64,000 bases of DNA from Candidatus Marinacidobacterales bacterium (GTDB lineage Bacteria; Acidobacteriota; Vicinamibacteria; Marinacidobacterales; DATDRI01): assembly GCA_965226495.1 (NCBI GenBank), contig OZ245365.1, positions 2,304,001-2,368,000 on the forward strand, written 5' to 3'. Made by a program: the position numbers and the translations under genes. Shown here piece after piece: positions 1-64,000 of this stretch (position 1 is its first letter; each line of letters opens with the position of its first letter). The notes below the pieces were generated by a model, which had not been told where the DNA came from, searched no databases, and saw nothing but the letters and a program-made list of their open reading frames with translations.

Positions 1-1
1 C

Positions 2-928
2 TATGTCGAAGGCGGAACCTACCCGCTACTCCGGAAGTCGTTGGTCTGGGTCGACCGCGAAGGAAGAGCACAGCCATTGGGGGGGACGGAACGTGGGTAT
101 TGGCACCCTCGGCTCTCGCCTGATGGTCGACGGGTGGCCGTCTTCATTTCGGAGCCCGAGCAGAGGGACATTTTTGTCTACGACATCTCTCGTGGCACGC
201 TCACTCGGGTGACGCAGGAAGGAGCGAACGCTTATCCCGCTTGGTCACCGGATGGTAAGCGAGTCGCTTTCCAGTCGACGACGGGTGGACCGGCGAACAT
301 CTTTTGGGTACAGCCGGACGGTAGCGCCCTCGAACGGCTCACGACCAGCGAAAACCGGCAGTATCCCGCCTCGTGGTCCCCGGACGGTAAGGCGCTTGCC
401 TTCCTGGAGGGTAGAGACATCTGGGTGCTGCCGTTCGACAACGGCGAGCATGAACCGAGGCCTGTCGTCCAAACGCGGTTCGAGGAAGAATACCCCACGT
501 TTTCACCTGACGGTCGTTGGCTAGCGTACACTTCCGATGAGTCTGGCCGGCGCGAGGTTTACGTCCAGCCCTATCCCGGTCCAGGGCCGAGGACCCAGAT
601 CTCCGTTGAAGGTGGAATGTCCCCGGCGTGGGCACGCAACGGCCGAGAACTGTTCTATCGCGTGCTGTCCGGCGGGCGCTGGGGAGGAAAGCGCAAAATG
701 ATGGCGGTCAAGATCACGACGGACCCGACTTTTATTGCTGGAAAGCCCCGCATGCTCTTCGAGGAGGCCGGCTACCAACCGAGCGAACCCTTTAGAAGTT
801 ACGATGTCGCTGCCGACGGGCGGTTTCTAATGCTCGAGATGGCCGAGCAGCCAAGTCAACGCGTGACCGAGCTCCGTGTGGTCCTCAACTGGTTCGAAGA
901 ACTCAAGCGACTCGTTCCCACGAACTAG
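2..928 (+). CDS. 3' part of a Ser/Thr kinase-TolB/PD40 beta-propeller protein (5' end outside the window)
   Basis: The frame is open from base 2 (YVEGGTYPLLRKSLVWVDR...). It has PD40 repeats (PRLSPDG, PAWSPDG, PTFSPDG) and the C-terminal VLNWFEELKRLVPTN shared with the downstream kinase paralogs. The kinase domain itself is inferred. Confidence 0.85.
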   Translation, partial: YVEGGTYPLLRKSLVWVDREGRAQPLGGTERGYWHPRLSPDGRRVAVFISEPEQRDIFVYDISRGTLTRVTQEGANAYPAWSPDGKRVAFQSTTGGPANIFWVQPDGSALERLTTSENRQYPASWSPDGKALAFLEGRDIWVLPFDNGEHEPRPVVQTRFEEEYPTFSPDGRWLAYTSDESGRREVYVQPYPGPGPRTQISVEGGMSPAWARNGRELFYRVLSGGRWGGKRKMMAVKITTDPTFIAGKPRMLFEEAGYQPSEPFRSYDVAADGRFLMLEMAEQPSQRVTELRVVLNWFEELKRLVPTN

Positions 929-931
929 GTC

Positions 932-3586
932 ATGGCACTCGACGCTGGCACAAAGCTAGGACCCTACGAGATTCTCTCCCCTATCGGTGCAGGAGGCATG
1001 GGTGAGGTTTACAAAGCCAAAGACACTCGGCTTGATCGCACCGTTGCCATCAAAGTCCTTCCCTCTCACGTAGCCGGCAACCCCGAAGTCCGTCAGAGAT
1101 TTGAACGTGAAGCCCGTGCCGTCTCCAGCCTCAACCATCCCAACATATGCACGCTTCACGACATCGGCAGCGAAAACGGCATCGACTTCATGGTCATGGA
1201 GCACATCGAAGGAGACACCCTCGCGGACCGATTAAGGAAAGGGGCTTTACCTCTCGACCAGGCTCTACAGTATGGAATCGAGGTTGCCGACGCTCTGGAC
1301 AAAGCCCATCGCCAAGGCGTCGTACATCGGGATCTGAAGCCCGGGAACATCATGCTGACGAAGTCAGGGGCCAAGCTGCTTGACTTCGGGCTTGCCAAGA
1401 TGTCGGCCGCACAAACGAATGCCGCTGGTCTATCGGCGTTGCCCACTGAAGCGCAGCCGCTCACGAAAGAAGGTTCGATTCTCGGCACGTTCCAGTACAT
1501 GGCCCCCGAGCAGCTTGAAGGGAAAGAAGCCGATGCACGCACGGACATCTTCGCTTTTGGTTCCGTGCTTTACGAGATGGTGACTGGCAAGCGTGCGTTC
1601 GAGGGCAAGAGCCAGGCAAGCCTCATCGCAGCCATTCTCGAGCACGAGCCACCGGCGATGTCCACTCTCCAAACGATGACCCCGCCTCTTCTGGATCACG
1701 TGGTCCGGACATGTCTCGCCAAAGATCCGGACGAGCGGTGGCAATCAGCATCCGATGTGATGCGCGAGCTTGCTTGGATTTCTAACGAAGGCTCCGACGC
1801 TGGTCCCGCTTCTTCCGTTCAAGCCAGCGGTAGAACCAGGAAGCGGCTCGTTCTCGGGCTAGTTGCGGGAACTGCCCTTGGCGCTCTCTTGGCAAGCATT
1901 GTCTGGAACGCGAAACTGCAGCCGGAACCAGCAGGGCCCGTCTTGCGGGTGGACCTGGCACTCCCACCTGACCAGCGAGTGACCGATGGACTGCGTGTCG
2001 TGGCTCTCTCGCCCGACGGCACACATCTTGTCTATCGCGCGAACAACCAACTCTACCTGCGCAACATGAGAGAGCGGCATACGTCGGCGATCGCCGGCAC
2101 GGACGGCGGCCAATTCCCCTTCTTCTCGTCCGACGGACAGTGGGTAGCGTTCTGGTCTCCGATGGGGAGGGTGCTCAAAAAAGTATCCATCAGTGGTGGA
2201 ACACCCCTGACGTTGTGCGATGCAGACCTCCCTTGGGGAGCGAGCTGGGGTTCTGACGACGCCATCGTCTACCAACAGGGGACCGGAGCCATCTTGCGGA
2301 TTTCGACGGCAGGTGGCACGCCGGAGGTCTTGGTCTCTGATGAGGGGCGAGACCTTCGCCAACCCGAGATGCTTCCCGACGGAAAAACGCTACTGTTCAC
2401 GGCTGGCGCGTCGCTGTCCTTGGGGAGTCAGAGGCAAATCCTCGCCCGCTCCCTGGAGACCGGAGAGGAGCATGTTCTAATCGAAGGGGCCTCCGATGGG
2501 CGATATGTTCCGAGCGGGCACCTAGTTTATCGCCATGACGGGTCGCTCCTGGCGGTACCCTTCGATGTCGATCGCCTCGAGGTAACCGGCGGTCCGGTTC
2601 CTCTGCCAGAGAGCGTGAACGAGATTCGGGGAACCGGCATGGCACAATTCAGTTTTTCTCGAGCTGGTAGCTTGGTCTACGTTCAAGGAGGCTTCAGCCA
2701 ATCCACGTTGGTATGGGTGGATCGCCAAGGAATCTCACGGCCAGTCATCGAAACTCGGGGTGCCTATTCGACCCCTAGGCTCTCACCGGATGGCCAACGT
2801 CTCGCCGTCACTGCCGTTGATGAGAATAACCAACGCAAAGTTTGGATACTGGATCTGGCTCGAGGCTCCCAAAGCCGGTTAACCTTCGAGGGAGACTCCA
2901 CGGATCCGGTCTGGACTCCCGACGGCAAGACAATCCTTTTTGCCTCCACTCGGTCGCAGTTCTCTTTTAACATCTTCTCGATGCCTGCCGACGGCCGTGG
3001 CGAAGCCAGACCGATGTCAACCAACGACACGGCGACCTTCCCGTCTTTTGTGTCGCCGGACGGAAAGAACCTACTCTTTATCAAGGGCCTTGACACGATC
3101 GGTTACTTGCCGCTTGAGGGCGATGGCAACCCGACGATCCTGTTCGACACGCCCTATGGCGAGTTGTTCCCAACTGTTTCACTCGACGGTCGATGGCTCG
3201 CGTACGTTTCCGACGAGTCGGGCCGGCAGCAGGTTTACGTACGAGATTTCCCGGACCTCGAAGGCAAATGGCAAGTTTCCAGCGAAGGCGGGACGGAGCC
3301 GCTGTGGTCCCCTCGTGGCGGCGAGCTCTTTTACCGCAATGGCAACAAGATGATGGTAGTTTCGGTCTCGACGGAGTCTACTTTCGAGCATGGCACGCCG
3401 GCATTGTTGTTTGAGGGCAACTATGAAACTGACCCGGTCGGCGGCAATGCGCTCAACTACCATGTCTCGTCTGACGGCCAGGAGTTCGTGATGGTCGAGA
3501 CATACCAGGAGGCATTGGGATCGACGCAACTGAACCTAGTCCTCAACTGGTTCGAAGAACTCAAGAAACTCGCCCCAACAAACTAA
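932..3586 (+). CDS. Hanks-type Ser/Thr protein kinase with TM helix and C-terminal TolB/PD40 propellers
   Basis: GAGGMG, VAIK, HRDLKPGN, DFG and APE motifs; hydrophobic segment LVLGLVAGTALGALLASIVW; multiple SPDG repeats. Confidence 0.95.
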   Translation: MALDAGTKLGPYEILSPIGAGGMGEVYKAKDTRLDRTVAIKVLPSHVAGNPEVRQRFEREARAVSSLNHPNICTLHDIGSENGIDFMVMEHIEGDTLADRLRKGALPLDQALQYGIEVADALDKAHRQGVVHRDLKPGNIMLTKSGAKLLDFGLAKMSAAQTNAAGLSALPTEAQPLTKEGSILGTFQYMAPEQLEGKEADARTDIFAFGSVLYEMVTGKRAFEGKSQASLIAAILEHEPPAMSTLQTMTPPLLDHVVRTCLAKDPDERWQSASDVMRELAWISNEGSDAGPASSVQASGRTRKRLVLGLVAGTALGALLASIVWNAKLQPEPAGPVLRVDLALPPDQRVTDGLRVVALSPDGTHLVYRANNQLYLRNMRERHTSAIAGTDGGQFPFFSSDGQWVAFWSPMGRVLKKVSISGGTPLTLCDADLPWGASWGSDDAIVYQQGTGAILRISTAGGTPEVLVSDEGRDLRQPEMLPDGKTLLFTAGASLSLGSQRQILARSLETGEEHVLIEGASDGRYVPSGHLVYRHDGSLLAVPFDVDRLEVTGGPVPLPESVNEIRGTGMAQFSFSRAGSLVYVQGGFSQSTLVWVDRQGISRPVIETRGAYSTPRLSPDGQRLAVTAVDENNQRKVWILDLARGSQSRLTFEGDSTDPVWTPDGKTILFASTRSQFSFNIFSMPADGRGEARPMSTNDTATFPSFVSPDGKNLLFIKGLDTIGYLPLEGDGNPTILFDTPYGELFPTVSLDGRWLAYVSDESGRQQVYVRDFPDLEGKWQVSSEGGTEPLWSPRGGELFYRNGNKMMVVSVSTESTFEHGTPALLFEGNYETDPVGGNALNYHVSSDGQEFVMVETYQEALGSTQLNLVLNWFEELKKLAPTN

Positions 3587-5093
3587 CCGATGGCACTCGA
3601 AGCCGGAAGGAAGCTGGGTCTCTACGAGATCCTCGAGCCCATCGGCGCCGGTGGAATGGGAGAGGTCTACCGCGCCCGGGACACGAAGCTCGGTCGTGAA
3701 GTCGCCATCAAAGTCCTGCCCGAAGCCTTCGCCGAGAACGAAGAACGCCTAGCCCGCTTCGAGCGAGAAGCCAAAGTCCTCGCCCAGCTGAACCACCCAG
3801 GCATCGCTCATCTCTATGGACTCGAGCAGTCCGAAAGCATCAATTACCTGGCGATGGAGCTCGTGGACGGTGACACGCTTGCCGAGCGGATTGCGCGTGG
3901 CCCGATTGCCGTTGATGAAGCCCTTCCGCTTTGCCAGCAGATTGCGGAAGCAGTGGAGGCAGCTCACGAGAAAGGGATCATCCACCGTGACCTGAAACCA
4001 GCCAACATCAAGGTCAACTCCGAAGGCAAAGTGAAGGTACTCGACTTCGGTCTGGCCAAGGCCTTCGCGGAAGAGACACCGGACGCCGATTCCTCGATGT
4101 CCCCGACCCTCACACGGGACTCGACGCGAGTGGGGGTCATTCTCGGTACCGCGGCCTACATGAGCCCGGAGCAGGCGAAGGGCAAGGCTGTCGATAAACG
4201 CACGGATATCTTCTCCTTCGGTATCGTGCTTTTCGAGATGTTGACGGGAAAAAAGGCGTTCGCCGGGGACGATGTCTCGGACGTTTTAGCAAGCATCATC
4301 AAGTTGGAGCCCGATTGGAAAGCTGTTTCTGATTTCGACCCGCGCGTGCAGAACCTCATCCGTCGCTGTCTCCGGAAAGACCGGAAGAACCGTCTCCAGG
4401 CCATCGGGGATGTCCGCATCGAGATTCAAGAGATCCTCGCCAAGCCGGAAGGTGCATCCCCAGAGCAGCCCATAGCAATCTCTGCCCGGAGCAGAAGGAG
4501 AGAAAGGGTCGCCTGGGGACTGGTGATAGTCTTCGGCGCGCTCCTCGCAAGCATCGCTGTCTGGAGCGTGATGCGTGGCGAGCCGCGTGCGCAGACCATC
4601 ACCCGCTTTTCCGTAACGTTGCCACCAGGGGACTTCCTGACGGGTACCGGCCGTCGTGTTGTAGCTCTCTCGCCGGACGGAACTCACTTTGTCTATGTCG
4701 CCAACCAGCAACTCTATCTCCGCAAGATGGACCAATTGGAGGCGGCCCCCATCCGCGGCACCGATGTGAGCCCAATAAGTCCTTTCTTCTCCTCCGACGG
4801 TCAGTGGGTGGGGTTCTTCTCTTATAACAAACTCATGAAGGTCTCAGTGACGGGCGGGGCACCGGTGACCTTAAGCGAGAATGGCAATCCCTATGGTGCG
4901 AGCAGCTGGGGTGATGACACTATCGTCTTCGGGCAAGAGGGGGGCATCCTTCGCGTCTCGGCCAATGGCGGCACGCCGGAGGTTCTCGTCCCCATGGACT
5001 CCGGACAATGGGCTACTGGGCCGCAGATGCTGCCAGACGGGGAAACGGTCCTCCGGAGCGTGTCAACAACATTGAGACACCCGGGAGCTGCAT

Positions 5094-6233
5094 TTAGTGA
5101 GCCTCGATTGGTGTCAGGAGGCTCGTGACGTGGTTTTTGTCCACGTCTGCCTGGATCGAGATCTCGTTACGTGGAGCGGAAAAAGGGGGGACCCCAGGTA
5201 TGGACCACCCGGAGAAAGTGGTTCCTAGGCGATCCTCGCGCGTCTTTTTCTCAGGTGGAGGGTTGATCCAAGCCTGAGACGGCAAAACAGGGGGTTGAGG
5301 TCTTCCACGGACGAAGCGTTCGGGATGAGCCCGATGAGCGGCGAGGAGCGTGTGTCGGCGAGCCGCGTTGAGTTGTTCGGCGCGACCCTGATGAACGACG
5401 GCCGGTGTCATGAGACCGATTCCCGAGTGCCGGTGTTCGTAGTTGTAGTAGTCGAAGAAGTTGCGGGAGAACAGGCGAGCATCTTCGATGGAGCCGAAAC
5501 GACGCGGGAACTGGGGGCAATACTTCAGCGTCTTGAACTGAGACTCGGAGTAGGGATTGTCGTTCGAGACGTGAGGTCGGGAGTGAGTCTTGGTCACGCC
5601 GAGATCGGCCAGGAGCAAGGCGACGGACTTGCTTCGCATCGAGCTGCCCCGATCCGCGTGGATGGTGAGCTGGCCTGGTTCAATGCCTTGCTTGCGACAG
5701 CTCTCGCCGATGAGACGACGAGCGAGCTCGGCGCTTTCTCGGTGAGCCAGCATCCAGCCCGTCACGTAGCGGGAGAAGATGTCCAGGATGACGTAGAGGT
5801 AGTAGTAGGTCCACTTGACCGGACCACGAAGTTTCGTGATGTCCCACGACCAAACCTGGTTCGGGGTTTCGGCCAACAGCTCCGGCTTGCGGTAGTTCGG
5901 ATGGCGCAGCTGGTTCCGGCGTTCTCGGACTTCTCCGTGCTCCGACAATATCCGATACATCGTGCGGATCGAGCAGTAGTAGGTTCCCTCGTCCAGAAGC
6001 GTGGCCCACATTTCGGCGGGCGCCTTGTCGACAAACTGCTCGGAGTGCAAGGCGCCGAGCACCTGCTCTCGCTCGGTTTCGCCAAGGGCTCGGTGGGGCC
6101 GAGGGCGACGCTTCGGTCTGGACGTCACCGGCCGACGACGACGATACAGCGTAGAACGAACGACTCCCAGGGCCTCACACGCTTCCGCTGTCTGTCCAAT
6201 CCGTCCCGCCAGCTCCTCGGCCGCCGCCATCAA
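5094..6233 (-). CDS. IS3-family transposase OrfB (DDE/rve integrase core)
   Basis: PNQVWSWDIT, IHADRG and NDNPYSESQFKTLK motifs. Confidence 0.93.
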   Translation of the reverse strand: MMAAAEELAGRIGQTAEACEALGVVRSTLYRRRRPVTSRPKRRPRPHRALGETEREQVLGALHSEQFVDKAPAEMWATLLDEGTYYCSIRTMYRILSEHGEVRERRNQLRHPNYRKPELLAETPNQVWSWDITKLRGPVKWTYYYLYVILDIFSRYVTGWMLAHRESAELARRLIGESCRKQGIEPGQLTIHADRGSSMRSKSVALLLADLGVTKTHSRPHVSNDNPYSESQFKTLKYCPQFPRRFGSIEDARLFSRNFFDYYNYEHRHSGIGLMTPAVVHQGRAEQLNAARRHTLLAAHRAHPERFVRGRPQPPVLPSQAWINPPPEKKTREDRLGTTFSGWSIPGVPPFSAPRNEISIQADVDKNHVTSLLTPIEAH

Positions 6234-6697
6234 TCGTTCTCGTCGCTGTCGGGCGGATTCAGGGGGATCCCCAGGAGCTCGGAGGCTTTTTTTTGGATCT
6301 CGAGCATCGTCTCCACCCGAGCGAGGCGACGCTTCAGTCGCGTGTTCTCGCGCGCGAGTTCCTTGACTCGAGGATCCTCGACCTTGCCCTTTCGTCCCCG
6401 CTTGATTGCGGCGAGCCCGACCCCCGCAATCTCATCCCGCTGGCGACGCCAACTCGACAGGAGCGACGAGTACAGTCCTTCTCGACGCAGAAGCGCTCCC
6501 ACATCGCCATCGCCCTTGCAGGCATCCGCTTCACGCAGTATCCGCAGCTTGTACTCCGCGGTAAAGCGTCGACGCTTCGCTTGTTCACTCACTTCGGGAT
6601 CCGGGGCCACCACTGCTTCGCGGCGGGCGGGCTCTACAGTCGCCCTTCCGGCTCCTTCCGACCCCGCCAAGTTCGTCTTCTCAGTCAACAGACTCAT
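6230..6697 (-). CDS. IS3-family transposase OrfA (HTH)
   Basis: RRRFTAEYKLRIL...LRREGLYSS and IQKKASELLG; A8G slippery run on the minus strand (T8 at 6287-6294 on +); ATGA overlap with orfB. Confidence 0.9.
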   Translation of the reverse strand: MSLLTEKTNLAGSEGAGRATVEPARREAVVAPDPEVSEQAKRRRFTAEYKLRILREADACKGDGDVGALLRREGLYSSLLSSWRRQRDEIAGVGLAAIKRGRKGKVEDPRVKELARENTRLKRRLARVETMLEIQKKASELLGIPLNPPDSDEND

Positions 6698-7787
6698 TCA
6701 TGATCCTCCTCCGCCTTCCACACTAATTTCAAGGGGCGGAGTGTCTCAAGCATGTTGGCACGGAGGGCTAACCGGTGGTCCAGTTCCGATTGTCGAAGAT
6801 GTCGCGCGCGCGCGCGCAACCGGGGCGGCGCAAGCGAGCTTCTCCGATTCCGGATCGCTCGTCTACGTTCCAACGTTTCTATCTGGGGCTATGCGCGAGT
6901 TGGTCTGGGTCGACCGCGACGGAGTCGAGCATCCCCTCATCGAGCGGCGGGCAGGCTATCTGGTCCCTCGACTCTCCCCGGATGGCCGTAGACTGGCCGT
7001 TACGATCATGGAAGACGACCGAGACATCTGGGTTTATGAGATGGCCCGAGATACGCTGACTCCGCTGACGTTTGCAGCAGGAGACGACACCGATCCCGTC
7101 TGGTCGCCCGATGGCCAGCGCGTCGCCTTTTACTCGAGCCGGTCTAATGCAGATGGCACAGTGGGGGGCCTACTTACAAAAGCAGCTGATGGCAGTGGCG
7201 AAGCCGTCGCGCTAAACACCACATTAGGACATCATCCCTCTTCCTGGTCGGCGGACGGCAATGTGATCGTCTTCCGGACGGACACAGGAGGGGAGGATAT
7301 CGGAGTGCTTTACTTGGATGGCGAGCCGAAAGACGAGATTCTCCTAGGAACGCCGTTTCGGGAACTCCATCCGAGCTTGTCACTGAACGGTCGCTGGCTC
7401 GCCTACACCACGGACGAGTCGGGCCAGAGGGAGGTGTACGTGCGGCCCTTTCCCGGCCCTGGCGGCAAGTGGCAGATTTCGACGAGGGGAGGCGCGGAGC
7501 CCATCTGGGCACGGGACGGGACCGAGCTCTTCTACCGGAACGGTGACAAGATGATGGCGGTCCCCGTCTCTGCCGAAGGGACGTTCACCCGCGGGAAACC
7601 CATCGAGCTCTTTGAAGGAAGCTACGCCGTCGACCCCTTTGGCAACGATGCGATTAACTACGACGTGGCGCCCGACGGCCGCTTCGTGATGATCAAAGAA
7701 GGCAAGGAGGACTCAGCGCCAGTCCGAATCAATGTCGTCCTCAACTGGTTCGAGGAACTTAAGGAACTCGTCCCCACCAACTGAACC

Positions 7788-8596
7788 ATGCCCCTCACTC
7801 CCGGCACCCGGCTCGGCAACTACGAAATCGTCTCCCCGCTCGGCTCGGGCGGCCTCATTCTACGACTGCGCCTCGGGGCTTTGCTGGCTTGTCTCCTGAT
7901 GGTTCCTGCAGTTGTCGAACCAAGTCACTGGCAGGAGCACGTTCCGGCCCGTCCGCTTCCCAGCAACCCACCGCCCTCCTATCCGGAGAAGGCACGCCAG
8001 GAGACGGTAACGGGAAAAGTCTTCTTCCGAGCACAGGTGACCGAGGAGGGTATCGTTGACTCTGTTCAGATTCTGAAAGTGCCCGCGCCAGACATGGGTT
8101 TCGAGGACGCTGTGGAGAAAGCCGTGAGAGTTTGGCAGTTTGAGCCCGCTCGCGTCGACGGACGGCCAATTCTGTCCACGTACGTGGGCAGCGTCAATTT
8201 CGGACTCTATCCCATCAACGAAAAAGGTATCCGCGAAAAAGGTATCCGCGAGGCGGTGAAGCAAGCCGAGTCCGCATGGAACAAAGGTGAGGCGAAGGCG
8301 ATTGCCAATCTGCTGGATTCAGATGGCCACATCCATTCGATTGACGGCTTGGCCAAAGGCCCGACTGAGGTTGAGAGTTGGTTTGCTGAGCAGTTGTCCG
8401 GGGCCTACGAAGGGAGCAGATTAGCACTGACCCTGGACATGATTCGCTTCCTAGAATCGGGCGATGCCCAGGTCGTCTTGAGTTTTGAGATAACGCGCCC
8501 CGGCCCCGAAGAGGAGGAGATGCCGTTAAGCGAGGGACGTGTTACTGCCCACATGATCCCAAAAGTCGGCGCTTGGTTAGTCAGGCGTGGGCACAG
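7788..8596 (+). CDS. TonB C-terminal domain plus SnoaL/NTF2-like domain protein with a kinase-derived N-terminal stub; 3' tip interrupted by an IS
   Basis: PSYPEKARQETVTGKV...FEDAVEKAVRVWQFEPA is TonB-C. IREAVKQAESAWNKGEAKAIA...GAWLV is NTF2-like. A hydrophobic signal segment follows MPLTPGTRLGNYEIVSPLGSGG. Confidence 0.75.
8220..8249 (+). repeat. Perfect 15-bp tandem duplication (EKGIR x2)
   Basis: GAAAAAGGTATCCGC occurs twice, at the boundary between the TonB-C and NTF2 domains. Confidence 0.95.
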
Positions 8597-10043
8597 TGTT
8601 CTAGTTCAGTTGAAACGTGACACCAACCGGCTCCAAGATAAGGAGCCAAGAGGAGTCACAGATGAGCCATCAAACCCGCCGAAAGTTCAGCGCCGAGGAA
8701 AAGGCCGCGTTGCTGCGCCAGCACCTTGTGGACAAGAAGCCCGTGTCGGACGTGTGCGACGAGCACGGCATCCAGCCGAGCGTGTTCTACAACTGGCAGC
8801 GTCAGCTGATGGAGAATATGGCCGCCTCTCTCGACGGGGGCGCACGGCATCGCAAGAGCAACGGGCAGGAGGAAAGGCTCGCGCGCGAGATCGAATCGTT
8901 GAGGGCAAAGCTCGCGAAGAAGGACAACGTGATCGCGGAGGTGTCGGAAGAGTTTGTACGCCTAAAAAAAGAACTTGGGGAGCCCTGACGGGTCGCTGGG
9001 TCCCCCCCGATACCCGAGACGAGGTCGTGGACTTCGTGACGAAGTGGTCGGCTACAACCGAGCTGCCGGCGACGCGGTTCGCAGCGTGGTTGGGTGTCGC
9101 CCGTGGAAAATACTACGCGTGGAAAAACCACTACGGCCGCGCCCACGAGCATAACGGCAAGATTCCGCGAGATCACTGGATCGAAGCGCGGGAGCGAGAG
9201 GCGATCCTCGACTACTTCGATGCCCATCCCCTCGACGGCTATCGTCGCCTAAGCTTCATGATGCTCGACGAGGATGTCGTCGCCGTGAGCCCGTCGACGG
9301 CGTTCCGGACGCTGCGGGACGCGGGCCGTCTCGATCGCTTCAATGGTCGGCCATCGAAGAAGGGTACCGGATTCGTGCAGCCTGACGGGGCTCACAAGCA
9401 CTGGCATATCGACATCTCGTACCTCAACCTCGCCGGGACCTTCTACTATCTGTGCTCGATTCTCGACGGCTACAGCCGTTTCATTGTCCATTGGGAAATC
9501 CGCGAGTCGATGAAGGAGTCCGAAGTCGAGACCATCCTGCAGCGAGCACGCGAGAAGTTTCCCGATGCTCGCCCTCGCATCATCAGCGACAACGGACCGC
9601 AGTTCATCGCTCGCGACTTCAAGGCGTTCATTCGACTCTCAGGCATGACCCACGTTCGAACCGCACCCTACTACCCGCAGTCCAACGGCAAGATCGAGGC
9701 GTGGCACAAGACGCTCAAAACCACGACCATCCGGCCCAATGCTCCAGCGTCCGTCGACGACGCCCGTCGCCTCGTCGCGTCCTTCGTCACCTACTACAAC
9801 GACAAGCGTCTTCACAGCGCCACAGGCTACATCGCACCCGCCGACAAGCTCGCTGGCCGAGAACACATCATCTGGACCCAACGCGATGCTAAGCTCGAGG
9901 CGGCTCGCGAGCTTCGACGTCAACGCCGCGCTCAACTCCGGGAGACACCAGCGTGATCGTCCGTTTCAACAGCCTCAGTCCAACACGTGTTCGACTGCGT
10001 TATCCTGCTAACCGCAATGTCGCGTTCCCGCTGAACCAATACA
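8597..10043 (+). mobile_element. IS3-family insertion sequence (1447 bp)
   Basis: TG...CA ends. IRL TGTTCTAGTTCAGTTGAAACGTGACA and the IRR reverse complement TGTATTGGTTCAGCGGGAACGCGACA match at 19/26. Confidence 0.92.
8662..9956 (+). CDS. IS3 transposase OrfAB (OrfA 8662-8988; -1 programmed frameshift into OrfB)
   Basis: OrfA is MSHQTRRKFSAEEK...LKKELGEP. A7G slippery site at 8964-8971. OrfB has WHIDISY, ISDNGPQF and PQSNGKIE DDE motifs. Confidence 0.92.
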
Positions 10044-10181
10044 GTCGCCGCGCGCCGCCTGAACAGACCTAGACAGGGCCTGGATTACTCCTGTAATTCC
10101 GCGCTTTCCGCGGTTTTCGTGTTTGGGCATACGTAATTTCCTCTCTCTTCTATTTTCTCACGAAGAAAAAGACGCGCCCCT

Positions 10182-10700
10182 CTAGGAGCCTGATTTCGTC
10201 TGCTTGCGTAGGTCTATATATAGTTTTGCGACCCAAGTAATGATAACCAGCAAGATACCGGACCAAAACGCAAGTGCCGCATACCGAACCAGAGAGGTAT
10301 CGAAGAAGATTTCCTTGATGCTTTTCTCTGGGTCCCGGATAGTCACACGAAGTGCGTTCTGGCCTGGGACCGAAACATTAATATCGACGGTAGGGCCCGC
10401 CTGGATTCTTCGGTCTGGAGGAGAAATGTTCAGACCAGACCTACCGCGATATCGAATGCCGAGAGTGTTCTGAGGCGCAATTTCCAATCCATTCGCAATT
10501 GCCAGCTCCACGATTTCTTGGTAGCCCTTGTCTGGTGGTGAGAGGAAACCTTCTTTGAGAAGGGTGTCATAGCCAGCGGTGGCGGCGGCGAACCGCGGGG
10601 CGAGGGTTCTTCCTATCAGCGAGTCTGGCTCCGAGTTCTCGGCACAGTGACCGAGAATAGTCAGTAGGATTCCCGCTCCTGTCGCTAAATGCTTCAGCAT
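10182..10700 (-). CDS. Hypothetical membrane protein
   Basis: 172-aa ORF with N- and C-terminal hydrophobic segments; AGGAGG RBS upstream; lower-GC context. Confidence 0.55.
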   Translation of the reverse strand: MLKHLATGAGILLTILGHCAENSEPDSLIGRTLAPRFAAATAGYDTLLKEGFLSPPDKGYQEIVELAIANGLEIAPQNTLGIRYRGRSGLNISPPDRRIQAGPTVDINVSVPGQNALRVTIRDPEKSIKEIFFDTSLVRYAALAFWSGILLVIITWVAKLYIDLRKQTKSGS

Positions 10701-10991
10701 TAGGCCTCCTTTCTAAATTATGACAGGATGACGCAATCCCTTATGACCATAAGGCGCGCCCTGTTTTCCTATCCTTATTATGTCTGTTCCTGCACGCCGG
10801 CCACGGCCGGTGTACATGGGACAAGGTCCCGTCGTAGCGCCTTCGCGGGTGTCTCGATTGAGTCACCACTCCGCGCTCTTCGCTGTACTTTGATGTCACT
10901 CAGTGACAACGATATATGGTGTAAATGGTTGATGATACTACAGAAAGGCTAATCGGCGGGGGTCCGCGTAAGTCGTTGAAAAATACTGATT

Positions 10992-11040
10992 TGGATTCCT
11001 AATCCGTAGGTCGGAGGTTCAAGTCCTCTCAGGCGTACCA
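10992..11040 (+). other. 3' fragment of tRNA-Arg(CCT); probable att site (not a complete tRNA)
   Basis: Anticodon arm TGGA-TTCCTAA-TCCG, T-arm GGAGG-TTCAAGT-CCTCT and 3' CAGGCGT-A-CCA. No D-arm or 5' acceptor strand upstream. Confidence 0.85.
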
Positions 11041-11044
11041 TTTG

Positions 11045-12103
11045 ATGAGAAGATTATCGATTGTTCCTCTCATTCTTCTAGCCGGACCTGTTTACTCTTC
11101 GCAAACGACTGAAGCCCCGCTCCCTGTCAAAGTCGTCGTCGTCGCGATGTTCGAACCTGGCGATGATGTCGGTGACCGCCCAGGGGAATTTCAAAACTGG
11201 GTGGAACAGTTCCCACTTCCCGAGACCGTCCCTTTTCCCCAGGGATACCGGAGTCTCCGGTACAGTGAACACGGCGTGCTTGGCGTGGTGACCGGCATCG
11301 GAACCGCGCGTGCCGCCGCCACCGTCATGGCACTGGGGATGGATCCTCGTTTTGACCTGAGCAGAGCCTATTGGCTCGTAGCTGGCATCGCAGGAGCCGA
11401 CCCTGCGGATATGTCGCTCGGATCAGTCGCGTGGGCCGAATGGCTGGTGGACGGGGACATCGCCCACGAAATCGATGTTCGTGAAGCCCCCCGGGATTGG
11501 CCTACGGGTTACGTTCCGTTGCGCAAATCCTTTCCCTATGAACAACCTCGCCCGGAAGACGACGAAGGAGCGGTTTATCGTCTCAATGCCGGCCTCATGG
11601 GATGGGCTTTTGAGCTTACCGAAGACATTGAGCTTCAAGATATAGAGGACATGAAAGTGTTGCGCTCGCGATACGTCGGTTTCCCGAACGCCCAGAGACC
11701 GCCCTTTGTCCTGAAAGGTGACAACATGGCCTCCTCTACTTTCTGGCACGGTCGACTGCTTACCGATTGGGCCAACGCCTGGGTGGAGTACTGGACCAAC
11801 GACGAGGGAAATTTCGTCACCTCGGCTATGGAAGATACTGGCACTCACCAGGCCCTCAATTTCCTTGCACAAGCGGGAAAGGTCGACCCGTCCCGTCTCT
11901 TGGTCTTGCGCGCCGCGAGCAACTACGTCATGCCGTACGAAGGCCTGACCGCCGCGGAAAGCCTCGCCGGTGAAAAAAAGGACAAGGGCTACTCCGCCTA
12001 CTTTCCTTCGCTCGAGAACGCCTATCGAGTAGGCAGTACCGTAGTCGAGGAACTCGTGAGGAACTGGGCTACATATGAAGATAACGTTCCCACGGTGAAG
12101 TAG
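11045..12103 (+). CDS. Purine nucleoside permease (NUP family), secreted
   Basis: Signal peptide; VKVVVVAMFE, DPRFDLSRAYWLVAGIAG and TSAMEDTG motifs. Confidence 0.88.
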   Translation: MRRLSIVPLILLAGPVYSSQTTEAPLPVKVVVVAMFEPGDDVGDRPGEFQNWVEQFPLPETVPFPQGYRSLRYSEHGVLGVVTGIGTARAAATVMALGMDPRFDLSRAYWLVAGIAGADPADMSLGSVAWAEWLVDGDIAHEIDVREAPRDWPTGYVPLRKSFPYEQPRPEDDEGAVYRLNAGLMGWAFELTEDIELQDIEDMKVLRSRYVGFPNAQRPPFVLKGDNMASSTFWHGRLLTDWANAWVEYWTNDEGNFVTSAMEDTGTHQALNFLAQAGKVDPSRLLVLRAASNYVMPYEGLTAAESLAGEKKDKGYSAYFPSLENAYRVGSTVVEELVRNWATYEDNVPTVK

Positions 12104-12108
12104 AAGCG

Positions 12109-12132
12109 CAAATCTTGTCCGGACAAGATTTG
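12109..12132. terminator. Perfect 24-bp palindrome between convergent genes; probable bidirectional terminator
   Basis: CAAATCTTGTCCGGACAAGATTTG equals its own reverse complement. Confidence 0.6.
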
Positions 12133-13511
12133 TTACTGCCCGTCTCGCCGTTCCTTCCCTGTCTCAACTGCGTAACTCATATCCCGCGTCGGAACGATCA
12201 CACCGTTCTGAGTGACGTAGTCTTCCCAAAGGGCGAGCAACTCTCGCCGAATCTCCGGCTCGTCTTCTGAGAGATCGCGAGACTCGGCGACGTCCGTGGA
12301 TAGATTGAAGAGCTCCCAACGCTCGGGGCCGTACGGTTCGAAGAACCACGTGAGTTTCCACCGACCCCTGCGAATCGCCCGCCGCCCGAAGAGTTCCCAC
12401 GCCATGACGAAGTTTTTGTCGTCGTGAATGGATACCGCGCGCCCGGTCAAGAAAGGTAGCATCGACGTCCCCTCGATAAGGGCTATGTCTCGCCCTTGGT
12501 AGGTGGTTCCAGGATGTTCGACTCCCGCAAGCTCCAGTAGCGTTGGGGCGACGTCTTTGACCGTTGCGATGCGATCGCTCCGTTCGCCGTCATGGTTTAG
12601 GCTAGGAAAACGCACGATGGCCGGGACCCTAACGCCTCCTTCGGTCGGAAACGTTTTGAACAATCGGAATGGTGCCACGACGGCTTGCGCCCACCCCGGG
12701 CTGTAGTAGACGTAGGAGTTGACACGTCCGATGTTCTGGTGGCTGTTATCGAAACGCCTCTCGATCCAACCATCTTCGTCGACCATCTGGGCGAGTGGAT
12801 TCCCCTCCGGACCGTTGTCGGAGGCAAAGAAGATGAAGGTGTTTTCGAGCTCGCCAGACTGATGGAGAAAATCGATCAAGCGGCCGATGTTGTGATCCAG
12901 GTTCTCCACCATGGCGGCGTAGATCTCCATGGTACGCGTCGAAGCTTTTCGTTCTTCTTCGGACAGCTCGTCCCAGGGGCTTTCGAAAGGAATCCGATCT
13001 GGGAGCGTTGCGGTGGAAGGAATGAGACCTTGCTGCTTGGCGTTCTGGAAACGCCGCGCGCGATGCTCGTCGTAACCTCCGTCGTAGACGCCCTGGTATT
13101 TGTTCAAGTACTCGTCGGGAACCTGGAGCGGCCAATGGGGAGACGTGTAGGCGGCGTAAGCGAAGAAAGGCTCGGCGTTCGCGCTCAAGCCGTCCCGCAT
13201 GTACTCGATGAGCCTGTCGGTGTAAAACGGCTCGAGTAGAAATCGTCCGGCAAGCTGATCTCCTGTCCGTCTTCGCGATAGGGAGCCGGGTGGTCCATCT
13301 CGATGTTCCTTACAGCGTCACTGAAGTGCGAGGCACCACCCGGAAGCAGTGCAAACGAACGTTCGAAGCCACGGCGGTGTGGCCCCTGGTGTTCCTCCCT
13401 TCCTAAATGCCATTTTCCAACCATATAGGTGCGATAGCCGCTGTCCCGAAGCAGCGTCGGAAAGGTGACGACGCGGTCGTTGAGGACACCCTCATATCCG
13501 GGCTGTCCGAC
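12133..13511 (-). pseudogene. Arylsulfatase (AtsA-like), 5'-truncated and frameshifted
   Basis: GQPGYEGVLN...MVGKWHLG, YTSPHWPLQ, SDNG and EGGVRVP motifs. One-base frameshift at the A4 run 13224-13227. In-frame stop at 13512-13514 with no N-terminal CxPxR region. Confidence 0.85.
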
Positions 13512-13546
13512 TTATATGCCAAGAGTGAAGGCAATGAAGAAATGCC

Positions 13547-15496
13547 TCATCGGCGCCTGTTATAGCCCATCACCTTGAGTGCGCCCGCGATCTCTTCGAG
13601 GATCGTCGGATCGTCGATTGTGGCCGGCATCTTGTAGTCTTCGCCATCGGCGATCTTCTTCATCGTACCGCGCAAGATTTTTCCGGAGCGTGTCTTGGGC
13701 AGCCGTTGAACGACGGTTGCGATCTTGAAAGCAGCGACAGGTCCGATCTTGTCTCGAACCATCTGGATGGCTTCTTTAACGATCTCGGTGTCATCGCGCT
13801 CGACACCAGACTTGAGGACGAGTAGCCCGAGGGGTAGTTCTCCTTTGAGCTCGTCGGCCACGCCAATCACTGCGCACTCGGCGACGTCGGGATGGGCGGA
13901 GAGAACTTCCTCCATCGCTCCGGTAGAGAGGCGGTGGCCCGCGACATTGATAATGTCGTCGGTCCTCGACATGACATATACGTAGCCGTCTTCGTCGATA
14001 AATCCGGCGTCGGCGGTTTTGTAGAAACCGGGGAACTCGGTGAGGTAGGCCTCGACGAATCGTTCGTCGGCGTTCCAAAGAGTAGGAAATGTGCCGGGTG
14101 GCAATGGCAATTTGAGAACCAAGGCACCGATCGTTCCCGATTCCACCTCGTGACAGTTTTGGTCCACAACACGTACGTCCCAGCCCGGCGCGGGCTTGGT
14201 GGGTGAGCCGTGTTTCACGGGTAGAGCCTCGATTCCAAGGCAATTGGAGCAAATCGCCCAGCCGGTCTCCGTCTGCCACCAATGGTCGATGACTGGAACG
14301 CCTAGGTTCCGTTCCGCCCACTGGAGGGTGTCGGGATCGGATCGCTCCCCGGCCAGAAACAGAGATTTGAAACCGGAGAGGTCGTACTTCTTGATGAGCT
14401 CGCCGTCCGGATCCTCCTTCTTGATGGCACGGAACGCGGTGGGTGCGGTGAAGAGTGTGCGGACACGGTGCTGAGAGATGACTCGCCAAAAGGCACCGGC
14501 GTCGGGCGTTCCTACTGGTTTTCCCTCATAGAGCACGGTCGTGTTTCCGTTGAATAACGGGCCATAGACGATGTAGGAGTGGCCCACGACCCAACCCACA
14601 TCGGATGCAGCCCAGTAAACGTCGCCAGGATTCACATCGTAGATATGCTTCATGGACCATTTCAGGGCGACGAGATGCCCGCCATTGTCACGAACGACGC
14701 CCTTCGGCTCGCCGGTGGTACCGGACGTATAAAGAATGTAGAGAGGATCCGTCGATGCTACGGGTACGCAATCATGGGGCTTGGCTGACGCCGCGGTTTC
14801 GTTCCAGTCGAGATCGCGGCCGGGGACGAGCTCTGCCTTCTCCATTGAACGTTGCAGAATGATGCACTTGTCCGGTTTGTGGTGGGCCAAGGTGATGGCT
14901 TCGTCGAGAAGAGGCTTGTATCGGATGACGCGCGTGACCTCAATCCCACAGGAGGCCGAAACGATCACTTTGGGCTTCGCGTCGTCGATGCGGACCGCCA
15001 ATTCGTTCGGCGCGAATCCGCCGAAGACCACGGAGTGCACCGCACCCAACCGGGCGCACGCCAGCATCGCCACCACAGTTTGCGGAACCATCGGCATGTA
15101 GATGACGACGCGGTCGCCTTTTTGGACGCCTTGTCCCGCCAGGCACCCTGCGAAGCGCGCGACCTCATCGCGCAGCTCACGATACGTGAAGGTTTGGATC
15201 GTGTCCGTGACCGGGCTGTCGTAAATGAGAGCCGCTTGATCCGCCCGGCCGTTCTCGACGTGCAGATCGAGGGCGTTGTAGCAGGTGTTCAGCTCGCCGC
15301 CGGTGAACCAGCGATAGAAGGGTTTCTTGCTGTCGTCGAAGACTTTGTCCCACTTCTTGGTCCAGTGAACGGCCTCGGCTGCCTCTGCCCAGAACCTGCT
15401 TGGATCCTCGAGCGAGCGTGTGTAGGTGGTCACGTAGTCCCTCGTGCCCCTCGTGCCCCTCATGCCCCTCATGCCCCTCATGGTTGACTGGCTCAT
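13547..15496 (-). CDS. prpE: Propionyl-CoA synthetase / acetate-CoA ligase family
   Basis: YILYTSGTTGEPKG, DHWWQTETG, RTDDIINVAGHRLS and LPKTRSGK motifs. Confidence 0.9.
   Translation of the reverse strand: MSQSTMRGMRGMRGTRGTRDYVTTYTRSLEDPSRFWAEAAEAVHWTKKWDKVFDDSKKPFYRWFTGGELNTCYNALDLHVENGRADQAALIYDSPVTDTIQTFTYRELRDEVARFAGCLAGQGVQKGDRVVIYMPMVPQTVVAMLACARLGAVHSVVFGGFAPNELAVRIDDAKPKVIVSASCGIEVTRVIRYKPLLDEAITLAHHKPDKCIILQRSMEKAELVPGRDLDWNETAASAKPHDCVPVASTDPLYILYTSGTTGEPKGVVRDNGGHLVALKWSMKHIYDVNPGDVYWAASDVGWVVGHSYIVYGPLFNGNTTVLYEGKPVGTPDAGAFWRVISQHRVRTLFTAPTAFRAIKKEDPDGELIKKYDLSGFKSLFLAGERSDPDTLQWAERNLGVPVIDHWWQTETGWAICSNCLGIEALPVKHGSPTKPAPGWDVRVVDQNCHEVESGTIGALVLKLPLPPGTFPTLWNADERFVEAYLTEFPGFYKTADAGFIDEDGYVYVMSRTDDIINVAGHRLSTGAMEEVLSAHPDVAECAVIGVADELKGELPLGLLVLKSGVERDDTEIVKEAIQMVRDKIGPVAAFKIATVVQRLPKTRSGKILRGTMKKIADGEDYKMPATIDDPTILEEIAGALKVMGYNRRR
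15438..15482 (-). repeat. 5 x 9-bp in-frame tandem repeat (MRG MRG MRG TRG TRD) at the 5' end of prpE
   Basis: CCCCTCATG / CCCCTCGTG units on the + strand. Confidence 0.95.
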
Positions 15497-15523
15497 GCGA
15501 TCGTCCTTCGAAGCCCTTCCAAA

Positions 15524-16831
15524 CTAGCGCACGCGGCGGCGTTGCATGTCCGCCTTCTCCATCACGCCGATCGCGACCTTCACGCCCATGCCCGCCTCAC
15601 CCCACCCGAGATCGAGTCGGACCATGTTGACAAAGGGAATAATCGCCCGTAGTCCAAACCCGTACCCACCAATGAAGCTGGGCATGAACTGCTCTCCGTC
15701 GTTCCAGGCGGTCCCGAGATCACCGAACGCGGCTAACTGTAACCCTAGAAATCCGGAAAAACCGAAAATCGATCCGGAACGGGGGGCCATCAACTCGTAG
15801 CGATATTCCAGAGCGTTGAGGAATTGGTTCTTGCCTTCTCGAGCGCCGAGAGTCCAGCCCCGGACCGTGTTGGTGCCCCCGATGTTGAATTGTAGATAGA
15901 CCGGTATGTCTTCGCCTACCGTACCGGTGCGCAACGACGCGAGGGAGAAGACGGCAAGCGTATGGCGGGTAGCGAGCGGCTGGTATCTCCGAGCGTCGAT
16001 GGTGTATGTCCAAAAGTCACTGTCGCCGCCGAGGATCCCACTCTTGGATAGGACGAACTGGTTCTGCCACCCTTCGTGTGGGTTCGAGATCACGTCTCGA
16101 CTGTCGTAAGCAATGAAGAAGCCAAGGGCGGGAATCTCGTCTTTGTTGCTGGACGAGAGAGTCACGCCACCGGTGTCGCTTTTGACGGACAGAAAGTTGA
16201 AGATGGCGCCGAAACGGCCGGTCTCGCCCCACCTCCGACCGAAACCGACTTCGAAGTCAGTGGAGACCTCTTGGAATTCGTAGACCTCATTGAAACGGTC
16301 GCGGTAAACGAAGGCTCCTTCGTAAGCCATGCGTGATCCCAGAAACAAAGGCGTTTCTGCCCTCAGTTCCACGACGGTCTGGCCGCCGAACCGGGCCGCG
16401 GCCGACATCTTGATGGCTCTACCCAGGAGGTTGACCGACTTGAGGCCTGGCCCTACCGCCGTGCCGTTTTCTTCCGTAATCTCAATGCTCAGAGTTGGCA
16501 GATACGGGAAAATCTCTCTGACGTCGATCTGAAGAACGACACCTTCGCCTTCGGCGATGGCGTTGAATTTCACAGAGCTGAAAACACCGAGCCGATCCAA
16601 CCGGTCCGGATCCCGATCGGCATTCACCGCAAGGTACGGCTGGCCTTCCTTGGAAGCGAGCTCTCTGATGACGAGCTCTTTTTTCGTATGGCGCAAGCCG
16701 GAGATTTCTATTCTCTTTAGAATCCTTCCCCAAAGAGACTGCTCGTCCTGTGCGGCAGTTGCCGGCGCCACGGCGAGTATGAGCAACCACGAGGTCAACG
16801 CTAGTCTGGCACCGGACTTGGAGGCGAACAT
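15524..16831 (-). CDS. Omp85 (BamA/TamA) family outer-membrane protein with a single POTRA domain
   Basis: Signal peptide; IEISGLRHTK...RLGVFSSV POTRA; IGGTNTVRGW lid motif; FGDLG and beta-barrel C-terminus. Confidence 0.88.
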   Translation of the reverse strand: MFASKSGARLALTSWLLILAVAPATAAQDEQSLWGRILKRIEISGLRHTKKELVIRELASKEGQPYLAVNADRDPDRLDRLGVFSSVKFNAIAEGEGVVLQIDVREIFPYLPTLSIEITEENGTAVGPGLKSVNLLGRAIKMSAAARFGGQTVVELRAETPLFLGSRMAYEGAFVYRDRFNEVYEFQEVSTDFEVGFGRRWGETGRFGAIFNFLSVKSDTGGVTLSSSNKDEIPALGFFIAYDSRDVISNPHEGWQNQFVLSKSGILGGDSDFWTYTIDARRYQPLATRHTLAVFSLASLRTGTVGEDIPVYLQFNIGGTNTVRGWTLGAREGKNQFLNALEYRYELMAPRSGSIFGFSGFLGLQLAAFGDLGTAWNDGEQFMPSFIGGYGFGLRAIIPFVNMVRLDLGWGEAGMGVKVAIGVMEKADMQRRRVR

Positions 16832-16872
16832 AGAGGTCGGTGCAGTCTATATTGCCGCTTCAGTCGAATCTA

Positions 16873-18012
16873 CTAGGGGAGAATTGTTTTGAGGCAGGTG
16901 ATGAAACGCTCGAGGTCTTGGTCGGTATTGTAGAGGTGTGGTGTTACACGAAGCGACGAGCCACGTACGCTGCAATAGACATTGTCCGCGGCGAGACGGG
17001 AGGGGAGGTCGGCCGGCGCGTTCGTGGGAAGTCTGAGGCACAGATAGTGGCCAGCGCGCAGGGACGCGGGGAGGCACTCGAGACCCAAGGAGCTTGTCTC
17101 ATCGGCCAAGCGCTTGGTCATGCTCGCGACGCTGTCACGGATACTCTCTACTCCCCATTCGAGAATCTGCCGAATCGCAGCATCAGCCATGGGAAGGAGT
17201 GCGAAATTCGACCGCTCTCCCACATCGAAACGGCGAGCGCCGGCCGCGAATCGATCCTCGTAGCCGGCCAACGCCGAGAAGTTCTCGGCGTTCCGGCGAT
17301 GGTACCAACTGTGTTCGATGGGGAGGCTGTCTTGCCAGCGCTTGGAGACATAAAGAAATCCTAGAGAGTAAGAGCCCAGGAGCCACTTGTAAGTGGGGAC
17401 TGCGAGAAAGTCCGGCTGGATTTCTTGCACCGAGAACGGGAGGACACCGAGAGACTGACTCGCGTCGACGACGAGGTGCGTTCCCCGCTTGCGGCACTGC
17501 TCTCCGATTGCAGCGAGGTCGAAGAGGCCGCCGTCCGTCCAATGACAGTGTGCCAGGGCCACCGTAGCCGTGTCGTCATCGAGCGCCTCGAGCACCGCCG
17601 ATGTCCAGTCTCCGTCGCCGGGCCTGGGAACGATCTTGACGTGGGCGCCGACTTCCTTGGCTCGCTCTCGCCAAGGATAGTAATTCGATGGGAATTGCTC
17701 CTCGGCGACGAGAATGGACTGGCCTTTCTCGAGCGGCAGGATGCGGGCCGCCGTCGAGATGCCGTAGCTCACGGCCGGGGTGATGGCAACATCCTCTGCC
17801 GTGCAACGGATCAATCCAGCGAAGACCTCTCTCAAGGACTCGGATTCCGTGAAGAAGTCGGGAGGACTGATCTCCCAGGGCGCGGCTTTCCGCATCACGC
17901 CACGTTTGCCGGCCTCTGTCACCGACTGCATCAGAGGGGACATGTAGGCGCAGTTCAAGTAGGTCACATCGTCCGGTATGTCGAAGAGCGCCCGCTGGTT
18001 CGGAAGAATCAA
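16873..18012 (-). CDS. Class V PLP-dependent aminotransferase (cysteine desulfurase/selenocysteine lyase-like)
   Basis: YLNCA, VVDASQSLG, YKWLLG and LRVTPHLYN motifs. Confidence 0.9.
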   Translation of the reverse strand: MILPNQRALFDIPDDVTYLNCAYMSPLMQSVTEAGKRGVMRKAAPWEISPPDFFTESESLREVFAGLIRCTAEDVAITPAVSYGISTAARILPLEKGQSILVAEEQFPSNYYPWRERAKEVGAHVKIVPRPGDGDWTSAVLEALDDDTATVALAHCHWTDGGLFDLAAIGEQCRKRGTHLVVDASQSLGVLPFSVQEIQPDFLAVPTYKWLLGSYSLGFLYVSKRWQDSLPIEHSWYHRRNAENFSALAGYEDRFAAGARRFDVGERSNFALLPMADAAIRQILEWGVESIRDSVASMTKRLADETSSLGLECLPASLRAGHYLCLRLPTNAPADLPSRLAADNVYCSVRGSSLRVTPHLYNTDQDLERFITCLKTILP

Positions 18013-19118
18013 TGGGATTTGACCTCGGTTAAAATATCGTTCAGGACCTCGAGCGCTTGTGGAAAACCGTCGTCACAAGCTCCGAAGCCCAACCGGAAGT
18101 GTGGGGGATAGCCGAAGCAATCTCCGGGGGCCAATAGAACGCCGCGCCCGGCGGCCGCCTTGCACATGCGGCGGGCATCTTCACCACTGACCAGATTAGG
18201 AAATCCAGTCAACCCGCCCTCCGGGCGGACCCAAGCGAGAACATCTTTTTGCTCCTCGAAGAACCTATCGAGGAGTGCGAGATTGGTAGTGGCGACCGCC
18301 TTCGCTTGGGCGAAGAGCCTCTCGCGGTTTCGAACTGCTGTCGCAGCCAGTGCTTCACTCACCGAGCTGTTGCTGATTGTGAAGTAGGCGCGTGAGTGCC
18401 AGTACCGTTCTCTGCGTGCCTCGTCCCGTTCGACGAACCAGCCGACGCGGAGACCGCTGAGGCTAAACGCCTTGGAGAAGTCGCCGAGGATCGTGGCATG
18501 GGGGAGCACCGTGGCAGAAGGGAAGTCGGCGTTGAAGTAGATGGGATGGTAGACCTGGTCGACGACGAATTGGACGTCCCGATCGGCGACGAAGTCATGG
18601 AGCTCACGCAACGTCTCCGGTGTGGCGATCGCACCGGTTGGATTGTGTGGGGAGTTCACAAGAAGTAGCTTCGTATTGTCGTCCACTAAACGCTTCACTT
18701 CATCGACATCGATCCGGAAGTCGTTCTCGGGTCGGAGCTCGTACGTTCGGGCCTCGACCCCCAGTGCTCTCGCAAGCTCGGTGAACGTAGGGAAACAGGG
18801 GCTCGGCACAACGATATTGGCGTCGGGCTCTGCGGCCATGAAGAAAAGGATGTGGAGCGCTTCGGAGGCCCCGGTTACGATTTGGATGTCTTCAGGTTGG
18901 ACACCCTCCATTTCTGCTAGCGCCTCCCTTAGCGGTTCGGTGCCATCGGCAGATGTGTAGGACACCGGCCCGTCTAGGAAACGTTGTTTCTCGCTGGGCG
19001 TCATGAGCTCCAGGAGTCCTCTTACCGTCCAAGCCGGTCCTGTACTCGCCGCTAGGTTGTAAGGAACGTGTTCGTACTCCTCGAGCCATTGATCTAAGAG
19101 AAAGGGTTTGACTTGCAT
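18009..19118 (-). CDS. Class I/II PLP-dependent aminotransferase
   Basis: NSPHNPTG, DQVY and FSKAFSLSGLRVGW motifs. The ATG at 19118 is preferred over the longer ORF-track start. Confidence 0.9.
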   Translation of the reverse strand: MQVKPFLLDQWLEEYEHVPYNLAASTGPAWTVRGLLELMTPSEKQRFLDGPVSYTSADGTEPLREALAEMEGVQPEDIQIVTGASEALHILFFMAAEPDANIVVPSPCFPTFTELARALGVEARTYELRPENDFRIDVDEVKRLVDDNTKLLLVNSPHNPTGAIATPETLRELHDFVADRDVQFVVDQVYHPIYFNADFPSATVLPHATILGDFSKAFSLSGLRVGWFVERDEARRERYWHSRAYFTISNSSVSEALAATAVRNRERLFAQAKAVATTNLALLDRFFEEQKDVLAWVRPEGGLTGFPNLVSGEDARRMCKAAAGRGVLLAPGDCFGYPPHFRLGFGACDDGFPQALEVLNDILTEVKSH

Positions 19119-19221
19119 TCGTGTTCTCCCAAACTTTAATTCAATATTTTGATTTCCTTTACGCTCCCTCAATTCGGCATTATAACGAACTCGGACCCCT
19201 CAGCCCGAGCGCAGCGCGAGC

Positions 19222-19251
19222 GACCCGACTTCGCCAAGGCTTCGTCGGGTC
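19222..19251. repeat. REP-like hairpin
   Basis: GACCCGAC-TTCGCCAAGGCTTC-GTCGGGTC followed by a T-run; intergenic. Confidence 0.55.
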
Positions 19252-19523
19252 CGTTTTTGTATTCGCATTGGTGGTTCCCACGGGCATGGCCCGCTCGATG
19301 GCCTCGGAAGGAATGTATCGCGACCTGGCCGGTTTTCGCGTGTTGATGAACAGGTAGTTTCTCGCCTGAATAGGACCGGCCCCAGCCGGTGGCTTCGCTT
19401 GCCTGGACGAGGTCGATGGTTTACTTGTCCCCGAGACTCCTGTCTTATACTGCAATGCGCGCTCGGAAAAGCAATTCTTGCTTTTCGGTTCATGAGGCCA
19501 TAGATTTGTCACCGCGATGACCC

Positions 19524-19571
19524 ATGCCTCTAAGTCCGGGAACTCGGCTCGGCCCGTACGAAATCCTCTGA
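19524..19571 (+). pseudogene. 15-codon stub of a Ser/Thr kinase N-terminus (MPLSPGTRLGPYEIL*)
   Basis: Matches the starts of the array genes (MALDAGTKLGPYEIL, MPLTPGTRLGNYEIV). Confidence 0.75.
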
Positions 19572-19605
19572 ACTAGGGGCGATTTTGAAACGGCTTCAGT
19601 AAAAA

Positions 19606-21231
19606 ATGAGGGGTGGACCTGCATTGCTCGTCCCGCTATTGCTGGCGAGCGTCGTCTCTGCCGGGCAGCCGGATTCCCGCACCGGTCAGGTCAACGCCCT
19701 CTTCAAGAATTACGACCGGGCCGATGTCCCCGGCTGCGGGTTGGGTATCATCCAGGACGGCCGCTTCATCTACCAACGTGGGTACGGGATGGCGAATTTG
19801 GACTACGGCATTCCAATTCTGCCGCAGACCGTGTTTCGCCTCGGGTCAGTCTCGAAGCAGTTTGCCGCGATGGCAATTGCCTTGGCCGCAGCGGATGGGA
19901 AGCTTTCCCTGGACGACGACGTACAAAAGCATCTTCCCGAGCTCAAGAATCTTTCCGCCCCAGTAACCATCCGCCACATGCTGTACCACACGAGTGGGAT
20001 CCGGGACTATTTGGACCTCATGGATGTCGCAGGTATTCGGTCGGAGGATGACTACTACACGGTGGAGGACGCCTTCGCGATGATTGCCCGGCAAAGGCAT
20101 CTCAACTTTCCGCCGGGAGACGAGTATCTGTACAGCAATTCCGGTTACTTTCTGATTTCCCAGATCATTCCTCGGGTGACCGGAAAGAGTCTGCGCGAGT
20201 GGGCCAGCGAAAAAATCTTCAAGCCTTTGGGAATGAACAACACACAGTTCCTCGACGACCTCCGGATGGTTGTGCCGAACCGGGCGACCGGGTATCGACG
20301 CACCAAGGGTGGTGGTTTCGAAATCGATGTTTCGAAACTGGATCTGGTCGGCGACGACGGGGTGTTTTCCACTGTGGATGATCTCCTCCTTTGGGATCAG
20401 AACCTTTACGAAAACAGGCTGGGTGGGGCGGCGGTGCTGAAGGAGATGTTGACGCCGGGTGTACTGAACGACGGGGTCACTCAGGAATATGCGCTTGGTT
20501 TGGACGTAAGCACGTACCGCGGGCTGAATACGGTGGGGCACGACGGTTCTTGGGTCGGCTACCGCGCCGGCATCCTGCAATTTCCGGAACAGGAGTTCTC
20601 GGTAGTGTGCCTCTGCAACCGGAGTGACGCTGAACCGATGGACTTGGCTCGAAGGACTGCCGACATCTACTTAGACGAGCACATGGAATCGCAACCCGTG
20701 TCGGCAGGGCTGCCGATTGAGGTGGGGCGCGTCGGGGAGTACTGGGGCGAGCGGACGGGAGAGTTCGTTGAGGTTGCGAACGAAGAGGAAGGACCCGTGT
20801 TGAAGATCGACGGAGACTCCTACCGACTGTTGGGACGAGGTGAGAACCGATTCCGTGCCGTTTCCGGCTTGGACGAAGCGGACGTCGTTTTCGACGCGAA
20901 CCATCGGATGACGGTACAGGACCGAGGCCAGCGGCCTTTCGAGTTCGAGCCTCTTCGCGATCTTCCGCCCCCCGCGTCTGATCTAAAGGCGTACCAGGGT
21001 TCTTATTATTGCGACGAGGTCGAGGCCACTTACCAGGTTCAACTATCGGAAGAGGGGAAACTGACTTTGGCAGGCCTGGTCTTGGACGATCCAGCGCTCG
21101 AACCCATGTTTCGGGATGGTTTCCGTTGGGAGTGGGGAAGTATTGTCTTCCAGAGAGACGCCCGCGAAGACGCCTCGGGATTTCGTCTAAGCATGGGGCG
21201 AGCCCGGAACTTCCGATTTGTAAGGAAATAG
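19606..21231 (+). CDS. Serine hydrolase, beta-lactamase/PBP class C family, secreted
   Basis: Signal peptide; FRLGSVSK (SxxK), YSNSGY and GHDG motifs. Confidence 0.92.
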   Translation: MRGGPALLVPLLLASVVSAGQPDSRTGQVNALFKNYDRADVPGCGLGIIQDGRFIYQRGYGMANLDYGIPILPQTVFRLGSVSKQFAAMAIALAAADGKLSLDDDVQKHLPELKNLSAPVTIRHMLYHTSGIRDYLDLMDVAGIRSEDDYYTVEDAFAMIARQRHLNFPPGDEYLYSNSGYFLISQIIPRVTGKSLREWASEKIFKPLGMNNTQFLDDLRMVVPNRATGYRRTKGGGFEIDVSKLDLVGDDGVFSTVDDLLLWDQNLYENRLGGAAVLKEMLTPGVLNDGVTQEYALGLDVSTYRGLNTVGHDGSWVGYRAGILQFPEQEFSVVCLCNRSDAEPMDLARRTADIYLDEHMESQPVSAGLPIEVGRVGEYWGERTGEFVEVANEEEGPVLKIDGDSYRLLGRGENRFRAVSGLDEADVVFDANHRMTVQDRGQRPFEFEPLRDLPPPASDLKAYQGSYYCDEVEATYQVQLSEEGKLTLAGLVLDDPALEPMFRDGFRWEWGSIVFQRDAREDASGFRLSMGRARNFRFVRK

Positions 21232-22268
21232 ACCGGTGCCGGCTCGCGAGCCGAGTCGCCTTTGCGTTTGTACCGCGCCATCACGTCCTTACCGTAGTCG
21301 CACTCGGCCAGATACTGGTTGTGAGCGTGGCACATCAAATAGATATTCTCTGGCCTGTGGTCGCCGCCACGACCAAATGGCTCCCGGTGGTGAAACTGGA
21401 GCCCTCCGCGATCGTTGCACCGTTTGCCTCGTACGTCGATAAACGTGCACTGGTCCCCGTCACGCTCCCGCACCGCCCGCTTCACCGCAGCCGGGATGTG
21501 GCGTGACGATGGCGATGAATCGGTCTGTTCAAGATTCTTTCTTGGGGCCTTCGTCTTCCCAAAGCGCTTCGATTCGAGCCGCTCGAGCTTCTCGGTCACG
21601 GCCTCTTCTATGATCGCCGTCAGATCGCCGTCGGGAACTGAGCAGCGCATCAGCATCTGGAGTCGCTCAAGCTTTGCGTGAAGCTCGGCGCTCGCGGTGA
21701 ACTGAATTTTGTAGCGGGCAGGTGCTAGGGGCTGCACCACGGCGGGCTTGGCCGGAGCCGGTGACGGTCGAGCAACTCGGTCCGGACCGAGTTCAAGGGC
21801 TGGCGTTGGTCTCGTTTTCTCCTGACGTTCTGGCAGCTTGCGCATCGTCGCCTGGACATCTGGCTTGGGAGAAAGCTCGGCCACCAGCTCCTCGATTTCC
21901 CTTTTGGACTTGTGCGCTGCTCGGGCCAGCAGCGTCTGTCGATTAGCCTCGGTGAGGTGTGGTGCAAGCTTGGCGATGGCGCTCAAGTGAAGCCGTCCAT
22001 CGCCGAGCATCTCTAGCAGGACAGCGTGTTTCCGGGACGCGCGCGCCGCTGCGATGCGCAGATAGGCTTCGTGCTCCGACAGATGCAATACCTCAGTGCA
22101 GTACGAAAACATCGAAGGACAGGCCTCTCGAGCATACAGTCGCCGCTCGTCCACTTCGCCAATGTGTGCGACCAACTCTGACTCGACACACCTGGATTTC
22201 TTTAGAAGTTCGGACAGGCTGCGGAGTAGCCCATCATCCGAAAGCGATTTAAGTAAGTCGTCAAGCAT
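21039..22268 (-). CDS. DUF222-like / HNH endonuclease protein
   Basis: LVAHIGEVDERRLY...SMFSYC N-terminus; RHIPAAVKRAVRERDGDQC...LQFHH...NIYLMCHAHN HNH/zinc domain. Similarity to the paralog ends near 21225 and the ORF then runs antisense into the upstream gene. Confidence 0.88.
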   Translation of the reverse strand: MLDDLLKSLSDDGLLRSLSELLKKSRCVESELVAHIGEVDERRLYAREACPSMFSYCTEVLHLSEHEAYLRIAAARASRKHAVLLEMLGDGRLHLSAIAKLAPHLTEANRQTLLARAAHKSKREIEELVAELSPKPDVQATMRKLPERQEKTRPTPALELGPDRVARPSPAPAKPAVVQPLAPARYKIQFTASAELHAKLERLQMLMRCSVPDGDLTAIIEEAVTEKLERLESKRFGKTKAPRKNLEQTDSSPSSRHIPAAVKRAVRERDGDQCTFIDVRGKRCNDRGGLQFHHREPFGRGGDHRPENIYLMCHAHNQYLAECDYGKDVMARYKRKGDSAREPAPVYFLTNRKFRARPMLRRNPEASSRASLWKTILPHSQRKPSRNMGSSAGSSKTRPAKVSFPSSDS

Positions 22269-22289
22269 GACTCGTTCCCCCTCACAACT

Positions 22290-22298
22290 AATATAGCA
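22290..22298 (-). promoter_or_regulatory. Putative extended -10 promoter of the HNH gene
   Basis: TGcTATATT on the minus strand, followed by a GAGGGGG RBS and the ATG at 22268. Confidence 0.5.
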
Positions 22299-22543
22299 AC
22301 ACGTTTTTCTTGGGCGTGAGACGACACAGACTGGGAAGACATGTGCTCAGACAAGCTTCTTGTCTCGAAAGTACCAGGCAGTGATCAGAGGGGCAATGGT
22401 AGGTTCTCAAGTAGGATTTGGAAGGCGGCAACCAAGAACCGGAATGGGCTCGCCAAATCCTGTCAAGGGGAAATTTCTCTTTTTTTTTGCTCTAGTGATT
22501 CACGCTTGAGTGACATGTCGCAACTGCAGAGTCGTTTTCTCAC

Positions 22544-23779
22544 TTACCTAACGACTTCGCTGACGACTTCTCCATCGATCACGGTGCCCACACAGTGGCT
22601 GGTGTACTCGAAGGGGTCTCCGTCGTAAAGCGCGACGTCGCCATCCTTGCCAGCTTCGAGCGACCCCACCCGATCGTCGATCCCCAAGAGGCGAGCGGCA
22701 TCGACCGTGATGGAGGCGAGAGCATCCTCGAACGACAGTCCATTGGCAGCGGCGAGAGCGGCTTCGAAGAGAACGACGCGGGTCTTGGGTACATAAGCCT
22801 CATAGCCGCTTTGTAGGGCGAAAGGAATGTCTGCCGCCTTAAGGCGAGACGCCGCCTCCATGGTGAGGTTCTCGGTCTCCCCGCCCGAACGATACATCGT
22901 GGGATGCAAGATCACCGGATATCCAGAAGCCCTGATCTGGTCGGTGACCAAGTAACTTTCTGCAGCGCCGTCCAAGACCAGTCGAATGTCGAACTCCTTC
23001 GCAAGGCGGATGGCGGTCAAAATATCCTGAGAGCGTTGGGCGGTCACGAGAAGGGGAAGCTCGTGATTGAGCATTTTGGCGAAGACTTCAAGCCTGAGGT
23101 CGCGGTCGGGTTTGTCCTCCTCCTCGTCGCTCGTGGTTTTGTCGAGGTAGTCCTGCGCCTTGATGAATTCGGTTCGCAGCATCGCAACCATCTTGGCGCG
23201 CGTTCCGGGTGGCTTCTCCTTTTCAGCCCGGGCGCTGTCGCCCAGTGTGGCCGCCACCATCGCCTCGGGAACGAGAACGGCTTCGTCGACGTTGTTGCCC
23301 CGAGTCTTGACGATCATCGTCCGTCCGGAGATGAGGGCTCCCGGGGAATGCCCGGTGTGCATCGTCGTGATGCCGAACTCACGAAGCCACTCCACCAGTG
23401 GCTCCCGTGCGTCGTAAGCGTCCATCGCATTCAGCTCGGGTTGCATGGGCGCGGAGGCTTCCAGCTGCTCTTGGTCGTTGGGCTGGTTGAGGTAACCCGC
23501 GATGCCCACGACGGTGTGCGCGTCGATCAGGCCCGGTGTGACGACCTTGGCGGTTAGAACCCGGAATCCGTTTGGTATCGTGACACTAGAGGCAGGACCT
23601 ACGCGCTCGATCCTGCCGTCGCGGATCAGCACAACACCGTCCGCGATGGAAGGGCCGGCCATCGTATAGACCGTCTCCCCCCGGACCGCGACTTGAGCCC
23701 CTTGAATCTGTAGAGTCGAAGAGAAAAAGAGGGTGAGGGTCAAAGCCTGCAACAGAACTCCGCCATGGCTTCGCATCAT
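22544..23779 (-). CDS. Amidohydrolase family protein (secreted)
   Basis: PGLIDAHT and VGSLEAGKDGD motifs; overlaps the stop of the upstream paralog. Confidence 0.9.
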   Translation of the reverse strand: MMRSHGGVLLQALTLTLFFSSTLQIQGAQVAVRGETVYTMAGPSIADGVVLIRDGRIERVGPASSVTIPNGFRVLTAKVVTPGLIDAHTVVGIAGYLNQPNDQEQLEASAPMQPELNAMDAYDAREPLVEWLREFGITTMHTGHSPGALISGRTMIVKTRGNNVDEAVLVPEAMVAATLGDSARAEKEKPPGTRAKMVAMLRTEFIKAQDYLDKTTSDEEEDKPDRDLRLEVFAKMLNHELPLLVTAQRSQDILTAIRLAKEFDIRLVLDGAAESYLVTDQIRASGYPVILHPTMYRSGGETENLTMEAASRLKAADIPFALQSGYEAYVPKTRVVLFEAALAAANGLSFEDALASITVDAARLLGIDDRVGSLEAGKDGDVALYDGDPFEYTSHCVGTVIDGEVVSEVVR

Positions 23780-25104
23780 CGCCCCTCGTCCAAGAGCTCT
23801 TGGAATACGAGCGGTTGATCGTGGCCGGCCCCGTAGCCACCCACGGCGTATAAGCGATCTTGGGGAATGTCACGGTCGAAGACCTTGTCGCCCTCCACCC
23901 ATGTTTGTAAGACCTTGGTGTACACACTAAGCGGATCTCCCGAAAGGATGACGAAATCGGCGTCCTTGCCTGGTTCGAGAGATCCGACGCGGTCCTCGAG
24001 CTCTAACATTCTGGCTCCCGCCATGGTGAGTCCGTAGATGGCTCCGGCGCGCGTCATTCCCGCCCTTACTGAGAGACCCGCGCAACGCAAAAACAGTCGA
24101 GAATCGGAGATAGCGTCATCGGTATGAAAACCCACGAGGACTCCCGCTTGCTCGAGGGCGGCGCCGTTTCCCTGCGAGAATTGTGCGTCCTTAGCTTCGA
24201 TCTTTCCTCCCGGGCTGTCGATCGTAATGATCGAGACCGGCGCCCCCGCCGCCGCAATTTCATCGGCGACTTTGTGTGCGTCGCTCGCGTGTTGGAGAAC
24301 GACGCGGAATCCGAACTCCTCGGCGAGCCTCAGGACAGTCAGGATGTCATCGTAGCGGTGAGTGTGATGGTGCACCATCCGCTTCCCGTCGAGGATCTCG
24401 ACCAGAGCCTCCATGCGTAGGTCGCGCGGCGGCATTTTGTCCGGATCGCCGTCGGCGCGACGCATCTTGTCGCGATACTCCTGAGCCTTGACGTACTGTT
24501 CCCGTACGAGTGCCGCGGACTTGGCTCTTGTGCCGGGAAAAGGAGGATCCCTTCGCGAATTAGTTCCGTTTGCCATCTTCATTCCGGATGCGATGGTTCC
24601 ATCTTCGTTCGTGATGAGAAAGTCGTCGATGACCCGGCCTTCGCGAAGCTTGAGATAGAGAGTTTGACCGCTCATCAGGTGCCCAGACCCCGGCATGACG
24701 TTGACGGTAGTGATCCCACCGGCCTGGGCTTTTTGAACACGAGCATCGCGCATGTTGAGCGAATCGAGCACGCGGGTGTCTGGCTGGATCGGTGCGCTTC
24801 GATCGGCGCCTCGTGGTCCGGCGATGTGGCTATGGGTATCGATTAACCCCGGCATGATGACCAGTCCTTCAACATCGTGTCGCTCCGCGTTCGAGGGAAT
24901 GTCGACCGAGCCGGTAGGGCCGACCGCGACGATCTTGCCTTCCTCGATGACGAGAACGCCGTCTTCGATCTCGATGCTTCCATCCGGGCTCACCGGGATG
25001 ATGCGCCCGCCGACGAAGGCTTGAGGCCTGTCTTGGGCGAGGGCGGGCCTTGCCAGCAGGAGTGGCGCGCCAAGGAACAACAAGATGGTGGTTTGTCTCA
25101 ACAA
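23776..25104 (-). CDS. Amidohydrolase family protein (secreted)
   Basis: PGLIDTHSH, HHHTHR and GSLEPGKDAD motifs. Confidence 0.9.
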   Translation of the reverse strand: MLRQTTILLFLGAPLLLARPALAQDRPQAFVGGRIIPVSPDGSIEIEDGVLVIEEGKIVAVGPTGSVDIPSNAERHDVEGLVIMPGLIDTHSHIAGPRGADRSAPIQPDTRVLDSLNMRDARVQKAQAGGITTVNVMPGSGHLMSGQTLYLKLREGRVIDDFLITNEDGTIASGMKMANGTNSRRDPPFPGTRAKSAALVREQYVKAQEYRDKMRRADGDPDKMPPRDLRMEALVEILDGKRMVHHHTHRYDDILTVLRLAEEFGFRVVLQHASDAHKVADEIAAAGAPVSIITIDSPGGKIEAKDAQFSQGNGAALEQAGVLVGFHTDDAISDSRLFLRCAGLSVRAGMTRAGAIYGLTMAGARMLELEDRVGSLEPGKDADFVILSGDPLSVYTKVLQTWVEGDKVFDRDIPQDRLYAVGGYGAGHDQPLVFQELLDEGR

Positions 25105-25126
25105 ATCCTACCTCCTCATTTCATAG

Positions 25127-26107
25127 TCAACGACAGAGTCTCTTCATGAAGCTATCTTCGTGACCCTTATGTTCAGTCCACATGATCGTGGCTTTGAGCT
25201 GAGCGCAAAAGTACGGGTTGAGTGCGGCCCCTCTCATGAGCTCGGAGAGAGCGGTTTCCTTGTCGCCGGCGGAGTAGGCGAGGAGGCCTAAGTTGAGATG
25301 GGTGTTAGGGCCGTCCGGCCAGAGCTCCACCGCGCGCTCCGCCTGTGCAAGGGCTCCCTTCACGTCTTTCACGCGAGCCAAGCGGCGACTCTCCGACACG
25401 GCACTCATCGAAAGCTGGATATTTAGAAGCCGACGTAGTTCGAGGATCGGCATCGGATGATCGTCGACGTGTAGTCGCACCGCGACATCGTTGTTGGTAT
25501 TGCGGCCACCATCTTTTTCAACAACCAAGAGCGCCGCCGACTGGCGGCCCCTCCGGTCGCCTCCCGCAGCCTGGCCGCCTTCGAGCGCGGCGAGCAATCG
25601 CTCGGCGAGGCTGCCAGTGGAATTCTCGAACACTTCTGCCATCTGCTCGACGACTTCCGGGCCGGCCAAAATGTTGCCTTGGGCCGAATAGTCCTTACCC
25701 TTCTTGTGTCCCGCCCAGTCGGAGGCCTCTGGGCCGGTGAACACCGCGACGTTGCCTTTGGGGTCGACGATGGCGACTTGGCGTCCATCCTTACCGGGGA
25801 ACGTGTCCTCTGCCAATAGGCGCTCCAGTACTTCGTCGGCGGTCAGTCCTTCTCTGAGAAGCGCCATACCTTGCGGCCCATAGCCGACATTCACATTTGC
25901 CTGGGTGGCGATGACTCCGATGTCGGCCTCTCCCCAGGGCACAACGGCACCCACCGCGAAGTAGCGGGACTGCACCGCGCAACCCATGGCACGGGTCTCC
26001 GGATCTATCGCAACGATCGAAAATGTCGCGACGACATCCTCTTCCGCTGGGGCGTTGGTTGCGGCGAGCAACAAACCGAGAGCCGTCGAGCTAAGCAGTC
26101 TGCTCAT
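25127..26107 (-). CDS. DUF1028 (Ntn-hydrolase-like) protein with C-terminal TPR
   Basis: TFSIVA, IATQA, QGNIL, GGDRRGRQSAAL and LHVDDHP motifs. Confidence 0.9.
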   Translation of the reverse strand: MSRLLSSTALGLLLAATNAPAEEDVVATFSIVAIDPETRAMGCAVQSRYFAVGAVVPWGEADIGVIATQANVNVGYGPQGMALLREGLTADEVLERLLAEDTFPGKDGRQVAIVDPKGNVAVFTGPEASDWAGHKKGKDYSAQGNILAGPEVVEQMAEVFENSTGSLAERLLAALEGGQAAGGDRRGRQSAALLVVEKDGGRNTNNDVAVRLHVDDHPMPILELRRLLNIQLSMSAVSESRRLARVKDVKGALAQAERAVELWPDGPNTHLNLGLLAYSAGDKETALSELMRGAALNPYFCAQLKATIMWTEHKGHEDSFMKRLCR

Positions 26108-26133
26108 TTGCGTTCCTCTTCTTGTGCGCCGGG

Positions 26134-26394
26134 CTATGCCGAGGCCAAGCGGTTATAAACCCACGCCAAGACCGCTCCCGCGAACGCTCCGTCCAAGGCC
26201 CCATAGAGAGTGCCGACGATGACCTGGCCGAAGCTGGCAGCCGCTTCGTAGCCCGGATAGAGTGAGGCGGCTACATCTAGGAAGGCCTGACCGTAGCCGG
26301 GCCAGATGAGGTTGGCCAAGCCTGTCAGGAACAGGGCGAGTCCGCCCCAGCCGATGGCTCCGGTGAGAGCCATAGCTCTAATATCGAGTTTCAT
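26134..26394 (-). CDS. Small 2-TM membrane protein (family often annotated as holin-like)
   Basis: MKLDIRAMALT...YPGY...GALDG...AWVYN; AGGAGG RBS. Confidence 0.75.
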   Translation of the reverse strand: MKLDIRAMALTGAIGWGGLALFLTGLANLIWPGYGQAFLDVAASLYPGYEAAASFGQVIVGTLYGALDGAFAGAVLAWVYNRLASA

Positions 26395-26429
26395 GATTAC
26401 GCCTCCTTGTGATGACCTCTGTCGTCATG

Positions 26430-26876
26430 TTAGGCCGAGCCCTTAGCTACAATTCGAAAGACCGGATGCTTAGCGGCCTCGGCGACGAAGGCATCTTGTG
26501 GTGAATCGGGGGTGACGTCGAAGTAAGGTCGTGTAATCGGGGTGGTGCGGATGTACTCTTTCAAAATGGGCGCGGCCGTCTCCGCGTCTGCTTCCTCGAG
26601 GTATACCGTTTCGTCTCGGACCCCGCGCCGAATTCGAGCCTCTCCTCCCCCAGCATGGACGTTCTTCACCCACCCCCGCTCGCCGTACGGTGAGACGATC
26701 CAGCGCTCATTGTTAAACTCCATCACGTTGACAGGCGTGCTGCGGGGACTTCCCGATTTCCGGCCCGTGGTGGTCAAGACGTGCAGAACCTTCGGACCGA
26801 AACCTAACTTAACGAGCGGGCTCATGAGCGAATTGATGAATCGGAGTGATCGGCTGAGTTCGTATTTTCGCGCCAT
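26430..26876 (-). CDS. Deazaflavin (F420)-dependent nitroreductase-family (Ddn-like) oxidoreductase
   Basis: LTTTGRKSGSPRSTP, WVKN and HPVFRI motifs. Confidence 0.82.
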   Translation of the reverse strand: MARKYELSRSLRFINSLMSPLVKLGFGPKVLHVLTTTGRKSGSPRSTPVNVMEFNNERWIVSPYGERGWVKNVHAGGGEARIRRGVRDETVYLEEADAETAAPILKEYIRTTPITRPYFDVTPDSPQDAFVAEAAKHPVFRIVAKGSA

Positions 26877-26985
26877 CTCACTAGTAGTAAGAAGAGGGCC
26901 TACTCTACCCTCAGTTGATGCCGTATCTCAACGTCCATAAGAGGGCGATTTGACGTCGGACCTCAGGGTGTAGAATAGAGTCGTC

Positions 26986-27816
26986 GTGCACATCGTAGCC
27001 TCGTTAGCGTTGATGGCACTCGCCGCTGGTGGCGATCGGTCGCTGGATCAGACTTCTCAGCTGTCGCTCTGGTATCAATCGGTGGGTGCGCCGCTGCCCC
27101 ATGAAGGCTTCGGCGAGTTCCTGAGCCGAGTCGCTCGAACCCGAGTCGACACCCCTTACGACCGTTCTCCCGAAATGGGAGCTGAGGAAATCCTCCGTGC
27201 CGGGCTGCGGCGTTTCGAGTGCGTGTCGTTCATCGAGAGCAGTCTCGGTGTCGCTCGCTGTGCGTGGCGCGGACAGTCCACCGAAGGTTGCTTCGTGTGG
27301 GAACTGCTAGGGCTTCGCTACCGAAGCGGGATGATGTCCAATTACGCGTCGCGTCTTCATTATTTCGTCGACTGGCTCGGGGATAACCGGGGGCGATGGC
27401 GTTTGCAGAACGTTACCAAGGAGCTCGGGGGAACGCCCGTCACGCGTAACTTCTTCTACTTGACGCGGCGTGCCGCTTTGATCCCCGCCCTGTCGTCGCC
27501 GTCAGAGCGAAAGGCGATCGCTGACATCGAAGCTCGTTTGAGCTCACGGTCTCAGGTTGTCGTGGGGCGCAACCGCATCGGACAAGCGGCCGCGGGCCTG
27601 CGGGATGGAGACATCGTTGCGATCACGGGCAGCAAGCCGGGGCGACTTGTCACCCACGCTGGCTTCGTTTCTAGGAGCGAGGACGGTATTGCTCATTTGG
27701 TTCATGCTTCGAGCTACCACGACCGGGTGGTAATAACGCGGCGGGATGTATCGGATTACGTGCTGCGAAGGCCGGAGCGCCGGGGCTTGATCATCGCACG
27801 ACCGCTCGCACCCTGA
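26986..27816 (+). CDS. DUF1460 NlpC/P60-type N-acetylmuramoyl-L-alanine amidase-like protein
   Basis: FECVSFIE (Cys), RYR..NYASRLHYF, GDIVAI..THAG and HASS motifs. Confidence 0.85.
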   Translation: MHIVASLALMALAAGGDRSLDQTSQLSLWYQSVGAPLPHEGFGEFLSRVARTRVDTPYDRSPEMGAEEILRAGLRRFECVSFIESSLGVARCAWRGQSTEGCFVWELLGLRYRSGMMSNYASRLHYFVDWLGDNRGRWRLQNVTKELGGTPVTRNFFYLTRRAALIPALSSPSERKAIADIEARLSSRSQVVVGRNRIGQAAAGLRDGDIVAITGSKPGRLVTHAGFVSRSEDGIAHLVHASSYHDRVVITRRDVSDYVLRRPERRGLIIARPLAP

Positions 27817-27833
27817 AAGAAAAGGCATCTGTT

Positions 27834-29576
27834 ATGAAGCACTCGAAAATGGCTTTGATCCTTGCCGTTATGGTGCTGAGTTCAGCGGCAGCGTCGGAAG
27901 GTCCTCGACTCCATTTTGTCGCCACGGCTCGGCAATTTGGTCCGGTCGGTTATCGGGATCCGGCGGGCGCGATGTCGCCAGATGGAGTCTGGTTGGCATA
28001 CTCGGTCGGCCGCACGCTCCGGGCACAACGGATCGACGGCGGGCCAGTGCATGAAGTCGGCGCTATCAATAGTCAGATTCGTTACATTGCGTGGCTTCCC
28101 GACAGTCGGCACGTGGCGGTTCGAGATCGGGAGCCGGATACCGGAGCACCGAGCTGGGAGGTCTTCGAGGTACTAACTGGCAAGAAGGAGCGGCTCTGGC
28201 CCAATAATCCCGAGGCGGCACGCCTCAGCCACCTCGCGTGGTCGCCGGATGGTGGCAGCGTCGCTGGCGTCTTGCGGCAGGGGGATGGTTCGCAGCTATG
28301 GCGAATGGACGGGAGTGGAAAGCAGATCACGGTCACCGAGAGCAAGGCTCGCCTCTCGTATCCGGTTTGGACGCCCCACGGCGCAAAGATAGCCTGTCTC
28401 GTTTTCGGGAACGGATCACAGCGTGTGAGTCTCGACTGCGAAGCGGATCCAAACGGATCGGGGAGTTGGGATCAAGAAGGCTACGGTCGTTTCGCCCTTT
28501 CGGCCGACGGCAAGAAGATTTACCTCGCCGCTCCGAACGAACACGGCATGCTAGATGTGTGGTCGCGAGGACTCGCCGATGGAAAGATGACGCGACTGAG
28601 TGCGTTTTCGAGAGATGCTTATGAGATCACGGCGGCAGCAGACGGCCGCGTTTTGTTCAAGACCCAAATCTACGACCCCCGCATCGCAGTGGTTCCTGCG
28701 AACGGGGGACCTACAAGGGAACTCGCGACATTTCTAGCCGAGACTCCGTCTTGGGATTGGACCGGAACAAAAGTCGGGTTCACGTACGGAAACTGGCGGC
28801 GGGTGATCGATGATTTCCATTACCCGGACATTGCGCAACACGTCGGGGTGATCACCGTAGGAGGTTCGGCGGCGACCGAACCGGAGCATACGGTTCAGTC
28901 GTCGACTTCCGAAGATCAAGGCATGTGTTGGTCTCCGAATGGGAAGTGGATCGCCTTTCATTCTCATTTCGGTCCTTCCGACGATCTGTGGATTGAGCCA
29001 GCGGACGGCTCACAAGCGTCACGTCAGATCACGCGAGACGGGCACGAGACCGGCTGGCCGCGTTGGTCGCCGGACGGGAAGTGGCTGATCTACCCTAGCC
29101 ATGTCAATGATCGGCCGAAGGCTCGGATCTACGTCGTGGGAATGGACCAAGAGACCGGCACCGTCACCCGACCTCAGCAAGAAGTGCCACTGGAAGGTTT
29201 CACGCAGCACGCGATGCAGACCGAGTGGATGCCGGACAGCGAAACGCTGGTCTTCGAAAGCGGTGGACCTCCCGGAAAGAAGGCGATCTACACCGTGAGT
29301 CGCACCGGAGGACGACCGAAATTAATCCATCAGTGGGATAGCGAGCAACATTACTCGGGGATTGGCCTCTCGCCCGACGGCAAGTGGGTTGCGTTCGTCG
29401 GGCCTTCCTCCAACGGTTACTTCCAGATCTTTCGCGTGCCGGCCACCGGTGGAACCCCCGAGCAGATCACGTTTGATCCCACGGACAAAACCCAGCCCTC
29501 ATATTCTCCGGACGGGGACCGTATCGTCTTTACGGTCTTCAGTTACGAGTCCCAGTTCTGGCTCGTCTCGCCCTGA
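27834..29576 (+). CDS. Secreted TolB/PD40 beta-propeller protein
   Basis: Signal peptide; many W/YSPDG repeats. Confidence 0.85.
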   Translation: MKHSKMALILAVMVLSSAAASEGPRLHFVATARQFGPVGYRDPAGAMSPDGVWLAYSVGRTLRAQRIDGGPVHEVGAINSQIRYIAWLPDSRHVAVRDREPDTGAPSWEVFEVLTGKKERLWPNNPEAARLSHLAWSPDGGSVAGVLRQGDGSQLWRMDGSGKQITVTESKARLSYPVWTPHGAKIACLVFGNGSQRVSLDCEADPNGSGSWDQEGYGRFALSADGKKIYLAAPNEHGMLDVWSRGLADGKMTRLSAFSRDAYEITAAADGRVLFKTQIYDPRIAVVPANGGPTRELATFLAETPSWDWTGTKVGFTYGNWRRVIDDFHYPDIAQHVGVITVGGSAATEPEHTVQSSTSEDQGMCWSPNGKWIAFHSHFGPSDDLWIEPADGSQASRQITRDGHETGWPRWSPDGKWLIYPSHVNDRPKARIYVVGMDQETGTVTRPQQEVPLEGFTQHAMQTEWMPDSETLVFESGGPPGKKAIYTVSRTGGRPKLIHQWDSEQHYSGIGLSPDGKWVAFVGPSSNGYFQIFRVPATGGTPEQITFDPTDKTQPSYSPDGDRIVFTVFSYESQFWLVSP

Positions 29577-29768
29577 GGGGCGCACAGTAAGGCGGTGCCA
29601 CCGCCAAATGGACTGACGCCCAAACCACTCCCGTGCTTGTCTCCAGTGGACAGGGCGGATTGTCATGTTGTATAGTTATGACACTCGAAAAACTTAAAGT
29701 GCAGAGCGGCTACTATTCGCGTTCTGTTGGCTTGGTCGCGGCGAAGTCTTCTTCCCCAAGGGAGCGTG

Positions 29769-31853
29769 ATGCGGCAGGACCAGCGCATTCTCTTTGTAGA
29801 CGACGAAATTTCTTCCCGGGAAGCGTTCGCTTCTTCTTTGAAGCCGCTCGGCTTCCATATCGATCTTGCAAGTGACGCCGAAGAGGCGCTCTCTCTGGCC
29901 AGCCGCCATCAATATACGGTTGTCGCAGCCGATCTCCGTATGTCGGGCGCCGACGGTCTCAGTCTCATCGAGCGTCTCCGCGTGAAATGTCCGTGGGCGA
30001 CATATCTCTTGGTCACCGAGACCGCTAACCTCGGCGTTCCGGTCGATTCGCGCACGGTCGATGGAGTCCTTGCCAAGCCATGGAGTCCCGACGGCGTGTG
30101 CGCAGCCATTCGAGACGCTGTCCAACTGCATGCTGCCCGAGCAGGAGCGGAAGCCTGGAGCCCTCACGCGATCGGGGATCCGGCAAGCGCCATTCTTCTC
30201 ATCGAAGACAAGCCCGGTGACAAGCAGGTGGTCTCAGAACTGTTGACAAACTCTGCGGGAACGAATCACCGTGTCATACAAGTTAATCGCTTGAGCGAGG
30301 CGCTGAGATTGATGGACGGCACTTCCTTCAAGGCCGCATTCGTCGACATCGGAGTTCCCGACGCGCGCGGGCTCGAGTCTGTCGCCCGGCTGCGCGCCGC
30401 CGCGTCATCGCTACCCATCATCGTGTTAGCGGGAATAGATGATGAAGGTCTAGCGGTCCAGGCGCTGCAAGTTGGAGCGCAGGACTACATTCTCAAAGGT
30501 TTGTTCGACACCGGACTTCTCAATCGGGCGCTTCGCTACGCCATCGAACGGAAGGAATCCGAGGAGAAGCTCACGCGCTTGGCGTCCTACGACCAACTTA
30601 CGACGTTGGCCAACCGCCGACTGTTTCATGAAAGGCTTTCCCTGGCCTTGGCTCGGGCGAAACGCCGGGAAACCCATGTGACCGTGCTGGTTCTCAATCT
30701 GGATCGATTCAAGAGCATCAATGAGAGCTTCGGTTATGAGGCAGGGGATGCCCTTCTACGGGAAGTGGGCAAGCGGCTCAGTGAGAGTGTGAGGGAGTTC
30801 GAGACCTTGGCGCGTTTGGGTGGTGATGAGTTCGCCATCATCTTGGATGACCTCGAGCAGGAACAAGAGGCCACTGTGGTTGCGCAACGCGTTCTCGACA
30901 CGCTCGCAACTCCGTACCGAGTGAATGACCAAGAAGCAGTCGTCACCGGGAGCGTGGGCATAGCCTTCTATCCAGAGAACGGAGAGACGATCGATCAACT
31001 ACTCAAGTGTGCGGACTCGGCCATGCATCGCTCCAAAGAACGGGGAAGGAATAGTTATCAAATCTTCAGCAAGGAAATGCACTCCGACGTTCTCACCCGA
31101 ATGAGCCTGGAAAGGGATTTGCGCCACGCCTTGGAACGGGACGAATTTCGACTGCACTACCAACCGCAGCTATCTCTGGAGGACAACGAGCTCTTGGCTG
31201 TCGAGGCGTTGGTGCGGTGGGAGCACCCCGAGCGCGGTCTGATCGCGCCGATGGACTTCATCTATCTCCTCGAGGATACCGGTCTGATTATTGCCGCCGG
31301 GGAGTGGATCCTTCGAAAGGCTTGCGGGCAGGTGCGAGAGTGGCAAACTGGAGGGTTCAACAACCTGCGGGTGGCAGTCAACCTGTCGCCGAGGCAGTTC
31401 GAAGACAAGAATCTAGTCCAGGTCGTTCGCCGTGCGCTCGAGGATTTCCAGCTCGCTCCGCAATGTCTGGAGCTCGAGATCACCGAGAGCCATCTCATGC
31501 AGGACACCGAGCGGACCAAGGCGACGCTAGCCAGCATCAAATCCCTCGGCGTTCGGATTGCGGTGGACGACTTCGGGACGGGTTACTCGTCTTTGTCCTA
31601 CCTCAGAAAATTTCCCATCGATTCCCTCAAGATTGACAAGACCTTTGTGAGGGACATCACCACCGATCGGGACGATGCATCGATCGCGGCAGGAATCATC
31701 GGATTAGGACACAACCTCAGGCTGGACGTGATCGCCGAGGGCGTCGAGACGGAGGAGCAGTTGGCTTTTCTCTACAAGGAAGGCTGTGACGCGATCCAAG
31801 GCTATCTTTGCGGTCGACCGCAGCCGGCGGACGTCCTTCCTCGCGAGATATAA
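29769..31853 (+). CDS. REC-REC-GGDEF-EAL c-di-GMP enzyme
   Basis: Two receiver domains (ILFVDDE; ILLIED), ARLGGDEF, VEALVRW and DDFGTGYSS. Confidence 0.93.
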   Translation: MRQDQRILFVDDEISSREAFASSLKPLGFHIDLASDAEEALSLASRHQYTVVAADLRMSGADGLSLIERLRVKCPWATYLLVTETANLGVPVDSRTVDGVLAKPWSPDGVCAAIRDAVQLHAARAGAEAWSPHAIGDPASAILLIEDKPGDKQVVSELLTNSAGTNHRVIQVNRLSEALRLMDGTSFKAAFVDIGVPDARGLESVARLRAAASSLPIIVLAGIDDEGLAVQALQVGAQDYILKGLFDTGLLNRALRYAIERKESEEKLTRLASYDQLTTLANRRLFHERLSLALARAKRRETHVTVLVLNLDRFKSINESFGYEAGDALLREVGKRLSESVREFETLARLGGDEFAIILDDLEQEQEATVVAQRVLDTLATPYRVNDQEAVVTGSVGIAFYPENGETIDQLLKCADSAMHRSKERGRNSYQIFSKEMHSDVLTRMSLERDLRHALERDEFRLHYQPQLSLEDNELLAVEALVRWEHPERGLIAPMDFIYLLEDTGLIIAAGEWILRKACGQVREWQTGGFNNLRVAVNLSPRQFEDKNLVQVVRRALEDFQLAPQCLELEITESHLMQDTERTKATLASIKSLGVRIAVDDFGTGYSSLSYLRKFPIDSLKIDKTFVRDITTDRDDASIAAGIIGLGHNLRLDVIAEGVETEEQLAFLYKEGCDAIQGYLCGRPQPADVLPREI

Positions 31854-32009
31854 AGCAGTCCCTTCTAGTGTCCTGTATCAGTAGATCGTTGCCTAAAGCT
31901 CGAGACCATTTTGTGGGCTGGCGAGGAGTGACGACGACGTCATATCTGGATATTTCGAGGAGTAACAACGAAGCCAGCGCGCAAAAGGGGCCGAGACTTA
32001 GGTGACGAA

Positions 32010-32174
32010 TTACTGATCGGTGGACGCGCCTTCCTCTTCCGCTCGTCGTCTCTTCTCGTGGACGCCGCGTTCCGCGCGGGTCGGGCGTGCCTTGCTGCGG
32101 CGGGAGAGCCCTTTGACGGCTTTGACTGTCCTTTTCCGGGCTGACGATTTCTTTTTCTTCTTGCGGCTGGCCAT
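32010..32174 (-). CDS. Putative 54-aa highly basic protein (MASRKKKKKSSARKR...)
   Basis: ATG-TAA ORF just downstream of 32190-32489 on the same strand; K/R-rich; too short for the ORF track. Confidence 0.4.
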   Translation of the reverse strand: MASRKKKKKSSARKRTVKAVKGLSRRSKARPTRAERGVHEKRRRAEEEGASTDQ

Positions 32175-32189
32175 CGACGGCACTATGAG

Positions 32190-32489
32190 TCAATGAATGA
32201 TTTGGGGCTCCCCCGAGCCCTCGATAACCACGCGCGCCGCCGAACCCCGGGAGTCGACGAACAGAATGTGAATCGGAAGGGCGTGGAGACCGCCGGCCGA
32301 GTGTTGGGCAAGAAACGTCGGCTTCAGATCCGCCGTCTCTCCGATTCGCTCGAAGCTTCCCATATCCATGGACCCGTTCGCAGCAATCGCTGAAAAGTAA
32401 AGGGGAGCCTCGAATCCTTTCGCCTGGAGATTTTCGATGATCTCCGTAAACTCTTCAGAAGCCATGTATTCGCGAAGGTTGCGTTCCAT
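32190..32489 (-). CDS. Hypothetical protein (99 aa)
   Basis: MERNLREYM...LPIHILFVDSRG; fills the gap on the minus strand. Confidence 0.55.
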   Translation of the reverse strand: MERNLREYMASEEFTEIIENLQAKGFEAPLYFSAIAANGSMDMGSFERIGETADLKPTFLAQHSAGGLHALPIHILFVDSRGSAARVVIEGSGEPQIIH

Positions 32490-32577
32490 ATTCGTGTCTC
32501 TGCGGCTGTTGGTAGCAGTTTCCCGGTTTCTTCGACTATAGTCAATTAGGCGAGGAGTCGCCGAAAGGAGCTCACTC

Positions 32578-33156
32578 ATGGCCTCCAACTCTCCGCGCGA
32601 AATGTTGGAGTCACTGGCCCGGAACCTCCCCAACCGAACCGGCAAGACGCTCGAGCAATGGGCCCGCTTGGTCAAAACGAAAGGGCCTAAGACCACTAGG
32701 GAGCGCGTTGCCTGGTTGCGGAAGCATCACAGTCTGGGCGGTCCCACCGCGGCGGTCATCGTTGCCAAGGCGGAGGGGCAAGATCTTGCCGCGCCCTATG
32801 AGGCGGGTGATCAGCTCGTCGAGTCCATGTTTTCGGGAGGGAAGGCGGAGCTCAAACCGATTTACGAAGCGGCGGTGAGATCGGCCGCGACGCTTGGAAA
32901 AGACGTCGTCGTTTCACCTCGCAAGACCTACGTGACGCTGACGCGCAAACGCCAATTCGCGGCAATCCAGCCGAGCACGCTCACGCGAGTGGACCTGGGA
33001 CTGGTGCTCCCCGGCGTCAAGGCTAAGGGGCGACTCCAAGAGTCCGATCGCGTTGGAGGTGGACGCGTCACTCACTGCATTGCGCTTACCAAGGTCGGCG
33101 ACTTCAATGCCGAAGTCAAGAAGTGGCTGAAGGCCGCCTACGAGCAAGACGCATAA
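32578..33156 (+). CDS. DUF4287/DUF5655 domain protein
   Basis: NLPNRTGKTLEQW...LRKHHSLG; KTYV...QFA...RVDLG; WLKAAY. Confidence 0.85.
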   Translation: MASNSPREMLESLARNLPNRTGKTLEQWARLVKTKGPKTTRERVAWLRKHHSLGGPTAAVIVAKAEGQDLAAPYEAGDQLVESMFSGGKAELKPIYEAAVRSAATLGKDVVVSPRKTYVTLTRKRQFAAIQPSTLTRVDLGLVLPGVKAKGRLQESDRVGGGRVTHCIALTKVGDFNAEVKKWLKAAYEQDA

Positions 33157-33178
33157 ACGTCGAGGCTCATTAGATATT

Positions 33179-34513
33179 TTGTCAGTCCCAGCGCGCCACA
33201 CCAAAAAAATAGAGATAGCCCTCATCCTCATCGGTCTGGCAGTTCTCTTCTTCTGCCTTCCTCATTTCGTTTCCGGTGATGGATACCTTCGGTTTCGGGC
33301 GCTAAGACGCCTGAGCGAAACAGGGCAGATCGTGCGCACCGGGCATTCCATGATCGGCCCCCTGTTTGCGTTCCTGTTATGGCCGCTGGGCAAGTTATAT
33401 GAATCGGCGGAATGGTGGATTGCGAGGTTCAATTGTTTCGTTTTCGCCGGAGGGCTGTTCGTTTTCTATCGACTCCTGAAAGACAAGCTTGACCCGAGTG
33501 TAGTCCGGAAATTCTTGCTGATTCTTTTGATCGGTTCGATGTTTCCGAGTCATTTGAAGGACTTTTATGGAGAAGTGTTCACCGCGGTGGTGGTGGGTGC
33601 GGCCCTTCTCGCAACGCAGGTGGGTCATCCTCGATGGTCCCGATGGGCCGGCTGGGGATGGGCCGGGGTGGTCGTCGGTGCGGTCAACACGCCGGCTGCC
33701 ATGGTAGGCGTCGGGACCGTCGCTGCGTCGGAGACACTTTACAAGAAACGCTTTCGGTATCTTCTCGTGCCGGTCGCAGCGGCCGGATTGGTTCTCTTCG
33801 AGTCTTGGGTGAGGCGGGGCTCTCCGTGGCTCACAGGTTACGAAGGAAACGCGGGAGCGGAAACCATACTGACGTACTCCGGCCAACCGGGCTTCAGCTA
33901 TCCGCTTTTTCTCGGGGTTCTTTCACTCCTTTTTTCCTTTGGGAAGGGGTTGGTGTTCTTTGCCCCGGGACTCTTGCTCTCTTTTGGCGGCGCGATGGCG
34001 TCTCTCAAAGAGGAGCTGAGGCGCAGCTACCGTCTGTGGATCTGGTTCCTGGTTGGCTTGGTCCTCGTCTACTCGAAGTGGTGGGCGTGGTATGGGGGCT
34101 GGACGTGGGGGCCGAGGTTTCTCCTCTTCGCATCGATTCCGGCGTCGTTTGCACTCGCAGTGGGTTTGTCACGGGTCGGAAAGTCGGTAGGGAAGAACCT
34201 GCTCGTTCTTCTGCTGCTGGCCGCGTCGTTTTGGGTCGGCGCCAACGGTGCCGTCTTTGGGCTCGACTATCTGGAGGATTGCCGAGCCGCTGACTATGAG
34301 TTCTTGTGTTGGTACGTACCGGAGTTCAGCGTGCTGTGGCGGCCTTTCGTCGCCAGGGACCTCCCGGACGGTAGGGAAGCAGCACTCCTAGGCTACGGAC
34401 TTCTGGTGTTCGCGTACCTCGCGGGTCCTCTTGTCCGCGCGCTAGGTGGCGGGCTCCGAAAGGGCTTCTCCGATCTAGGGACGCGTTATCTGGGTACTGG
34501 CTGGCGTTTCTAG
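33179..34513 (+). CDS. Polytopic membrane protein, GT-C fold glycosyltransferase-like
   Basis: Many TM helices; LFSFGKGLVFFAP and WYGGWTWGPRFL motifs. Confidence 0.75.
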   Translation: MSVPARHTKKIEIALILIGLAVLFFCLPHFVSGDGYLRFRALRRLSETGQIVRTGHSMIGPLFAFLLWPLGKLYESAEWWIARFNCFVFAGGLFVFYRLLKDKLDPSVVRKFLLILLIGSMFPSHLKDFYGEVFTAVVVGAALLATQVGHPRWSRWAGWGWAGVVVGAVNTPAAMVGVGTVAASETLYKKRFRYLLVPVAAAGLVLFESWVRRGSPWLTGYEGNAGAETILTYSGQPGFSYPLFLGVLSLLFSFGKGLVFFAPGLLLSFGGAMASLKEELRRSYRLWIWFLVGLVLVYSKWWAWYGGWTWGPRFLLFASIPASFALAVGLSRVGKSVGKNLLVLLLLAASFWVGANGAVFGLDYLEDCRAADYEFLCWYVPEFSVLWRPFVARDLPDGREAALLGYGLLVFAYLAGPLVRALGGGLRKGFSDLGTRYLGTGWRF

Positions 34514-34539
34514 CGTCTCCCAAGACTTCCGTTTTTGAC

Positions 34540-34602
34540 TTGACAAGGAAGCCCCCCAGTTGTATATTTGCAGGGTACAACTAAAAGGCTTGTAGCATGC
34601 AA
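34540..34602 (+). promoter_or_regulatory. Sigma70 promoter of the MarR-ars operon with two operator palindromes
   Basis: TTGACA (34540-45), 17 bp, TATATT (34563-68); TTGCAgggTACAA (34568-80) and TTGTAgcaTGCAA (34590-602). Confidence 0.8.
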
Positions 34603-35085
34603 ATAACGAAAGAAGGCATCGCGGAAGCGACTCCAGAGCTCAAGCGCTCGGCCGTGACGCTCCATCGGGCCCTCACCGACTTCGTGCGGCAGTATCAATT
34701 CCGAAACCGCAACGAGATCTGCTGCTACGGCGTCACCGTGTCTCAGTGCTATTTACTCGACGCGCTGGCCACACGAGGTCCACTTTCCATGCAGGAGCTG
34801 GCGGGCCACCTGTGTTTGAAGATCAGCACCGTGACCCGGCTCGTCGATGGCCTGGTGAAGAAGAAGCTCGTCCGGCGCCAAAAGGATAGCGAGGACCGTC
34901 GGGTCGTACGCGCCGAGCTCACAGACGCGGGCCAGAAGACGCAGGAAAAGATTACCGGTGACCTGCTAGCGACGCAGGAGCAGATTCTTCTATCCATGCC
35001 CGAGAATGTGCGGGAGGAAGTCGTGCGGGCTATCTGCACTCTTGTTCGAAAGGTGAGTCCGGGGAGTAGCGAGTGCTGCGTTTGA
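34597..35085 (+). CDS. MarR-family regulator with vicinal Cys pairs
   Basis: STVTRLVDGL and DRRVVRAELT winged helix; ICCYG..QC and C-terminal ECCV. Confidence 0.9.
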   Translation: MQITKEGIAEATPELKRSAVTLHRALTDFVRQYQFRNRNEICCYGVTVSQCYLLDALATRGPLSMQELAGHLCLKISTVTRLVDGLVKKKLVRRQKDSEDRRVVRAELTDAGQKTQEKITGDLLATQEQILLSMPENVREEVVRAICTLVRKVSPGSSECCV

Positions 35086-35106
35086 GCCCTTTTTTTGCGG
35101 CAATGC

Positions 35107-35119
35107 TTGCAGCATACAA
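35107..35119 (+). promoter_or_regulatory. Third copy of the operator, upstream of arsM
   Basis: TTGCAgcaTACAA followed by ATAAC, as in the 34590 copy. Confidence 0.65.
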
Positions 35120-35135
35120 ATAACAGGAGGCGAAG

Positions 35136-36041
35136 ATGACGAATGCGGTTCAGATCAAGGAAAAAGTAAAAGACCATTACACACGTGCTGTCGAGGGACG
35201 GGGTGGATGTTGCGGCCCTGCGCCTCATAAGACAAAACGAGAGGCCGGTGAGGCTTCGCCAAAGAGTGGTTGTTGCGGCGGCGGAACCGACCTCGTCAAC
35301 CTTTCCGGATACAAGAAAGACGAGCTCGCGAGTCTGCCGGAGGACGCCGTCCAGAGCTCCTTCGGCTGCGGTAACCCCGTTGCCTTTGCTGGCGTTCAAG
35401 AGGGACAAACGGTCGTCGATATCGGCTCCGGAGCGGGGATCGACTGTCTCCTAGCGGCGGAGCGAGTGGGCCCAGAAGGCCAGGTGATCGGTCTCGACAT
35501 GACCCCGTTGATGATCGAAAGGGCACGTGCCAACGTTCGCAAAGCGGGAGCCGACAACGTCGAGTTCCGCTTGGGCGACGCAGAGACGATGCCCATCGAG
35601 GACGGGGAAGCAGACTGGATCGTCTCCAATTGCGTCATCAACCTCGCGCCCGACAAGAAGAAGGTTTTTCGCGAAGCCTATCGCGTGTTGAAACCCGGGG
35701 GACGAGTTTCCGTCAGCGATATCGTCGCCCGCATTCCGCGCCCATTCCGAACCCCGACGCTTTATGCTTCTTGCTTGAGCGGAGCCCTGCCGGAAGAGGA
35801 TTACTTGGACGCGATCCAAAGCGCCGGTTTCACCGACGTCAAAGTGGTCGGGCGACACGTTTACGACACCGAGCAGCTTTCGGCTCTCTTCGGCGAGCAT
35901 GGATGGGTCGGCGCTTTCTTGCGACTTGCGGCAAGCCCGCGTTCCCGCGTGCTGAGACCATTGGCCAACCGCTTGCTGGGACGAGTAGCCAGCATCCAGG
36001 TCTCAGCGGTGAAGCCGACCCGGGAGCAAGCGGCAGCGTGA
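35136..36041 (+). CDS. arsM: Arsenite S-adenosylmethionine methyltransferase
   Basis: SFGCGNP, VDIGSGAGID, SNCVINL and SCLSGA motifs; N-terminal CC pairs. Confidence 0.92.
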   Translation: MTNAVQIKEKVKDHYTRAVEGRGGCCGPAPHKTKREAGEASPKSGCCGGGTDLVNLSGYKKDELASLPEDAVQSSFGCGNPVAFAGVQEGQTVVDIGSGAGIDCLLAAERVGPEGQVIGLDMTPLMIERARANVRKAGADNVEFRLGDAETMPIEDGEADWIVSNCVINLAPDKKKVFREAYRVLKPGGRVSVSDIVARIPRPFRTPTLYASCLSGALPEEDYLDAIQSAGFTDVKVVGRHVYDTEQLSALFGEHGWVGAFLRLAASPRSRVLRPLANRLLGRVASIQVSAVKPTREQAAA

Positions 36042-36520
36042 ACACCGCCATTCGAGCCGCGGACCAGAGCGAGCTCTCCGAAGTGCTCGCTCTAGTCAGC
36101 GACTGTGACCTTCCCGTCGACGGTGTCGAGGAGAACCTAGCCGGTTTTCTTGTCGCCCGAGAGAATGAAACGCTGGTCGGAACGATCGGGCTCGAATGCT
36201 ATGGTGAGGTGGGTCTCCTCCGCTCGCTGGCTGTGGCATCGAGCGGACGGGGCCAGGGATTGGGTGGAAGGTTGGTAGAGATGCTACTCGGTCACGCGAA
36301 GGAGCGGGGCGTGACTACGGTCTACTTGTTGACCGAAACGGCGGGAAATTTCTTCCCGCGTTTCGGCTTCAAGAAAATGCCTCGCGTGGAGCTCGACCCT
36401 GCTCTCGACGCTTCTCGGGAACTACAAGGGGTTTGCTCAGAAACCGCTGTGGCCATGCGCTTGAGGCTCGGCCAAGGTCCCTACTCCGTGATCGCCAGTA
36501 AATCCAACAGAAACGTGTAG
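36038..36520 (+). CDS. arsN2: GNAT N-acetyltransferase, arsenic-resistance ArsN2 type
   Basis: GTG start overlapping the arsM stop; LLRSLAV...RGQGLG, YLLTETA.FF and C....AM motifs. Confidence 0.85.
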   Translation: MNTAIRAADQSELSEVLALVSDCDLPVDGVEENLAGFLVARENETLVGTIGLECYGEVGLLRSLAVASSGRGQGLGGRLVEMLLGHAKERGVTTVYLLTETAGNFFPRFGFKKMPRVELDPALDASRELQGVCSETAVAMRLRLGQGPYSVIASKSNRNV

Positions 36521-38580
36521 GCGAGCGCGGTCTCCTGGTGACGCTTGAATCGTCCCGACGGCCCGCCGTGACCGGCGTCCATGTTGGTTTTCAATATCAG
36601 AACGTTGTCATCGGTCTTCAGGGCTCGTAGCTTCGCCACCCACTTTGCGGGCTCCCAGTACTGCACTTGGGAATCGTGGAGCCCGGCGGTGATCAGCAAG
36701 TGTGGGTAATCTTTAGCCTCGACGTTGTCATAGGGCGAGTAGGACAGCATGTAGTCGTAATATTCTTTGTCATTGGGATCGCCCCACTCGTCGTACTCGC
36801 CGGTGGTAAGGGGAATGTCGGGGTCGAGCATCGTTGTAACCACATCGACGAAAGGTACATCCGCGACCACTCCTTCGAAAAGCTCGGGTGCCATGTTTAC
36901 GACCGCACCTATCAGCAGGCCGCCGGCGCTTCCGCCCATCGCGAAAAGCCGGTCTTTACTCGTGTAACCTTCCGCGACCAAATACTCGCCACAGTCGATG
37001 AAGTCGGTGAAAGTGTTTTTCTTCGTGAGAAGCTTGCCATTTTCGTACCATTGACGTCCGAGCTCCTGGCCGCCACGAATATGGGCGATGGCGTAGGCGA
37101 AGCCGCGCTCCAGGAGGCTCAACCGCGACGAGCTGAAGGTGGGGTCCATCGACATGCCATAGGAACCGTACGCGTAGAGGAGTAGCGGCGCGCTCCCGTC
37201 CTTTTTCGTGCCCTTGGGGAAGACGATGGAGATGGGCACCTTCTTGCCGTCTCTCGCCACGGCGTGGAGACGCTCGGTGCGGTAGTCGGTGGAGTCAAAA
37301 TCACCGACCACCTCGTCCTGCTTGAGCAAAATTTTCTCCTTCGTCACCATGTCGTAATCGTAGGTCGACCACGGAGTGGCCATGGATGAATAGCCGTAGC
37401 GTAAGACCCGGCTGCCGAGCTCCCGGTTCGTGCTGGTGTAGGCGAAATAGGCCGGCTCTCCGAAATCCAGGTAGTGTTCATGACTACCGTCCCAAGGAAT
37501 GACGCGGATGTGATTGAGTCCGTCCTCGCGCTCGGTCACCACCAGGAAGTCCTGGAAGAGATCGTAGTCCCTCAAGAATACGTCGGTGCGGTGGGGGATG
37601 ACTTCGCGCCACTTCTTCTTGTCGGTGTTGGCGAGGGCAGTTTCCATGAGCCGGAAGTTCGGTGCTTCCCAGTTGGTTCGGATATAGAACTTGTCGGCCA
37701 GGTGCTCGACGGAATACTCGTGATTCGGCTCCCTCGGTAGGATAACCTTGAACTCACCGGTCGGGTTCGCCGCCTCGAGGTAGCGATACTCGGTGCTGAG
37801 CGTCTGGGAGGTGCCGATAATGAGGTACTTCCGCGACTTGGTCCTCGAGATGAAGCAGCTGAATTCTTCATCGGCTTCCTCGTATACCAAGGCATCTCTG
37901 GTCGGATCGGTGCCTAGGACGTGCCGATAGATTCGATCGGATCGCAGCGTCTCGGGGTCCTGCTTGGTGTAGAAGATCGTCTTGTTATCGTTGGCCCAGG
38001 CGACGTTCCCGGTCACGTCGGGAAGGACGTCGTCGTACATCTCCCCGGTTGTGAGGTTCTTGAAGCGCAGCGTATAGAACCGTCGCCCGACGGTATCGAC
38101 GCTGAAGGCGAGAACGTCCCGGCCCGAGCTCACCGACAGGGTGCCGAGCGAGAAGAAGTCGTGCCCCTGGGCGAGCTCGTTGGCGTTGACCATGATCTGC
38201 TCTGGCGCGTCGAGGGAGTCTTTCTTGCGGCCGTAGATGGCGTATTCCTCGTCTCCTTGATAGCGGTAGTAGTAGTAATAGCCGTCGTACGGGAAGGGGG
38301 CGGACGCGTCGTCTTTCTTGATGCGCCCCTTGATCTCCTCGAAGAGTGCGTCCTGCAGCTTCTCGGTGTGTTTCATAACGCCGTCGAGATAGGCGTTCTC
38401 GGCGGTTAGGTAGTCGATGACTTCTGGGTTTTCCCGCTCCTTCAGCCAGTAGTAGTTGTCGGTTCTCACGTCCCCGTGCATTTCGAGCTGATGGGGGACG
38501 ATCTTGGCTTTGGGAGGCGTGATTGTGTCCTTGGGTTCCACCAGGCTCAAGACTAGCACGGCCATTAGTAGAAGTCGCAA
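36481..38580 (-). CDS. ptrB: Oligopeptidase B (S9A)
   Basis: DNYYWL, GGSAGGLL, DSQVQYWEPAKW and AGHGG motifs. Confidence 0.95.
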   Translation of the reverse strand: MRLLLMAVLVLSLVEPKDTITPPKAKIVPHQLEMHGDVRTDNYYWLKERENPEVIDYLTAENAYLDGVMKHTEKLQDALFEEIKGRIKKDDASAPFPYDGYYYYYRYQGDEEYAIYGRKKDSLDAPEQIMVNANELAQGHDFFSLGTLSVSSGRDVLAFSVDTVGRRFYTLRFKNLTTGEMYDDVLPDVTGNVAWANDNKTIFYTKQDPETLRSDRIYRHVLGTDPTRDALVYEEADEEFSCFISRTKSRKYLIIGTSQTLSTEYRYLEAANPTGEFKVILPREPNHEYSVEHLADKFYIRTNWEAPNFRLMETALANTDKKKWREVIPHRTDVFLRDYDLFQDFLVVTEREDGLNHIRVIPWDGSHEHYLDFGEPAYFAYTSTNRELGSRVLRYGYSSMATPWSTYDYDMVTKEKILLKQDEVVGDFDSTDYRTERLHAVARDGKKVPISIVFPKGTKKDGSAPLLLYAYGSYGMSMDPTFSSSRLSLLERGFAYAIAHIRGGQELGRQWYENGKLLTKKNTFTDFIDCGEYLVAEGYTSKDRLFAMGGSAGGLLIGAVVNMAPELFEGVVADVPFVDVVTTMLDPDIPLTTGEYDEWGDPNDKEYYDYMLSYSPYDNVEAKDYPHLLITAGLHDSQVQYWEPAKWVAKLRALKTDDNVLILKTNMDAGHGGPSGRFKRHQETALAYTFLLDLLAITE

Positions 38581-38615
38581 CGAAGTGTCCTCTCTGTACG
38601 TTTAGCGCGATTTCC

Positions 38616-39629
38616 TCAGCGGCGCCAGCTCAGTCCGACGAAAGCCCCTCCGTTGCGGCGGCAAAGCTCTCGCATCAAGGTCGCGAACCGTACACCGGTG
38701 TTCTCCGGAAATCCCGACTGAGAGAACATGACCGGGAAGCCGATACCGTGGATTCGAACCAAGCGATTCCCTTGCGAATCTTCCTTGTTGATGCGATCGA
38801 CGGTCTCGACGACAGCGTCGATAGAGCGTCCGGTGAACTCGTCGCCGAAGACGTAGAGACTAATCTTCTTGTCGGGCGCGGCGTAGCGCCTAATGGCGCG
38901 CGTAATTCCTTCCACCGGGCTGCTGTTGCTGAAGGGAGACCATGTCCGGAGCCGGTCGAGAATCACTTGACGCCTCCCCGGAGTGTCCGGAATCCATCTG
39001 CCAGCGTAGTTGCTGAACATGTGCTGGCCCATGTCGTTCATGACCTGCAGACCCTTCACCTTGGGATAAATGTCGAGCGTCTCTTTCATCTTTCGGTTGA
39101 CCATGGACCAGGCGTAGTTGTGCATGCTGCCCGACGTATCGATGATAAAGATGACGTACTCACTGTCGACGGGTATCCCTCCGACGGTGGCGTCCTTGGG
39201 ATCGCGTCGATGGGCGAGACCGAGAAGCCGTTTCATCTCCTCGTTCAGCTCTTGACGTGCGGCGAGTAGGCGACCCTCCACGATATCGCTGACTTCCGAG
39301 AGCTCCTCGCTGGCCGCGTACTCCCCTCGAATCTTGGAGAAATCACCGCGGAGGCGAGCAATTCGGACGCGCTCCTTGGATACTTGCTCTTCCTTGGAGA
39401 TGAGCTTCCGATTCAGAACGTTCGTCTCGCCGCGGATCTCGTAGAGCTCTTCTTGAAGGCGGGCGACCAGGCCTTCGAGCTCGATCCGTAGCGCCTCGAG
39501 GGCGCGGGGCTCACCGATCTTGGTCAAGACCAACAACAGAATGATGGCGCCGAAGCCGCAGCAAATACAATCCAGGAAGGACAGGCTGAAGCCCGCACTA
39601 TCGCTTCGTCGTTTGGCCCTTCTCTTCAT
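38616..39629 (-). CDS. ExbD/TolR-like TM, coiled coil and vWA domain protein
   Basis: FSLSFLDCICCGFGAIILL; MIDAS IIDTSGSM; GDEF. Confidence 0.85.
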   Translation of the reverse strand: MKRRAKRRSDSAGFSLSFLDCICCGFGAIILLLVLTKIGEPRALEALRIELEGLVARLQEELYEIRGETNVLNRKLISKEEQVSKERVRIARLRGDFSKIRGEYAASEELSEVSDIVEGRLLAARQELNEEMKRLLGLAHRRDPKDATVGGIPVDSEYVIFIIDTSGSMHNYAWSMVNRKMKETLDIYPKVKGLQVMNDMGQHMFSNYAGRWIPDTPGRRQVILDRLRTWSPFSNSSPVEGITRAIRRYAAPDKKISLYVFGDEFTGRSIDAVVETVDRINKEDSQGNRLVRIHGIGFPVMFSQSGFPENTGVRFATLMRELCRRNGGAFVGLSWRR

Positions 39630-39631
39630 CC

Positions 39632-40723
39632 CTACGGCCAGTTCCGGGAAGGGCTCATGAAGGAGCCTCCGGTTGCGAGAGCGAGCTTCCAGTAGGCACT
39701 AGATGCCATCGGATCGCCCTCCATGGGAAAAAGAATGACGTTCATCGGTACCTTCGATTGAAGCGCCTTCACTGCTTCGTTGAAGAGCTTGATGCGGTCC
39801 TTGCCGGATATCGTGCTGCGCCGGGAGGGTGACCGACCCTGAGTGGGGAGGCCGTCCACGAGCAACATGATGTTGTCGGGCGCGGGTCGCAGCGTTCGGA
39901 TCGATTGAAGCGCTTGATACAGATTCGTTCCCCCCTGCGGCACGACGCTGCGAAGCTGCTGCACCGTTTCGTCGAGCACTTTTCGGTCACCGCCGTCCAG
40001 CCAGTCACCGTCCGTGCCCGGCATCACCGAGCTGACGCTGGTGTTGAAGGTGTAGATCTGAAAGCTCGAGTCCCTGGGGATTTGTGTGGTCAACCAATCG
40101 ACGGTGGCCAGCGTTTGTTGCCACTTGTCGGCGCGGATCTTGACGTGGTCGGGAAGGTTCCGGCGTCGCACTACGTTGACGATCGTCGACGCAAGCATGC
40201 TCGCGGATGCATCGACCAGGAACAGAATCCGGCGGCCTCCGACCTTGAGACCGGTGAGGTATTGCCGGTCTCCGTCCCCGACGAATGTTCGAATTTTGTC
40301 CCCGGGAGTCTCTTCGCTTGGAGCGGCTGCCGACAGTCGCTTGACGTCTTCCTCGAGAGATTTCAAATCCGCCTTCAGACGGTTGATGTGCTCTCGTTGT
40401 GCGACGGTTGAGTCCTGATAGGTGGCAAGTTCGACTCGGATCTCCTCGAGGGTTTCGATGAGGCGCCGGGAAAGTCCGGCGGTGACGACGTTTTCCTCAT
40501 CGATCTCGCGAAGCGAGTTTTTGACCTCGACGAGGTTCTGGTAGCCCTCGAGGACTTCTTCCTCCAATCGGTTGACTTCGCCCTGAAGCTCTCCGGTCAT
40601 GCGTCCCGAGATCCTGCCGAAGCTGGCGGTAACGATCATGAAGAACAGAACCACCGCGCCGAAGCCACAGGTCATGGCGTCCAAGAAGGACAGGCTGAGA
40701 ACGTTGATCCTACGGCGTGCCAT
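39632..40723 (-). CDS. ExbD/TolR-like TM, coiled coil and vWA domain protein (paralog)
   Basis: LSLSFLDAMTCGFGAVVLFF; MIDAS LVDASASM; GGTNL; LVDGLP; LALATGG. Confidence 0.85.
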   Translation of the reverse strand: MARRRINVLSLSFLDAMTCGFGAVVLFFMIVTASFGRISGRMTGELQGEVNRLEEEVLEGYQNLVEVKNSLREIDEENVVTAGLSRRLIETLEEIRVELATYQDSTVAQREHINRLKADLKSLEEDVKRLSAAAPSEETPGDKIRTFVGDGDRQYLTGLKVGGRRILFLVDASASMLASTIVNVVRRRNLPDHVKIRADKWQQTLATVDWLTTQIPRDSSFQIYTFNTSVSSVMPGTDGDWLDGGDRKVLDETVQQLRSVVPQGGTNLYQALQSIRTLRPAPDNIMLLVDGLPTQGRSPSRRSTISGKDRIKLFNEAVKALQSKVPMNVILFPMEGDPMASSAYWKLALATGGSFMSPSRNWP

Positions 40724-42173
40724 CCGAATCCATCACGGCGATGAGGCGCAGCTCGACGCCGGGAGTGCCGACTCTCAAGCGATCTCCCGCGGCGAGAACC
40801 GCCTTCGTTTCGATCCGTTTTTCGTTGAGAAAGCAACCGTAGCTGCTGTGATCCTCGAGCAAGACTCGATCGTCGAGACGATAGATGCTGCAATGGGAAT
40901 GTGAGATTCCGGCGGTCGATCCGGCTCGCTCTGCCAGGTCAATACCGCGCCTTCCCTCCGGCACCGTCAGTCCTATTACGAAAGGCTCCGACGTGATCGA
41001 GTGGGCGAGTCCTTCATATAGAACGTGTGTCGGTGCTCGCGAGCCTTGAGGGCGGTCCGTGACGACCGGAGCCGGGGGGCCCACGACGTCAGCGCTTCCT
41101 GGAATGGTATCGCTCTGTGTGATGCGGGTGACGAAGGGTAGCTCTTCTCCTGCCTCTCCAGGGTGAGCGGAGCGAAAGTGTTTGACCAACTTCAGGGCAC
41201 CTTTCGCACCGGCCGCGCCGGGGAGAGCCACTAGGTTCTCATTGGCCAGTCTCAAGAACTCCTCTAGCCCGGGAAGCTCGGTCATTCGTTTCGACAAGAG
41301 CAGGGTCGCTTGCTGCCCGGCGGGTTCCAGTGCTTTGGCGAGCCGCGCGAGGGTTTCATAGAGCGGTTGGGCACAGGCCACAATCTGCTCGCGGGTGATT
41401 TCGATTGCGTGATCCTTCCCCGCGGCCTCCATGACGAGAGTGACTCTGTCCTCTCGTTGAAGCTCGTCGAGCCATCCTGGCAGGCGAAGGTAGAGAGCTT
41501 GCTCGCTCTCACCTCGATGAAGGGGGTCGAAACGGGTGGTGCGGACGAAAACTTGAGCAATGAGCCTCACCCAAGCGTCGAACAACGCGACGAGACCGAC
41601 CTCGTCGTTTACCTCGATGCGTGCCCGCTTCACTTCGCCTCTCACTTGTGGGTCGCGCTCGACTCTCGTGGCCACCGTTCGATGCAGGTGAAGATCCAGG
41701 TGAATGGCCACGGGTGTCGGGCTGGACGCCTCGTCGGAGAGCCCGGACAGAGTGGAGGAAGCTACCGAAGAATCGATCATTCCCGTTACAGGCATCCCGC
41801 ACGCGCGGGCGATTCCTAAGACGAGTCCCAACTGTTTCTGCGAAAAACATCCGGGTATTGCCAAAACGACGTCATCGGTTCGTTCCCGAGTGGACTCCCA
41901 AATCTCTTTGAGATGGGCGTGAGCTAGATCGGCGCGCCGAAGGGTTTTGGGAAAAGGCCGAGGGAGGGGTGTCGTATCGAGCTCTTCCCAGAAGCGGTCG
42001 TATGTCCACCGCGGTTTCAGCCGGGCGCGGCTCGCCGCGTTACGTCCGGTGAGGAGGGTTTCTCCGTCCAGGACGACGACACCAGGACTAGGAGAAATGG
42101 CCCCGGTTTCCGGATCGGAATCGCGCACCGCTTCGATGCCGATGTCGTTGAGCTCTATCGCCAAAACACTCAT
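40710..42173 (-). CDS. Hsp70/actin-fold-like protein with C-terminal FHA domain
   Basis: VLAIPGCF...GIARACGMPVTGMIDSSVA parallels the DnaK VITVPAYF...AGL.V..II.EP.AA segment. FHA: ISHSHC...EDHSSYGCFLN...GDRLRVG. Confidence 0.7.
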   Translation of the reverse strand: MSVLAIELNDIGIEAVRDSDPETGAISPSPGVVVLDGETLLTGRNAASRARLKPRWTYDRFWEELDTTPLPRPFPKTLRRADLAHAHLKEIWESTRERTDDVVLAIPGCFSQKQLGLVLGIARACGMPVTGMIDSSVASSTLSGLSDEASSPTPVAIHLDLHLHRTVATRVERDPQVRGEVKRARIEVNDEVGLVALFDAWVRLIAQVFVRTTRFDPLHRGESEQALYLRLPGWLDELQREDRVTLVMEAAGKDHAIEITREQIVACAQPLYETLARLAKALEPAGQQATLLLSKRMTELPGLEEFLRLANENLVALPGAAGAKGALKLVKHFRSAHPGEAGEELPFVTRITQSDTIPGSADVVGPPAPVVTDRPQGSRAPTHVLYEGLAHSITSEPFVIGLTVPEGRRGIDLAERAGSTAGISHSHCSIYRLDDRVLLEDHSSYGCFLNEKRIETKAVLAAGDRLRVGTPGVELRLIAVMDSDGTP

Positions 42174-42178
42174 CGCGA

Positions 42179-42976
42179 CTATGAAACTCGAAGATGTTGG
42201 ATGAGGTGTTGGTCAAGGTAGGTCTCGGTGTCGGCTACCAGCCGTTCCTGTTGAAGCTGCAGCTGGTGAAGGAGGAACATGAGCACGATACTGATCAGGA
42301 GCGCGATAAAGGTGGAATTGAAAGCAACACCCAGACTTTGAGTGACGCCCGCGATGTCTCCTTCAACTGCCTTGTGCGCCTGCCCGAGGGCCTCGCCGAT
42401 ACCGCGGACGGTCCCGATGAATCCGATCGAAGGAATGGCCCACGCGATGTAGCGAACCATCGACAGCTCGGAGTCCAATCGCTCCGACTCCGCCTCGGCG
42501 ACGCCGTGAGCGGTCGTAGAGACGTCTTGAATGTTGCGTGTGGCACCGAAGCGGGCCAGCGCCGAGAGCACAGCGCGCGGAAGCAGCAGACGTTGCTGGG
42601 AATCCGGCAGGGCTTGGATCTGACGTGCATACTCGCGCGCATCTTCCGGCAAGATCTTGGTTCCCTCGGCGACGGGAACCAGATCTAGCTCGAGCAGTTT
42701 TTTCTCGCGTGCAGCGTCCGTCGCCTTGTGCGACATGATGGCCATGGCCCATAGCATCAAGACGAAACAAGATTCTTGCTCGAAGTCGCGGATGATCACG
42801 AAGACCGATCGCTCCGGAACATAGTTTTCGCCGGTCTCCATGAGTGCTTGTTGTTCAGCTAGGATGTAATCCGCTCGCGGACGAACAACGAGGACGTAGA
42901 TGGCATGCACGATGATGATGGCGACGATCAAGGACACGGTTTGGAACACGAACTCCACTGGGTATGCTTTCTTCAT
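42179..42976 (-). CDS. MotA/TolQ/ExbB proton-channel family protein
   Basis: AIPSIGFIGTVRGI and GVAFNSTFIAL motifs. Confidence 0.92.
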   Translation of the reverse strand: MKKAYPVEFVFQTVSLIVAIIIVHAIYVLVVRPRADYILAEQQALMETGENYVPERSVFVIIRDFEQESCFVLMLWAMAIMSHKATDAAREKKLLELDLVPVAEGTKILPEDAREYARQIQALPDSQQRLLLPRAVLSALARFGATRNIQDVSTTAHGVAEAESERLDSELSMVRYIAWAIPSIGFIGTVRGIGEALGQAHKAVEGDIAGVTQSLGVAFNSTFIALLISIVLMFLLHQLQLQQERLVADTETYLDQHLIQHLRVS

Positions 42977-42990
42977 TCGCCAAGCACCTT

Positions 42991-43224
42991 TCAGATGTCT
43001 ACCGGGAACGAGATGGCGCTATCAACGGGAACCTTCTCCGAGGGGGTGAAGGACTCCAGCTCTTCTTCTTGTTGTGCTTTTGTTTTGGAGTCCTTCTCCT
43101 GTGAAGAGGGCTCCTCCGCTTCTTTGCTTTCAGGCGGTTCACTAGGTGGGGGTGACTGTTGGGTTCCCATCACCGCGCCACCCGCGATCGCGGTGGCCAG
43201 GATCGTATAGAGCAAATATCTCAT
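42991..43224 (-). CDS. Small exported protein ending FTPSEKVPVDSAISFPVDI
   Basis: Signal peptide, acidic/Pro linker and compact C-terminal motif; AGGA RBS; lies within the operon. Confidence 0.75.
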   Translation of the reverse strand: MRYLLYTILATAIAGGAVMGTQQSPPPSEPPESKEAEEPSSQEKDSKTKAQQEEELESFTPSEKVPVDSAISFPVDI

Positions 43225-43244
43225 CGGTCGTTCCTCGTCTTTAA

Positions 43245-43503
43245 TGCATCAGTGCGCGCTCACTCTTCGTTCGCGCGCTTGGCCTCGCTCCTCGCTCGGC
43301 TTCTCGCTGTCGGCCCACTCGGGCCGGGCTCGCTCCGCTCGCGAGGGTGCGGTGAATTTCGTGAGCACCCTCTCGTGCATCAGTGCGCGCTCAGTCATTA
43401 ATTGATGGCGCGGGGCCCCACCCCCACGCCTCATGCTCCGTCGACTGGCGACTGCGCATGGGCTCATGGCTGTCGCTTCCGCGGGGCGCCACCCCCACGG
43501 CTC
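43245..43503. repeat. Cluster of REP-like intergenic repeats
   Basis: 18-bp direct repeat TGCATCAGTGCGCGCTCA (43245, 43376); 24-bp repeat CGCGGGGC.CCACCCCCACG.CTC (43409, 43480); CTCGCTCC motifs. Confidence 0.7.
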
Positions 43504-43557
43504 GTCCCTTCGCCGACAAGCGGCTGCGGGACGGCTGACGGCTCTGCTCGGCGTGTA

Positions 43558-45972
43558 TCATTCGGCGTATCGGGCTATTCTAAAGCCCAAATCGGGCCGT
43601 GGCTTATTGCCGTAGTCGCGATAGCTGAGCCGCAATTCGGTAACGCTGCCGTCCATCCAGCTCGACCCGCGGATCGCGTAGAGCTCGCCCTCTTTTGGCC
43701 CCAGTGGATCCTTGGCTATTTCGGCTCCGGATGGATAGATGGTGTAATAGTCGTGCATCCACTCCGCAACGTTCCCGCCCAAGTTCAATATTCCTAGCGG
43801 ATTAGGCGGAAAGCCCTCCGCCGGAGCCGTTGCGGGGTAAGAATCGTCGTACTGGGGGAGTGTGGTCGGGACCAAGCCGCGTGCAGACGCGTCGGCATAG
43901 TTGCCGGAGTTGGCGGCCACTGGGAGAGAGTCGCCCCATGGGTACTTTCGTCCCGCTTGACCGTCTGGGTAACGGGCGACGCGAACCCACTCGGCTTCCG
44001 TCGGCAGACGGTAACCCATGGTGGGCGGCACCACTGCGACGAGGCTTCCCCCGCGTGAGTCGTATGCCGGAGGCCACGATTCTTTTTGGCTCAGCCAATT
44101 GCAGTATCGCGCCGCGGCCGACCAGGTGACGCGGACGACGGGATGGTGATCGATATCCAAGTTCAGCCCGGCCACGCGTCCCGAACGATGCTTCGGATCG
44201 AGCTTACGAAACTGTTGGTTGGTCACTTCCTGCACCGCAAGATAATAACGTCGCGACAGCTCGACCTCGCGGAGGGTCTCGTTGGCACGCCGTCCTGGTT
44301 CGCGTCTCGACGCTCCCATGCGGAAACGGGCGGGCTGGATGAGACGTAACTGGTGGCCTTCCGAAGTGGTGATCACAGCCGGCGTCAATGCCGCCTTGGC
44401 TTCTTCGAGCGTTCTCAGGGTTACTTCGATCGATTGTGGAAAGCCTGGCCTTGGTGTGAGCGTGGTGGTAAACGCTTCGTAACCCTCTTTGCGTACTTCG
44501 ATCTGTTGGGGCAGGGCGACGAGGCTTAGTGTTTGGTTAGCCGAGCCTCGCTCCTCGCCATTCACATACAACACCGCATCCGGCGGATCGCTGACCACTT
44601 CCAATTTTCCGAGCAGAGGGGCGAGCTCGATACTCAGGGTTTGCTCACTCCCGGATTCGATTCGCGCTTCCTGTGTCTGCGTTTCGTAGCCAGCTCGGGA
44701 CACTTCGACTTGATGGCCCACTCTCGGCTGCAAGTCGACCGTCAACGGAGTCTCTCCGCTATAGACGCCATCGACTGTCACGGTGGCTCCGGGTGGGTTG
44801 CTCTCGACGGTCAGCAGTCCGTCCGCCACCGTGAGCCGAGCAGTGGGGAGAGTCTGCGCCTCACCCGCGACCACGGCGAGTCCACTTCGATACGGTTTAT
44901 GTCCTTTCAGCATAAGCGTGAAAGTGTGAGCGCCTTCCATGAGATCCGCCGTTAATGGCGTGCTGCCGATCCCCAGGCCGTTGACCTCCACGGTTGCGCC
45001 CGGAGGTTGGGATGTGAACGAGATAGCGCCCCAGCGCGGTTCGAGCACCGCGTCGAGAGTCTCGGTGCTTCCGGCGCCCTCAATGTGCACGCGGGTCAAG
45101 AAGTCTTTGTGGTTTTCGGCGCGGATCAACACTTCGTGCTCGCCAGGGGGAAGCTCTAGTTCCGCGACCGGGGTGACGCCGATCTCCTCGCCGTCTATCG
45201 TTACGACTGCGCCTTCCGATGGCACCGTCGATAACACGAGGACGCCGGGCCGTTTCGTGAGGACGAAGAGCAGGCGTTGGTTCCGCTCATCGGTGACGGT
45301 CACCTCCGTCTCGACCGGTCGATAACCTTCCTTTTCGATGACCACGGTGTGTTTGCCTTGTCGAAGCATGTATCGCCCACCGAGCTCGAGTTTGAAATAG
45401 GTGTTTTGGAAATCGATTTGCGCTTCCCCGGGCTCGGTTTCGACCAGGACCGATCGCGCGGTGAAGACGAAATACGCTGCCGCTGCCAAAAGAGCGAGAG
45501 ACGTCCAGAGAACAACCTCACGGGTGCGGATGGGGGGACGCTCCCGGTGGGTAGGCCCGACGCGGACTGGCTCGAACGCAATCGGTTTGACCGCTGCCCC
45601 GGAGATATCGGACGTCCCGGGCATCCCGGAAGGGGGGTGTTCGGTGGGAGGAAGGACCGGCGGATCGGTTTTCTGCGCCGTCTTCCATTTCTCGACGCGG
45701 AGGCGAATCTGCTCCTCTCCAAACTCGACGCTAACCTGCATCTTCCCGATCCGGACGACATCTCCGTCTCGCAGCCACCGAGATGTTTTCAGTAGCGTGC
45801 TATTGCAAAGGATCGGTAAATCGGAGCTCGCCGGCTGTACGAAGAGCTCTCCGTCGGCGGACCCGATATGGGCGCTGGTCTGGGCTCCGGGACTCCTGGG
45901 AAGCGCGAGCGGAAACTCGTCGGGTCTCACCCGTCGCGTGCCGCTTTCATCAACGAGGTAAACGGGTAGCAT
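43558..45972 (-). CDS. FHA-like, TM, multiple PEGA and FGE-sulfatase (SUMF1) domain protein
   Basis: WLRDGDVVRIG; about five S.P.GA.V.VDG..G.TP repeats; FRMGAS, YRLPTEAEW, GNVAEW and GFRIAR motifs. Confidence 0.9.
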   Translation of the reverse strand: MLPVYLVDESGTRRVRPDEFPLALPRSPGAQTSAHIGSADGELFVQPASSDLPILCNSTLLKTSRWLRDGDVVRIGKMQVSVEFGEEQIRLRVEKWKTAQKTDPPVLPPTEHPPSGMPGTSDISGAAVKPIAFEPVRVGPTHRERPPIRTREVVLWTSLALLAAAAYFVFTARSVLVETEPGEAQIDFQNTYFKLELGGRYMLRQGKHTVVIEKEGYRPVETEVTVTDERNQRLLFVLTKRPGVLVLSTVPSEGAVVTIDGEEIGVTPVAELELPPGEHEVLIRAENHKDFLTRVHIEGAGSTETLDAVLEPRWGAISFTSQPPGATVEVNGLGIGSTPLTADLMEGAHTFTLMLKGHKPYRSGLAVVAGEAQTLPTARLTVADGLLTVESNPPGATVTVDGVYSGETPLTVDLQPRVGHQVEVSRAGYETQTQEARIESGSEQTLSIELAPLLGKLEVVSDPPDAVLYVNGEERGSANQTLSLVALPQQIEVRKEGYEAFTTTLTPRPGFPQSIEVTLRTLEEAKAALTPAVITTSEGHQLRLIQPARFRMGASRREPGRRANETLREVELSRRYYLAVQEVTNQQFRKLDPKHRSGRVAGLNLDIDHHPVVRVTWSAAARYCNWLSQKESWPPAYDSRGGSLVAVVPPTMGYRLPTEAEWVRVARYPDGQAGRKYPWGDSLPVAANSGNYADASARGLVPTTLPQYDDSYPATAPAEGFPPNPLGILNLGGNVAEWMHDYYTIYPSGAEIAKDPLGPKEGELYAIRGSSWMDGSVTELRLSYRDYGNKPRPDLGFRIARYAE

Positions 45973-48305
45973 CAAATCTCTTCCTCGCAGCGAACGACGA
46001 GTGGGGAAAGTGAGTTGCCGGCTTCGACGACGAGTTTCAGGCGAACATCGCGGTAGCCTGGCCGGCTTCCAACGACCGTGTAGGTGCCCGGACGAAGCTG
46101 GAGGGTATGTTGATCGAACCTACCCAACCGGCCGACTTTGTAGACGACGATTTCGGTTTTATTGTCCGATTGGAGTTGAACGGGAATCAGCGTCGACGCG
46201 TCGCGGATGGTTTTGTCGAGCGTACGTCGTTGTTGTTCGAGGCGCGGCCCCGACGGCTCGATTTGAGATGCGGTCTCGAGAACAGCAGACGCGGTTTGAA
46301 GCACCTTGATGTCAGAAAGGCGCTCGGCATTCTTGATATGGAAATCCAGTTGATCCGAGAGCGCGGCCCGACGGTCGGTCTTCTCCTTGCCCTCTTGAGC
46401 GAATCGAATCGTAGCGTCCAACTCGAGGACCGCGTCGTAGTGCTCGGCCGCCTTGTGCCACTCTTCTCTCGATTCGAGGTCCGCGGCGTTCTCGCGATGG
46501 AGGGCTATTACCTGAAGCCGCAGACCTTCTTCTGCTTGCGCGATCCCTTCTGCAACCTGGGCGGCGGCGCGCGGTTTGATACTGCCGGCTCGCTGGAAGG
46601 CTTCGCGCGCGGCTCGATAGTCTTCACGGTTGATAGCGGAGACACCCTCGGACATAGCCGCACGAAAGGCACCATCGGTCATGGCTCGTTCGACGCGGCC
46701 CAATGCGTCCCTGGCTGACCGCGACGCAGAGTCTAAAGAGAGTCCTTTCTTGTAGCTGTCAGCCGCTTGGTCTAGATCGCCATTCCTTTCGTGCTCCGCA
46801 CCCTGCGCGAGCAATGACACGACTTCATTGGAGACGCCCGCTCGCCTTAGACCGGCGAGCGCGGTTCGATTGTTGGGATCGACCTGCATGGCAAGCTCGA
46901 AGGCGACCCTGGCCGCGCCCGAGTCACCGCTGGCGAGGGCTGTCTGTCCATCGGCCAAGGCTTGACGTAAGACCTCTACGGCTCGAGAGGACAAGGTCTG
47001 AAAGCCGGCGACCGCCTCTTCATAGGCCTCGAGAGCGTGCGCATACTCGCGACCGCGGAGTTGATCGTCACCCCGATCGAGGGCGGCCATCGCGGCGGGG
47101 TATTTTTCGCCGCCCCAAATCGAGACGCTCTTTGCCTGGAGCTCGTCGCGCCACCGGACGGCGGCCTCGCGTGCTTGTTCGGCGAGTGTCTTAAGCTCCG
47201 CTTCCTGTCGCAGATCGGAAACGGCCGAGGGCTGGACGTTCTGAATTCGCTCAGGGGGGGGAAGGGATGACGCCGGTCCGTGGGACGGATCACCCTGCAT
47301 AGACTGCCTGGCCGGCGACCCGCTAGGTGCCCAACGGGGGAGGAAGACGAAGACGGCGATGGTGGCGAGAATGAGGACCCCGAGGGTGGCAATTGTCGTC
47401 CATCCCAAACCGCCGCCGGAGGATACTCTCGATCGAATCGGCGCAGCTCCGGGCGGGGCTGCCGGTTTGATCTTCTCGATGCGCGGCGGTGGCGTGACGT
47501 TTATTTTCGATGGCACTCTCGACGGGACTGCCGGCTTGGCCCTTGGAGAAATTGGCCCGACGACCGACTTCCTGATCGACGCCAGGGTTGCCTTGACCTC
47601 TGCCATATCGTTTGGACGGTCTGCGGGGTCGTCGCTGAATAAGGACGCCAATAGCGACGTGAGCTCCTCCGGCAACTGTGGGTGATCGCTCAAGAGATCA
47701 TAGAGGAGAGCGCCTAACGCATAAATGTCGTCGGCGCGCGTCGGCTCGTCGCCGGCGCGTTGCTGCGGGCTCATGCTGGAAGGCGATCCCCCACCGGAGA
47801 TTTCCGAAGGGGTCGACCGCGAGTCGAGCAACCCGGCGATGCCGAAGTCGAGCAACTGTGGCTCGCCGTGTCGATCCAACAAGACGTTGGCCGCTTTGAG
47901 ATCGCGGTGTACGACGCCTTGCCGGTGCGCGTAATCGAGCGCATGCGTCACCGGTAGCAGTACGTCCAAGATCTCTTCTAAGGGATGACCTCGAAGCTGA
48001 CCAATGTCTTCTCCCTCGACGTATGCCATGGAGATGAAGCGGACGCCTTCTTCGTCGTGCACGTCGTAGACGCGTACGATGTTCGGGTGAACGAGGCCAC
48101 GAGCATTCCGGCACTCGCGTTTGAGAAGCGCTACCCGTTCGTCGGAGTATCCCTGCGCATCATCCGGCGCGAGCACTTTGACGACGACCTGCTCTTCGAG
48201 CTCCTGGTCCTCGACCAGCCAGACTTCGCCCATTCCTCCCTGGCCGAGAGGACGGATTAGGGTAAAGCGTCGGCCGAGTGATTGGCCACGGGCCAGCGCC
48301 GCCAT
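45972..48305 (-). CDS. Ser/Thr kinase with TM helix, TPR region and a PEGA-like C-terminus
   Basis: GQGGMG, VVVK, HRDLKAAN and DFG motifs; TM helix; helical repeats; LRPGTYTVVGSRPGYRDVR. The start may be 48353. Confidence 0.88.
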   Translation of the reverse strand: MAALARGQSLGRRFTLIRPLGQGGMGEVWLVEDQELEEQVVVKVLAPDDAQGYSDERVALLKRECRNARGLVHPNIVRVYDVHDEEGVRFISMAYVEGEDIGQLRGHPLEEILDVLLPVTHALDYAHRQGVVHRDLKAANVLLDRHGEPQLLDFGIAGLLDSRSTPSEISGGGSPSSMSPQQRAGDEPTRADDIYALGALLYDLLSDHPQLPEELTSLLASLFSDDPADRPNDMAEVKATLASIRKSVVGPISPRAKPAVPSRVPSKINVTPPPRIEKIKPAAPPGAAPIRSRVSSGGGLGWTTIATLGVLILATIAVFVFLPRWAPSGSPARQSMQGDPSHGPASSLPPPERIQNVQPSAVSDLRQEAELKTLAEQAREAAVRWRDELQAKSVSIWGGEKYPAAMAALDRGDDQLRGREYAHALEAYEEAVAGFQTLSSRAVEVLRQALADGQTALASGDSGAARVAFELAMQVDPNNRTALAGLRRAGVSNEVVSLLAQGAEHERNGDLDQAADSYKKGLSLDSASRSARDALGRVERAMTDGAFRAAMSEGVSAINREDYRAAREAFQRAGSIKPRAAAQVAEGIAQAEEGLRLQVIALHRENAADLESREEWHKAAEHYDAVLELDATIRFAQEGKEKTDRRAALSDQLDFHIKNAERLSDIKVLQTASAVLETASQIEPSGPRLEQQRRTLDKTIRDASTLIPVQLQSDNKTEIVVYKVGRLGRFDQHTLQLRPGTYTVVGSRPGYRDVRLKLVVEAGNSLSPLVVRCEEEI

Positions 48306-48324
48306 GGAGCTCCGGTCGCGCGCC

Positions 48325-49551
48325 TCAGGGATTGGATGGCCCCGGCTCGGCAAGCGGTGTCTCGGAGTTGGGATCTATGGGGAGTCCGGTTTCGGAAGCA
48401 AAGATTTTGCGAAGGAGATTACGCCAAGTCGTGTATTGGGTTTCGACGGATCCGGTTAGTCGGGTGACCTCGCCTTCCATATCGATGAGCAGGGGAGCGA
48501 TGTCCGCATCCAAGGAGGCGGCGAGCTCCTTGAGAGCCTCGCGGTGCATCTTGGCTTCTTCCATTTTGGACATCCCGTCGGCCATGACCATCCCGCCGAT
48601 GACGGACACACCGCCCCTTCTGGTGGCGATTCCACCGGCCATGGCTCCAACGCCGGCGAGCATTCTGATCCAGGCTTCTTTCCTCATCCGAGCAAGCCTG
48701 ACCTCTTCTTCGTAGCTGAAGGCTCTCCAGTCGTCATAGGGTGCGTCCATCTTCAAGTAGAAGTTGGCGTAGAACTCGTTCAGCGTGTCGATGAACATGA
48801 AATCCCGCTCGCGAATGTCGTTGACGCGCACCATCATCGGATCGCCGTGCGCCGGGAGCTTCTCGATCGAGTACCGCCCTTTCTTGTCGACTTTCAAATA
48901 TTCCTCGAACGGAGTCGGTGCTAGGTCCACCGCGAACTTGAGCTGTGACAGCAAGCGCACTTGCTGGATGTCTTTTTCGTCGAGCTTCCGTCGCTTCTCG
49001 AGGATATCGTTGGCGATCTCGTTATAAAGAAACTGATAAGGGTCTGGTTGCTCGGCGATACCCCTCTTCTTGGTGTAGGCGCTCACGCTGGCTTCTCGCT
49101 TGTACCGTTTCTTCAACCAACTTTGGCCGCGAGCGTCTAGGACGTGGATCTCGACCTCGAGGTTCTTTCCGTGCGACTTCCGGATGGTGCCGGACACCAT
49201 GACGTCCACCGCGTTCGCGGCGGGGACCACGCGAACCGCGCCCCAGTAACCCGTTGACTGAAGCGTTTGCTTCAACTGGAAGGGGATGTATCGAGCCTCG
49301 GATTTCCTCACGTCCGGAAAGACACCCTTTTCTTCCAAGTCGAAGAGGGCCTCCTCGTCTTCCGGCAAGCCGGGGTCGAACACGTGGATGCCGACGTCAA
49401 GAAGTTGTTCCTCGGGAATCTCGGTTTGCGCTTGGATGAGCTCAACCGGATCCTTGTTGCCGGCGTGTGTAGGCGAGGCGGTCAGGAACCCCAGCGCGAC
49501 AAAAGCCACAGGCACTATCAGTATTCGGGGTATGGAAAGTCGGCTCGGCAT
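48325..49551 (-). CDS. Exported hypothetical protein (operon member)
   Basis: Signal peptide; globular region FPDVRKSEARY...WGAVRVVP; Gly-rich amphipathic segment near the C-terminus. Confidence 0.8.
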   Translation of the reverse strand: MPSRLSIPRILIVPVAFVALGFLTASPTHAGNKDPVELIQAQTEIPEEQLLDVGIHVFDPGLPEDEEALFDLEEKGVFPDVRKSEARYIPFQLKQTLQSTGYWGAVRVVPAANAVDVMVSGTIRKSHGKNLEVEIHVLDARGQSWLKKRYKREASVSAYTKKRGIAEQPDPYQFLYNEIANDILEKRRKLDEKDIQQVRLLSQLKFAVDLAPTPFEEYLKVDKKGRYSIEKLPAHGDPMMVRVNDIRERDFMFIDTLNEFYANFYLKMDAPYDDWRAFSYEEEVRLARMRKEAWIRMLAGVGAMAGGIATRRGGVSVIGGMVMADGMSKMEEAKMHREALKELAASLDADIAPLLIDMEGEVTRLTGSVETQYTTWRNLLRKIFASETGLPIDPNSETPLAEPGPSNP

Positions 49552-49554
49552 CGT

Positions 49555-50550
49555 TTAGCTCCCTTTCTCGGTGCCTCGCTTATAGGCTCGGTACTCCTCC
49601 CATAGTCTCTCACGAAGTTTCGGGTCGTCTTCTTGCGTGGCCGCTTCGCGCAGCTGCCTGGCTACGATGTCATCGCCGCTACCGTCGCCAACGTCGGGGG
49701 GGACACGACCGTTGTCCGACTCGCCCTCGGCCCCTCCGACGGGAGCGCCTGGAGACGAGTCCACCGGCTCTCCGTCGGGGGCATCCGGTGATCCGCCGGT
49801 GCCACCCGCGATCTGTGTTGCGCGTCGTTCAGCATCGGCACCGTCGGCAGAGTCGGCACCGCCGTCGCCTACTCCACCCGAGGATCCCCCGGCCCCGCTG
49901 TCACCACTCGCCGCCGCGGCTGCTTCTCGCTGCTGCTCCAGGAGCTCTTGTTCGCTCAGGAGCAGCTTGTCGAACTCGCTGAGTGACGAGTCCAAGTCTT
50001 TATCGAGGCCGGCGCGTTTTTCTTCCGTCGTCTTGGGCCCGCCCCCGCCGCCTTTCGAAGCACCGCCGGGTTTGGCGCCCGACGGCGGTGTTCCTCCGGA
50101 AGTCTTTCCCGTCGCACCGGCGTTACCCGATTTACCTGCGCCAGCGGAGCTCGGTTTGGACGCGGTCGCCTCACCCTTGGAGGACTCCCCGGCTCCAGGC
50201 TGCGCCCCGGCTTCGGCGCTCGTTTCGGTCCCGGAGGATGAGCCGTCCTCGCTATCTTCGCCTTTCGCACCGTCTTCACTGGAGCTCGTGCCTCCGGCCT
50301 CCGTTCCTTCTCCCTTTTTCGTTTCGCTTGGGGTCGAAGGTTCGCTCGATGACGGTGTGGAAGGTGGCGTCGTGGATGGTGGCGCCGGCGAAGGTGAAGG
50401 CTTTGAGGGAGGGCTCGGCACCGACGGGGGCGAGGGTAAAGAAGGTACCGAAGGGGTCGATGAACGACTCGAGCATCCCGCCACAACGAAAAGCAGAATG
50501 CCTAAGCCAGCCAGTCTCACGGTCCCGTCAACGCTCTTTGTGACGTTCAT
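49555..50550 (-). CDS. Low-complexity lipoprotein with C-terminal DDIVARQLREAA...LWEEY helix motif
   Basis: Lipobox VAGC; long P/S/G-rich linker; first gene of the operon. Start is uncertain. Confidence 0.75.
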   Translation of the reverse strand: MNVTKSVDGTVRLAGLGILLFVVAGCSSRSSTPSVPSLPSPPSVPSPPSKPSPSPAPPSTTPPSTPSSSEPSTPSETKKGEGTEAGGTSSSEDGAKGEDSEDGSSSGTETSAEAGAQPGAGESSKGEATASKPSSAGAGKSGNAGATGKTSGGTPPSGAKPGGASKGGGGGPKTTEEKRAGLDKDLDSSLSEFDKLLLSEQELLEQQREAAAAASGDSGAGGSSGGVGDGGADSADGADAERRATQIAGGTGGSPDAPDGEPVDSSPGAPVGGAEGESDNGRVPPDVGDGSGDDIVARQLREAATQEDDPKLRERLWEEYRAYKRGTEKGS

Positions 50551-50979
50551 TAGATGCACCTTTCCAGTGTGGACGCCCCATCGGAACACCCTCATGGTAC
50601 CTCAAAGTGCAAATTCAAGGCCAGTAAGGGGGATCGGTGAGGCGCGGTAGGGGGGGACCCTAATCGATACTTATCTAATACTTTAGGGCTACGGGTCGCC
50701 GCGCCACGACTGCGTGTCAGGGTTCTCCCTCATCGGGATCCAGGACGAGCCGTCCACCCCCGATGACATTACCGCGAAAGCGCGATCCGTGGGCTTTTCA
50801 CCTCTCGCCCGCTGACGATGTATTAAAGCTCGCCTTTGCCTGAGCCGGGCCGACCGTCCATCCCCTCCTCAATGCGAGCATCGAGAAAAGGAGCCGAGTG
50901 ATCTGATGGCGGGCATGTTGACACAAAATCTGCCGCGGGGGACACTACTTCTTAACCTTCTTATAAGGAGAACAACAGC

Positions 50980-51720
50980 GTGAAGCGCACGGAACGGCAT
51001 CATTTGAAGCAGAACGACCTGCTCCACTGGTTGGAACAATTCGCCGGTTGGGCCGCTGAGAACCGCTCCTCTCTGAAGACCGGGGCCATTGCGGTTCTGC
51101 TTGCGGCCGTCGTAGTTGGAGGCATCTACGTCTATCGCCACGGTCGGGATCAGACGGCAGATACCGCCCTCAGCGAAGCACTGGAGGTCTACCACGGGGT
51201 GGTGCGCGAGAACACGATCATCTCGGGACCCGACGCGGGACCGACCTTCAACAGCCAGGAGGAACGCTACATTGCGGCGCTCGAAGCGCTCGAGGAGGTC
51301 GAGCAGAAGTACACTGCCATCAAGCAAGGAAGGGAAGCGCGCTACTACATGGCACTTTCGAAGGCAGGGCTTGGCGAGCTCGAGGAGTCGGAAGGGCTCT
51401 TGGAACACGTCGTCGACAAGCGAGGAGATCTACTTTATTACCTCGCGTCTCAGACTCTGGCTACGGTGAAGGCGGATCGGGGGGATCACGCGGCTGCGGC
51501 AGAGGTGTATCGGACACTCGTGGACGATGCGAAGGGGCCGCTTCCGAAAGACCAACTCCTGTTCCGGATGGCAGAGCAGTTGGAAGCGGACGGCAAACTG
51601 CAGGAAGCGCGACAGGCTTATGAACGGTTTCTCGAAGAGTATCCGACATCTTCGCTTCGCAGCCAGGCGGAACAGAAAAGCGAGCTCCTGGAGTTTCGGT
51701 TGAATGGCTCTCCCGCATAG
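50980..51720 (+). CDS. Membrane-anchored TPR protein (YfgM-like)
   Basis: MKRTERHHLKQN, TM helix, TPRs and EEYPTS; AAGGAG RBS. Confidence 0.85.
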   Translation: MKRTERHHLKQNDLLHWLEQFAGWAAENRSSLKTGAIAVLLAAVVVGGIYVYRHGRDQTADTALSEALEVYHGVVRENTIISGPDAGPTFNSQEERYIAALEALEEVEQKYTAIKQGREARYYMALSKAGLGELEESEGLLEHVVDKRGDLLYYLASQTLATVKADRGDHAAAAEVYRTLVDDAKGPLPKDQLLFRMAEQLEADGKLQEARQAYERFLEEYPTSSLRSQAEQKSELLEFRLNGSPA

Positions 51721-51765
51721 CCTGCCTGTAATAGTCAAGACTGCCAAGACTGTCACGAGGGAATA

Positions 51766-53511
51766 ATGCGATCCAAGCGTTGGATTTTCTGGCTCTTCCT
51801 GATCGTGGGCTCGTTGGTGATGCTTTCAGCGGCGAGTGTCTACATGCTGGTTCAGAGCCTCAACCTGGCGGTTCCTGACGTCGTCAGCGGCTCGACCTTG
51901 ACGCTCGATATGACGGGACCACTGCCGGAGGACCGGCTGTTCGATCTCAGCGGACCCTTCTTTGACGTGGAGAACGTCACTTTCAGGGAAGTCTTGAACT
52001 CCGTCCGCCGAGCCAAGGACGATTCGCGAGTATCGAACCTCCTGCTGCATTTCCGGGGAACCGGTATCGGGTGGGCTAAAGCAGGGGAGCTCCGCTCGGC
52101 GCTCACGGATTTCGTCGCTTCGGGAAAGAATCTCGTTTCCTACGTCGAGTACGGCGGGACGTTGGACTATTACGTAGCTTCCGCCGCCGAGACGATCTAT
52201 ATCCATCCGCAAAGCATCCTGGATCTTCGTGGGCTCAATGCCGAAGTCACCTTCATGAAGTCCGCGCTCGACAAGCTGGGAGTAGAGGCCGAGTTCGAAC
52301 AGATCGGCGCATACAAGAACGCCCCCGACGTTTATAGGAGAGAATCGCTCAGCGAGCCCCACCGGGAGGCCCTCACGGCGATCGTAGACGATCTCTACGA
52401 CCGGTTGGTCGACTCCATTGCCATCGCGCGCAACATGACGAACGCGGAAGTGGTCGCCCTTTTCGATAGGGGACCGTTTCGAGCCGCAGACGCGCTAGAG
52501 CTGGGGCTGGTCGATGAGCTTCTGCATAAGGACGAAGTCGAGGCCCGCCTTGCAGAAGTCGGCGAGGATTTCGAACCGCTGACGGTCGCAGGTTACGAAG
52601 CGAACAGCGACGATGGTTTCGGTCTCACTGATCGCCCGAAGATCGCCCTCATATACGGGGTCGGCATGATCGTCAGCGGTCAAAACAGCGACGACCCTTT
52701 GTTCGGCCGAGTCATGGGTGCCGACACGCTGGCTTCTACGTTCAAGCAGGTTCGCGAGGATGACTCGATCGAAGCAGTGGTCTTTCGAATTCAAAGTCCC
52801 GGTGGCTCCGACGTCGCTTCCGATGTGATCTGGCGCGAAGCGTCGCTCACCATGGAGAAGAAGCCGGTGGTGGTGTCCATGTCGGACGTGGCGGCCTCGG
52901 GCGGCTATTGGATCGCCACCGCTTCGCATGCGATCGTCGCTGAGCCGTCCACGCTCACCGGGTCGATCGGAATCTTCGCGGGCAAATTCAACCTGGACGG
53001 TCTCTATGAGAAGATCGGGTTCAGCCATGATCGCGTCATAAGAGGTGCAAGCGCCGATTTCTGGAGCAGCTCTCGGTCCTTTAGCGCGGAGGAACGGCAG
53101 CGGCTCCGTGGCATTCTCGAGGGCGGCTACGAACGTTTCCTCGAAAGAGTGGCGACTTCCCGGAACATGTCGCGCGACGAAGTGGACGCCATCGCGCAAG
53201 GTCGAGTCTGGACCGGAGCGCAGGCCCTCGAGATCGGCTTGGTGGATGAGTTGGGCGGTTTGGATCGTGCGGTGGCTCTAGCCCGGGAAAAAGCGGACAT
53301 CGCCGAAGACGCAGAAATACGCTTGGAGATCTATCCGGAGAGGGGAACGTTCTTCGAGATGTTGGTCAACAAGATGGTTTACGGAGCGCCGGAAGTAACG
53401 GGTATCCGACGTTTCATTTCGGAGCGGTTGATCGCCGAATCACCCGTGCTGCGCCTCTTGACCGAGACACCCCGACTGGTTCTCATGCCCTTTGACGTGA
53501 CGATCCACTAG
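51766..53511 (+). CDS. sppA: Signal peptide peptidase SppA (67K type)
   Basis: GAYKNAP, SPGGS, AASGGYW, TGSIGI and QGRVWTG motifs. Confidence 0.95.
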   Translation: MRSKRWIFWLFLIVGSLVMLSAASVYMLVQSLNLAVPDVVSGSTLTLDMTGPLPEDRLFDLSGPFFDVENVTFREVLNSVRRAKDDSRVSNLLLHFRGTGIGWAKAGELRSALTDFVASGKNLVSYVEYGGTLDYYVASAAETIYIHPQSILDLRGLNAEVTFMKSALDKLGVEAEFEQIGAYKNAPDVYRRESLSEPHREALTAIVDDLYDRLVDSIAIARNMTNAEVVALFDRGPFRAADALELGLVDELLHKDEVEARLAEVGEDFEPLTVAGYEANSDDGFGLTDRPKIALIYGVGMIVSGQNSDDPLFGRVMGADTLASTFKQVREDDSIEAVVFRIQSPGGSDVASDVIWREASLTMEKKPVVVSMSDVAASGGYWIATASHAIVAEPSTLTGSIGIFAGKFNLDGLYEKIGFSHDRVIRGASADFWSSSRSFSAEERQRLRGILEGGYERFLERVATSRNMSRDEVDAIAQGRVWTGAQALEIGLVDELGGLDRAVALAREKADIAEDAEIRLEIYPERGTFFEMLVNKMVYGAPEVTGIRRFISERLIAESPVLRLLTETPRLVLMPFDVTIH

Positions 53512-53516
53512 ACGCG

Positions 53517-54407
53517 TCAAGTCAACTTCTCTTTGAAGATGTAACCCAGGAACTTGTAGACCAGCTTCGCGGCTAAGAAGTTGGGGGCGCCTTGCCCGGG
53601 TAGGGGGGCCAACTCGTTCACGTCGAAACCCACGATCGTGCGGTTCTCGGCGACTCGTTTCAACAAGTCGCAGGTCTCGTACCAGCCCAGACCGCCCGGT
53701 TCAGGGGTTCCTACCGCGGGCATGATCGAGGGGTCGAGCCCATCGAGATCGATGGTGACGTAGACCGGATCGCCTAACGCCTCGACGACTTCCTTCTGCC
53801 AATGCGGCGTCCGTTGGATCTGGTGAGCAAAAAAAGCCTTGGTGGGAAGCGAAGGCAAGGCTTCCAACTCTTCTCCGGATATGCTTCGGAGCCCCACCTG
53901 GACTCCACTCGCCATCTCCAGCACCCGCCTCATCGCGCAAGCGTGACTGTATTTACTTCCCTGGTAGGTGTCCCGAAGATCGGCGTGCGCGTCGATCTGC
54001 AAAACGGAGAGCTTCGGATTCTTTTCCACGATGGCTTTCACTAAAGGCGGGGTGATGGTGTGCTCGCCCCCGAGCGCCACCAAGAACTTGCCATCGTCCA
54101 GAACACTCCTGGCCGCCTGATGGATGCGGTCGATCATGTCGGCAGGCGATGTGGTTAAGGTCTCGATCTCCGGCAGGGTGTGTATTCCCAACCTTGACAC
54201 GTCACCTTCGATTTCCTCGTCATAGCTTTCGAGGTGACGCGAGGCGTTGATGATTTCTCGGGGGCCGTCACGGGTCCCCGCCATGTAGGAAGTCGTAGCC
54301 TCGTAAGGGATCGGGAGGACCGCGATGGCTGCTTCGCGGTACGAATGCTCCTCGCCCCCGACACCTAGGAAATTGAAGGGTTCCGCCCGTGGGTAGTCGA
54401 CTGTAAT
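53517..54407 (-). CDS. speB: Agmatinase (ureohydrolase); probable ATT start
   Basis: GGEH, DAHADLRD, DLDGLDP and GTPEPGG motifs. The conserved N-terminal NFLG...LPIPYE.TTSY lies upstream of the first ATG. Confidence 0.9.
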   Translation of the reverse strand: MTVDYPRAEPFNFLGVGGEEHSYREAAIAVLPIPYEATTSYMAGTRDGPREIINASRHLESYDEEIEGDVSRLGIHTLPEIETLTTSPADMIDRIHQAARSVLDDGKFLVALGGEHTITPPLVKAIVEKNPKLSVLQIDAHADLRDTYQGSKYSHACAMRRVLEMASGVQVGLRSISGEELEALPSLPTKAFFAHQIQRTPHWQKEVVEALGDPVYVTIDLDGLDPSIMPAVGTPEPGGLGWYETCDLLKRVAENRTIVGFDVNELAPLPGQGAPNFLAAKLVYKFLGYIFKEKLT

Positions 54408-54451
54408 GGTTTTGTGCCTCCGGGCAAGAAATGTAGCAGAAGTGCCGGGTG

Positions 54452-57082
54452 TTAGTCGAGGCGCTTCTTCAAGTCGCTCAGAACTTGCAGCGCCTCGAGG
54501 GGCGTCATCTTGTCGAGGTCCAGCTTTCGGAGCTCGGAGGCGACTCGGTCCTCTACTTCCGCGAACAAAGCGAGCTGCCTTTCGGAGCTGTCCGACGGCG
54601 CACCGGCCCCCACCGAGAGACGCGGTCGCCCTTCGAGGTCGAACTCAGTCTTTTCGAGATTCGTGAGAATCTCCTGAGCTCGGGTGATGAGAGAGGGCGG
54701 AAGGCCTGCAAGACGGGCGACCTGGATGCCGTAACTCCGATCGGAACCGCCACGGACCACCTTGCGGAGAAACACGATATCGTCTTTCCACTCACGCGCC
54801 GCTACGTGGTAGTTCGCTACGCCGGGGAGCTCGGCCGCTAAATCGGTGAGCTCGTGGTAATGCGTCGCAAAAATCGTCTTGCAGCTAAGCTTTTTGTTGC
54901 TCGCGATGTACTCCGCGACGGCCCAGGCTAGCGACAGGCCGTCGAAGGTTGCGGTGCCACGACCGATCTCGTCCAGCAGAACGAGGCTACTCGTCGTAGC
55001 GTGATGAAGAATGTGTGCCGTTTCCTGCATCTCCACCATGAAGGTGGAGCGACCGCGAAAAAGATTGTCCGAAGCCCCCACCCGCGTAAAGATGCGATCC
55101 ACGACTGGAAGCTTGGCCTCGAGAGCAGGAACGAACGAACCCATCTGCGCCATGATCACGACCAAAGCAGCTTGGCGAAGATAGGTCGACTTGCCGCCCA
55201 TGTTGGGTCCGGTGAGAATGATCAGGTGGTTGTCCTGATCGAGGTCGATATCGTTCGGAACGAAGGGCTCACCGAGTGTGGCTTCGATGACCGGGTGGCG
55301 CGCCTGCTTGACTTGGAGATCGAAGCCATCATGGAATCGAGGCTTGGTGTACTGTGAAGAGGCGGCGACTTCGGCGAGTGCGCCGAGCACGTCGATGGTG
55401 GCGATGGCCTGCGCGGTCTGCCGGATGCGAGCCGCTTCCGCGGCCACGCGCCCGCGAAGAGCTTCGAAGAGCTCGGCCTCCATGATCGAAATGCGTTCTT
55501 CAGCGGTCGTTATCTTCTCTTCATACTCCTTGAGCTCGGGCGTAATGTACCGTTCGGCTCCTACCAGCGTTTGCTTGCGAATGTAGTCATCGGGGACAGC
55601 ACCGAGTTTGGACTTGGTGACCTCGATGTAATAACCGAACACCTTGTTGAAGCGAACCTTCAAGGAACCGATGCCGGTGCGCTTACGTTCGCGCTCTTCG
55701 ATGTCGGCGAGAGTTTGCTTGCCTTCCGAGCGAAGACGCTGGAACTCGTCGAGCTCTGACGAGACGCCCTTTCGGATGACGCCGCCGTCTCGTATCGTGG
55801 CGGGAGGCTCCGAGATGATCGTGGTCTCGATGTCGGAGCGTACCTCTTCTAGCGGGTCCATCTCCTCAGTCACCCTCTTCAAGAGCGGTGCGCGAAGCTC
55901 CTCTAATAAGGACGACAAACGGGGTGTCACCGCCAAGGACTGGCCGAGTCCGACGAAGTCGCGCGGATTGGCGTTTCCCAACGTTATCCGCGAGAGAACG
56001 CGCTCGATGTCCACTAAGGGCTTTAGTGCGCCGGCGAGCTTGGTTCGTGTGACGGTATCGAAGGCCAGCTGTTCAACGGCATCCAGTCGCGCACTGATCG
56101 CGTCGATATCCAACAAGGGACGGAGCAGCCATTGCTTCAGCATCCGCGCGCCCATCGGGTTTTGGGTCTTGTCGAGGATCGAAAGGAGTGTTCCTTGTCG
56201 GCCGCCTTCGGAGAGGGAGTTGGTGAGCTCGAGATTCCGGAGTGTTACCGGGTCGAGAACGAGATGTTCGCCCTCCTCGCGGTAGCGCAGGCTCGATATA
56301 TGGGCCAGCCCAGTGTGCTGTGTCTCCTGAAGATACTGAAGGGCCGCCCCCGCCGCCGATACCGCGAGCCTCCGTCCCTCGCAGCCGAAACCGTCGAGCG
56401 AAACGGTACCGAACTGGCGAAGGAGTAGATCACGTGCGGCCTCGTACTCGAACCGCCAGGGCTCACGCGGAGTCTCCACCGGACGTTCCTCTCCGCCGAC
56501 ACCGTTGAGGATCTCGCTGCTGACGGTGGAATCTTCTGGGAAAACGATCTCACGCGGTCGATAGGTGGCGAGGGTGTCCTTGAGTTTTTGCCAACGTTCT
56601 TCACTTGAATCCTCAGAGGTGAAAAAGTCGCCGGTCGAGAGATCAACGAGGGACGTTCCGACTCCTTCCTTGCCTGGGGCGACCGCCATCAAATAACTAG
56701 CTTCCTTGTCTTCTAAGTAGCCCTGGTGGAGATAGGTCGAAGGGGTGACGATGCGGACCACCTCGCGGCGAACAATACCCTTTGCGTGGCGAGGATCTTC
56801 GACCTGTTCGCAGACCGCCACCTTGAAACCGCGGCGAATCAGGCGACCGATGTAAGTATCGGCCGCATGATGGGGGATACCGCACATCGGGATCCCGCCA
56901 CCGGTGGCGTCTTTTTGCCGAGAGGTCAGAGTCAGTTCCAAAGCGCGGGACGCGGTGAGGGCATCGTCATAGAACATTTCGTAGAAGTCGCCCATGCGGA
57001 AGAACACGATGGCGTCGCCAACCTGGCGTTTGGCTTCGTGAAACTGCCGCATGGCGGGCGTGACGGTGTTCTTGTCTGCCAT
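54452..57082 (-). CDS. mutS: DNA mismatch repair protein MutS
   Basis: TPAMRQF, FRMGDFYEMF, GPNMGGKST, DEIGRGT and ATHYHEL motifs. Confidence 0.97.
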   Translation of the reverse strand: MADKNTVTPAMRQFHEAKRQVGDAIVFFRMGDFYEMFYDDALTASRALELTLTSRQKDATGGGIPMCGIPHHAADTYIGRLIRRGFKVAVCEQVEDPRHAKGIVRREVVRIVTPSTYLHQGYLEDKEASYLMAVAPGKEGVGTSLVDLSTGDFFTSEDSSEERWQKLKDTLATYRPREIVFPEDSTVSSEILNGVGGEERPVETPREPWRFEYEAARDLLLRQFGTVSLDGFGCEGRRLAVSAAGAALQYLQETQHTGLAHISSLRYREEGEHLVLDPVTLRNLELTNSLSEGGRQGTLLSILDKTQNPMGARMLKQWLLRPLLDIDAISARLDAVEQLAFDTVTRTKLAGALKPLVDIERVLSRITLGNANPRDFVGLGQSLAVTPRLSSLLEELRAPLLKRVTEEMDPLEEVRSDIETTIISEPPATIRDGGVIRKGVSSELDEFQRLRSEGKQTLADIEERERKRTGIGSLKVRFNKVFGYYIEVTKSKLGAVPDDYIRKQTLVGAERYITPELKEYEEKITTAEERISIMEAELFEALRGRVAAEAARIRQTAQAIATIDVLGALAEVAASSQYTKPRFHDGFDLQVKQARHPVIEATLGEPFVPNDIDLDQDNHLIILTGPNMGGKSTYLRQAALVVIMAQMGSFVPALEAKLPVVDRIFTRVGASDNLFRGRSTFMVEMQETAHILHHATTSSLVLLDEIGRGTATFDGLSLAWAVAEYIASNKKLSCKTIFATHYHELTDLAAELPGVANYHVAAREWKDDIVFLRKVVRGGSDRSYGIQVARLAGLPPSLITRAQEILTNLEKTEFDLEGRPRLSVGAGAPSDSSERQLALFAEVEDRVASELRKLDLDKMTPLEALQVLSDLKKRLD

Positions 57083-57212
57083 CGGGCGGATTGTACCCTG
57101 AAACATATCTCTAGTACGGCCGTGCGTCGACGTGGTTGCTTAGTTGCCGCTTTGACGGGAGTCAGACGGCGATCGTTTGAATCCACCAAATGCTCTGCAT
57201 AAGATGCTCCGG

Positions 57213-57974
57213 ATGAGGATCTTGGCGGTCGATACCACCGGGCCCAACGCAAGCATGGCGCTGCTCGACGGCGACGCGCTCGCGGGCTTCGCAGGCTTCA
57301 CGACCCGTCAAGGCCACGCGCAGAAGCTCCTCCCGGAATTGGGCCGCCTCTTCGACCGGCTCGACTCGTCTCTCGACGTGGTCGATGGTTTCGCGGTCGC
57401 CGTGGGGCCGGGTTCGTTCACGGGGCTTCGAATCGGCATCGCCAGCGTCGAGGGACTCGCCTTCGCAACCGGCCGTCCGGTGGTAGGTGTTTCGACGCTG
57501 GAAGCAACCGCCTGCAGGTACCGGTCCCACGAGGGTCTCATAGCGTCCGTGTTGGACGCACGCCGCGGGGAGATCTTCGGCGCTTTGTTCCGAGGCGATG
57601 GGAACTCGGTCACCGCAATCGGCGAGCCGGTCTGCGAGTCGTTGGAAACGTTCCTTGCTGGGCTCCCAGCCGCGGGACAGGAGGAGCCCATTCTATTTGG
57701 TGGAAGCGGTCTGGAGATCTATGGAGACCGGATCCGTGAGTCTTTGGGTGCACGCGCCGAGCTTAGCGAAACGTTCTTGTTTCTGAGTGAGGAGGTGGCG
57801 CGCATCGGGAAGCGTCTCCACGAGCAAGGTGAGGCGGTTCCCCTGGGGGGACTAGAGGCTCTTTATCTGCGGCCTGCGGATGCGAAAAAGACACAGCGTG
57901 GGAATGGGACCCTCACCCTACCCTCTCCCAAAGGGAGAGGGAATAAAGGAAGGAAGCCAACATCGTTACGATGA
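57213..57974 (+). CDS. tsaB: tRNA t6A biosynthesis protein TsaB
   Basis: MRILAVDT, GPGSFTGLRIG, LDARRGE and LYLR motifs. Confidence 0.93.
   Translation: MRILAVDTTGPNASMALLDGDALAGFAGFTTRQGHAQKLLPELGRLFDRLDSSLDVVDGFAVAVGPGSFTGLRIGIASVEGLAFATGRPVVGVSTLEATACRYRSHEGLIASVLDARRGEIFGALFRGDGNSVTAIGEPVCESLETFLAGLPAAGQEEPILFGGSGLEIYGDRIRESLGARAELSETFLFLSEEVARIGKRLHEQGEAVPLGGLEALYLRPADAKKTQRGNGTLTLPSPKGRGNKGRKPTSLR
57910..57941 (+). repeat. Short palindromic REP-type element in the tsaB 3' end
   Basis: CCCTCACCCTA-CCCTCTCCC-AAA-GGGAGAGGG. Confidence 0.8.
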
Positions 57975-58486
57975 GCGTCGAACGGAATCGCCACGCCGAT
58001 ACGGGCTCGCTTTACTGGCTCGAGTCGATGCGAGTGGAGGACATTCCGCAAATCCTTCTGATTGAGGAAGTCTCTTTCAGCAACCCATGGCCGGAGGAAG
58101 CGTTCAAAGACGAGATCGTGAAGGACGCCTTCAGCTATCCGGTGGTCGCCCGCCCGGAGTCCTCGGACTCGGATTTCGTCGCGGGGTATTGCATCAAGTG
58201 GGTCGTTTTCAATGAGCTCCAGGTGCAGAACGTGGCCGTCCATCCGCAACACCGCGGAAGAGGGCTCGGCAGGTTTCTCGTCGAAGAGGCTTTAGATTTC
58301 GGGAGAGTGGTCGGTTGCAGCGCGGCGTTTTTGGAGGTACGAGGGTCCAATACCAACGCTCGGCGACTCTACGTCTCGATGGGATTCCGCGAGGTCGGTC
58401 AGCGGAAGAATTATTACAGTCGGCCGCGGGAGGATGCGATCCAGTATCGAAAAGAACGCTTGATAGGGACGATTGAGAAAAGGTGA
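57971..58486 (+). CDS. rimI: Ribosomal-protein-alanine N-acetyltransferase
   Basis: FSNPW, NVAVHP..RGRGLG, LEVRGSN and RKNYY..PREDA motifs; follows tsaB. Confidence 0.92.
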   Translation: MSVERNRHADTGSLYWLESMRVEDIPQILLIEEVSFSNPWPEEAFKDEIVKDAFSYPVVARPESSDSDFVAGYCIKWVVFNELQVQNVAVHPQHRGRGLGRFLVEEALDFGRVVGCSAAFLEVRGSNTNARRLYVSMGFREVGQRKNYYSRPREDAIQYRKERLIGTIEKR

Positions 58487-60396
58487 TGGCGAGTCTCCTC
58501 CGAGTGGCGGCACGTCTCGCGGCCGATACCGCTCTTGCCGTGCTTATCGTTGTCGGAGTCTTCCGACCGCAGCTTCCCGACGCGTTGAAGGCCCATTGGG
58601 TTACCGTTGTCGTCTTCCTGGGGGTCACGGCTGCGGTCCTAAGGTTGATCGAAGCTCGCAAACAAAGACACCAGGGCCAAAAGGATCCGTTCCCATTGGT
58701 GCTGGGCGCCGTCTTCGCGCTCACCTTGGTCGCTTTGTACATCCAACCTCAGCGCGTGGCGAGCGACGGCGTGCACTATTTTGCGACTCTACGCTCGATC
58801 GTCGTGGACGGGGATCTGGATTTCGAGAACGAGTACCGCATTCTCGGCGCCCAAGAAGGGTACTTTCTCCCAACCGAAACCGGCCGGTTACCCAACAACT
58901 TTAGCGTCGGCCCTGCGCTCTTATGGAGTCCGACGTATTTATTAGTTCACGGCCTCGGGCACATTGGCCTCTTCCGTCCGACCGGCATCGGGTATCCGTA
59001 CTTCACCGCCATCTCCACTGTGACGGCGTTCGGTGGTTTTCTCGGAGTCTTGTGGCTATACGGCTTGGTACGCGTGTACTTTGAGCCTTCGGTGGCATTC
59101 AGCGCGTCACTGCTCATCTGGATGGGAACTTTTCATTTTTGGTACATGGTTTTCGAGCCTTCGATGTCTCACGCGTTCGGCATGGCTACCGTCACGGGAT
59201 TCTTACTCTTGTGTCACCGCCTACCGAAAAACCGTAGGGATTACGCCCTTCTGGGTCTTTCGGCAGGACTGGTCGCCTTGGTCCGTTGGCAAAATATCGT
59301 CTTCTTACCGGTGGGACTGGTCTTTGCTTGGAGGGGGGTTTGGAAAAAGGAGGGGTGGCCCAAGTGGCGGGAGCTTTCCGTTGTCGCGGGAACGGCGCTC
59401 GCGGCGTTCTTGCCGCAACTGATTTTCTGGAAGTTGATCTATGGCCATTTCGTTCTCGTGCCTCAGGGCGGCGGTTACATGGGTTGGACATCGCCCGAGC
59501 TCGAAGCCGTCCTCTTCTCGTCTCGTCACGGATTGCTTTCCTGGTCTCCGCTACTTTGGTTGGGAGTGCTAGGGTTGGTTGGTTTCACGCGGAGGGCTCC
59601 CGTCTTGGCGGGTGGGTTACTCGCCGCTCTGGCAGTGACGCTTTACGTGAATGCGGCGGTCCACGATTGGTGGGCCGGTGCTTCCTTCGGTGCACGGCGG
59701 TTCGATGGCGCGTTGGGGGGTTTTGGATTAGGGCTGGCGATGTCGATCGAATGGCTCGTACCGCGAATCCGGAAACATGCGCTCCTTGCGCTTTCTCTAG
59801 CACTCACGCCGTTTTTGGTCTGGAATCTTTCCCTGATGGGAGTTTATTCGCGAGGTGCGATTCCGATGGATGGTCCCGTTTCGTTTCGGTCTGCGGCCGG
59901 AGACGCGACGGAGCTCATCTATCGCTTGACGGGGTATCCTTTTTCTTGGCCTGCTGCGCTTTTTGAGCGGTATCGAAGCGGTGCCCCGATGGCTGTTTAC
60001 GATCTCGCGGGCGCCAAATACCTATCGAACAATGTCGAAATTCGAATGGGGGACACCGATGCGTTGCATTTGGGGCGAGGTTGGTCCCTGCCACAGCGAA
60101 AAAGAGGGCACACCGTACGTGAGGTGGGACGGGACGGAGCCTCAATCTATGTGGCCTTGCGAGAATCGGCTCCTTATCGACTGAAGCTCGAGGGGCGGTC
60201 GGAGGGACCACTGTCTCTGTCCTTTGGCACACATGTCTTGGGGAACGTGGATCTGGGAGCGCGTGGAGAGGGCGCGGAAGTTTCTGTGCCTGCGGAAGCC
60301 GTCGTCACAGGAATCAATGAGCTGATCCTCCTGCCGGCGGCGGGCTCGAGTGCCTGGGTCTCGCGTTTGTCCATGGTGCGTCCGGGCGATCCCTAA
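58483..60396 (+). CDS. Polytopic GT-C fold glycosyltransferase-like membrane protein
   Basis: SDGVHYF..LRS..DGDLDF, LFSSRHGLLSWSP and WWAGASFGARRF motifs. Confidence 0.8.
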   Translation: MMASLLRVAARLAADTALAVLIVVGVFRPQLPDALKAHWVTVVVFLGVTAAVLRLIEARKQRHQGQKDPFPLVLGAVFALTLVALYIQPQRVASDGVHYFATLRSIVVDGDLDFENEYRILGAQEGYFLPTETGRLPNNFSVGPALLWSPTYLLVHGLGHIGLFRPTGIGYPYFTAISTVTAFGGFLGVLWLYGLVRVYFEPSVAFSASLLIWMGTFHFWYMVFEPSMSHAFGMATVTGFLLLCHRLPKNRRDYALLGLSAGLVALVRWQNIVFLPVGLVFAWRGVWKKEGWPKWRELSVVAGTALAAFLPQLIFWKLIYGHFVLVPQGGGYMGWTSPELEAVLFSSRHGLLSWSPLLWLGVLGLVGFTRRAPVLAGGLLAALAVTLYVNAAVHDWWAGASFGARRFDGALGGFGLGLAMSIEWLVPRIRKHALLALSLALTPFLVWNLSLMGVYSRGAIPMDGPVSFRSAAGDATELIYRLTGYPFSWPAALFERYRSGAPMAVYDLAGAKYLSNNVEIRMGDTDALHLGRGWSLPQRKRGHTVREVGRDGASIYVALRESAPYRLKLEGRSEGPLSLSFGTHVLGNVDLGARGEGAEVSVPAEAVVTGINELILLPAAGSSAWVSRLSMVRPGDP

Positions 60397-60527
60397 GTTT
60401 TCGCGTTGTGGCTCGGTTGCATCGAGAGAAGGCTTTATGATATTTTTACTTATAAGCCCTTGCGCTACCGTAACTTTCTTCCCAGCCACAACTTAGCCGA
60501 TATAACCTATGACAGGAGAGGTGTTTC

Positions 60528-60800
60528 ATGCCGGAGAGCTCCGATGCAGTAAAAGAAGCCCTATTACAGGAGAACGAGGAGTTTCAGCGACTGGCCAAGA
60601 AGCATCAGGAACTAGAAGAACGGCTCATATTTCTGTCTGGCAAGATTTTCTTGAGCAACGAAGAGAAGCTCGAAGAAGTCACGCTCAAGAAGAAAAAGCT
60701 CGCACTAAAAGATAAGATGGCATCCTTGATTCGTGAGCACCAAGGCCATGAGACACCGGGGCATGGAGAGGCAGGTCACGCACGACCCGCCCCTGCTTAA
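60528..60800 (+). CDS. YdcH/DUF465 family protein
   Basis: EFQRL..KH..LE...LKKKKLALKD. Confidence 0.85.
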   Translation: MPESSDAVKEALLQENEEFQRLAKKHQELEERLIFLSGKIFLSNEEKLEEVTLKKKKLALKDKMASLIREHQGHETPGHGEAGHARPAPA

Positions 60801-60833
60801 CCGCCAGTGTCCGTGGAGTCTAGCTGAGTCATA

Positions 60834-60861
60834 CAGGAGCGGATTGGCTGCTCCGCTCTTG
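60834..60861 (+). terminator. Hairpin after ydcH (terminator or processing stem)
   Basis: CAGGAGCGGA-N8-TCCGCTCTTG; weak U-tail. Confidence 0.4.
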
Positions 60862-60906
60862 TCAAGTTGAGGACTGCACGAGCCACCCCCGCCACACTTG
60901 GTTGAC

Positions 60907-61530
60907 ATGAGGATCGCGCAACAGGGTTTTCCATATATCGGTATTCTCCTCGCGGTCGCGCTCGGGCTGATGCTCTATCCGCCGACCCGCCCGCTTTCCA
61001 TCCCGTTTTTCGGTCTCGCGCTCTTCGTTACGTACTTTTTCCGTGATCCGGATAGGAAACCGCCCGAGGATCCTCGCTTGTGGGTCTCTCCCGCAGACGG
61101 GAAGGTCGTTTACGTGGGACCGGAAAAAGAAGGCACTGGGGACCGCGTCCAGGTCAGTATCTTCTTGTCCATCTTTAACGTGCATATCAATCGGTCACCG
61201 GCTTCCGGCACGATCACCAACGTGCGGTATACGGCAGGGCAGTTTCTGCCCGCCTATCGAGAGCAAGCGTCATCGCACAACGAGCAAAACGAGATGGAGC
61301 TTACCGTCGACGGGTCCTTGAAAATCACGGTTCGGCAGATCGCAGGATTGGTGGCTCGTAGGATCGTGTTTTCGAAGAAGAAGGACGACCATCTAGAAAG
61401 AGGCGAACGATTCGGCTTGATTCAATTCGGCTCGCGCGTCGACGTGCTCATGCCGGCGGGAACCAAAGTCCGGCTTTCGGAAGGGCAGCACGTCAAGGGC
61501 GGCGAGTCCATATTGGCGGAGAGACCATGA
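60907..61530 (+). CDS. psd: Phosphatidylserine decarboxylase proenzyme
   Basis: FFRDP, SPADG, SIFLSIFNVH, QIAGLVARRI and FGSRVD motifs. Confidence 0.95.
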   Translation: MRIAQQGFPYIGILLAVALGLMLYPPTRPLSIPFFGLALFVTYFFRDPDRKPPEDPRLWVSPADGKVVYVGPEKEGTGDRVQVSIFLSIFNVHINRSPASGTITNVRYTAGQFLPAYREQASSHNEQNEMELTVDGSLKITVRQIAGLVARRIVFSKKKDDHLERGERFGLIQFGSRVDVLMPAGTKVRLSEGQHVKGGESILAERP

Positions 61531-62303
61531 GCACTGGTAGATCGAAATCACGCCGGGGGATCTACTTCTTACCGAGTCTGCTGACGGTAGGCAATATTTT
61601 TTGTGGCTTCTACTCCATCGTGAGCAGTATGAAGGGAGACCTCGAGCTCGCGGCGATGTTGATCGGCTGGGCCATCTTGTTGGATACCCTGGATGGTCGC
61701 GTGGCACGGCTGGCCAATGCCACGAGCGAGTTCGGGAGAGAGTTCGACTCGCTCGCCGATGTCGTCTCCTTTGGAGTTGCTCCGGGGGTTCTCGCATACG
61801 TCTGGGCCCTCAACCTATGGCCGCGGGTGGGTTGGTTGGCTTGTTTTTTGTTCCTCATCTGTGGGGCCATGCGGCTGGCACGCTTCAATATTCAGAAAAA
61901 AATGGACGACAAACGCTTCTTCGTGGGAATGCCGATTCCGGCGGCAGCCAGTCTGATCGCGGCGGTGGTGTTCATGTTTTCAAGGCCCCTCGAGACATTA
62001 GGACAGGCAATTCCCATCGCCGCCCTGGTCGTGGGGTTGGCGCTCCTCATGGTGAGCAACTTGCGGTACTACAGCTTCAAGGACATCGATCTCCGAGGGC
62101 GTCATCCGTATTTGGTGATTCTTCTGCTGGCGCTGCTCTTCGTGGCGATCGGTACTCATCCCCAAGTCATGCTGCTCAGCATGTCGGTCACTTACTTGGT
62201 GAGCGGGCTCGCGCTCAAAGCTTACTCGTTCATTCGTCGCACCCATTTGGCTGCGGCACCGGAGGAGCCGCTTCCCTCGGGACCCAAGGACACGGATGTA
62301 TGA
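61527..62303 (+). CDS. pssA: CDP-diacylglycerol-serine O-phosphatidyltransferase
   Basis: DTLDGRVAR...FGREFDSLAD.VSFGVAP and RLARFN motifs. Confidence 0.95.
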   Translation: MSTGRSKSRRGIYFLPSLLTVGNIFCGFYSIVSSMKGDLELAAMLIGWAILLDTLDGRVARLANATSEFGREFDSLADVVSFGVAPGVLAYVWALNLWPRVGWLACFLFLICGAMRLARFNIQKKMDDKRFFVGMPIPAAASLIAAVVFMFSRPLETLGQAIPIAALVVGLALLMVSNLRYYSFKDIDLRGRHPYLVILLLALLFVAIGTHPQVMLLSMSVTYLVSGLALKAYSFIRRTHLAAAPEEPLPSGPKDTDV

Positions 62304-63313
62304 AGGGCTACCGCGCTGCAGTGGTAGGTCCACTCAGCCCGTTCGGTCAGCGAGTTCGCCGGTTCATCGAAGAGGGTGACTTCCCGGCTATCGAGCTCAA
62401 GCTTTTCGACTCCACACTCGAATCGGGCGCGACGGTCACACAGTTCCAAGGTGAAGTATTGGTGACGCAACTTCTCGACGCCGATCTGTTTCCGGATCTC
62501 GACGTGATGTTCGTGGGGGAGGGCGCGGGAGAGGACGTGCTGGCGCTTGCCGCCTCCGCATCGCGAGAGGGCTTGCTCACCTTCGTTGCCGATAACGTCG
62601 GTCTCTCGGTCCCGGTCGCGGCGCATGGGTTGAACGAAAGGTTTCTTTCTGATGACGTCCGGCTGGTGGGAGTTCCCAGCACCGCCTCCATTCTGATCGG
62701 GAAGGTGCTGGATAGCATCGCCGGCTCGTTCGAGATACAGCAGGCGTTCGCCACCGTCCTGTTGCCGGCTTCCGAGCTTGGTGATCGTGCCGCCGAAGAG
62801 CTCCATCAACAGGTGGTGCAGATTCTCAACTTCGGAGCTCCGTCGACGGAGGTCTTGGGAGGGCAGCTGGCGTTCAATCTCGTCCCGCCGCCCGAGGGTA
62901 GTGGGGAGAACGCGCCGGAAAACTTGGTGGCCAGGGAAGCCGCGGAGCTCTCCGGATTGGAAGCGAACATACTTTCGGTGTCCCTCGTGCGGGCGCCGGT
63001 GTTCCACAGCTACGCTGTTTCCCTTTGGGTGGAATTAGGCGCCGAGGCGACACCGGAAAGCATCGTCGCCGCAATGGGAGAGCGAGAGTGGATCGATGTC
63101 ACTCAAGCGTTGGAACACTCTGCCGCCATTGCGACACCGGTAAGCGTCGCGGGATCGGAGAAGGTGCACGTTGGCAGCCTACGTCCGGATAGTGCCCGAC
63201 CAGGATTCTTTCGGTTGTGGGTCGTCGCGGACTCGGTGGCAGTGGACGCGGCCGCCAACTCCCTAGCCCTTGCACAAAAGCTGCTGCAGCCGGGCGGCGT
63301 TGAGGCCGGCTAA
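62300..63313 (+). CDS. Degenerate aspartate-semialdehyde dehydrogenase-like (Asd/Usg) protein
   Basis: ATG overlapping the pssA stop; LAFNLVP, RAPVFHS and WVVAD motifs; the catalytic NPNC motif is replaced by VPST. Confidence 0.8.
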   Translation: MKGYRAAVVGPLSPFGQRVRRFIEEGDFPAIELKLFDSTLESGATVTQFQGEVLVTQLLDADLFPDLDVMFVGEGAGEDVLALAASASREGLLTFVADNVGLSVPVAAHGLNERFLSDDVRLVGVPSTASILIGKVLDSIAGSFEIQQAFATVLLPASELGDRAAEELHQQVVQILNFGAPSTEVLGGQLAFNLVPPPEGSGENAPENLVAREAAELSGLEANILSVSLVRAPVFHSYAVSLWVELGAEATPESIVAAMGEREWIDVTQALEHSAAIATPVSVAGSEKVHVGSLRPDSARPGFFRLWVVADSVAVDAAANSLALAQKLLQPGGVEAG

Positions 63314-63324
63314 GCCCGCTAAAA

Positions 63325-63765
63325 ATGCTCCGCTCCTATCCGACCCAACCCGGCTTCGGGGTGGGGGCAGTCGTGATCGAAAACGGCAAAGTACTTCTCG
63401 CTCGCCGCGGGCAACCACCTCTCGAGGGGCGGTGGACGCTGCCCGGAGGCATGGTCGAGCTCGGTGAGACGCTCGAGGACGCGTTGAGACGGGAAGTTCT
63501 GGAAGAGACCGGATGGACGGTTCGTGTTAGGCAGCAGCTAGCACTTTTCGACTTCATCGAGAAGGACGAGGACGCTCGGATCCGCTACCACTACGTTCTT
63601 GCCGACTTTTTCTGTGAACGGATAGAGGGCACGCTCGTCGCAGGCTCCGACGTCACCGACGTGCGATTGGTCTCGCCCGAGAAACTTTCGGAATACGAGC
63701 TCACAACTAAGGCGCTCGATGTCATTCATGACGGTCTGAAGCTTGCGGGAGCCGCTCGGCTCTGA
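63325..63765 (+). CDS. Nudix hydrolase (ADP-ribose pyrophosphatase-like)
   Basis: Nudix box GGMVELGETLEDALRREVLEETG. Confidence 0.93.
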   Translation: MLRSYPTQPGFGVGAVVIENGKVLLARRGQPPLEGRWTLPGGMVELGETLEDALRREVLEETGWTVRVRQQLALFDFIEKDEDARIRYHYVLADFFCERIEGTLVAGSDVTDVRLVSPEKLSEYELTTKALDVIHDGLKLAGAARL

Positions 63766-63998
63766 CTGAAATAGGCAGGCGCGGCTTCCCGCGCACAATT
63801 CCCTGACCGTCGGTACTTGTCCATAACCTCGTTGCCGTAGTCCATCTCCGCCATGTAGAGATTGTGCGGACCACACAAAAGTCTGACATTGTTGGCACTT
63901 CGATCGCCGCCGAGCCCGTAGGGATCGTGGTGATGGAACTGCAGCCCTAGGCGCTCGGGACATCGTCTACCGCCGCTGCTCTCAAACGTGCACTGACC
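63726..63998 (-). CDS. 3' part of a second DUF222-like/HNH paralog (5' end outside the window)
   Basis: Manual translation GQCTFESSGGRRCPERLGLQFHHHDPYGLGGDRSANNVRLLCGPHNLYMAEMDYG...AREAAPAYF is colinear with the 21039-22268 protein. Missing from the ORF track. Confidence 0.88.
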   Translation of the reverse strand, partial: GQCTFESSGGRRCPERLGLQFHHHDPYGLGGDRSANNVRLLCGPHNLYMAEMDYGNEVMDKYRRSGNCAREAAPAYFSQSRAAPASFRPS

Positions 63999-64000
63999 CT

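Follow-up and report, generated by a model that had tools for sequence, protein, structure and literature searches.

The nine genes g1–g9 form an operon that is predicted, from sequence and structure models, to encode an envelope machine built on a motor that belongs to the TolQ/ExbB/MotA 5:2 class and is driven by protons, a reading to which a probability of roughly 0.62 is assigned. All nine ORFs are found on the minus strand of the window (the whole 64,000-nt stretch of DNA that was analysed) between positions 38616 and 50595 (Table 1), and the domain calls are backed by Pfam, structure models and alignments. As the preliminary description stated, the genes are co-oriented and mostly abut or overlap, with junctions of −29 to +14 nt. 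The sole exception lies between g4 and g5, where a spacer of 333 nt gave 122 HSPs, itself included, in a blastn search of its own genome and carries a 17-mer that occurs twice at the locus and three times elsewhere. The gaps from g4 to g6 are far shorter in relatives, and the spacer is outside the machine.

Table 1. Positions in the window of the genes and the spacer of the operon
Feature	Position	Strand	Description
g1	49555-50595 (open frame; likely start 50550, as in orthologues, at internal Met, MNVTK...)	-	ORF
g2	48325-49551	-	ORF; exported protein
g3	45972-48353 (start 48353 or 48305)	-	Kinase-TM-TPR
g4	43558-45975	-	Degenerate FHA-like N-domain-TM-5x PEGA-FGE-sulfatase fold
g4/g5 spacer	43225-43557	no strand	Dispersed intergenic repeat of the genome
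g5	42991-43224	-	Small secreted protein with FPxDI tail
g6	42179-42976	-	TolQ/ExbB/MotA-family channel subunit
g7	40710-42173	-	Hsp70-NBD-fold with C-terminal FHA
g8	39632-40723	-	TM helix-coiled coil-vWA
g9	38616-39629	-	Paralogue of g8; TM helix-coiled coil-vWA

The gene set is syntenically conserved, as the machine put forward in the preliminary description requires. The order g1–g9 is unchanged in all 14 relatives fetched, and all eight large genes are present in 46 of 80 loci from several phyla, 45 of which are collinear. In the remaining one (L068) the g1–g4 and g6–g9 blocks are rearranged, yet still adjacent. The operon is thus one syntenic unit over at least five phylum-level groups, and this retention of gene order across phyla places the arrangement far beyond chance. 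The best-conserved parts are g6, g8 and g9, with median identities of 64, 51 and 60% respectively (75–80 loci). No match to the TonB, TolA, TolB, Pal, flagellar or T6SS core families was found in the nine proteins with Pfam and NCBIfam, which bears out their reported absence, and the ExbD, TolR and MotB families were likewise unmatched. The same genome also carries ordinary TolQ-TolR-TolA-like and TonB-ExbB-ExbD-ExbD loci, so the operon represents a third motor and not a replacement.

The g6 gene product belongs to the MotA_ExbB family (Pfam, E 8.2e-14), though it falls far under the TolQ and ExbB equivalog cut-offs (29.5 bits against 221 for the TolQ model). It has three or four membrane helices. 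In 39 sequences the motif PxxGxxGTVxGI and T222 show no variation, and both line up with the channel motifs of ExbB and TolQ from the same genome (hhalign probability 82 and 88% respectively). Identity ranges from 51 to 94% over 75 loci, and no sequence match was detectable to solved MotA, ExbB or TolQ chains. This protein would form the channel ring and is presumed to be the pentameric part of the motor.

The two genes that follow g7 encode the vWA pair. The g8 protein matches VWA_3 (E 2.7e-7) and g9 matches only VWA_2 (E 0.011) in Pfam; the two are paralogues with 27% identity in which DxSxS is invariant in the alignment. The g8 protein consists of an N-in membrane helix (the trans-pore helix), a coiled coil of approximately 90 residues and a periplasmic vWA domain, with Asp15 in the membrane helix and an intact MIDAS (D171-x-S173-x-S175, T266 and D290). 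Its invariant columns were taken from a 38-sequence alignment, and its identity is 48–91% over 80 loci. The g9 protein is organised likewise: Asp20 lies in the membrane helix, and a coiled coil leads to a vWA domain carrying D164-x-S166-x-S168 and D263. The segment SLSFLDxxxCGFGA with its invariant Asp is common to both proteins. The pair had been called ExbD-like; the Asp-bearing membrane helix fits that name, but an ExbD domain was not detected in either protein with Pfam or NCBIfam. The modelled g8–g9 complex gave an ipSAE of 0.75 (median of three runs) against 0.00 for the best of three controls, a score that fits a heterodimer or two homodimers, as paralogues can pass this test. In calibration, 58 of 80 solved complexes attained the mark applied to ipSAE, as did 2 of 110 mismatched pairs. 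The interface stays in register from the membrane helix through the coiled coil and in the C-terminal strands, with at least 77% of contacts agreeing among runs and a partner pLDDT of at least 74. In the proposed machine g8 and g9 would stand in for the usual TolR/ExbD/MotB dimer, each with a proton-binding Asp in its membrane helix (D15 and D20), and the helices would run on as a parallel coiled coil bearing two MIDAS vWA heads in the periplasm. Proton flow would turn or ratchet this axle, so that the heads could pull on or shift an acidic ligand located close to the outer membrane.

This ligand may be the g5 C-terminal peptide, which is invariant, the C-terminal helix conserved in g1, or the TolB-N/PelC-fold protein g2. 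The g5 product has a signal peptide, an acidic low-complexity linker and a C-terminal peptide with the consensus F-x-P-[ST]-E-x-[VI]-x-A-D-x-x-[VI]-x-F-P-x-D-I-COOH. An ORF ending in [FLY]PxD[IT]-stop precedes the MotA-like gene in all 82 loci where 300 nt or more of upstream sequence is available, and positions outside the search pattern are also conserved (F(−19) and P(−17) in 82/82, E(−15) in 75/82 and D(−10) in 66/82). The g1 product carries a VAGC lipobox, a long linker rich in Pro, Ser, Gly and Glu, and, at the C-terminus, a conserved helical segment some 45 residues long. It has no family match in Pfam or NCBIfam, a lipobox is present in 26 of the 43 orthologues with a complete 5' end, and cross-phylum conservation is confined to residues ~297–342 (59–81% identity). 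The g2 model (AF2, pLDDT 82.1) comprises an N-terminal domain (residues 42–196) with the TolB-N/PelC/FlgT/LptE-type lipoprotein fold and a long helical hairpin (238–348) with a Gly-rich loop. VIA-align matched it to 8z5n_5 (Z 12.3, rmsd 5.4, 170 aligned), TolB 7mx5_B (Z 11.7, rmsd 2.6, 101 aligned) and PelC 5t10_A (Z 11.3), and Foldseek E-values were 5e-5 to 1e-2. The signal peptide of g2 is plain here; a lipobox was found by regex in 36 of 63 orthologues.

The g4 protein is predicted to have a cytoplasmic N-terminal domain, one membrane helix, and periplasmic PEGA (E 2.3e-60, five stretches) and FGE-sulfatase (E 2.8e-37) regions identified with Pfam. The FHA domain described earlier at its N-terminus can be kept only in part: the domain aligns with the g7 FHA (hhalign probability 86%), but it lies under the Pfam threshold (E 0.22) and lacks the GR/SxxH phospho-binding signature. 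Together with the TPR part of g3, the PEGA repeats and a non-catalytic PorK/GldK-like FGE domain of g4 would provide periplasmic scaffolds anchored in the inner membrane.

The g3 gene encodes a cytoplasmic Hanks-type Ser/Thr kinase (Pkinase, E 2.2e-31) followed by one membrane helix, a periplasmic TPR region (TPR_2, E 5.2e-10; both Pfam) and a beta-sandwich-like C-terminal end. The catalytic motifs are intact here (the Lys of VVVKVL, HRDLKAAN and DFG), with a C-lobe deletion of approximately 38 residues in this clade, and degenerate motifs (HGD, HGG, GFG, DFS) occur in some other loci. The g7 protein, previously assigned an actin fold, can be narrowed to a cytoplasmic Hsp70 nucleotide-binding-domain fold (residues 1–335) joined by a disordered linker to an FHA domain (380–480; Pfam E 2.1e-9). 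The top Foldseek matches of its AF2 model (pLDDT 87.6, pTM 0.71) are the nucleotide-binding domains of Ssz1, Hsp72 and DnaK (E 7e-19 to 1e-16, TM ~0.7 on target). The Gly-rich phosphate-2 loop is not retained (HLDLHLHR), and the most conserved motif is TRFDPLHxxxxEQxLY. Among the 67 loci with the entire g3 on the contig, those with the kinase comprise 40 in which g7 has an intact SRxH signature, 1 with an altered one and 2 in which the FHA was not found; where the kinase is not detected, the corresponding numbers are 5, 16 and 3. These loci come from related, non-independent genomes. The window's own g7 reads GISHSHC, with His where the signature has Arg. This covariation supports the phosphorylation control suggested in the preliminary description, in which a phospho-site made by the g3 kinase would be read by the g7 FHA domain and gate assembly or activity. 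No phosphatase gene is located within the operon. The g7 gene is absent from two loci, in which g6 abuts g8 (L069 and L100), and, together with the absence of the kinase from 24 of 67 loci, this makes the regulatory layer dispensable.

A trans-membrane signalling complex, instead of a force generator, is an improbable alternative in which the periplasmic vWA, TPR, PEGA and FGE domains would act as sensors of an envelope ligand or of damage, the MotA-like protein would be a PMF sensor or gated ion channel, and g3 phosphorylation would be read by FHA proteins acting on targets encoded elsewhere. Such a complex would resemble the PpkA-Fha1-TagR pathway of the Pseudomonas H1-T6SS without its T6SS. 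The kinase, FHA, FGE-fold, vWA and lipoprotein parts of the T6SS threonine-phosphorylation pathway have parallels in the operon: its Hanks kinase has a periplasmic sensor part, its FHA protein would act as the reader, and it also encodes lipoproteins and a periplasmic protein with an FGE fold. PpkA itself carries a vWA domain, whereas the vWA domains of the operon sit on the predicted motor axle and not on the kinase; T6SS core genes are absent, the score with the TagH-type FHA model is 24.4 where the cut-off is 120, and the machine to be gated would be a MotA-family motor. The intact catalytic motifs of the window's kinase, the FHA signature that follows kinase presence and the lack of an encoded load or outer-membrane channel agree with signalling. 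However, the kinase is undetected in 24 of 67 loci and degenerate in some others, while the motor, the vWA pair, g5, g4 and g2 stay, so signalling by g3 cannot be the core function; g6, g8 and g9 are the most conserved parts, with invariant proton-path Asp and Thr residues, and the operon encodes neither a transcription factor nor an output domain. By analogy, both systems are likely to share the logic of gating a membrane machine through phosphorylation.

It is also unlikely that the operon drives surface motility or adhesion as a small analogue of GldLM-GldKN or Agl-Glt, with the rotating vWA axle meeting a periplasmic ring made of both the FGE-fold g4 and the PelC/FlgT-fold g2 and moving a surface adhesin encoded elsewhere. 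The GldLM (PorLM) motor of T9SS/gliding is of the 5:2 class, and its long shaft in the periplasm is thought to engage the GldK/PorK-GldN/PorN ring there, which includes an FGE-fold protein. The nearest NCBIfam model to the g4 FGE domain is GldK/PorK (E 2.3e-24), but with 86.5 bits against a cut-off of 350, and g4 is anchored in the inner membrane by its helix and five PEGA stretches and is not a lipoprotein. The g2 fold is typical of ring-forming periplasmic lipoproteins (PelC, FlgT and CsgG-type matches), and the vWA adhesin CglB acts in myxobacterial gliding. Against this, GldL, GldM, GldN and the Sov/SprA translocon families are unmatched in the nine proteins (NCBIfam), an adhesin or outer-membrane translocon is found in or beside the operon in none of 14 relatives, and no flanking gene conserved across phyla was found. 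A gliding role has been raised in PMC12204202, though in the section concerned for a first, TolA/TonB-like family of vWA transducers and not for the family with trans-pore helices (TPH-vWA).

Zorya-type defence, in which the MotA-like motor would sense envelope perturbation on infection and trigger a response, is highly unlikely. The operon recalls such systems (ZorAB with ZorC/D or ZorE) in its MotA-family motor, which is not flagellar and has an unusual partner subunit, in a weak ZorA match (E 0.0013), in a patchy distribution, being present in 5 of 301 genomes sampled from the phylum, in a high identity between phyla, suggestive of horizontal transfer, and in kinase matches to PADLOC models such as PD-T4-6. 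However, those kinase matches are generic Hanks-kinase matches, and peptidoglycan-binding ZorB, the long ZorA tail, ZorC, ZorD and any nuclease, protease, NADase or other effector were not found (Pfam, PADLOC). The neighbouring genes here have housekeeping roles (MutS, SppA, arginase family, S9 peptidase). Within the order, the gene is kept by 20 of 24 genomes sampled from two families, which fits vertical inheritance, and no plasmid copies were found. The envelope defence entertained earlier is therefore unlikely. Secretion is unlikely as well because no outer-membrane channel is encoded.

Williams-Jones et al. (Mol Biol Evol 2025; PMC12204202) computationally predicted TolQ-like motors with paired TPH-vWA proteins, a second vWA family found "predominantly throughout Proteobacteria and Verrucomicrobia", so the motor core had already been described, contrary to the preliminary description. 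In these motors a tolQ-like gene without an adjoining tolR/exbD goes with two heterologous vWA genes whose products are membrane-tethered; the helix Asp and Thr residues of the channel subunit are conserved, and there is no SHLS/His motif. These features were checked and hold for the operon, and the section on them is an independent prediction of the same core design. That section covers the motor and the vWA pair only, whereas the acidobacterial operon has nine genes and adds the kinase-TPR, PEGA-FGE, Hsp70-NBD-FHA, small FPxDI and two exported or lipoproteins. In the main text of PMC12204202, 'kinase' and 'Acidobacteri' do not occur, and 'FHA' occurs solely inside 'FhaC'.

Like the operon, the Tol-Pal system (TolQ-TolR-TolA, TolB, Pal and CpoB) combines a channel of the TolQ family with an inner-membrane partner that extends into the periplasm. 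Also common to both are a lipoprotein (g1), a TPR protein (part of g3) and the TolB N-domain fold found in g2. The operon differs in lacking a TolR/ExbD domain, a TolA/TonB C-domain, the SHLS helix, the TolB beta-propeller and an OmpA-like Pal domain, in its vWA heads on an axle and its kinase/FHA layer, and in being separate from the genome's own TolQ-TolR-TolA-like locus; no known outer-membrane-anchoring or channel domain is present among its proteins. In line with the earlier view, the operon fits none of the Ton, Tol-Pal, flagellar stator, Agl-Glt, Zorya, T9SS and T6SS phosphorylation systems (Pfam, NCBIfam, PADLOC). By analogy it may still act in a Tol-Pal-like manner, exerting PMF-dependent force toward the outer membrane. 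As a best guess, the machine would use the PMF to tether or remodel the outer membrane in the way of Tol-Pal; surface adhesion or gliding is the second choice.

The operon is composed of nine co-oriented ORFs on the minus strand (38616-50595), designated g1 to g9 in the order of transcription. The preliminary description of the nine-gene set stands, as all nine ORFs are present and the Pfam domain calls agree, though three refinements are needed: to the vWA proteins, to the FHA domain of g4 and to the fold of g7. The gene junctions abut or overlap, with the sole exception of the spacer between g4 and g5. This spacer is a dispersed intergenic repeat of the genome (122 HSPs by blastn, including itself); it contains a 17-mer twice, 131 nt apart, that occurs three times elsewhere, and the repeat is absent from relatives with short g4-g6 gaps. 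Antisense ORFs in the region were set aside as high-GC artefacts, and no Rfam family was identified within 36000-52000. Promoter and terminator scans gave counts no higher than the shuffled expectation and are therefore uninformative on the operon ends. The DNA is contained in 20 sequencing runs from seven studies, with no RNA run among those listed.

Genes of the operon and adjoining features, in window coordinates
Feature	Position	Strand	Length	Product	Pfam match or remark
g1	49555-50595	-		lipoprotein	likely start 50550, the start of the orthologues
g2	48325-49551	-	408 aa	exported protein	
g3	45972-48353	-	793 aa	kinase-TM-TPR protein	Pkinase (E 2.2e-31) and TPR
g4	43558-45975	-	805 aa	FHA-like-TM-PEGA-FGE protein	PEGA (E 2.3e-60, five stretches); FGE-sulfatase (E 2.8e-37)
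g4-g5 spacer	43225-43557		333 nt		dispersed intergenic repeat
g5	42991-43224	-	77 aa	small secreted FPxDI protein	
g6	42179-42976	-	265 aa	MotA/TolQ/ExbB-like channel	MotA_ExbB (E 8.2e-14)
g7	40710-42173	-	487 aa	Hsp70-NBD-FHA protein	C-terminal FHA (E 2.1e-9)
g8	39632-40723	-	363 aa	TM-coiled-coil-vWA protein	vWA families (E 2.7e-7)
g9	38616-39629	-	337 aa	TM-coiled-coil-vWA protein	weak vWA match (E 0.011)
S9 gene	36481-38580	-		S9 prolyl-oligopeptidase-family protein	Peptidase_S9_N (E 6.7e-112)

The operon is real and strongly conserved. Within the order of the window, g7 is found in 21 of 41 genomes, its own included; by family and with its own genome left out, the counts are 5/7, 15/17 and 0/16. 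Gene-neighbourhood comparison, as proposed in the preliminary description, shows the gene set to be syntenic. In 14 relatives of the order (20 kb each), g1-g4 and g6-g9 are in the same order and on the same strand in all 14, and g5 is detected by tblastn in 13 and through its C-terminal motif in the remaining locus. The N-terminal motif shared by g8 and g9, used as a search pattern against 185,579 species genomes, matched at least 600 stretches, among which 550 were confirmed, and the best 80 loci were used for comparison. These best 80 loci come from Acidobacteriota (Vicinamibacteria, Holophagae, Thermoanaerobaculia, 'Candidatus Marinacidobacterales' and 'Candidatus Sulfomarinibacter'), from Gammaproteobacteria (Steroidobacteraceae, including cultured Steroidobacter and Peristeroidobacter, Woeseiaceae, Lysobacterales, Sedimenticolaceae and others) and also from Desulfobacterales, Myxococcales and Kiritimatiellia. 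All eight large genes are present in 46 of them, of which 45 are collinear, and the others are cut by contig ends. Median identity to the window across the best 80 loci is 64% for g6, 60% for g9, 51% for g8, 42% for g4, 41% for g2, 36% for g3 and 35% for g7. As the highest identities lie in g6, g8 and g9, the channel and the two vWA proteins form the constrained core.

The 46th complete locus, L068 from a Myxococcales MAG, carries g6-g9 and g1-g4 as two convergent blocks that are still adjacent. This arrangement suggests two modules. The kinase motifs of L068 are degenerate (HGG, DLG), which suggests a non-catalytic kinase in that locus, its g7 FHA signature is lost, and a g5-type ORF ending in the motif lies directly upstream of g6, with the g6-g9 block.

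The distribution of the operon is patchy. A profile of g8 identified 525 representatives at E <= 1e-30 among 1.84 billion cluster representatives, and g8 is found at E <= 1e-20 in five of 301 evenly sampled genomes of the phylum, that of the window included. Together with the 50-80% identity across phyla, this patchy presence suggests that the whole operon may move between lineages. No match to g8 was found in the plasmid collection. The neighbours of the operon in the window are housekeeping genes, encoding MutS, an S49 peptidase, an arginase-family protein, a TPR_21 protein, MarR and a methyltransferase. The S9 peptidase gene directly downstream of g9 was considered as a tenth gene and rejected, as it is found 3' of g9 in only two of 14 relatives. 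At 15 other loci, mostly gammaproteobacterial or proteobacterial, g9 is followed by a tenth co-oriented gene encoding a lipoprotein of approximately 220-360 aa. The 16th member of this lipoprotein cluster (L091) lies at a contig start on the minus strand and not after g9. Beyond the tenth gene is a convergent gene for a TPR protein, the C-terminus of which is TonB_C-like by eye. The lipoprotein and TPR clusters comprise 16 loci each, and the two sets overlap without being identical (the TPR set includes L061, L067 and L081). In seven loci of the sister family, g1 is adjoined by a gene of approximately 490 aa that is cardiolipin synthase/phospholipase D-like by eye.

The channel protein g6 has three or four membrane helices. 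A PxxGxxGTVxGI stretch and T222 are invariant in 39 sequences, T189 is also invariant, and these motifs align with their counterparts in ExbB (hhalign probability 82%) and TolQ (88%) of the same genome. In ExbB and TolQ, the Thr residues lining the proton path are located at these positions. Against the NCBIfam equivalog cut-offs, g6 scores 29.5 where 221 is required for TolQ and 18.9 where 135 is required for ExbB, and no sequence match was found among solved chains (best E 0.75). A TolQ-TolR-TolA-like locus and a TonB-ExbB-ExbD-ExbD locus are located elsewhere in the genome, so the g6 system would be a third, separate motor.

The last two genes encode g8 and g9, paralogues with 27% identity that share the same plan: a basic N-terminus leads into a membrane helix bearing the motif SLSFLDxxxCGFGA, and a coiled coil of approximately 90 residues connects this helix to a vWA domain. 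The helical Asp, D15 of g8 and D20 of g9, does not vary across the 38 + 38 sequences compared, and neither helix contains a His. Residues of the vWA metal site (MIDAS) are invariant or nearly so at D171, S173, S175, T266 and D290 of g8 and at D164, S166, S168 and D263 of g9. Both proteins had been termed ExbD-like, which holds for a membrane helix with an Asp; no ExbD domain was found in either protein using Pfam and NCBIfam, so the term fits the helix only. Basic N-termini favour an N-in orientation, which would place the heads in the periplasm. In the complex model, computed with custom alignments, g8 and g9 associate with an ipSAE of 0.75 (median of three runs), versus 0.00 for the best of three controls; this value is reached by 58 of 80 solved complexes and by 2 of 110 mismatched pairs. 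The runs share at least 77% of contacts with a partner pLDDT of at least 74, and the two chains contact each other in register along the helix, the coiled-coil heptads and the C-terminal strands of both heads. The model supports pairing of g8 with g9, and since close paralogues can pass the same test it is not specific for a heterodimer. A g8/g9 profile gave nothing meaningful against solved structures, the best hit (E 0.0064) being a coiled-coil-type match.

Of the known and predicted systems, the closest are the TolQ-like motors with trans-pore-helix vWA pairs predicted by Williams-Jones et al. (Mol Biol Evol 2025, PMC12204202). As described in the main text of that paper, the second vWA family has tolQ homologues without tolR or exbD, vWA genes in heterologous pairs, and a TolR/ExbD-like trans-pore helix that bears a conserved Asp and no SHLS/His motif. 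In the AF3 models reported there (5:2 complex), the helices lie inside the pentamer of channel subunits with its conserved Thr ring. The same text places the family mainly in Proteobacteria and Verrucomicrobia, gives its function as unknown and reports no experiment. In the operon, g6 is likewise without a tolR, exbD or motB neighbour (no ExbD, MotB or OmpA match using Pfam at E up to 0.1 or NCBIfam), g8 and g9 resemble the heterologous vWA pair and are adjacent in all of the best 80 loci, and their helices share the invariant Asp and the lack of His. At the sequence level, the operon matches the second vWA family as set out in that main text, and its core is thereby placed in a computationally predicted, experimentally untouched class of 5:2 motors. 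The locus is a new acidobacterial member of this class, and its novelty is limited by the 2025 paper. The main text of PMC12204202 contains no occurrence of 'kinase' or 'Acidobacteri', and 'FHA' only inside 'FhaC', though Fig. 4c and the supplements may show neighbours. The accessory proteins, namely the g5 peptide, the Hsp70-NBD-FHA, PEGA-FGE and TolB-N/PelC-fold proteins and the kinase switch, remain undescribed in that text. No other paper was found on TolQ-like and vWA proteins together, and literature searches for the wider gene set (MotA/ExbB, vWA, FHA, kinase and FGE in combination) found nothing on the system. The accessible text of PMC12505986, on MotAB stator evolution, has no occurrence of vWA or FHA, and the Ferrigenium preprint and PMC7159879 are in their accessible parts unrelated to the system.

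Judged by its gene content, the operon does not belong to Tol-Pal, Ton, the flagellar stator, T9SS, Zorya or the T6SS phosphorylation pathway. The claimed absence of tonB, tolA, tolB, pal, flagellar and T6SS core genes is borne out, as no match to TonB, TolA, TolB, Pal, ExbD, MotB, flagellar or T6SS core families was identified in the nine proteins using Pfam and NCBIfam, and NCBIfam holds a dedicated family for none of them. Tol-Pal differs in its TolR, its TolA (SHLS helix, TolA/TonB C-domain), its TolB beta-propeller and the OmpA-like domain of its Pal, all of which are absent from the operon (Pfam, NCBIfam); the one element in common is the TolB N-domain, with which g2 shares its fold. For T9SS (GldKLMN/PorKLMN), the FGE domain of g4 is closest to GldK/PorK in NCBIfam (E 2.3e-24) but stays below the GldK cut-off (86.5 bits versus 350), and no GldL, GldM or GldN match was found. 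For the H1-T6SS threonine-phosphorylation pathway of PpkA, Fha1 and TagR, the VI_FHA model scores only 24.4 where the cut-off is 120, and no T6SS core family was found in the operon. The Ton system differs in its ExbD partner and in TonB with TonB_C, which are absent from the operon (Pfam), and its canonical locus lies elsewhere in the genome. For the flagellar stators MotAB and PomAB, MotB (plug, OmpA-like peptidoglycan-binding domain) is absent, and neither the operon nor the genes next to it match a flagellar family. PADLOC found nothing specific on the operon, with generic kinase models and a weak ZorA match on g6 (E 0.0013) and nothing for ZorB, ZorC, ZorD or ZorE of Zorya, a system defined by a long-tailed ZorA, a peptidoglycan-binding ZorB and effectors of the ZorC/ZorD or ZorE type.

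The first gene of the operon encodes a lipoprotein (g1) in which the lipobox is followed by a long low-complexity linker, and conservation across phyla is confined to approximately 45 residues at the C-terminus (59-81% identity). The g2 model (AF2, pLDDT 82.1) features at residues 42-196 the fold common to the TolB N-domain, PelC, FlgT, LptE, PqiC and DUF330 lipoproteins. In VIA-align comparisons the Z score is 12.3 against 8z5n_5, 11.7 against 7mx5_B (rmsd 2.6 across 101 residues) and 11.3 against 5t10_A, with Foldseek E values of 5e-5 to 1e-2. Many proteins of the TolB-N/PelC/FlgT type of fold form rings and are associated with the outer membrane. After residue 196, g2 continues as a long helical hairpin with a Gly-rich loop. 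The automatic name 'DUF2884 family', from the nearest ESM Atlas clusters, is unsupported by Pfam and was kept as a lead only. In the order of the window g2 has a plain signal peptide, and a lipobox is found in 36 of 63 orthologues by regular expression and in a few more by eye, so the mode of membrane attachment differs between lineages.

An FHA domain had also been assigned to g4. The N-terminal 100 residues are FHA-like at the profile level only (hhalign probability 86% to the g7 FHA), as the match is weak in Pfam (E 0.22) and the Gly-Arg and Ser-x-x-His signature is absent. The C-terminal FGE domain (residues 545-805) has the fold of formylglycine-generating enzymes but a single Cys instead of the catalytic Cys pair, and the stretch that presumably corresponds to the pair reads RGSSWMDGSVTELRLSYRD. 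With its single Cys, g4 is unlikely to be a catalytic formylglycine-generating enzyme.

The small g5 gene encodes a secreted protein, and all 82 loci that extend far enough upstream of g6 carry an ORF ending in [FLY]PxD[IT]-stop. Conservation extends to positions outside the search pattern, with F(-19) and P(-17) in 82/82, E(-15) in 75/82 and D(-10) in 66/82. The only conserved part of the protein is this 19-residue C-terminal peptide, which, as part of a secreted protein, looks like a ligand. Candidate receptors would be the vWA heads, through their MIDAS sites, and the g3 TPR part.

The g7 protein had been described as an actin-fold-FHA protein; its FHA domain is confirmed, and its fold is narrowed by the AF2 model (pLDDT 87.6) to that of the Hsp70 nucleotide-binding domain, followed by a disordered linker and the FHA domain. 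Foldseek identified Ssz1, Hsp72 and DnaK (E 7e-19 to 1e-16, TM approximately 0.7 on the target), with no Pfam HSP70 match. While g7 shares the nucleotide-binding fold with Hsp70 chaperones, it differs in the phosphate-2 loop and in the FHA domain that takes the place of the substrate-binding domain. At the position of the canonical Gly-rich second phosphate loop of Hsp70, g7 reads HLDLHLHR, and this replacement makes ATP hydrolysis by g7 doubtful. The best-conserved motif of the protein is TRFDPLHxxxxEQxLY.

The kinase domain of g3 in the window has intact Lys, HRD, Asn and DFG motifs, and its C-lobe is approximately 38 residues shorter than in most orthologues, a deletion shared with the close relatives L016, L018, L020 and L021. 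Some orthologues have degenerate motifs (HGD, HGG, GFG, DFS, DYD), and no kinase domain is detected by tblastn in 24 of the 67 loci with the whole of g3 on the contig. At most of these loci g2 and g4 lie too close together to leave room for a kinase (1.15-1.8 kb versus 2.4 kb in the window). The TPR part is kept at the kinase-less loci, many have no FHA-like N-terminal domain on g4 either, and the FHA signature of g7 is decayed in the majority. Where the kinase is present, the g7 signature G[IVL]SRxH is intact in 40 loci, altered in one and the FHA not found in two; where it is not detected, the counts are 5, 16 and 3, respectively. This contrast recurs within Acidobacteriota, Desulfobacterales and Gammaproteobacteria and, as the genomes are related, is a pattern rather than a statistical test. 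The covariation supports the g7 FHA as a reader of a site made by the operon kinase. Several observations speak against this reading or limit it. Residues 421-427 of g7 in the window are GISHSHC, with His for Arg; relatives of the same genus have GISRSHC, and the 40 other kinase-bearing loci read G[IV]SRxH[CLF]. The operon encodes no phosphatase. In two loci (L069, L100), g7 is absent and g6 abuts g8. With the kinase undetected in 24 of 67 loci and g7 absent in two, the regulatory layer is accessory to a core that comprises g2, g5, g6, g8 and g9 together with the TPR part of g3 and the periplasmic part of g4.

In the mechanism considered most likely, protons flowing through a ring of g6 subunits would act on the Asp-bearing helices of g8 and g9. 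The coiled-coil axle of the pair would turn or ratchet, and the vWA heads would pass force to a ligand near the outer membrane. On the periplasmic and outer-membrane side, g4, the TPR part of g3, g2 and g1 may serve as scaffold or load, and the g3 kinase and g7 FHA may gate the machine from the cytoplasm. Domain identities, conserved proton-path and MIDAS residues, synteny and the kinase-FHA covariation are observed, and the g8-g9 pairing is seen in a model; the stoichiometry, rotation and topology of this machine, along with its ligand and physiological role, are inferred. Among possible roles, Tol-Pal-like tethering or remodelling of the outer membrane is favoured over surface adhesion or gliding, followed by pure signalling, with defence as the least favoured.

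Energy for flagella, nutrient import, the stability of the outer membrane, gliding, type IX secretion and one phage defence system comes from ion-driven 5:2 motors, and each new set of partners has revealed a new route by which membrane energy reaches the envelope. In this operon the integrin-type binding heads sit on the partner subunit of the motor itself, and the order of the nine-gene set is preserved across Acidobacteriota, Gammaproteobacteria, Desulfobacterales, Myxococcales and Kiritimatiellia. The locus offers handles not found in the main text of PMC12204202: an invariant secreted peptide as candidate ligand, the modelled g8-g9 pairing, the folds of g2 and g7, and the kinase-FHA covariation, which argues for a phospho-switch. 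Cultured carriers among Steroidobacter and Peristeroidobacter species open the system to genetics. A bolder reading, to which we give about one chance in four, is that the nine genes are a complete, self-contained, phospho-gated alternative to Tol-Pal that appears to have spread between phyla as a whole operon. The TolQ-like rotor would drive a heterodimeric vWA axle, the MIDAS sites of which would grip the FPxDI-COOH tail of g5 or the C-terminal helix of g1, and the motor would reel in or patrol outer-membrane lipoproteins. The Hsp70-NBD-like FHA protein on the cytoplasmic face would turn the motor on after phosphorylation by g3. If true, the operon would represent a new class of envelope force transducer that brings along both a dedicated ligand peptide and a dedicated clutch.
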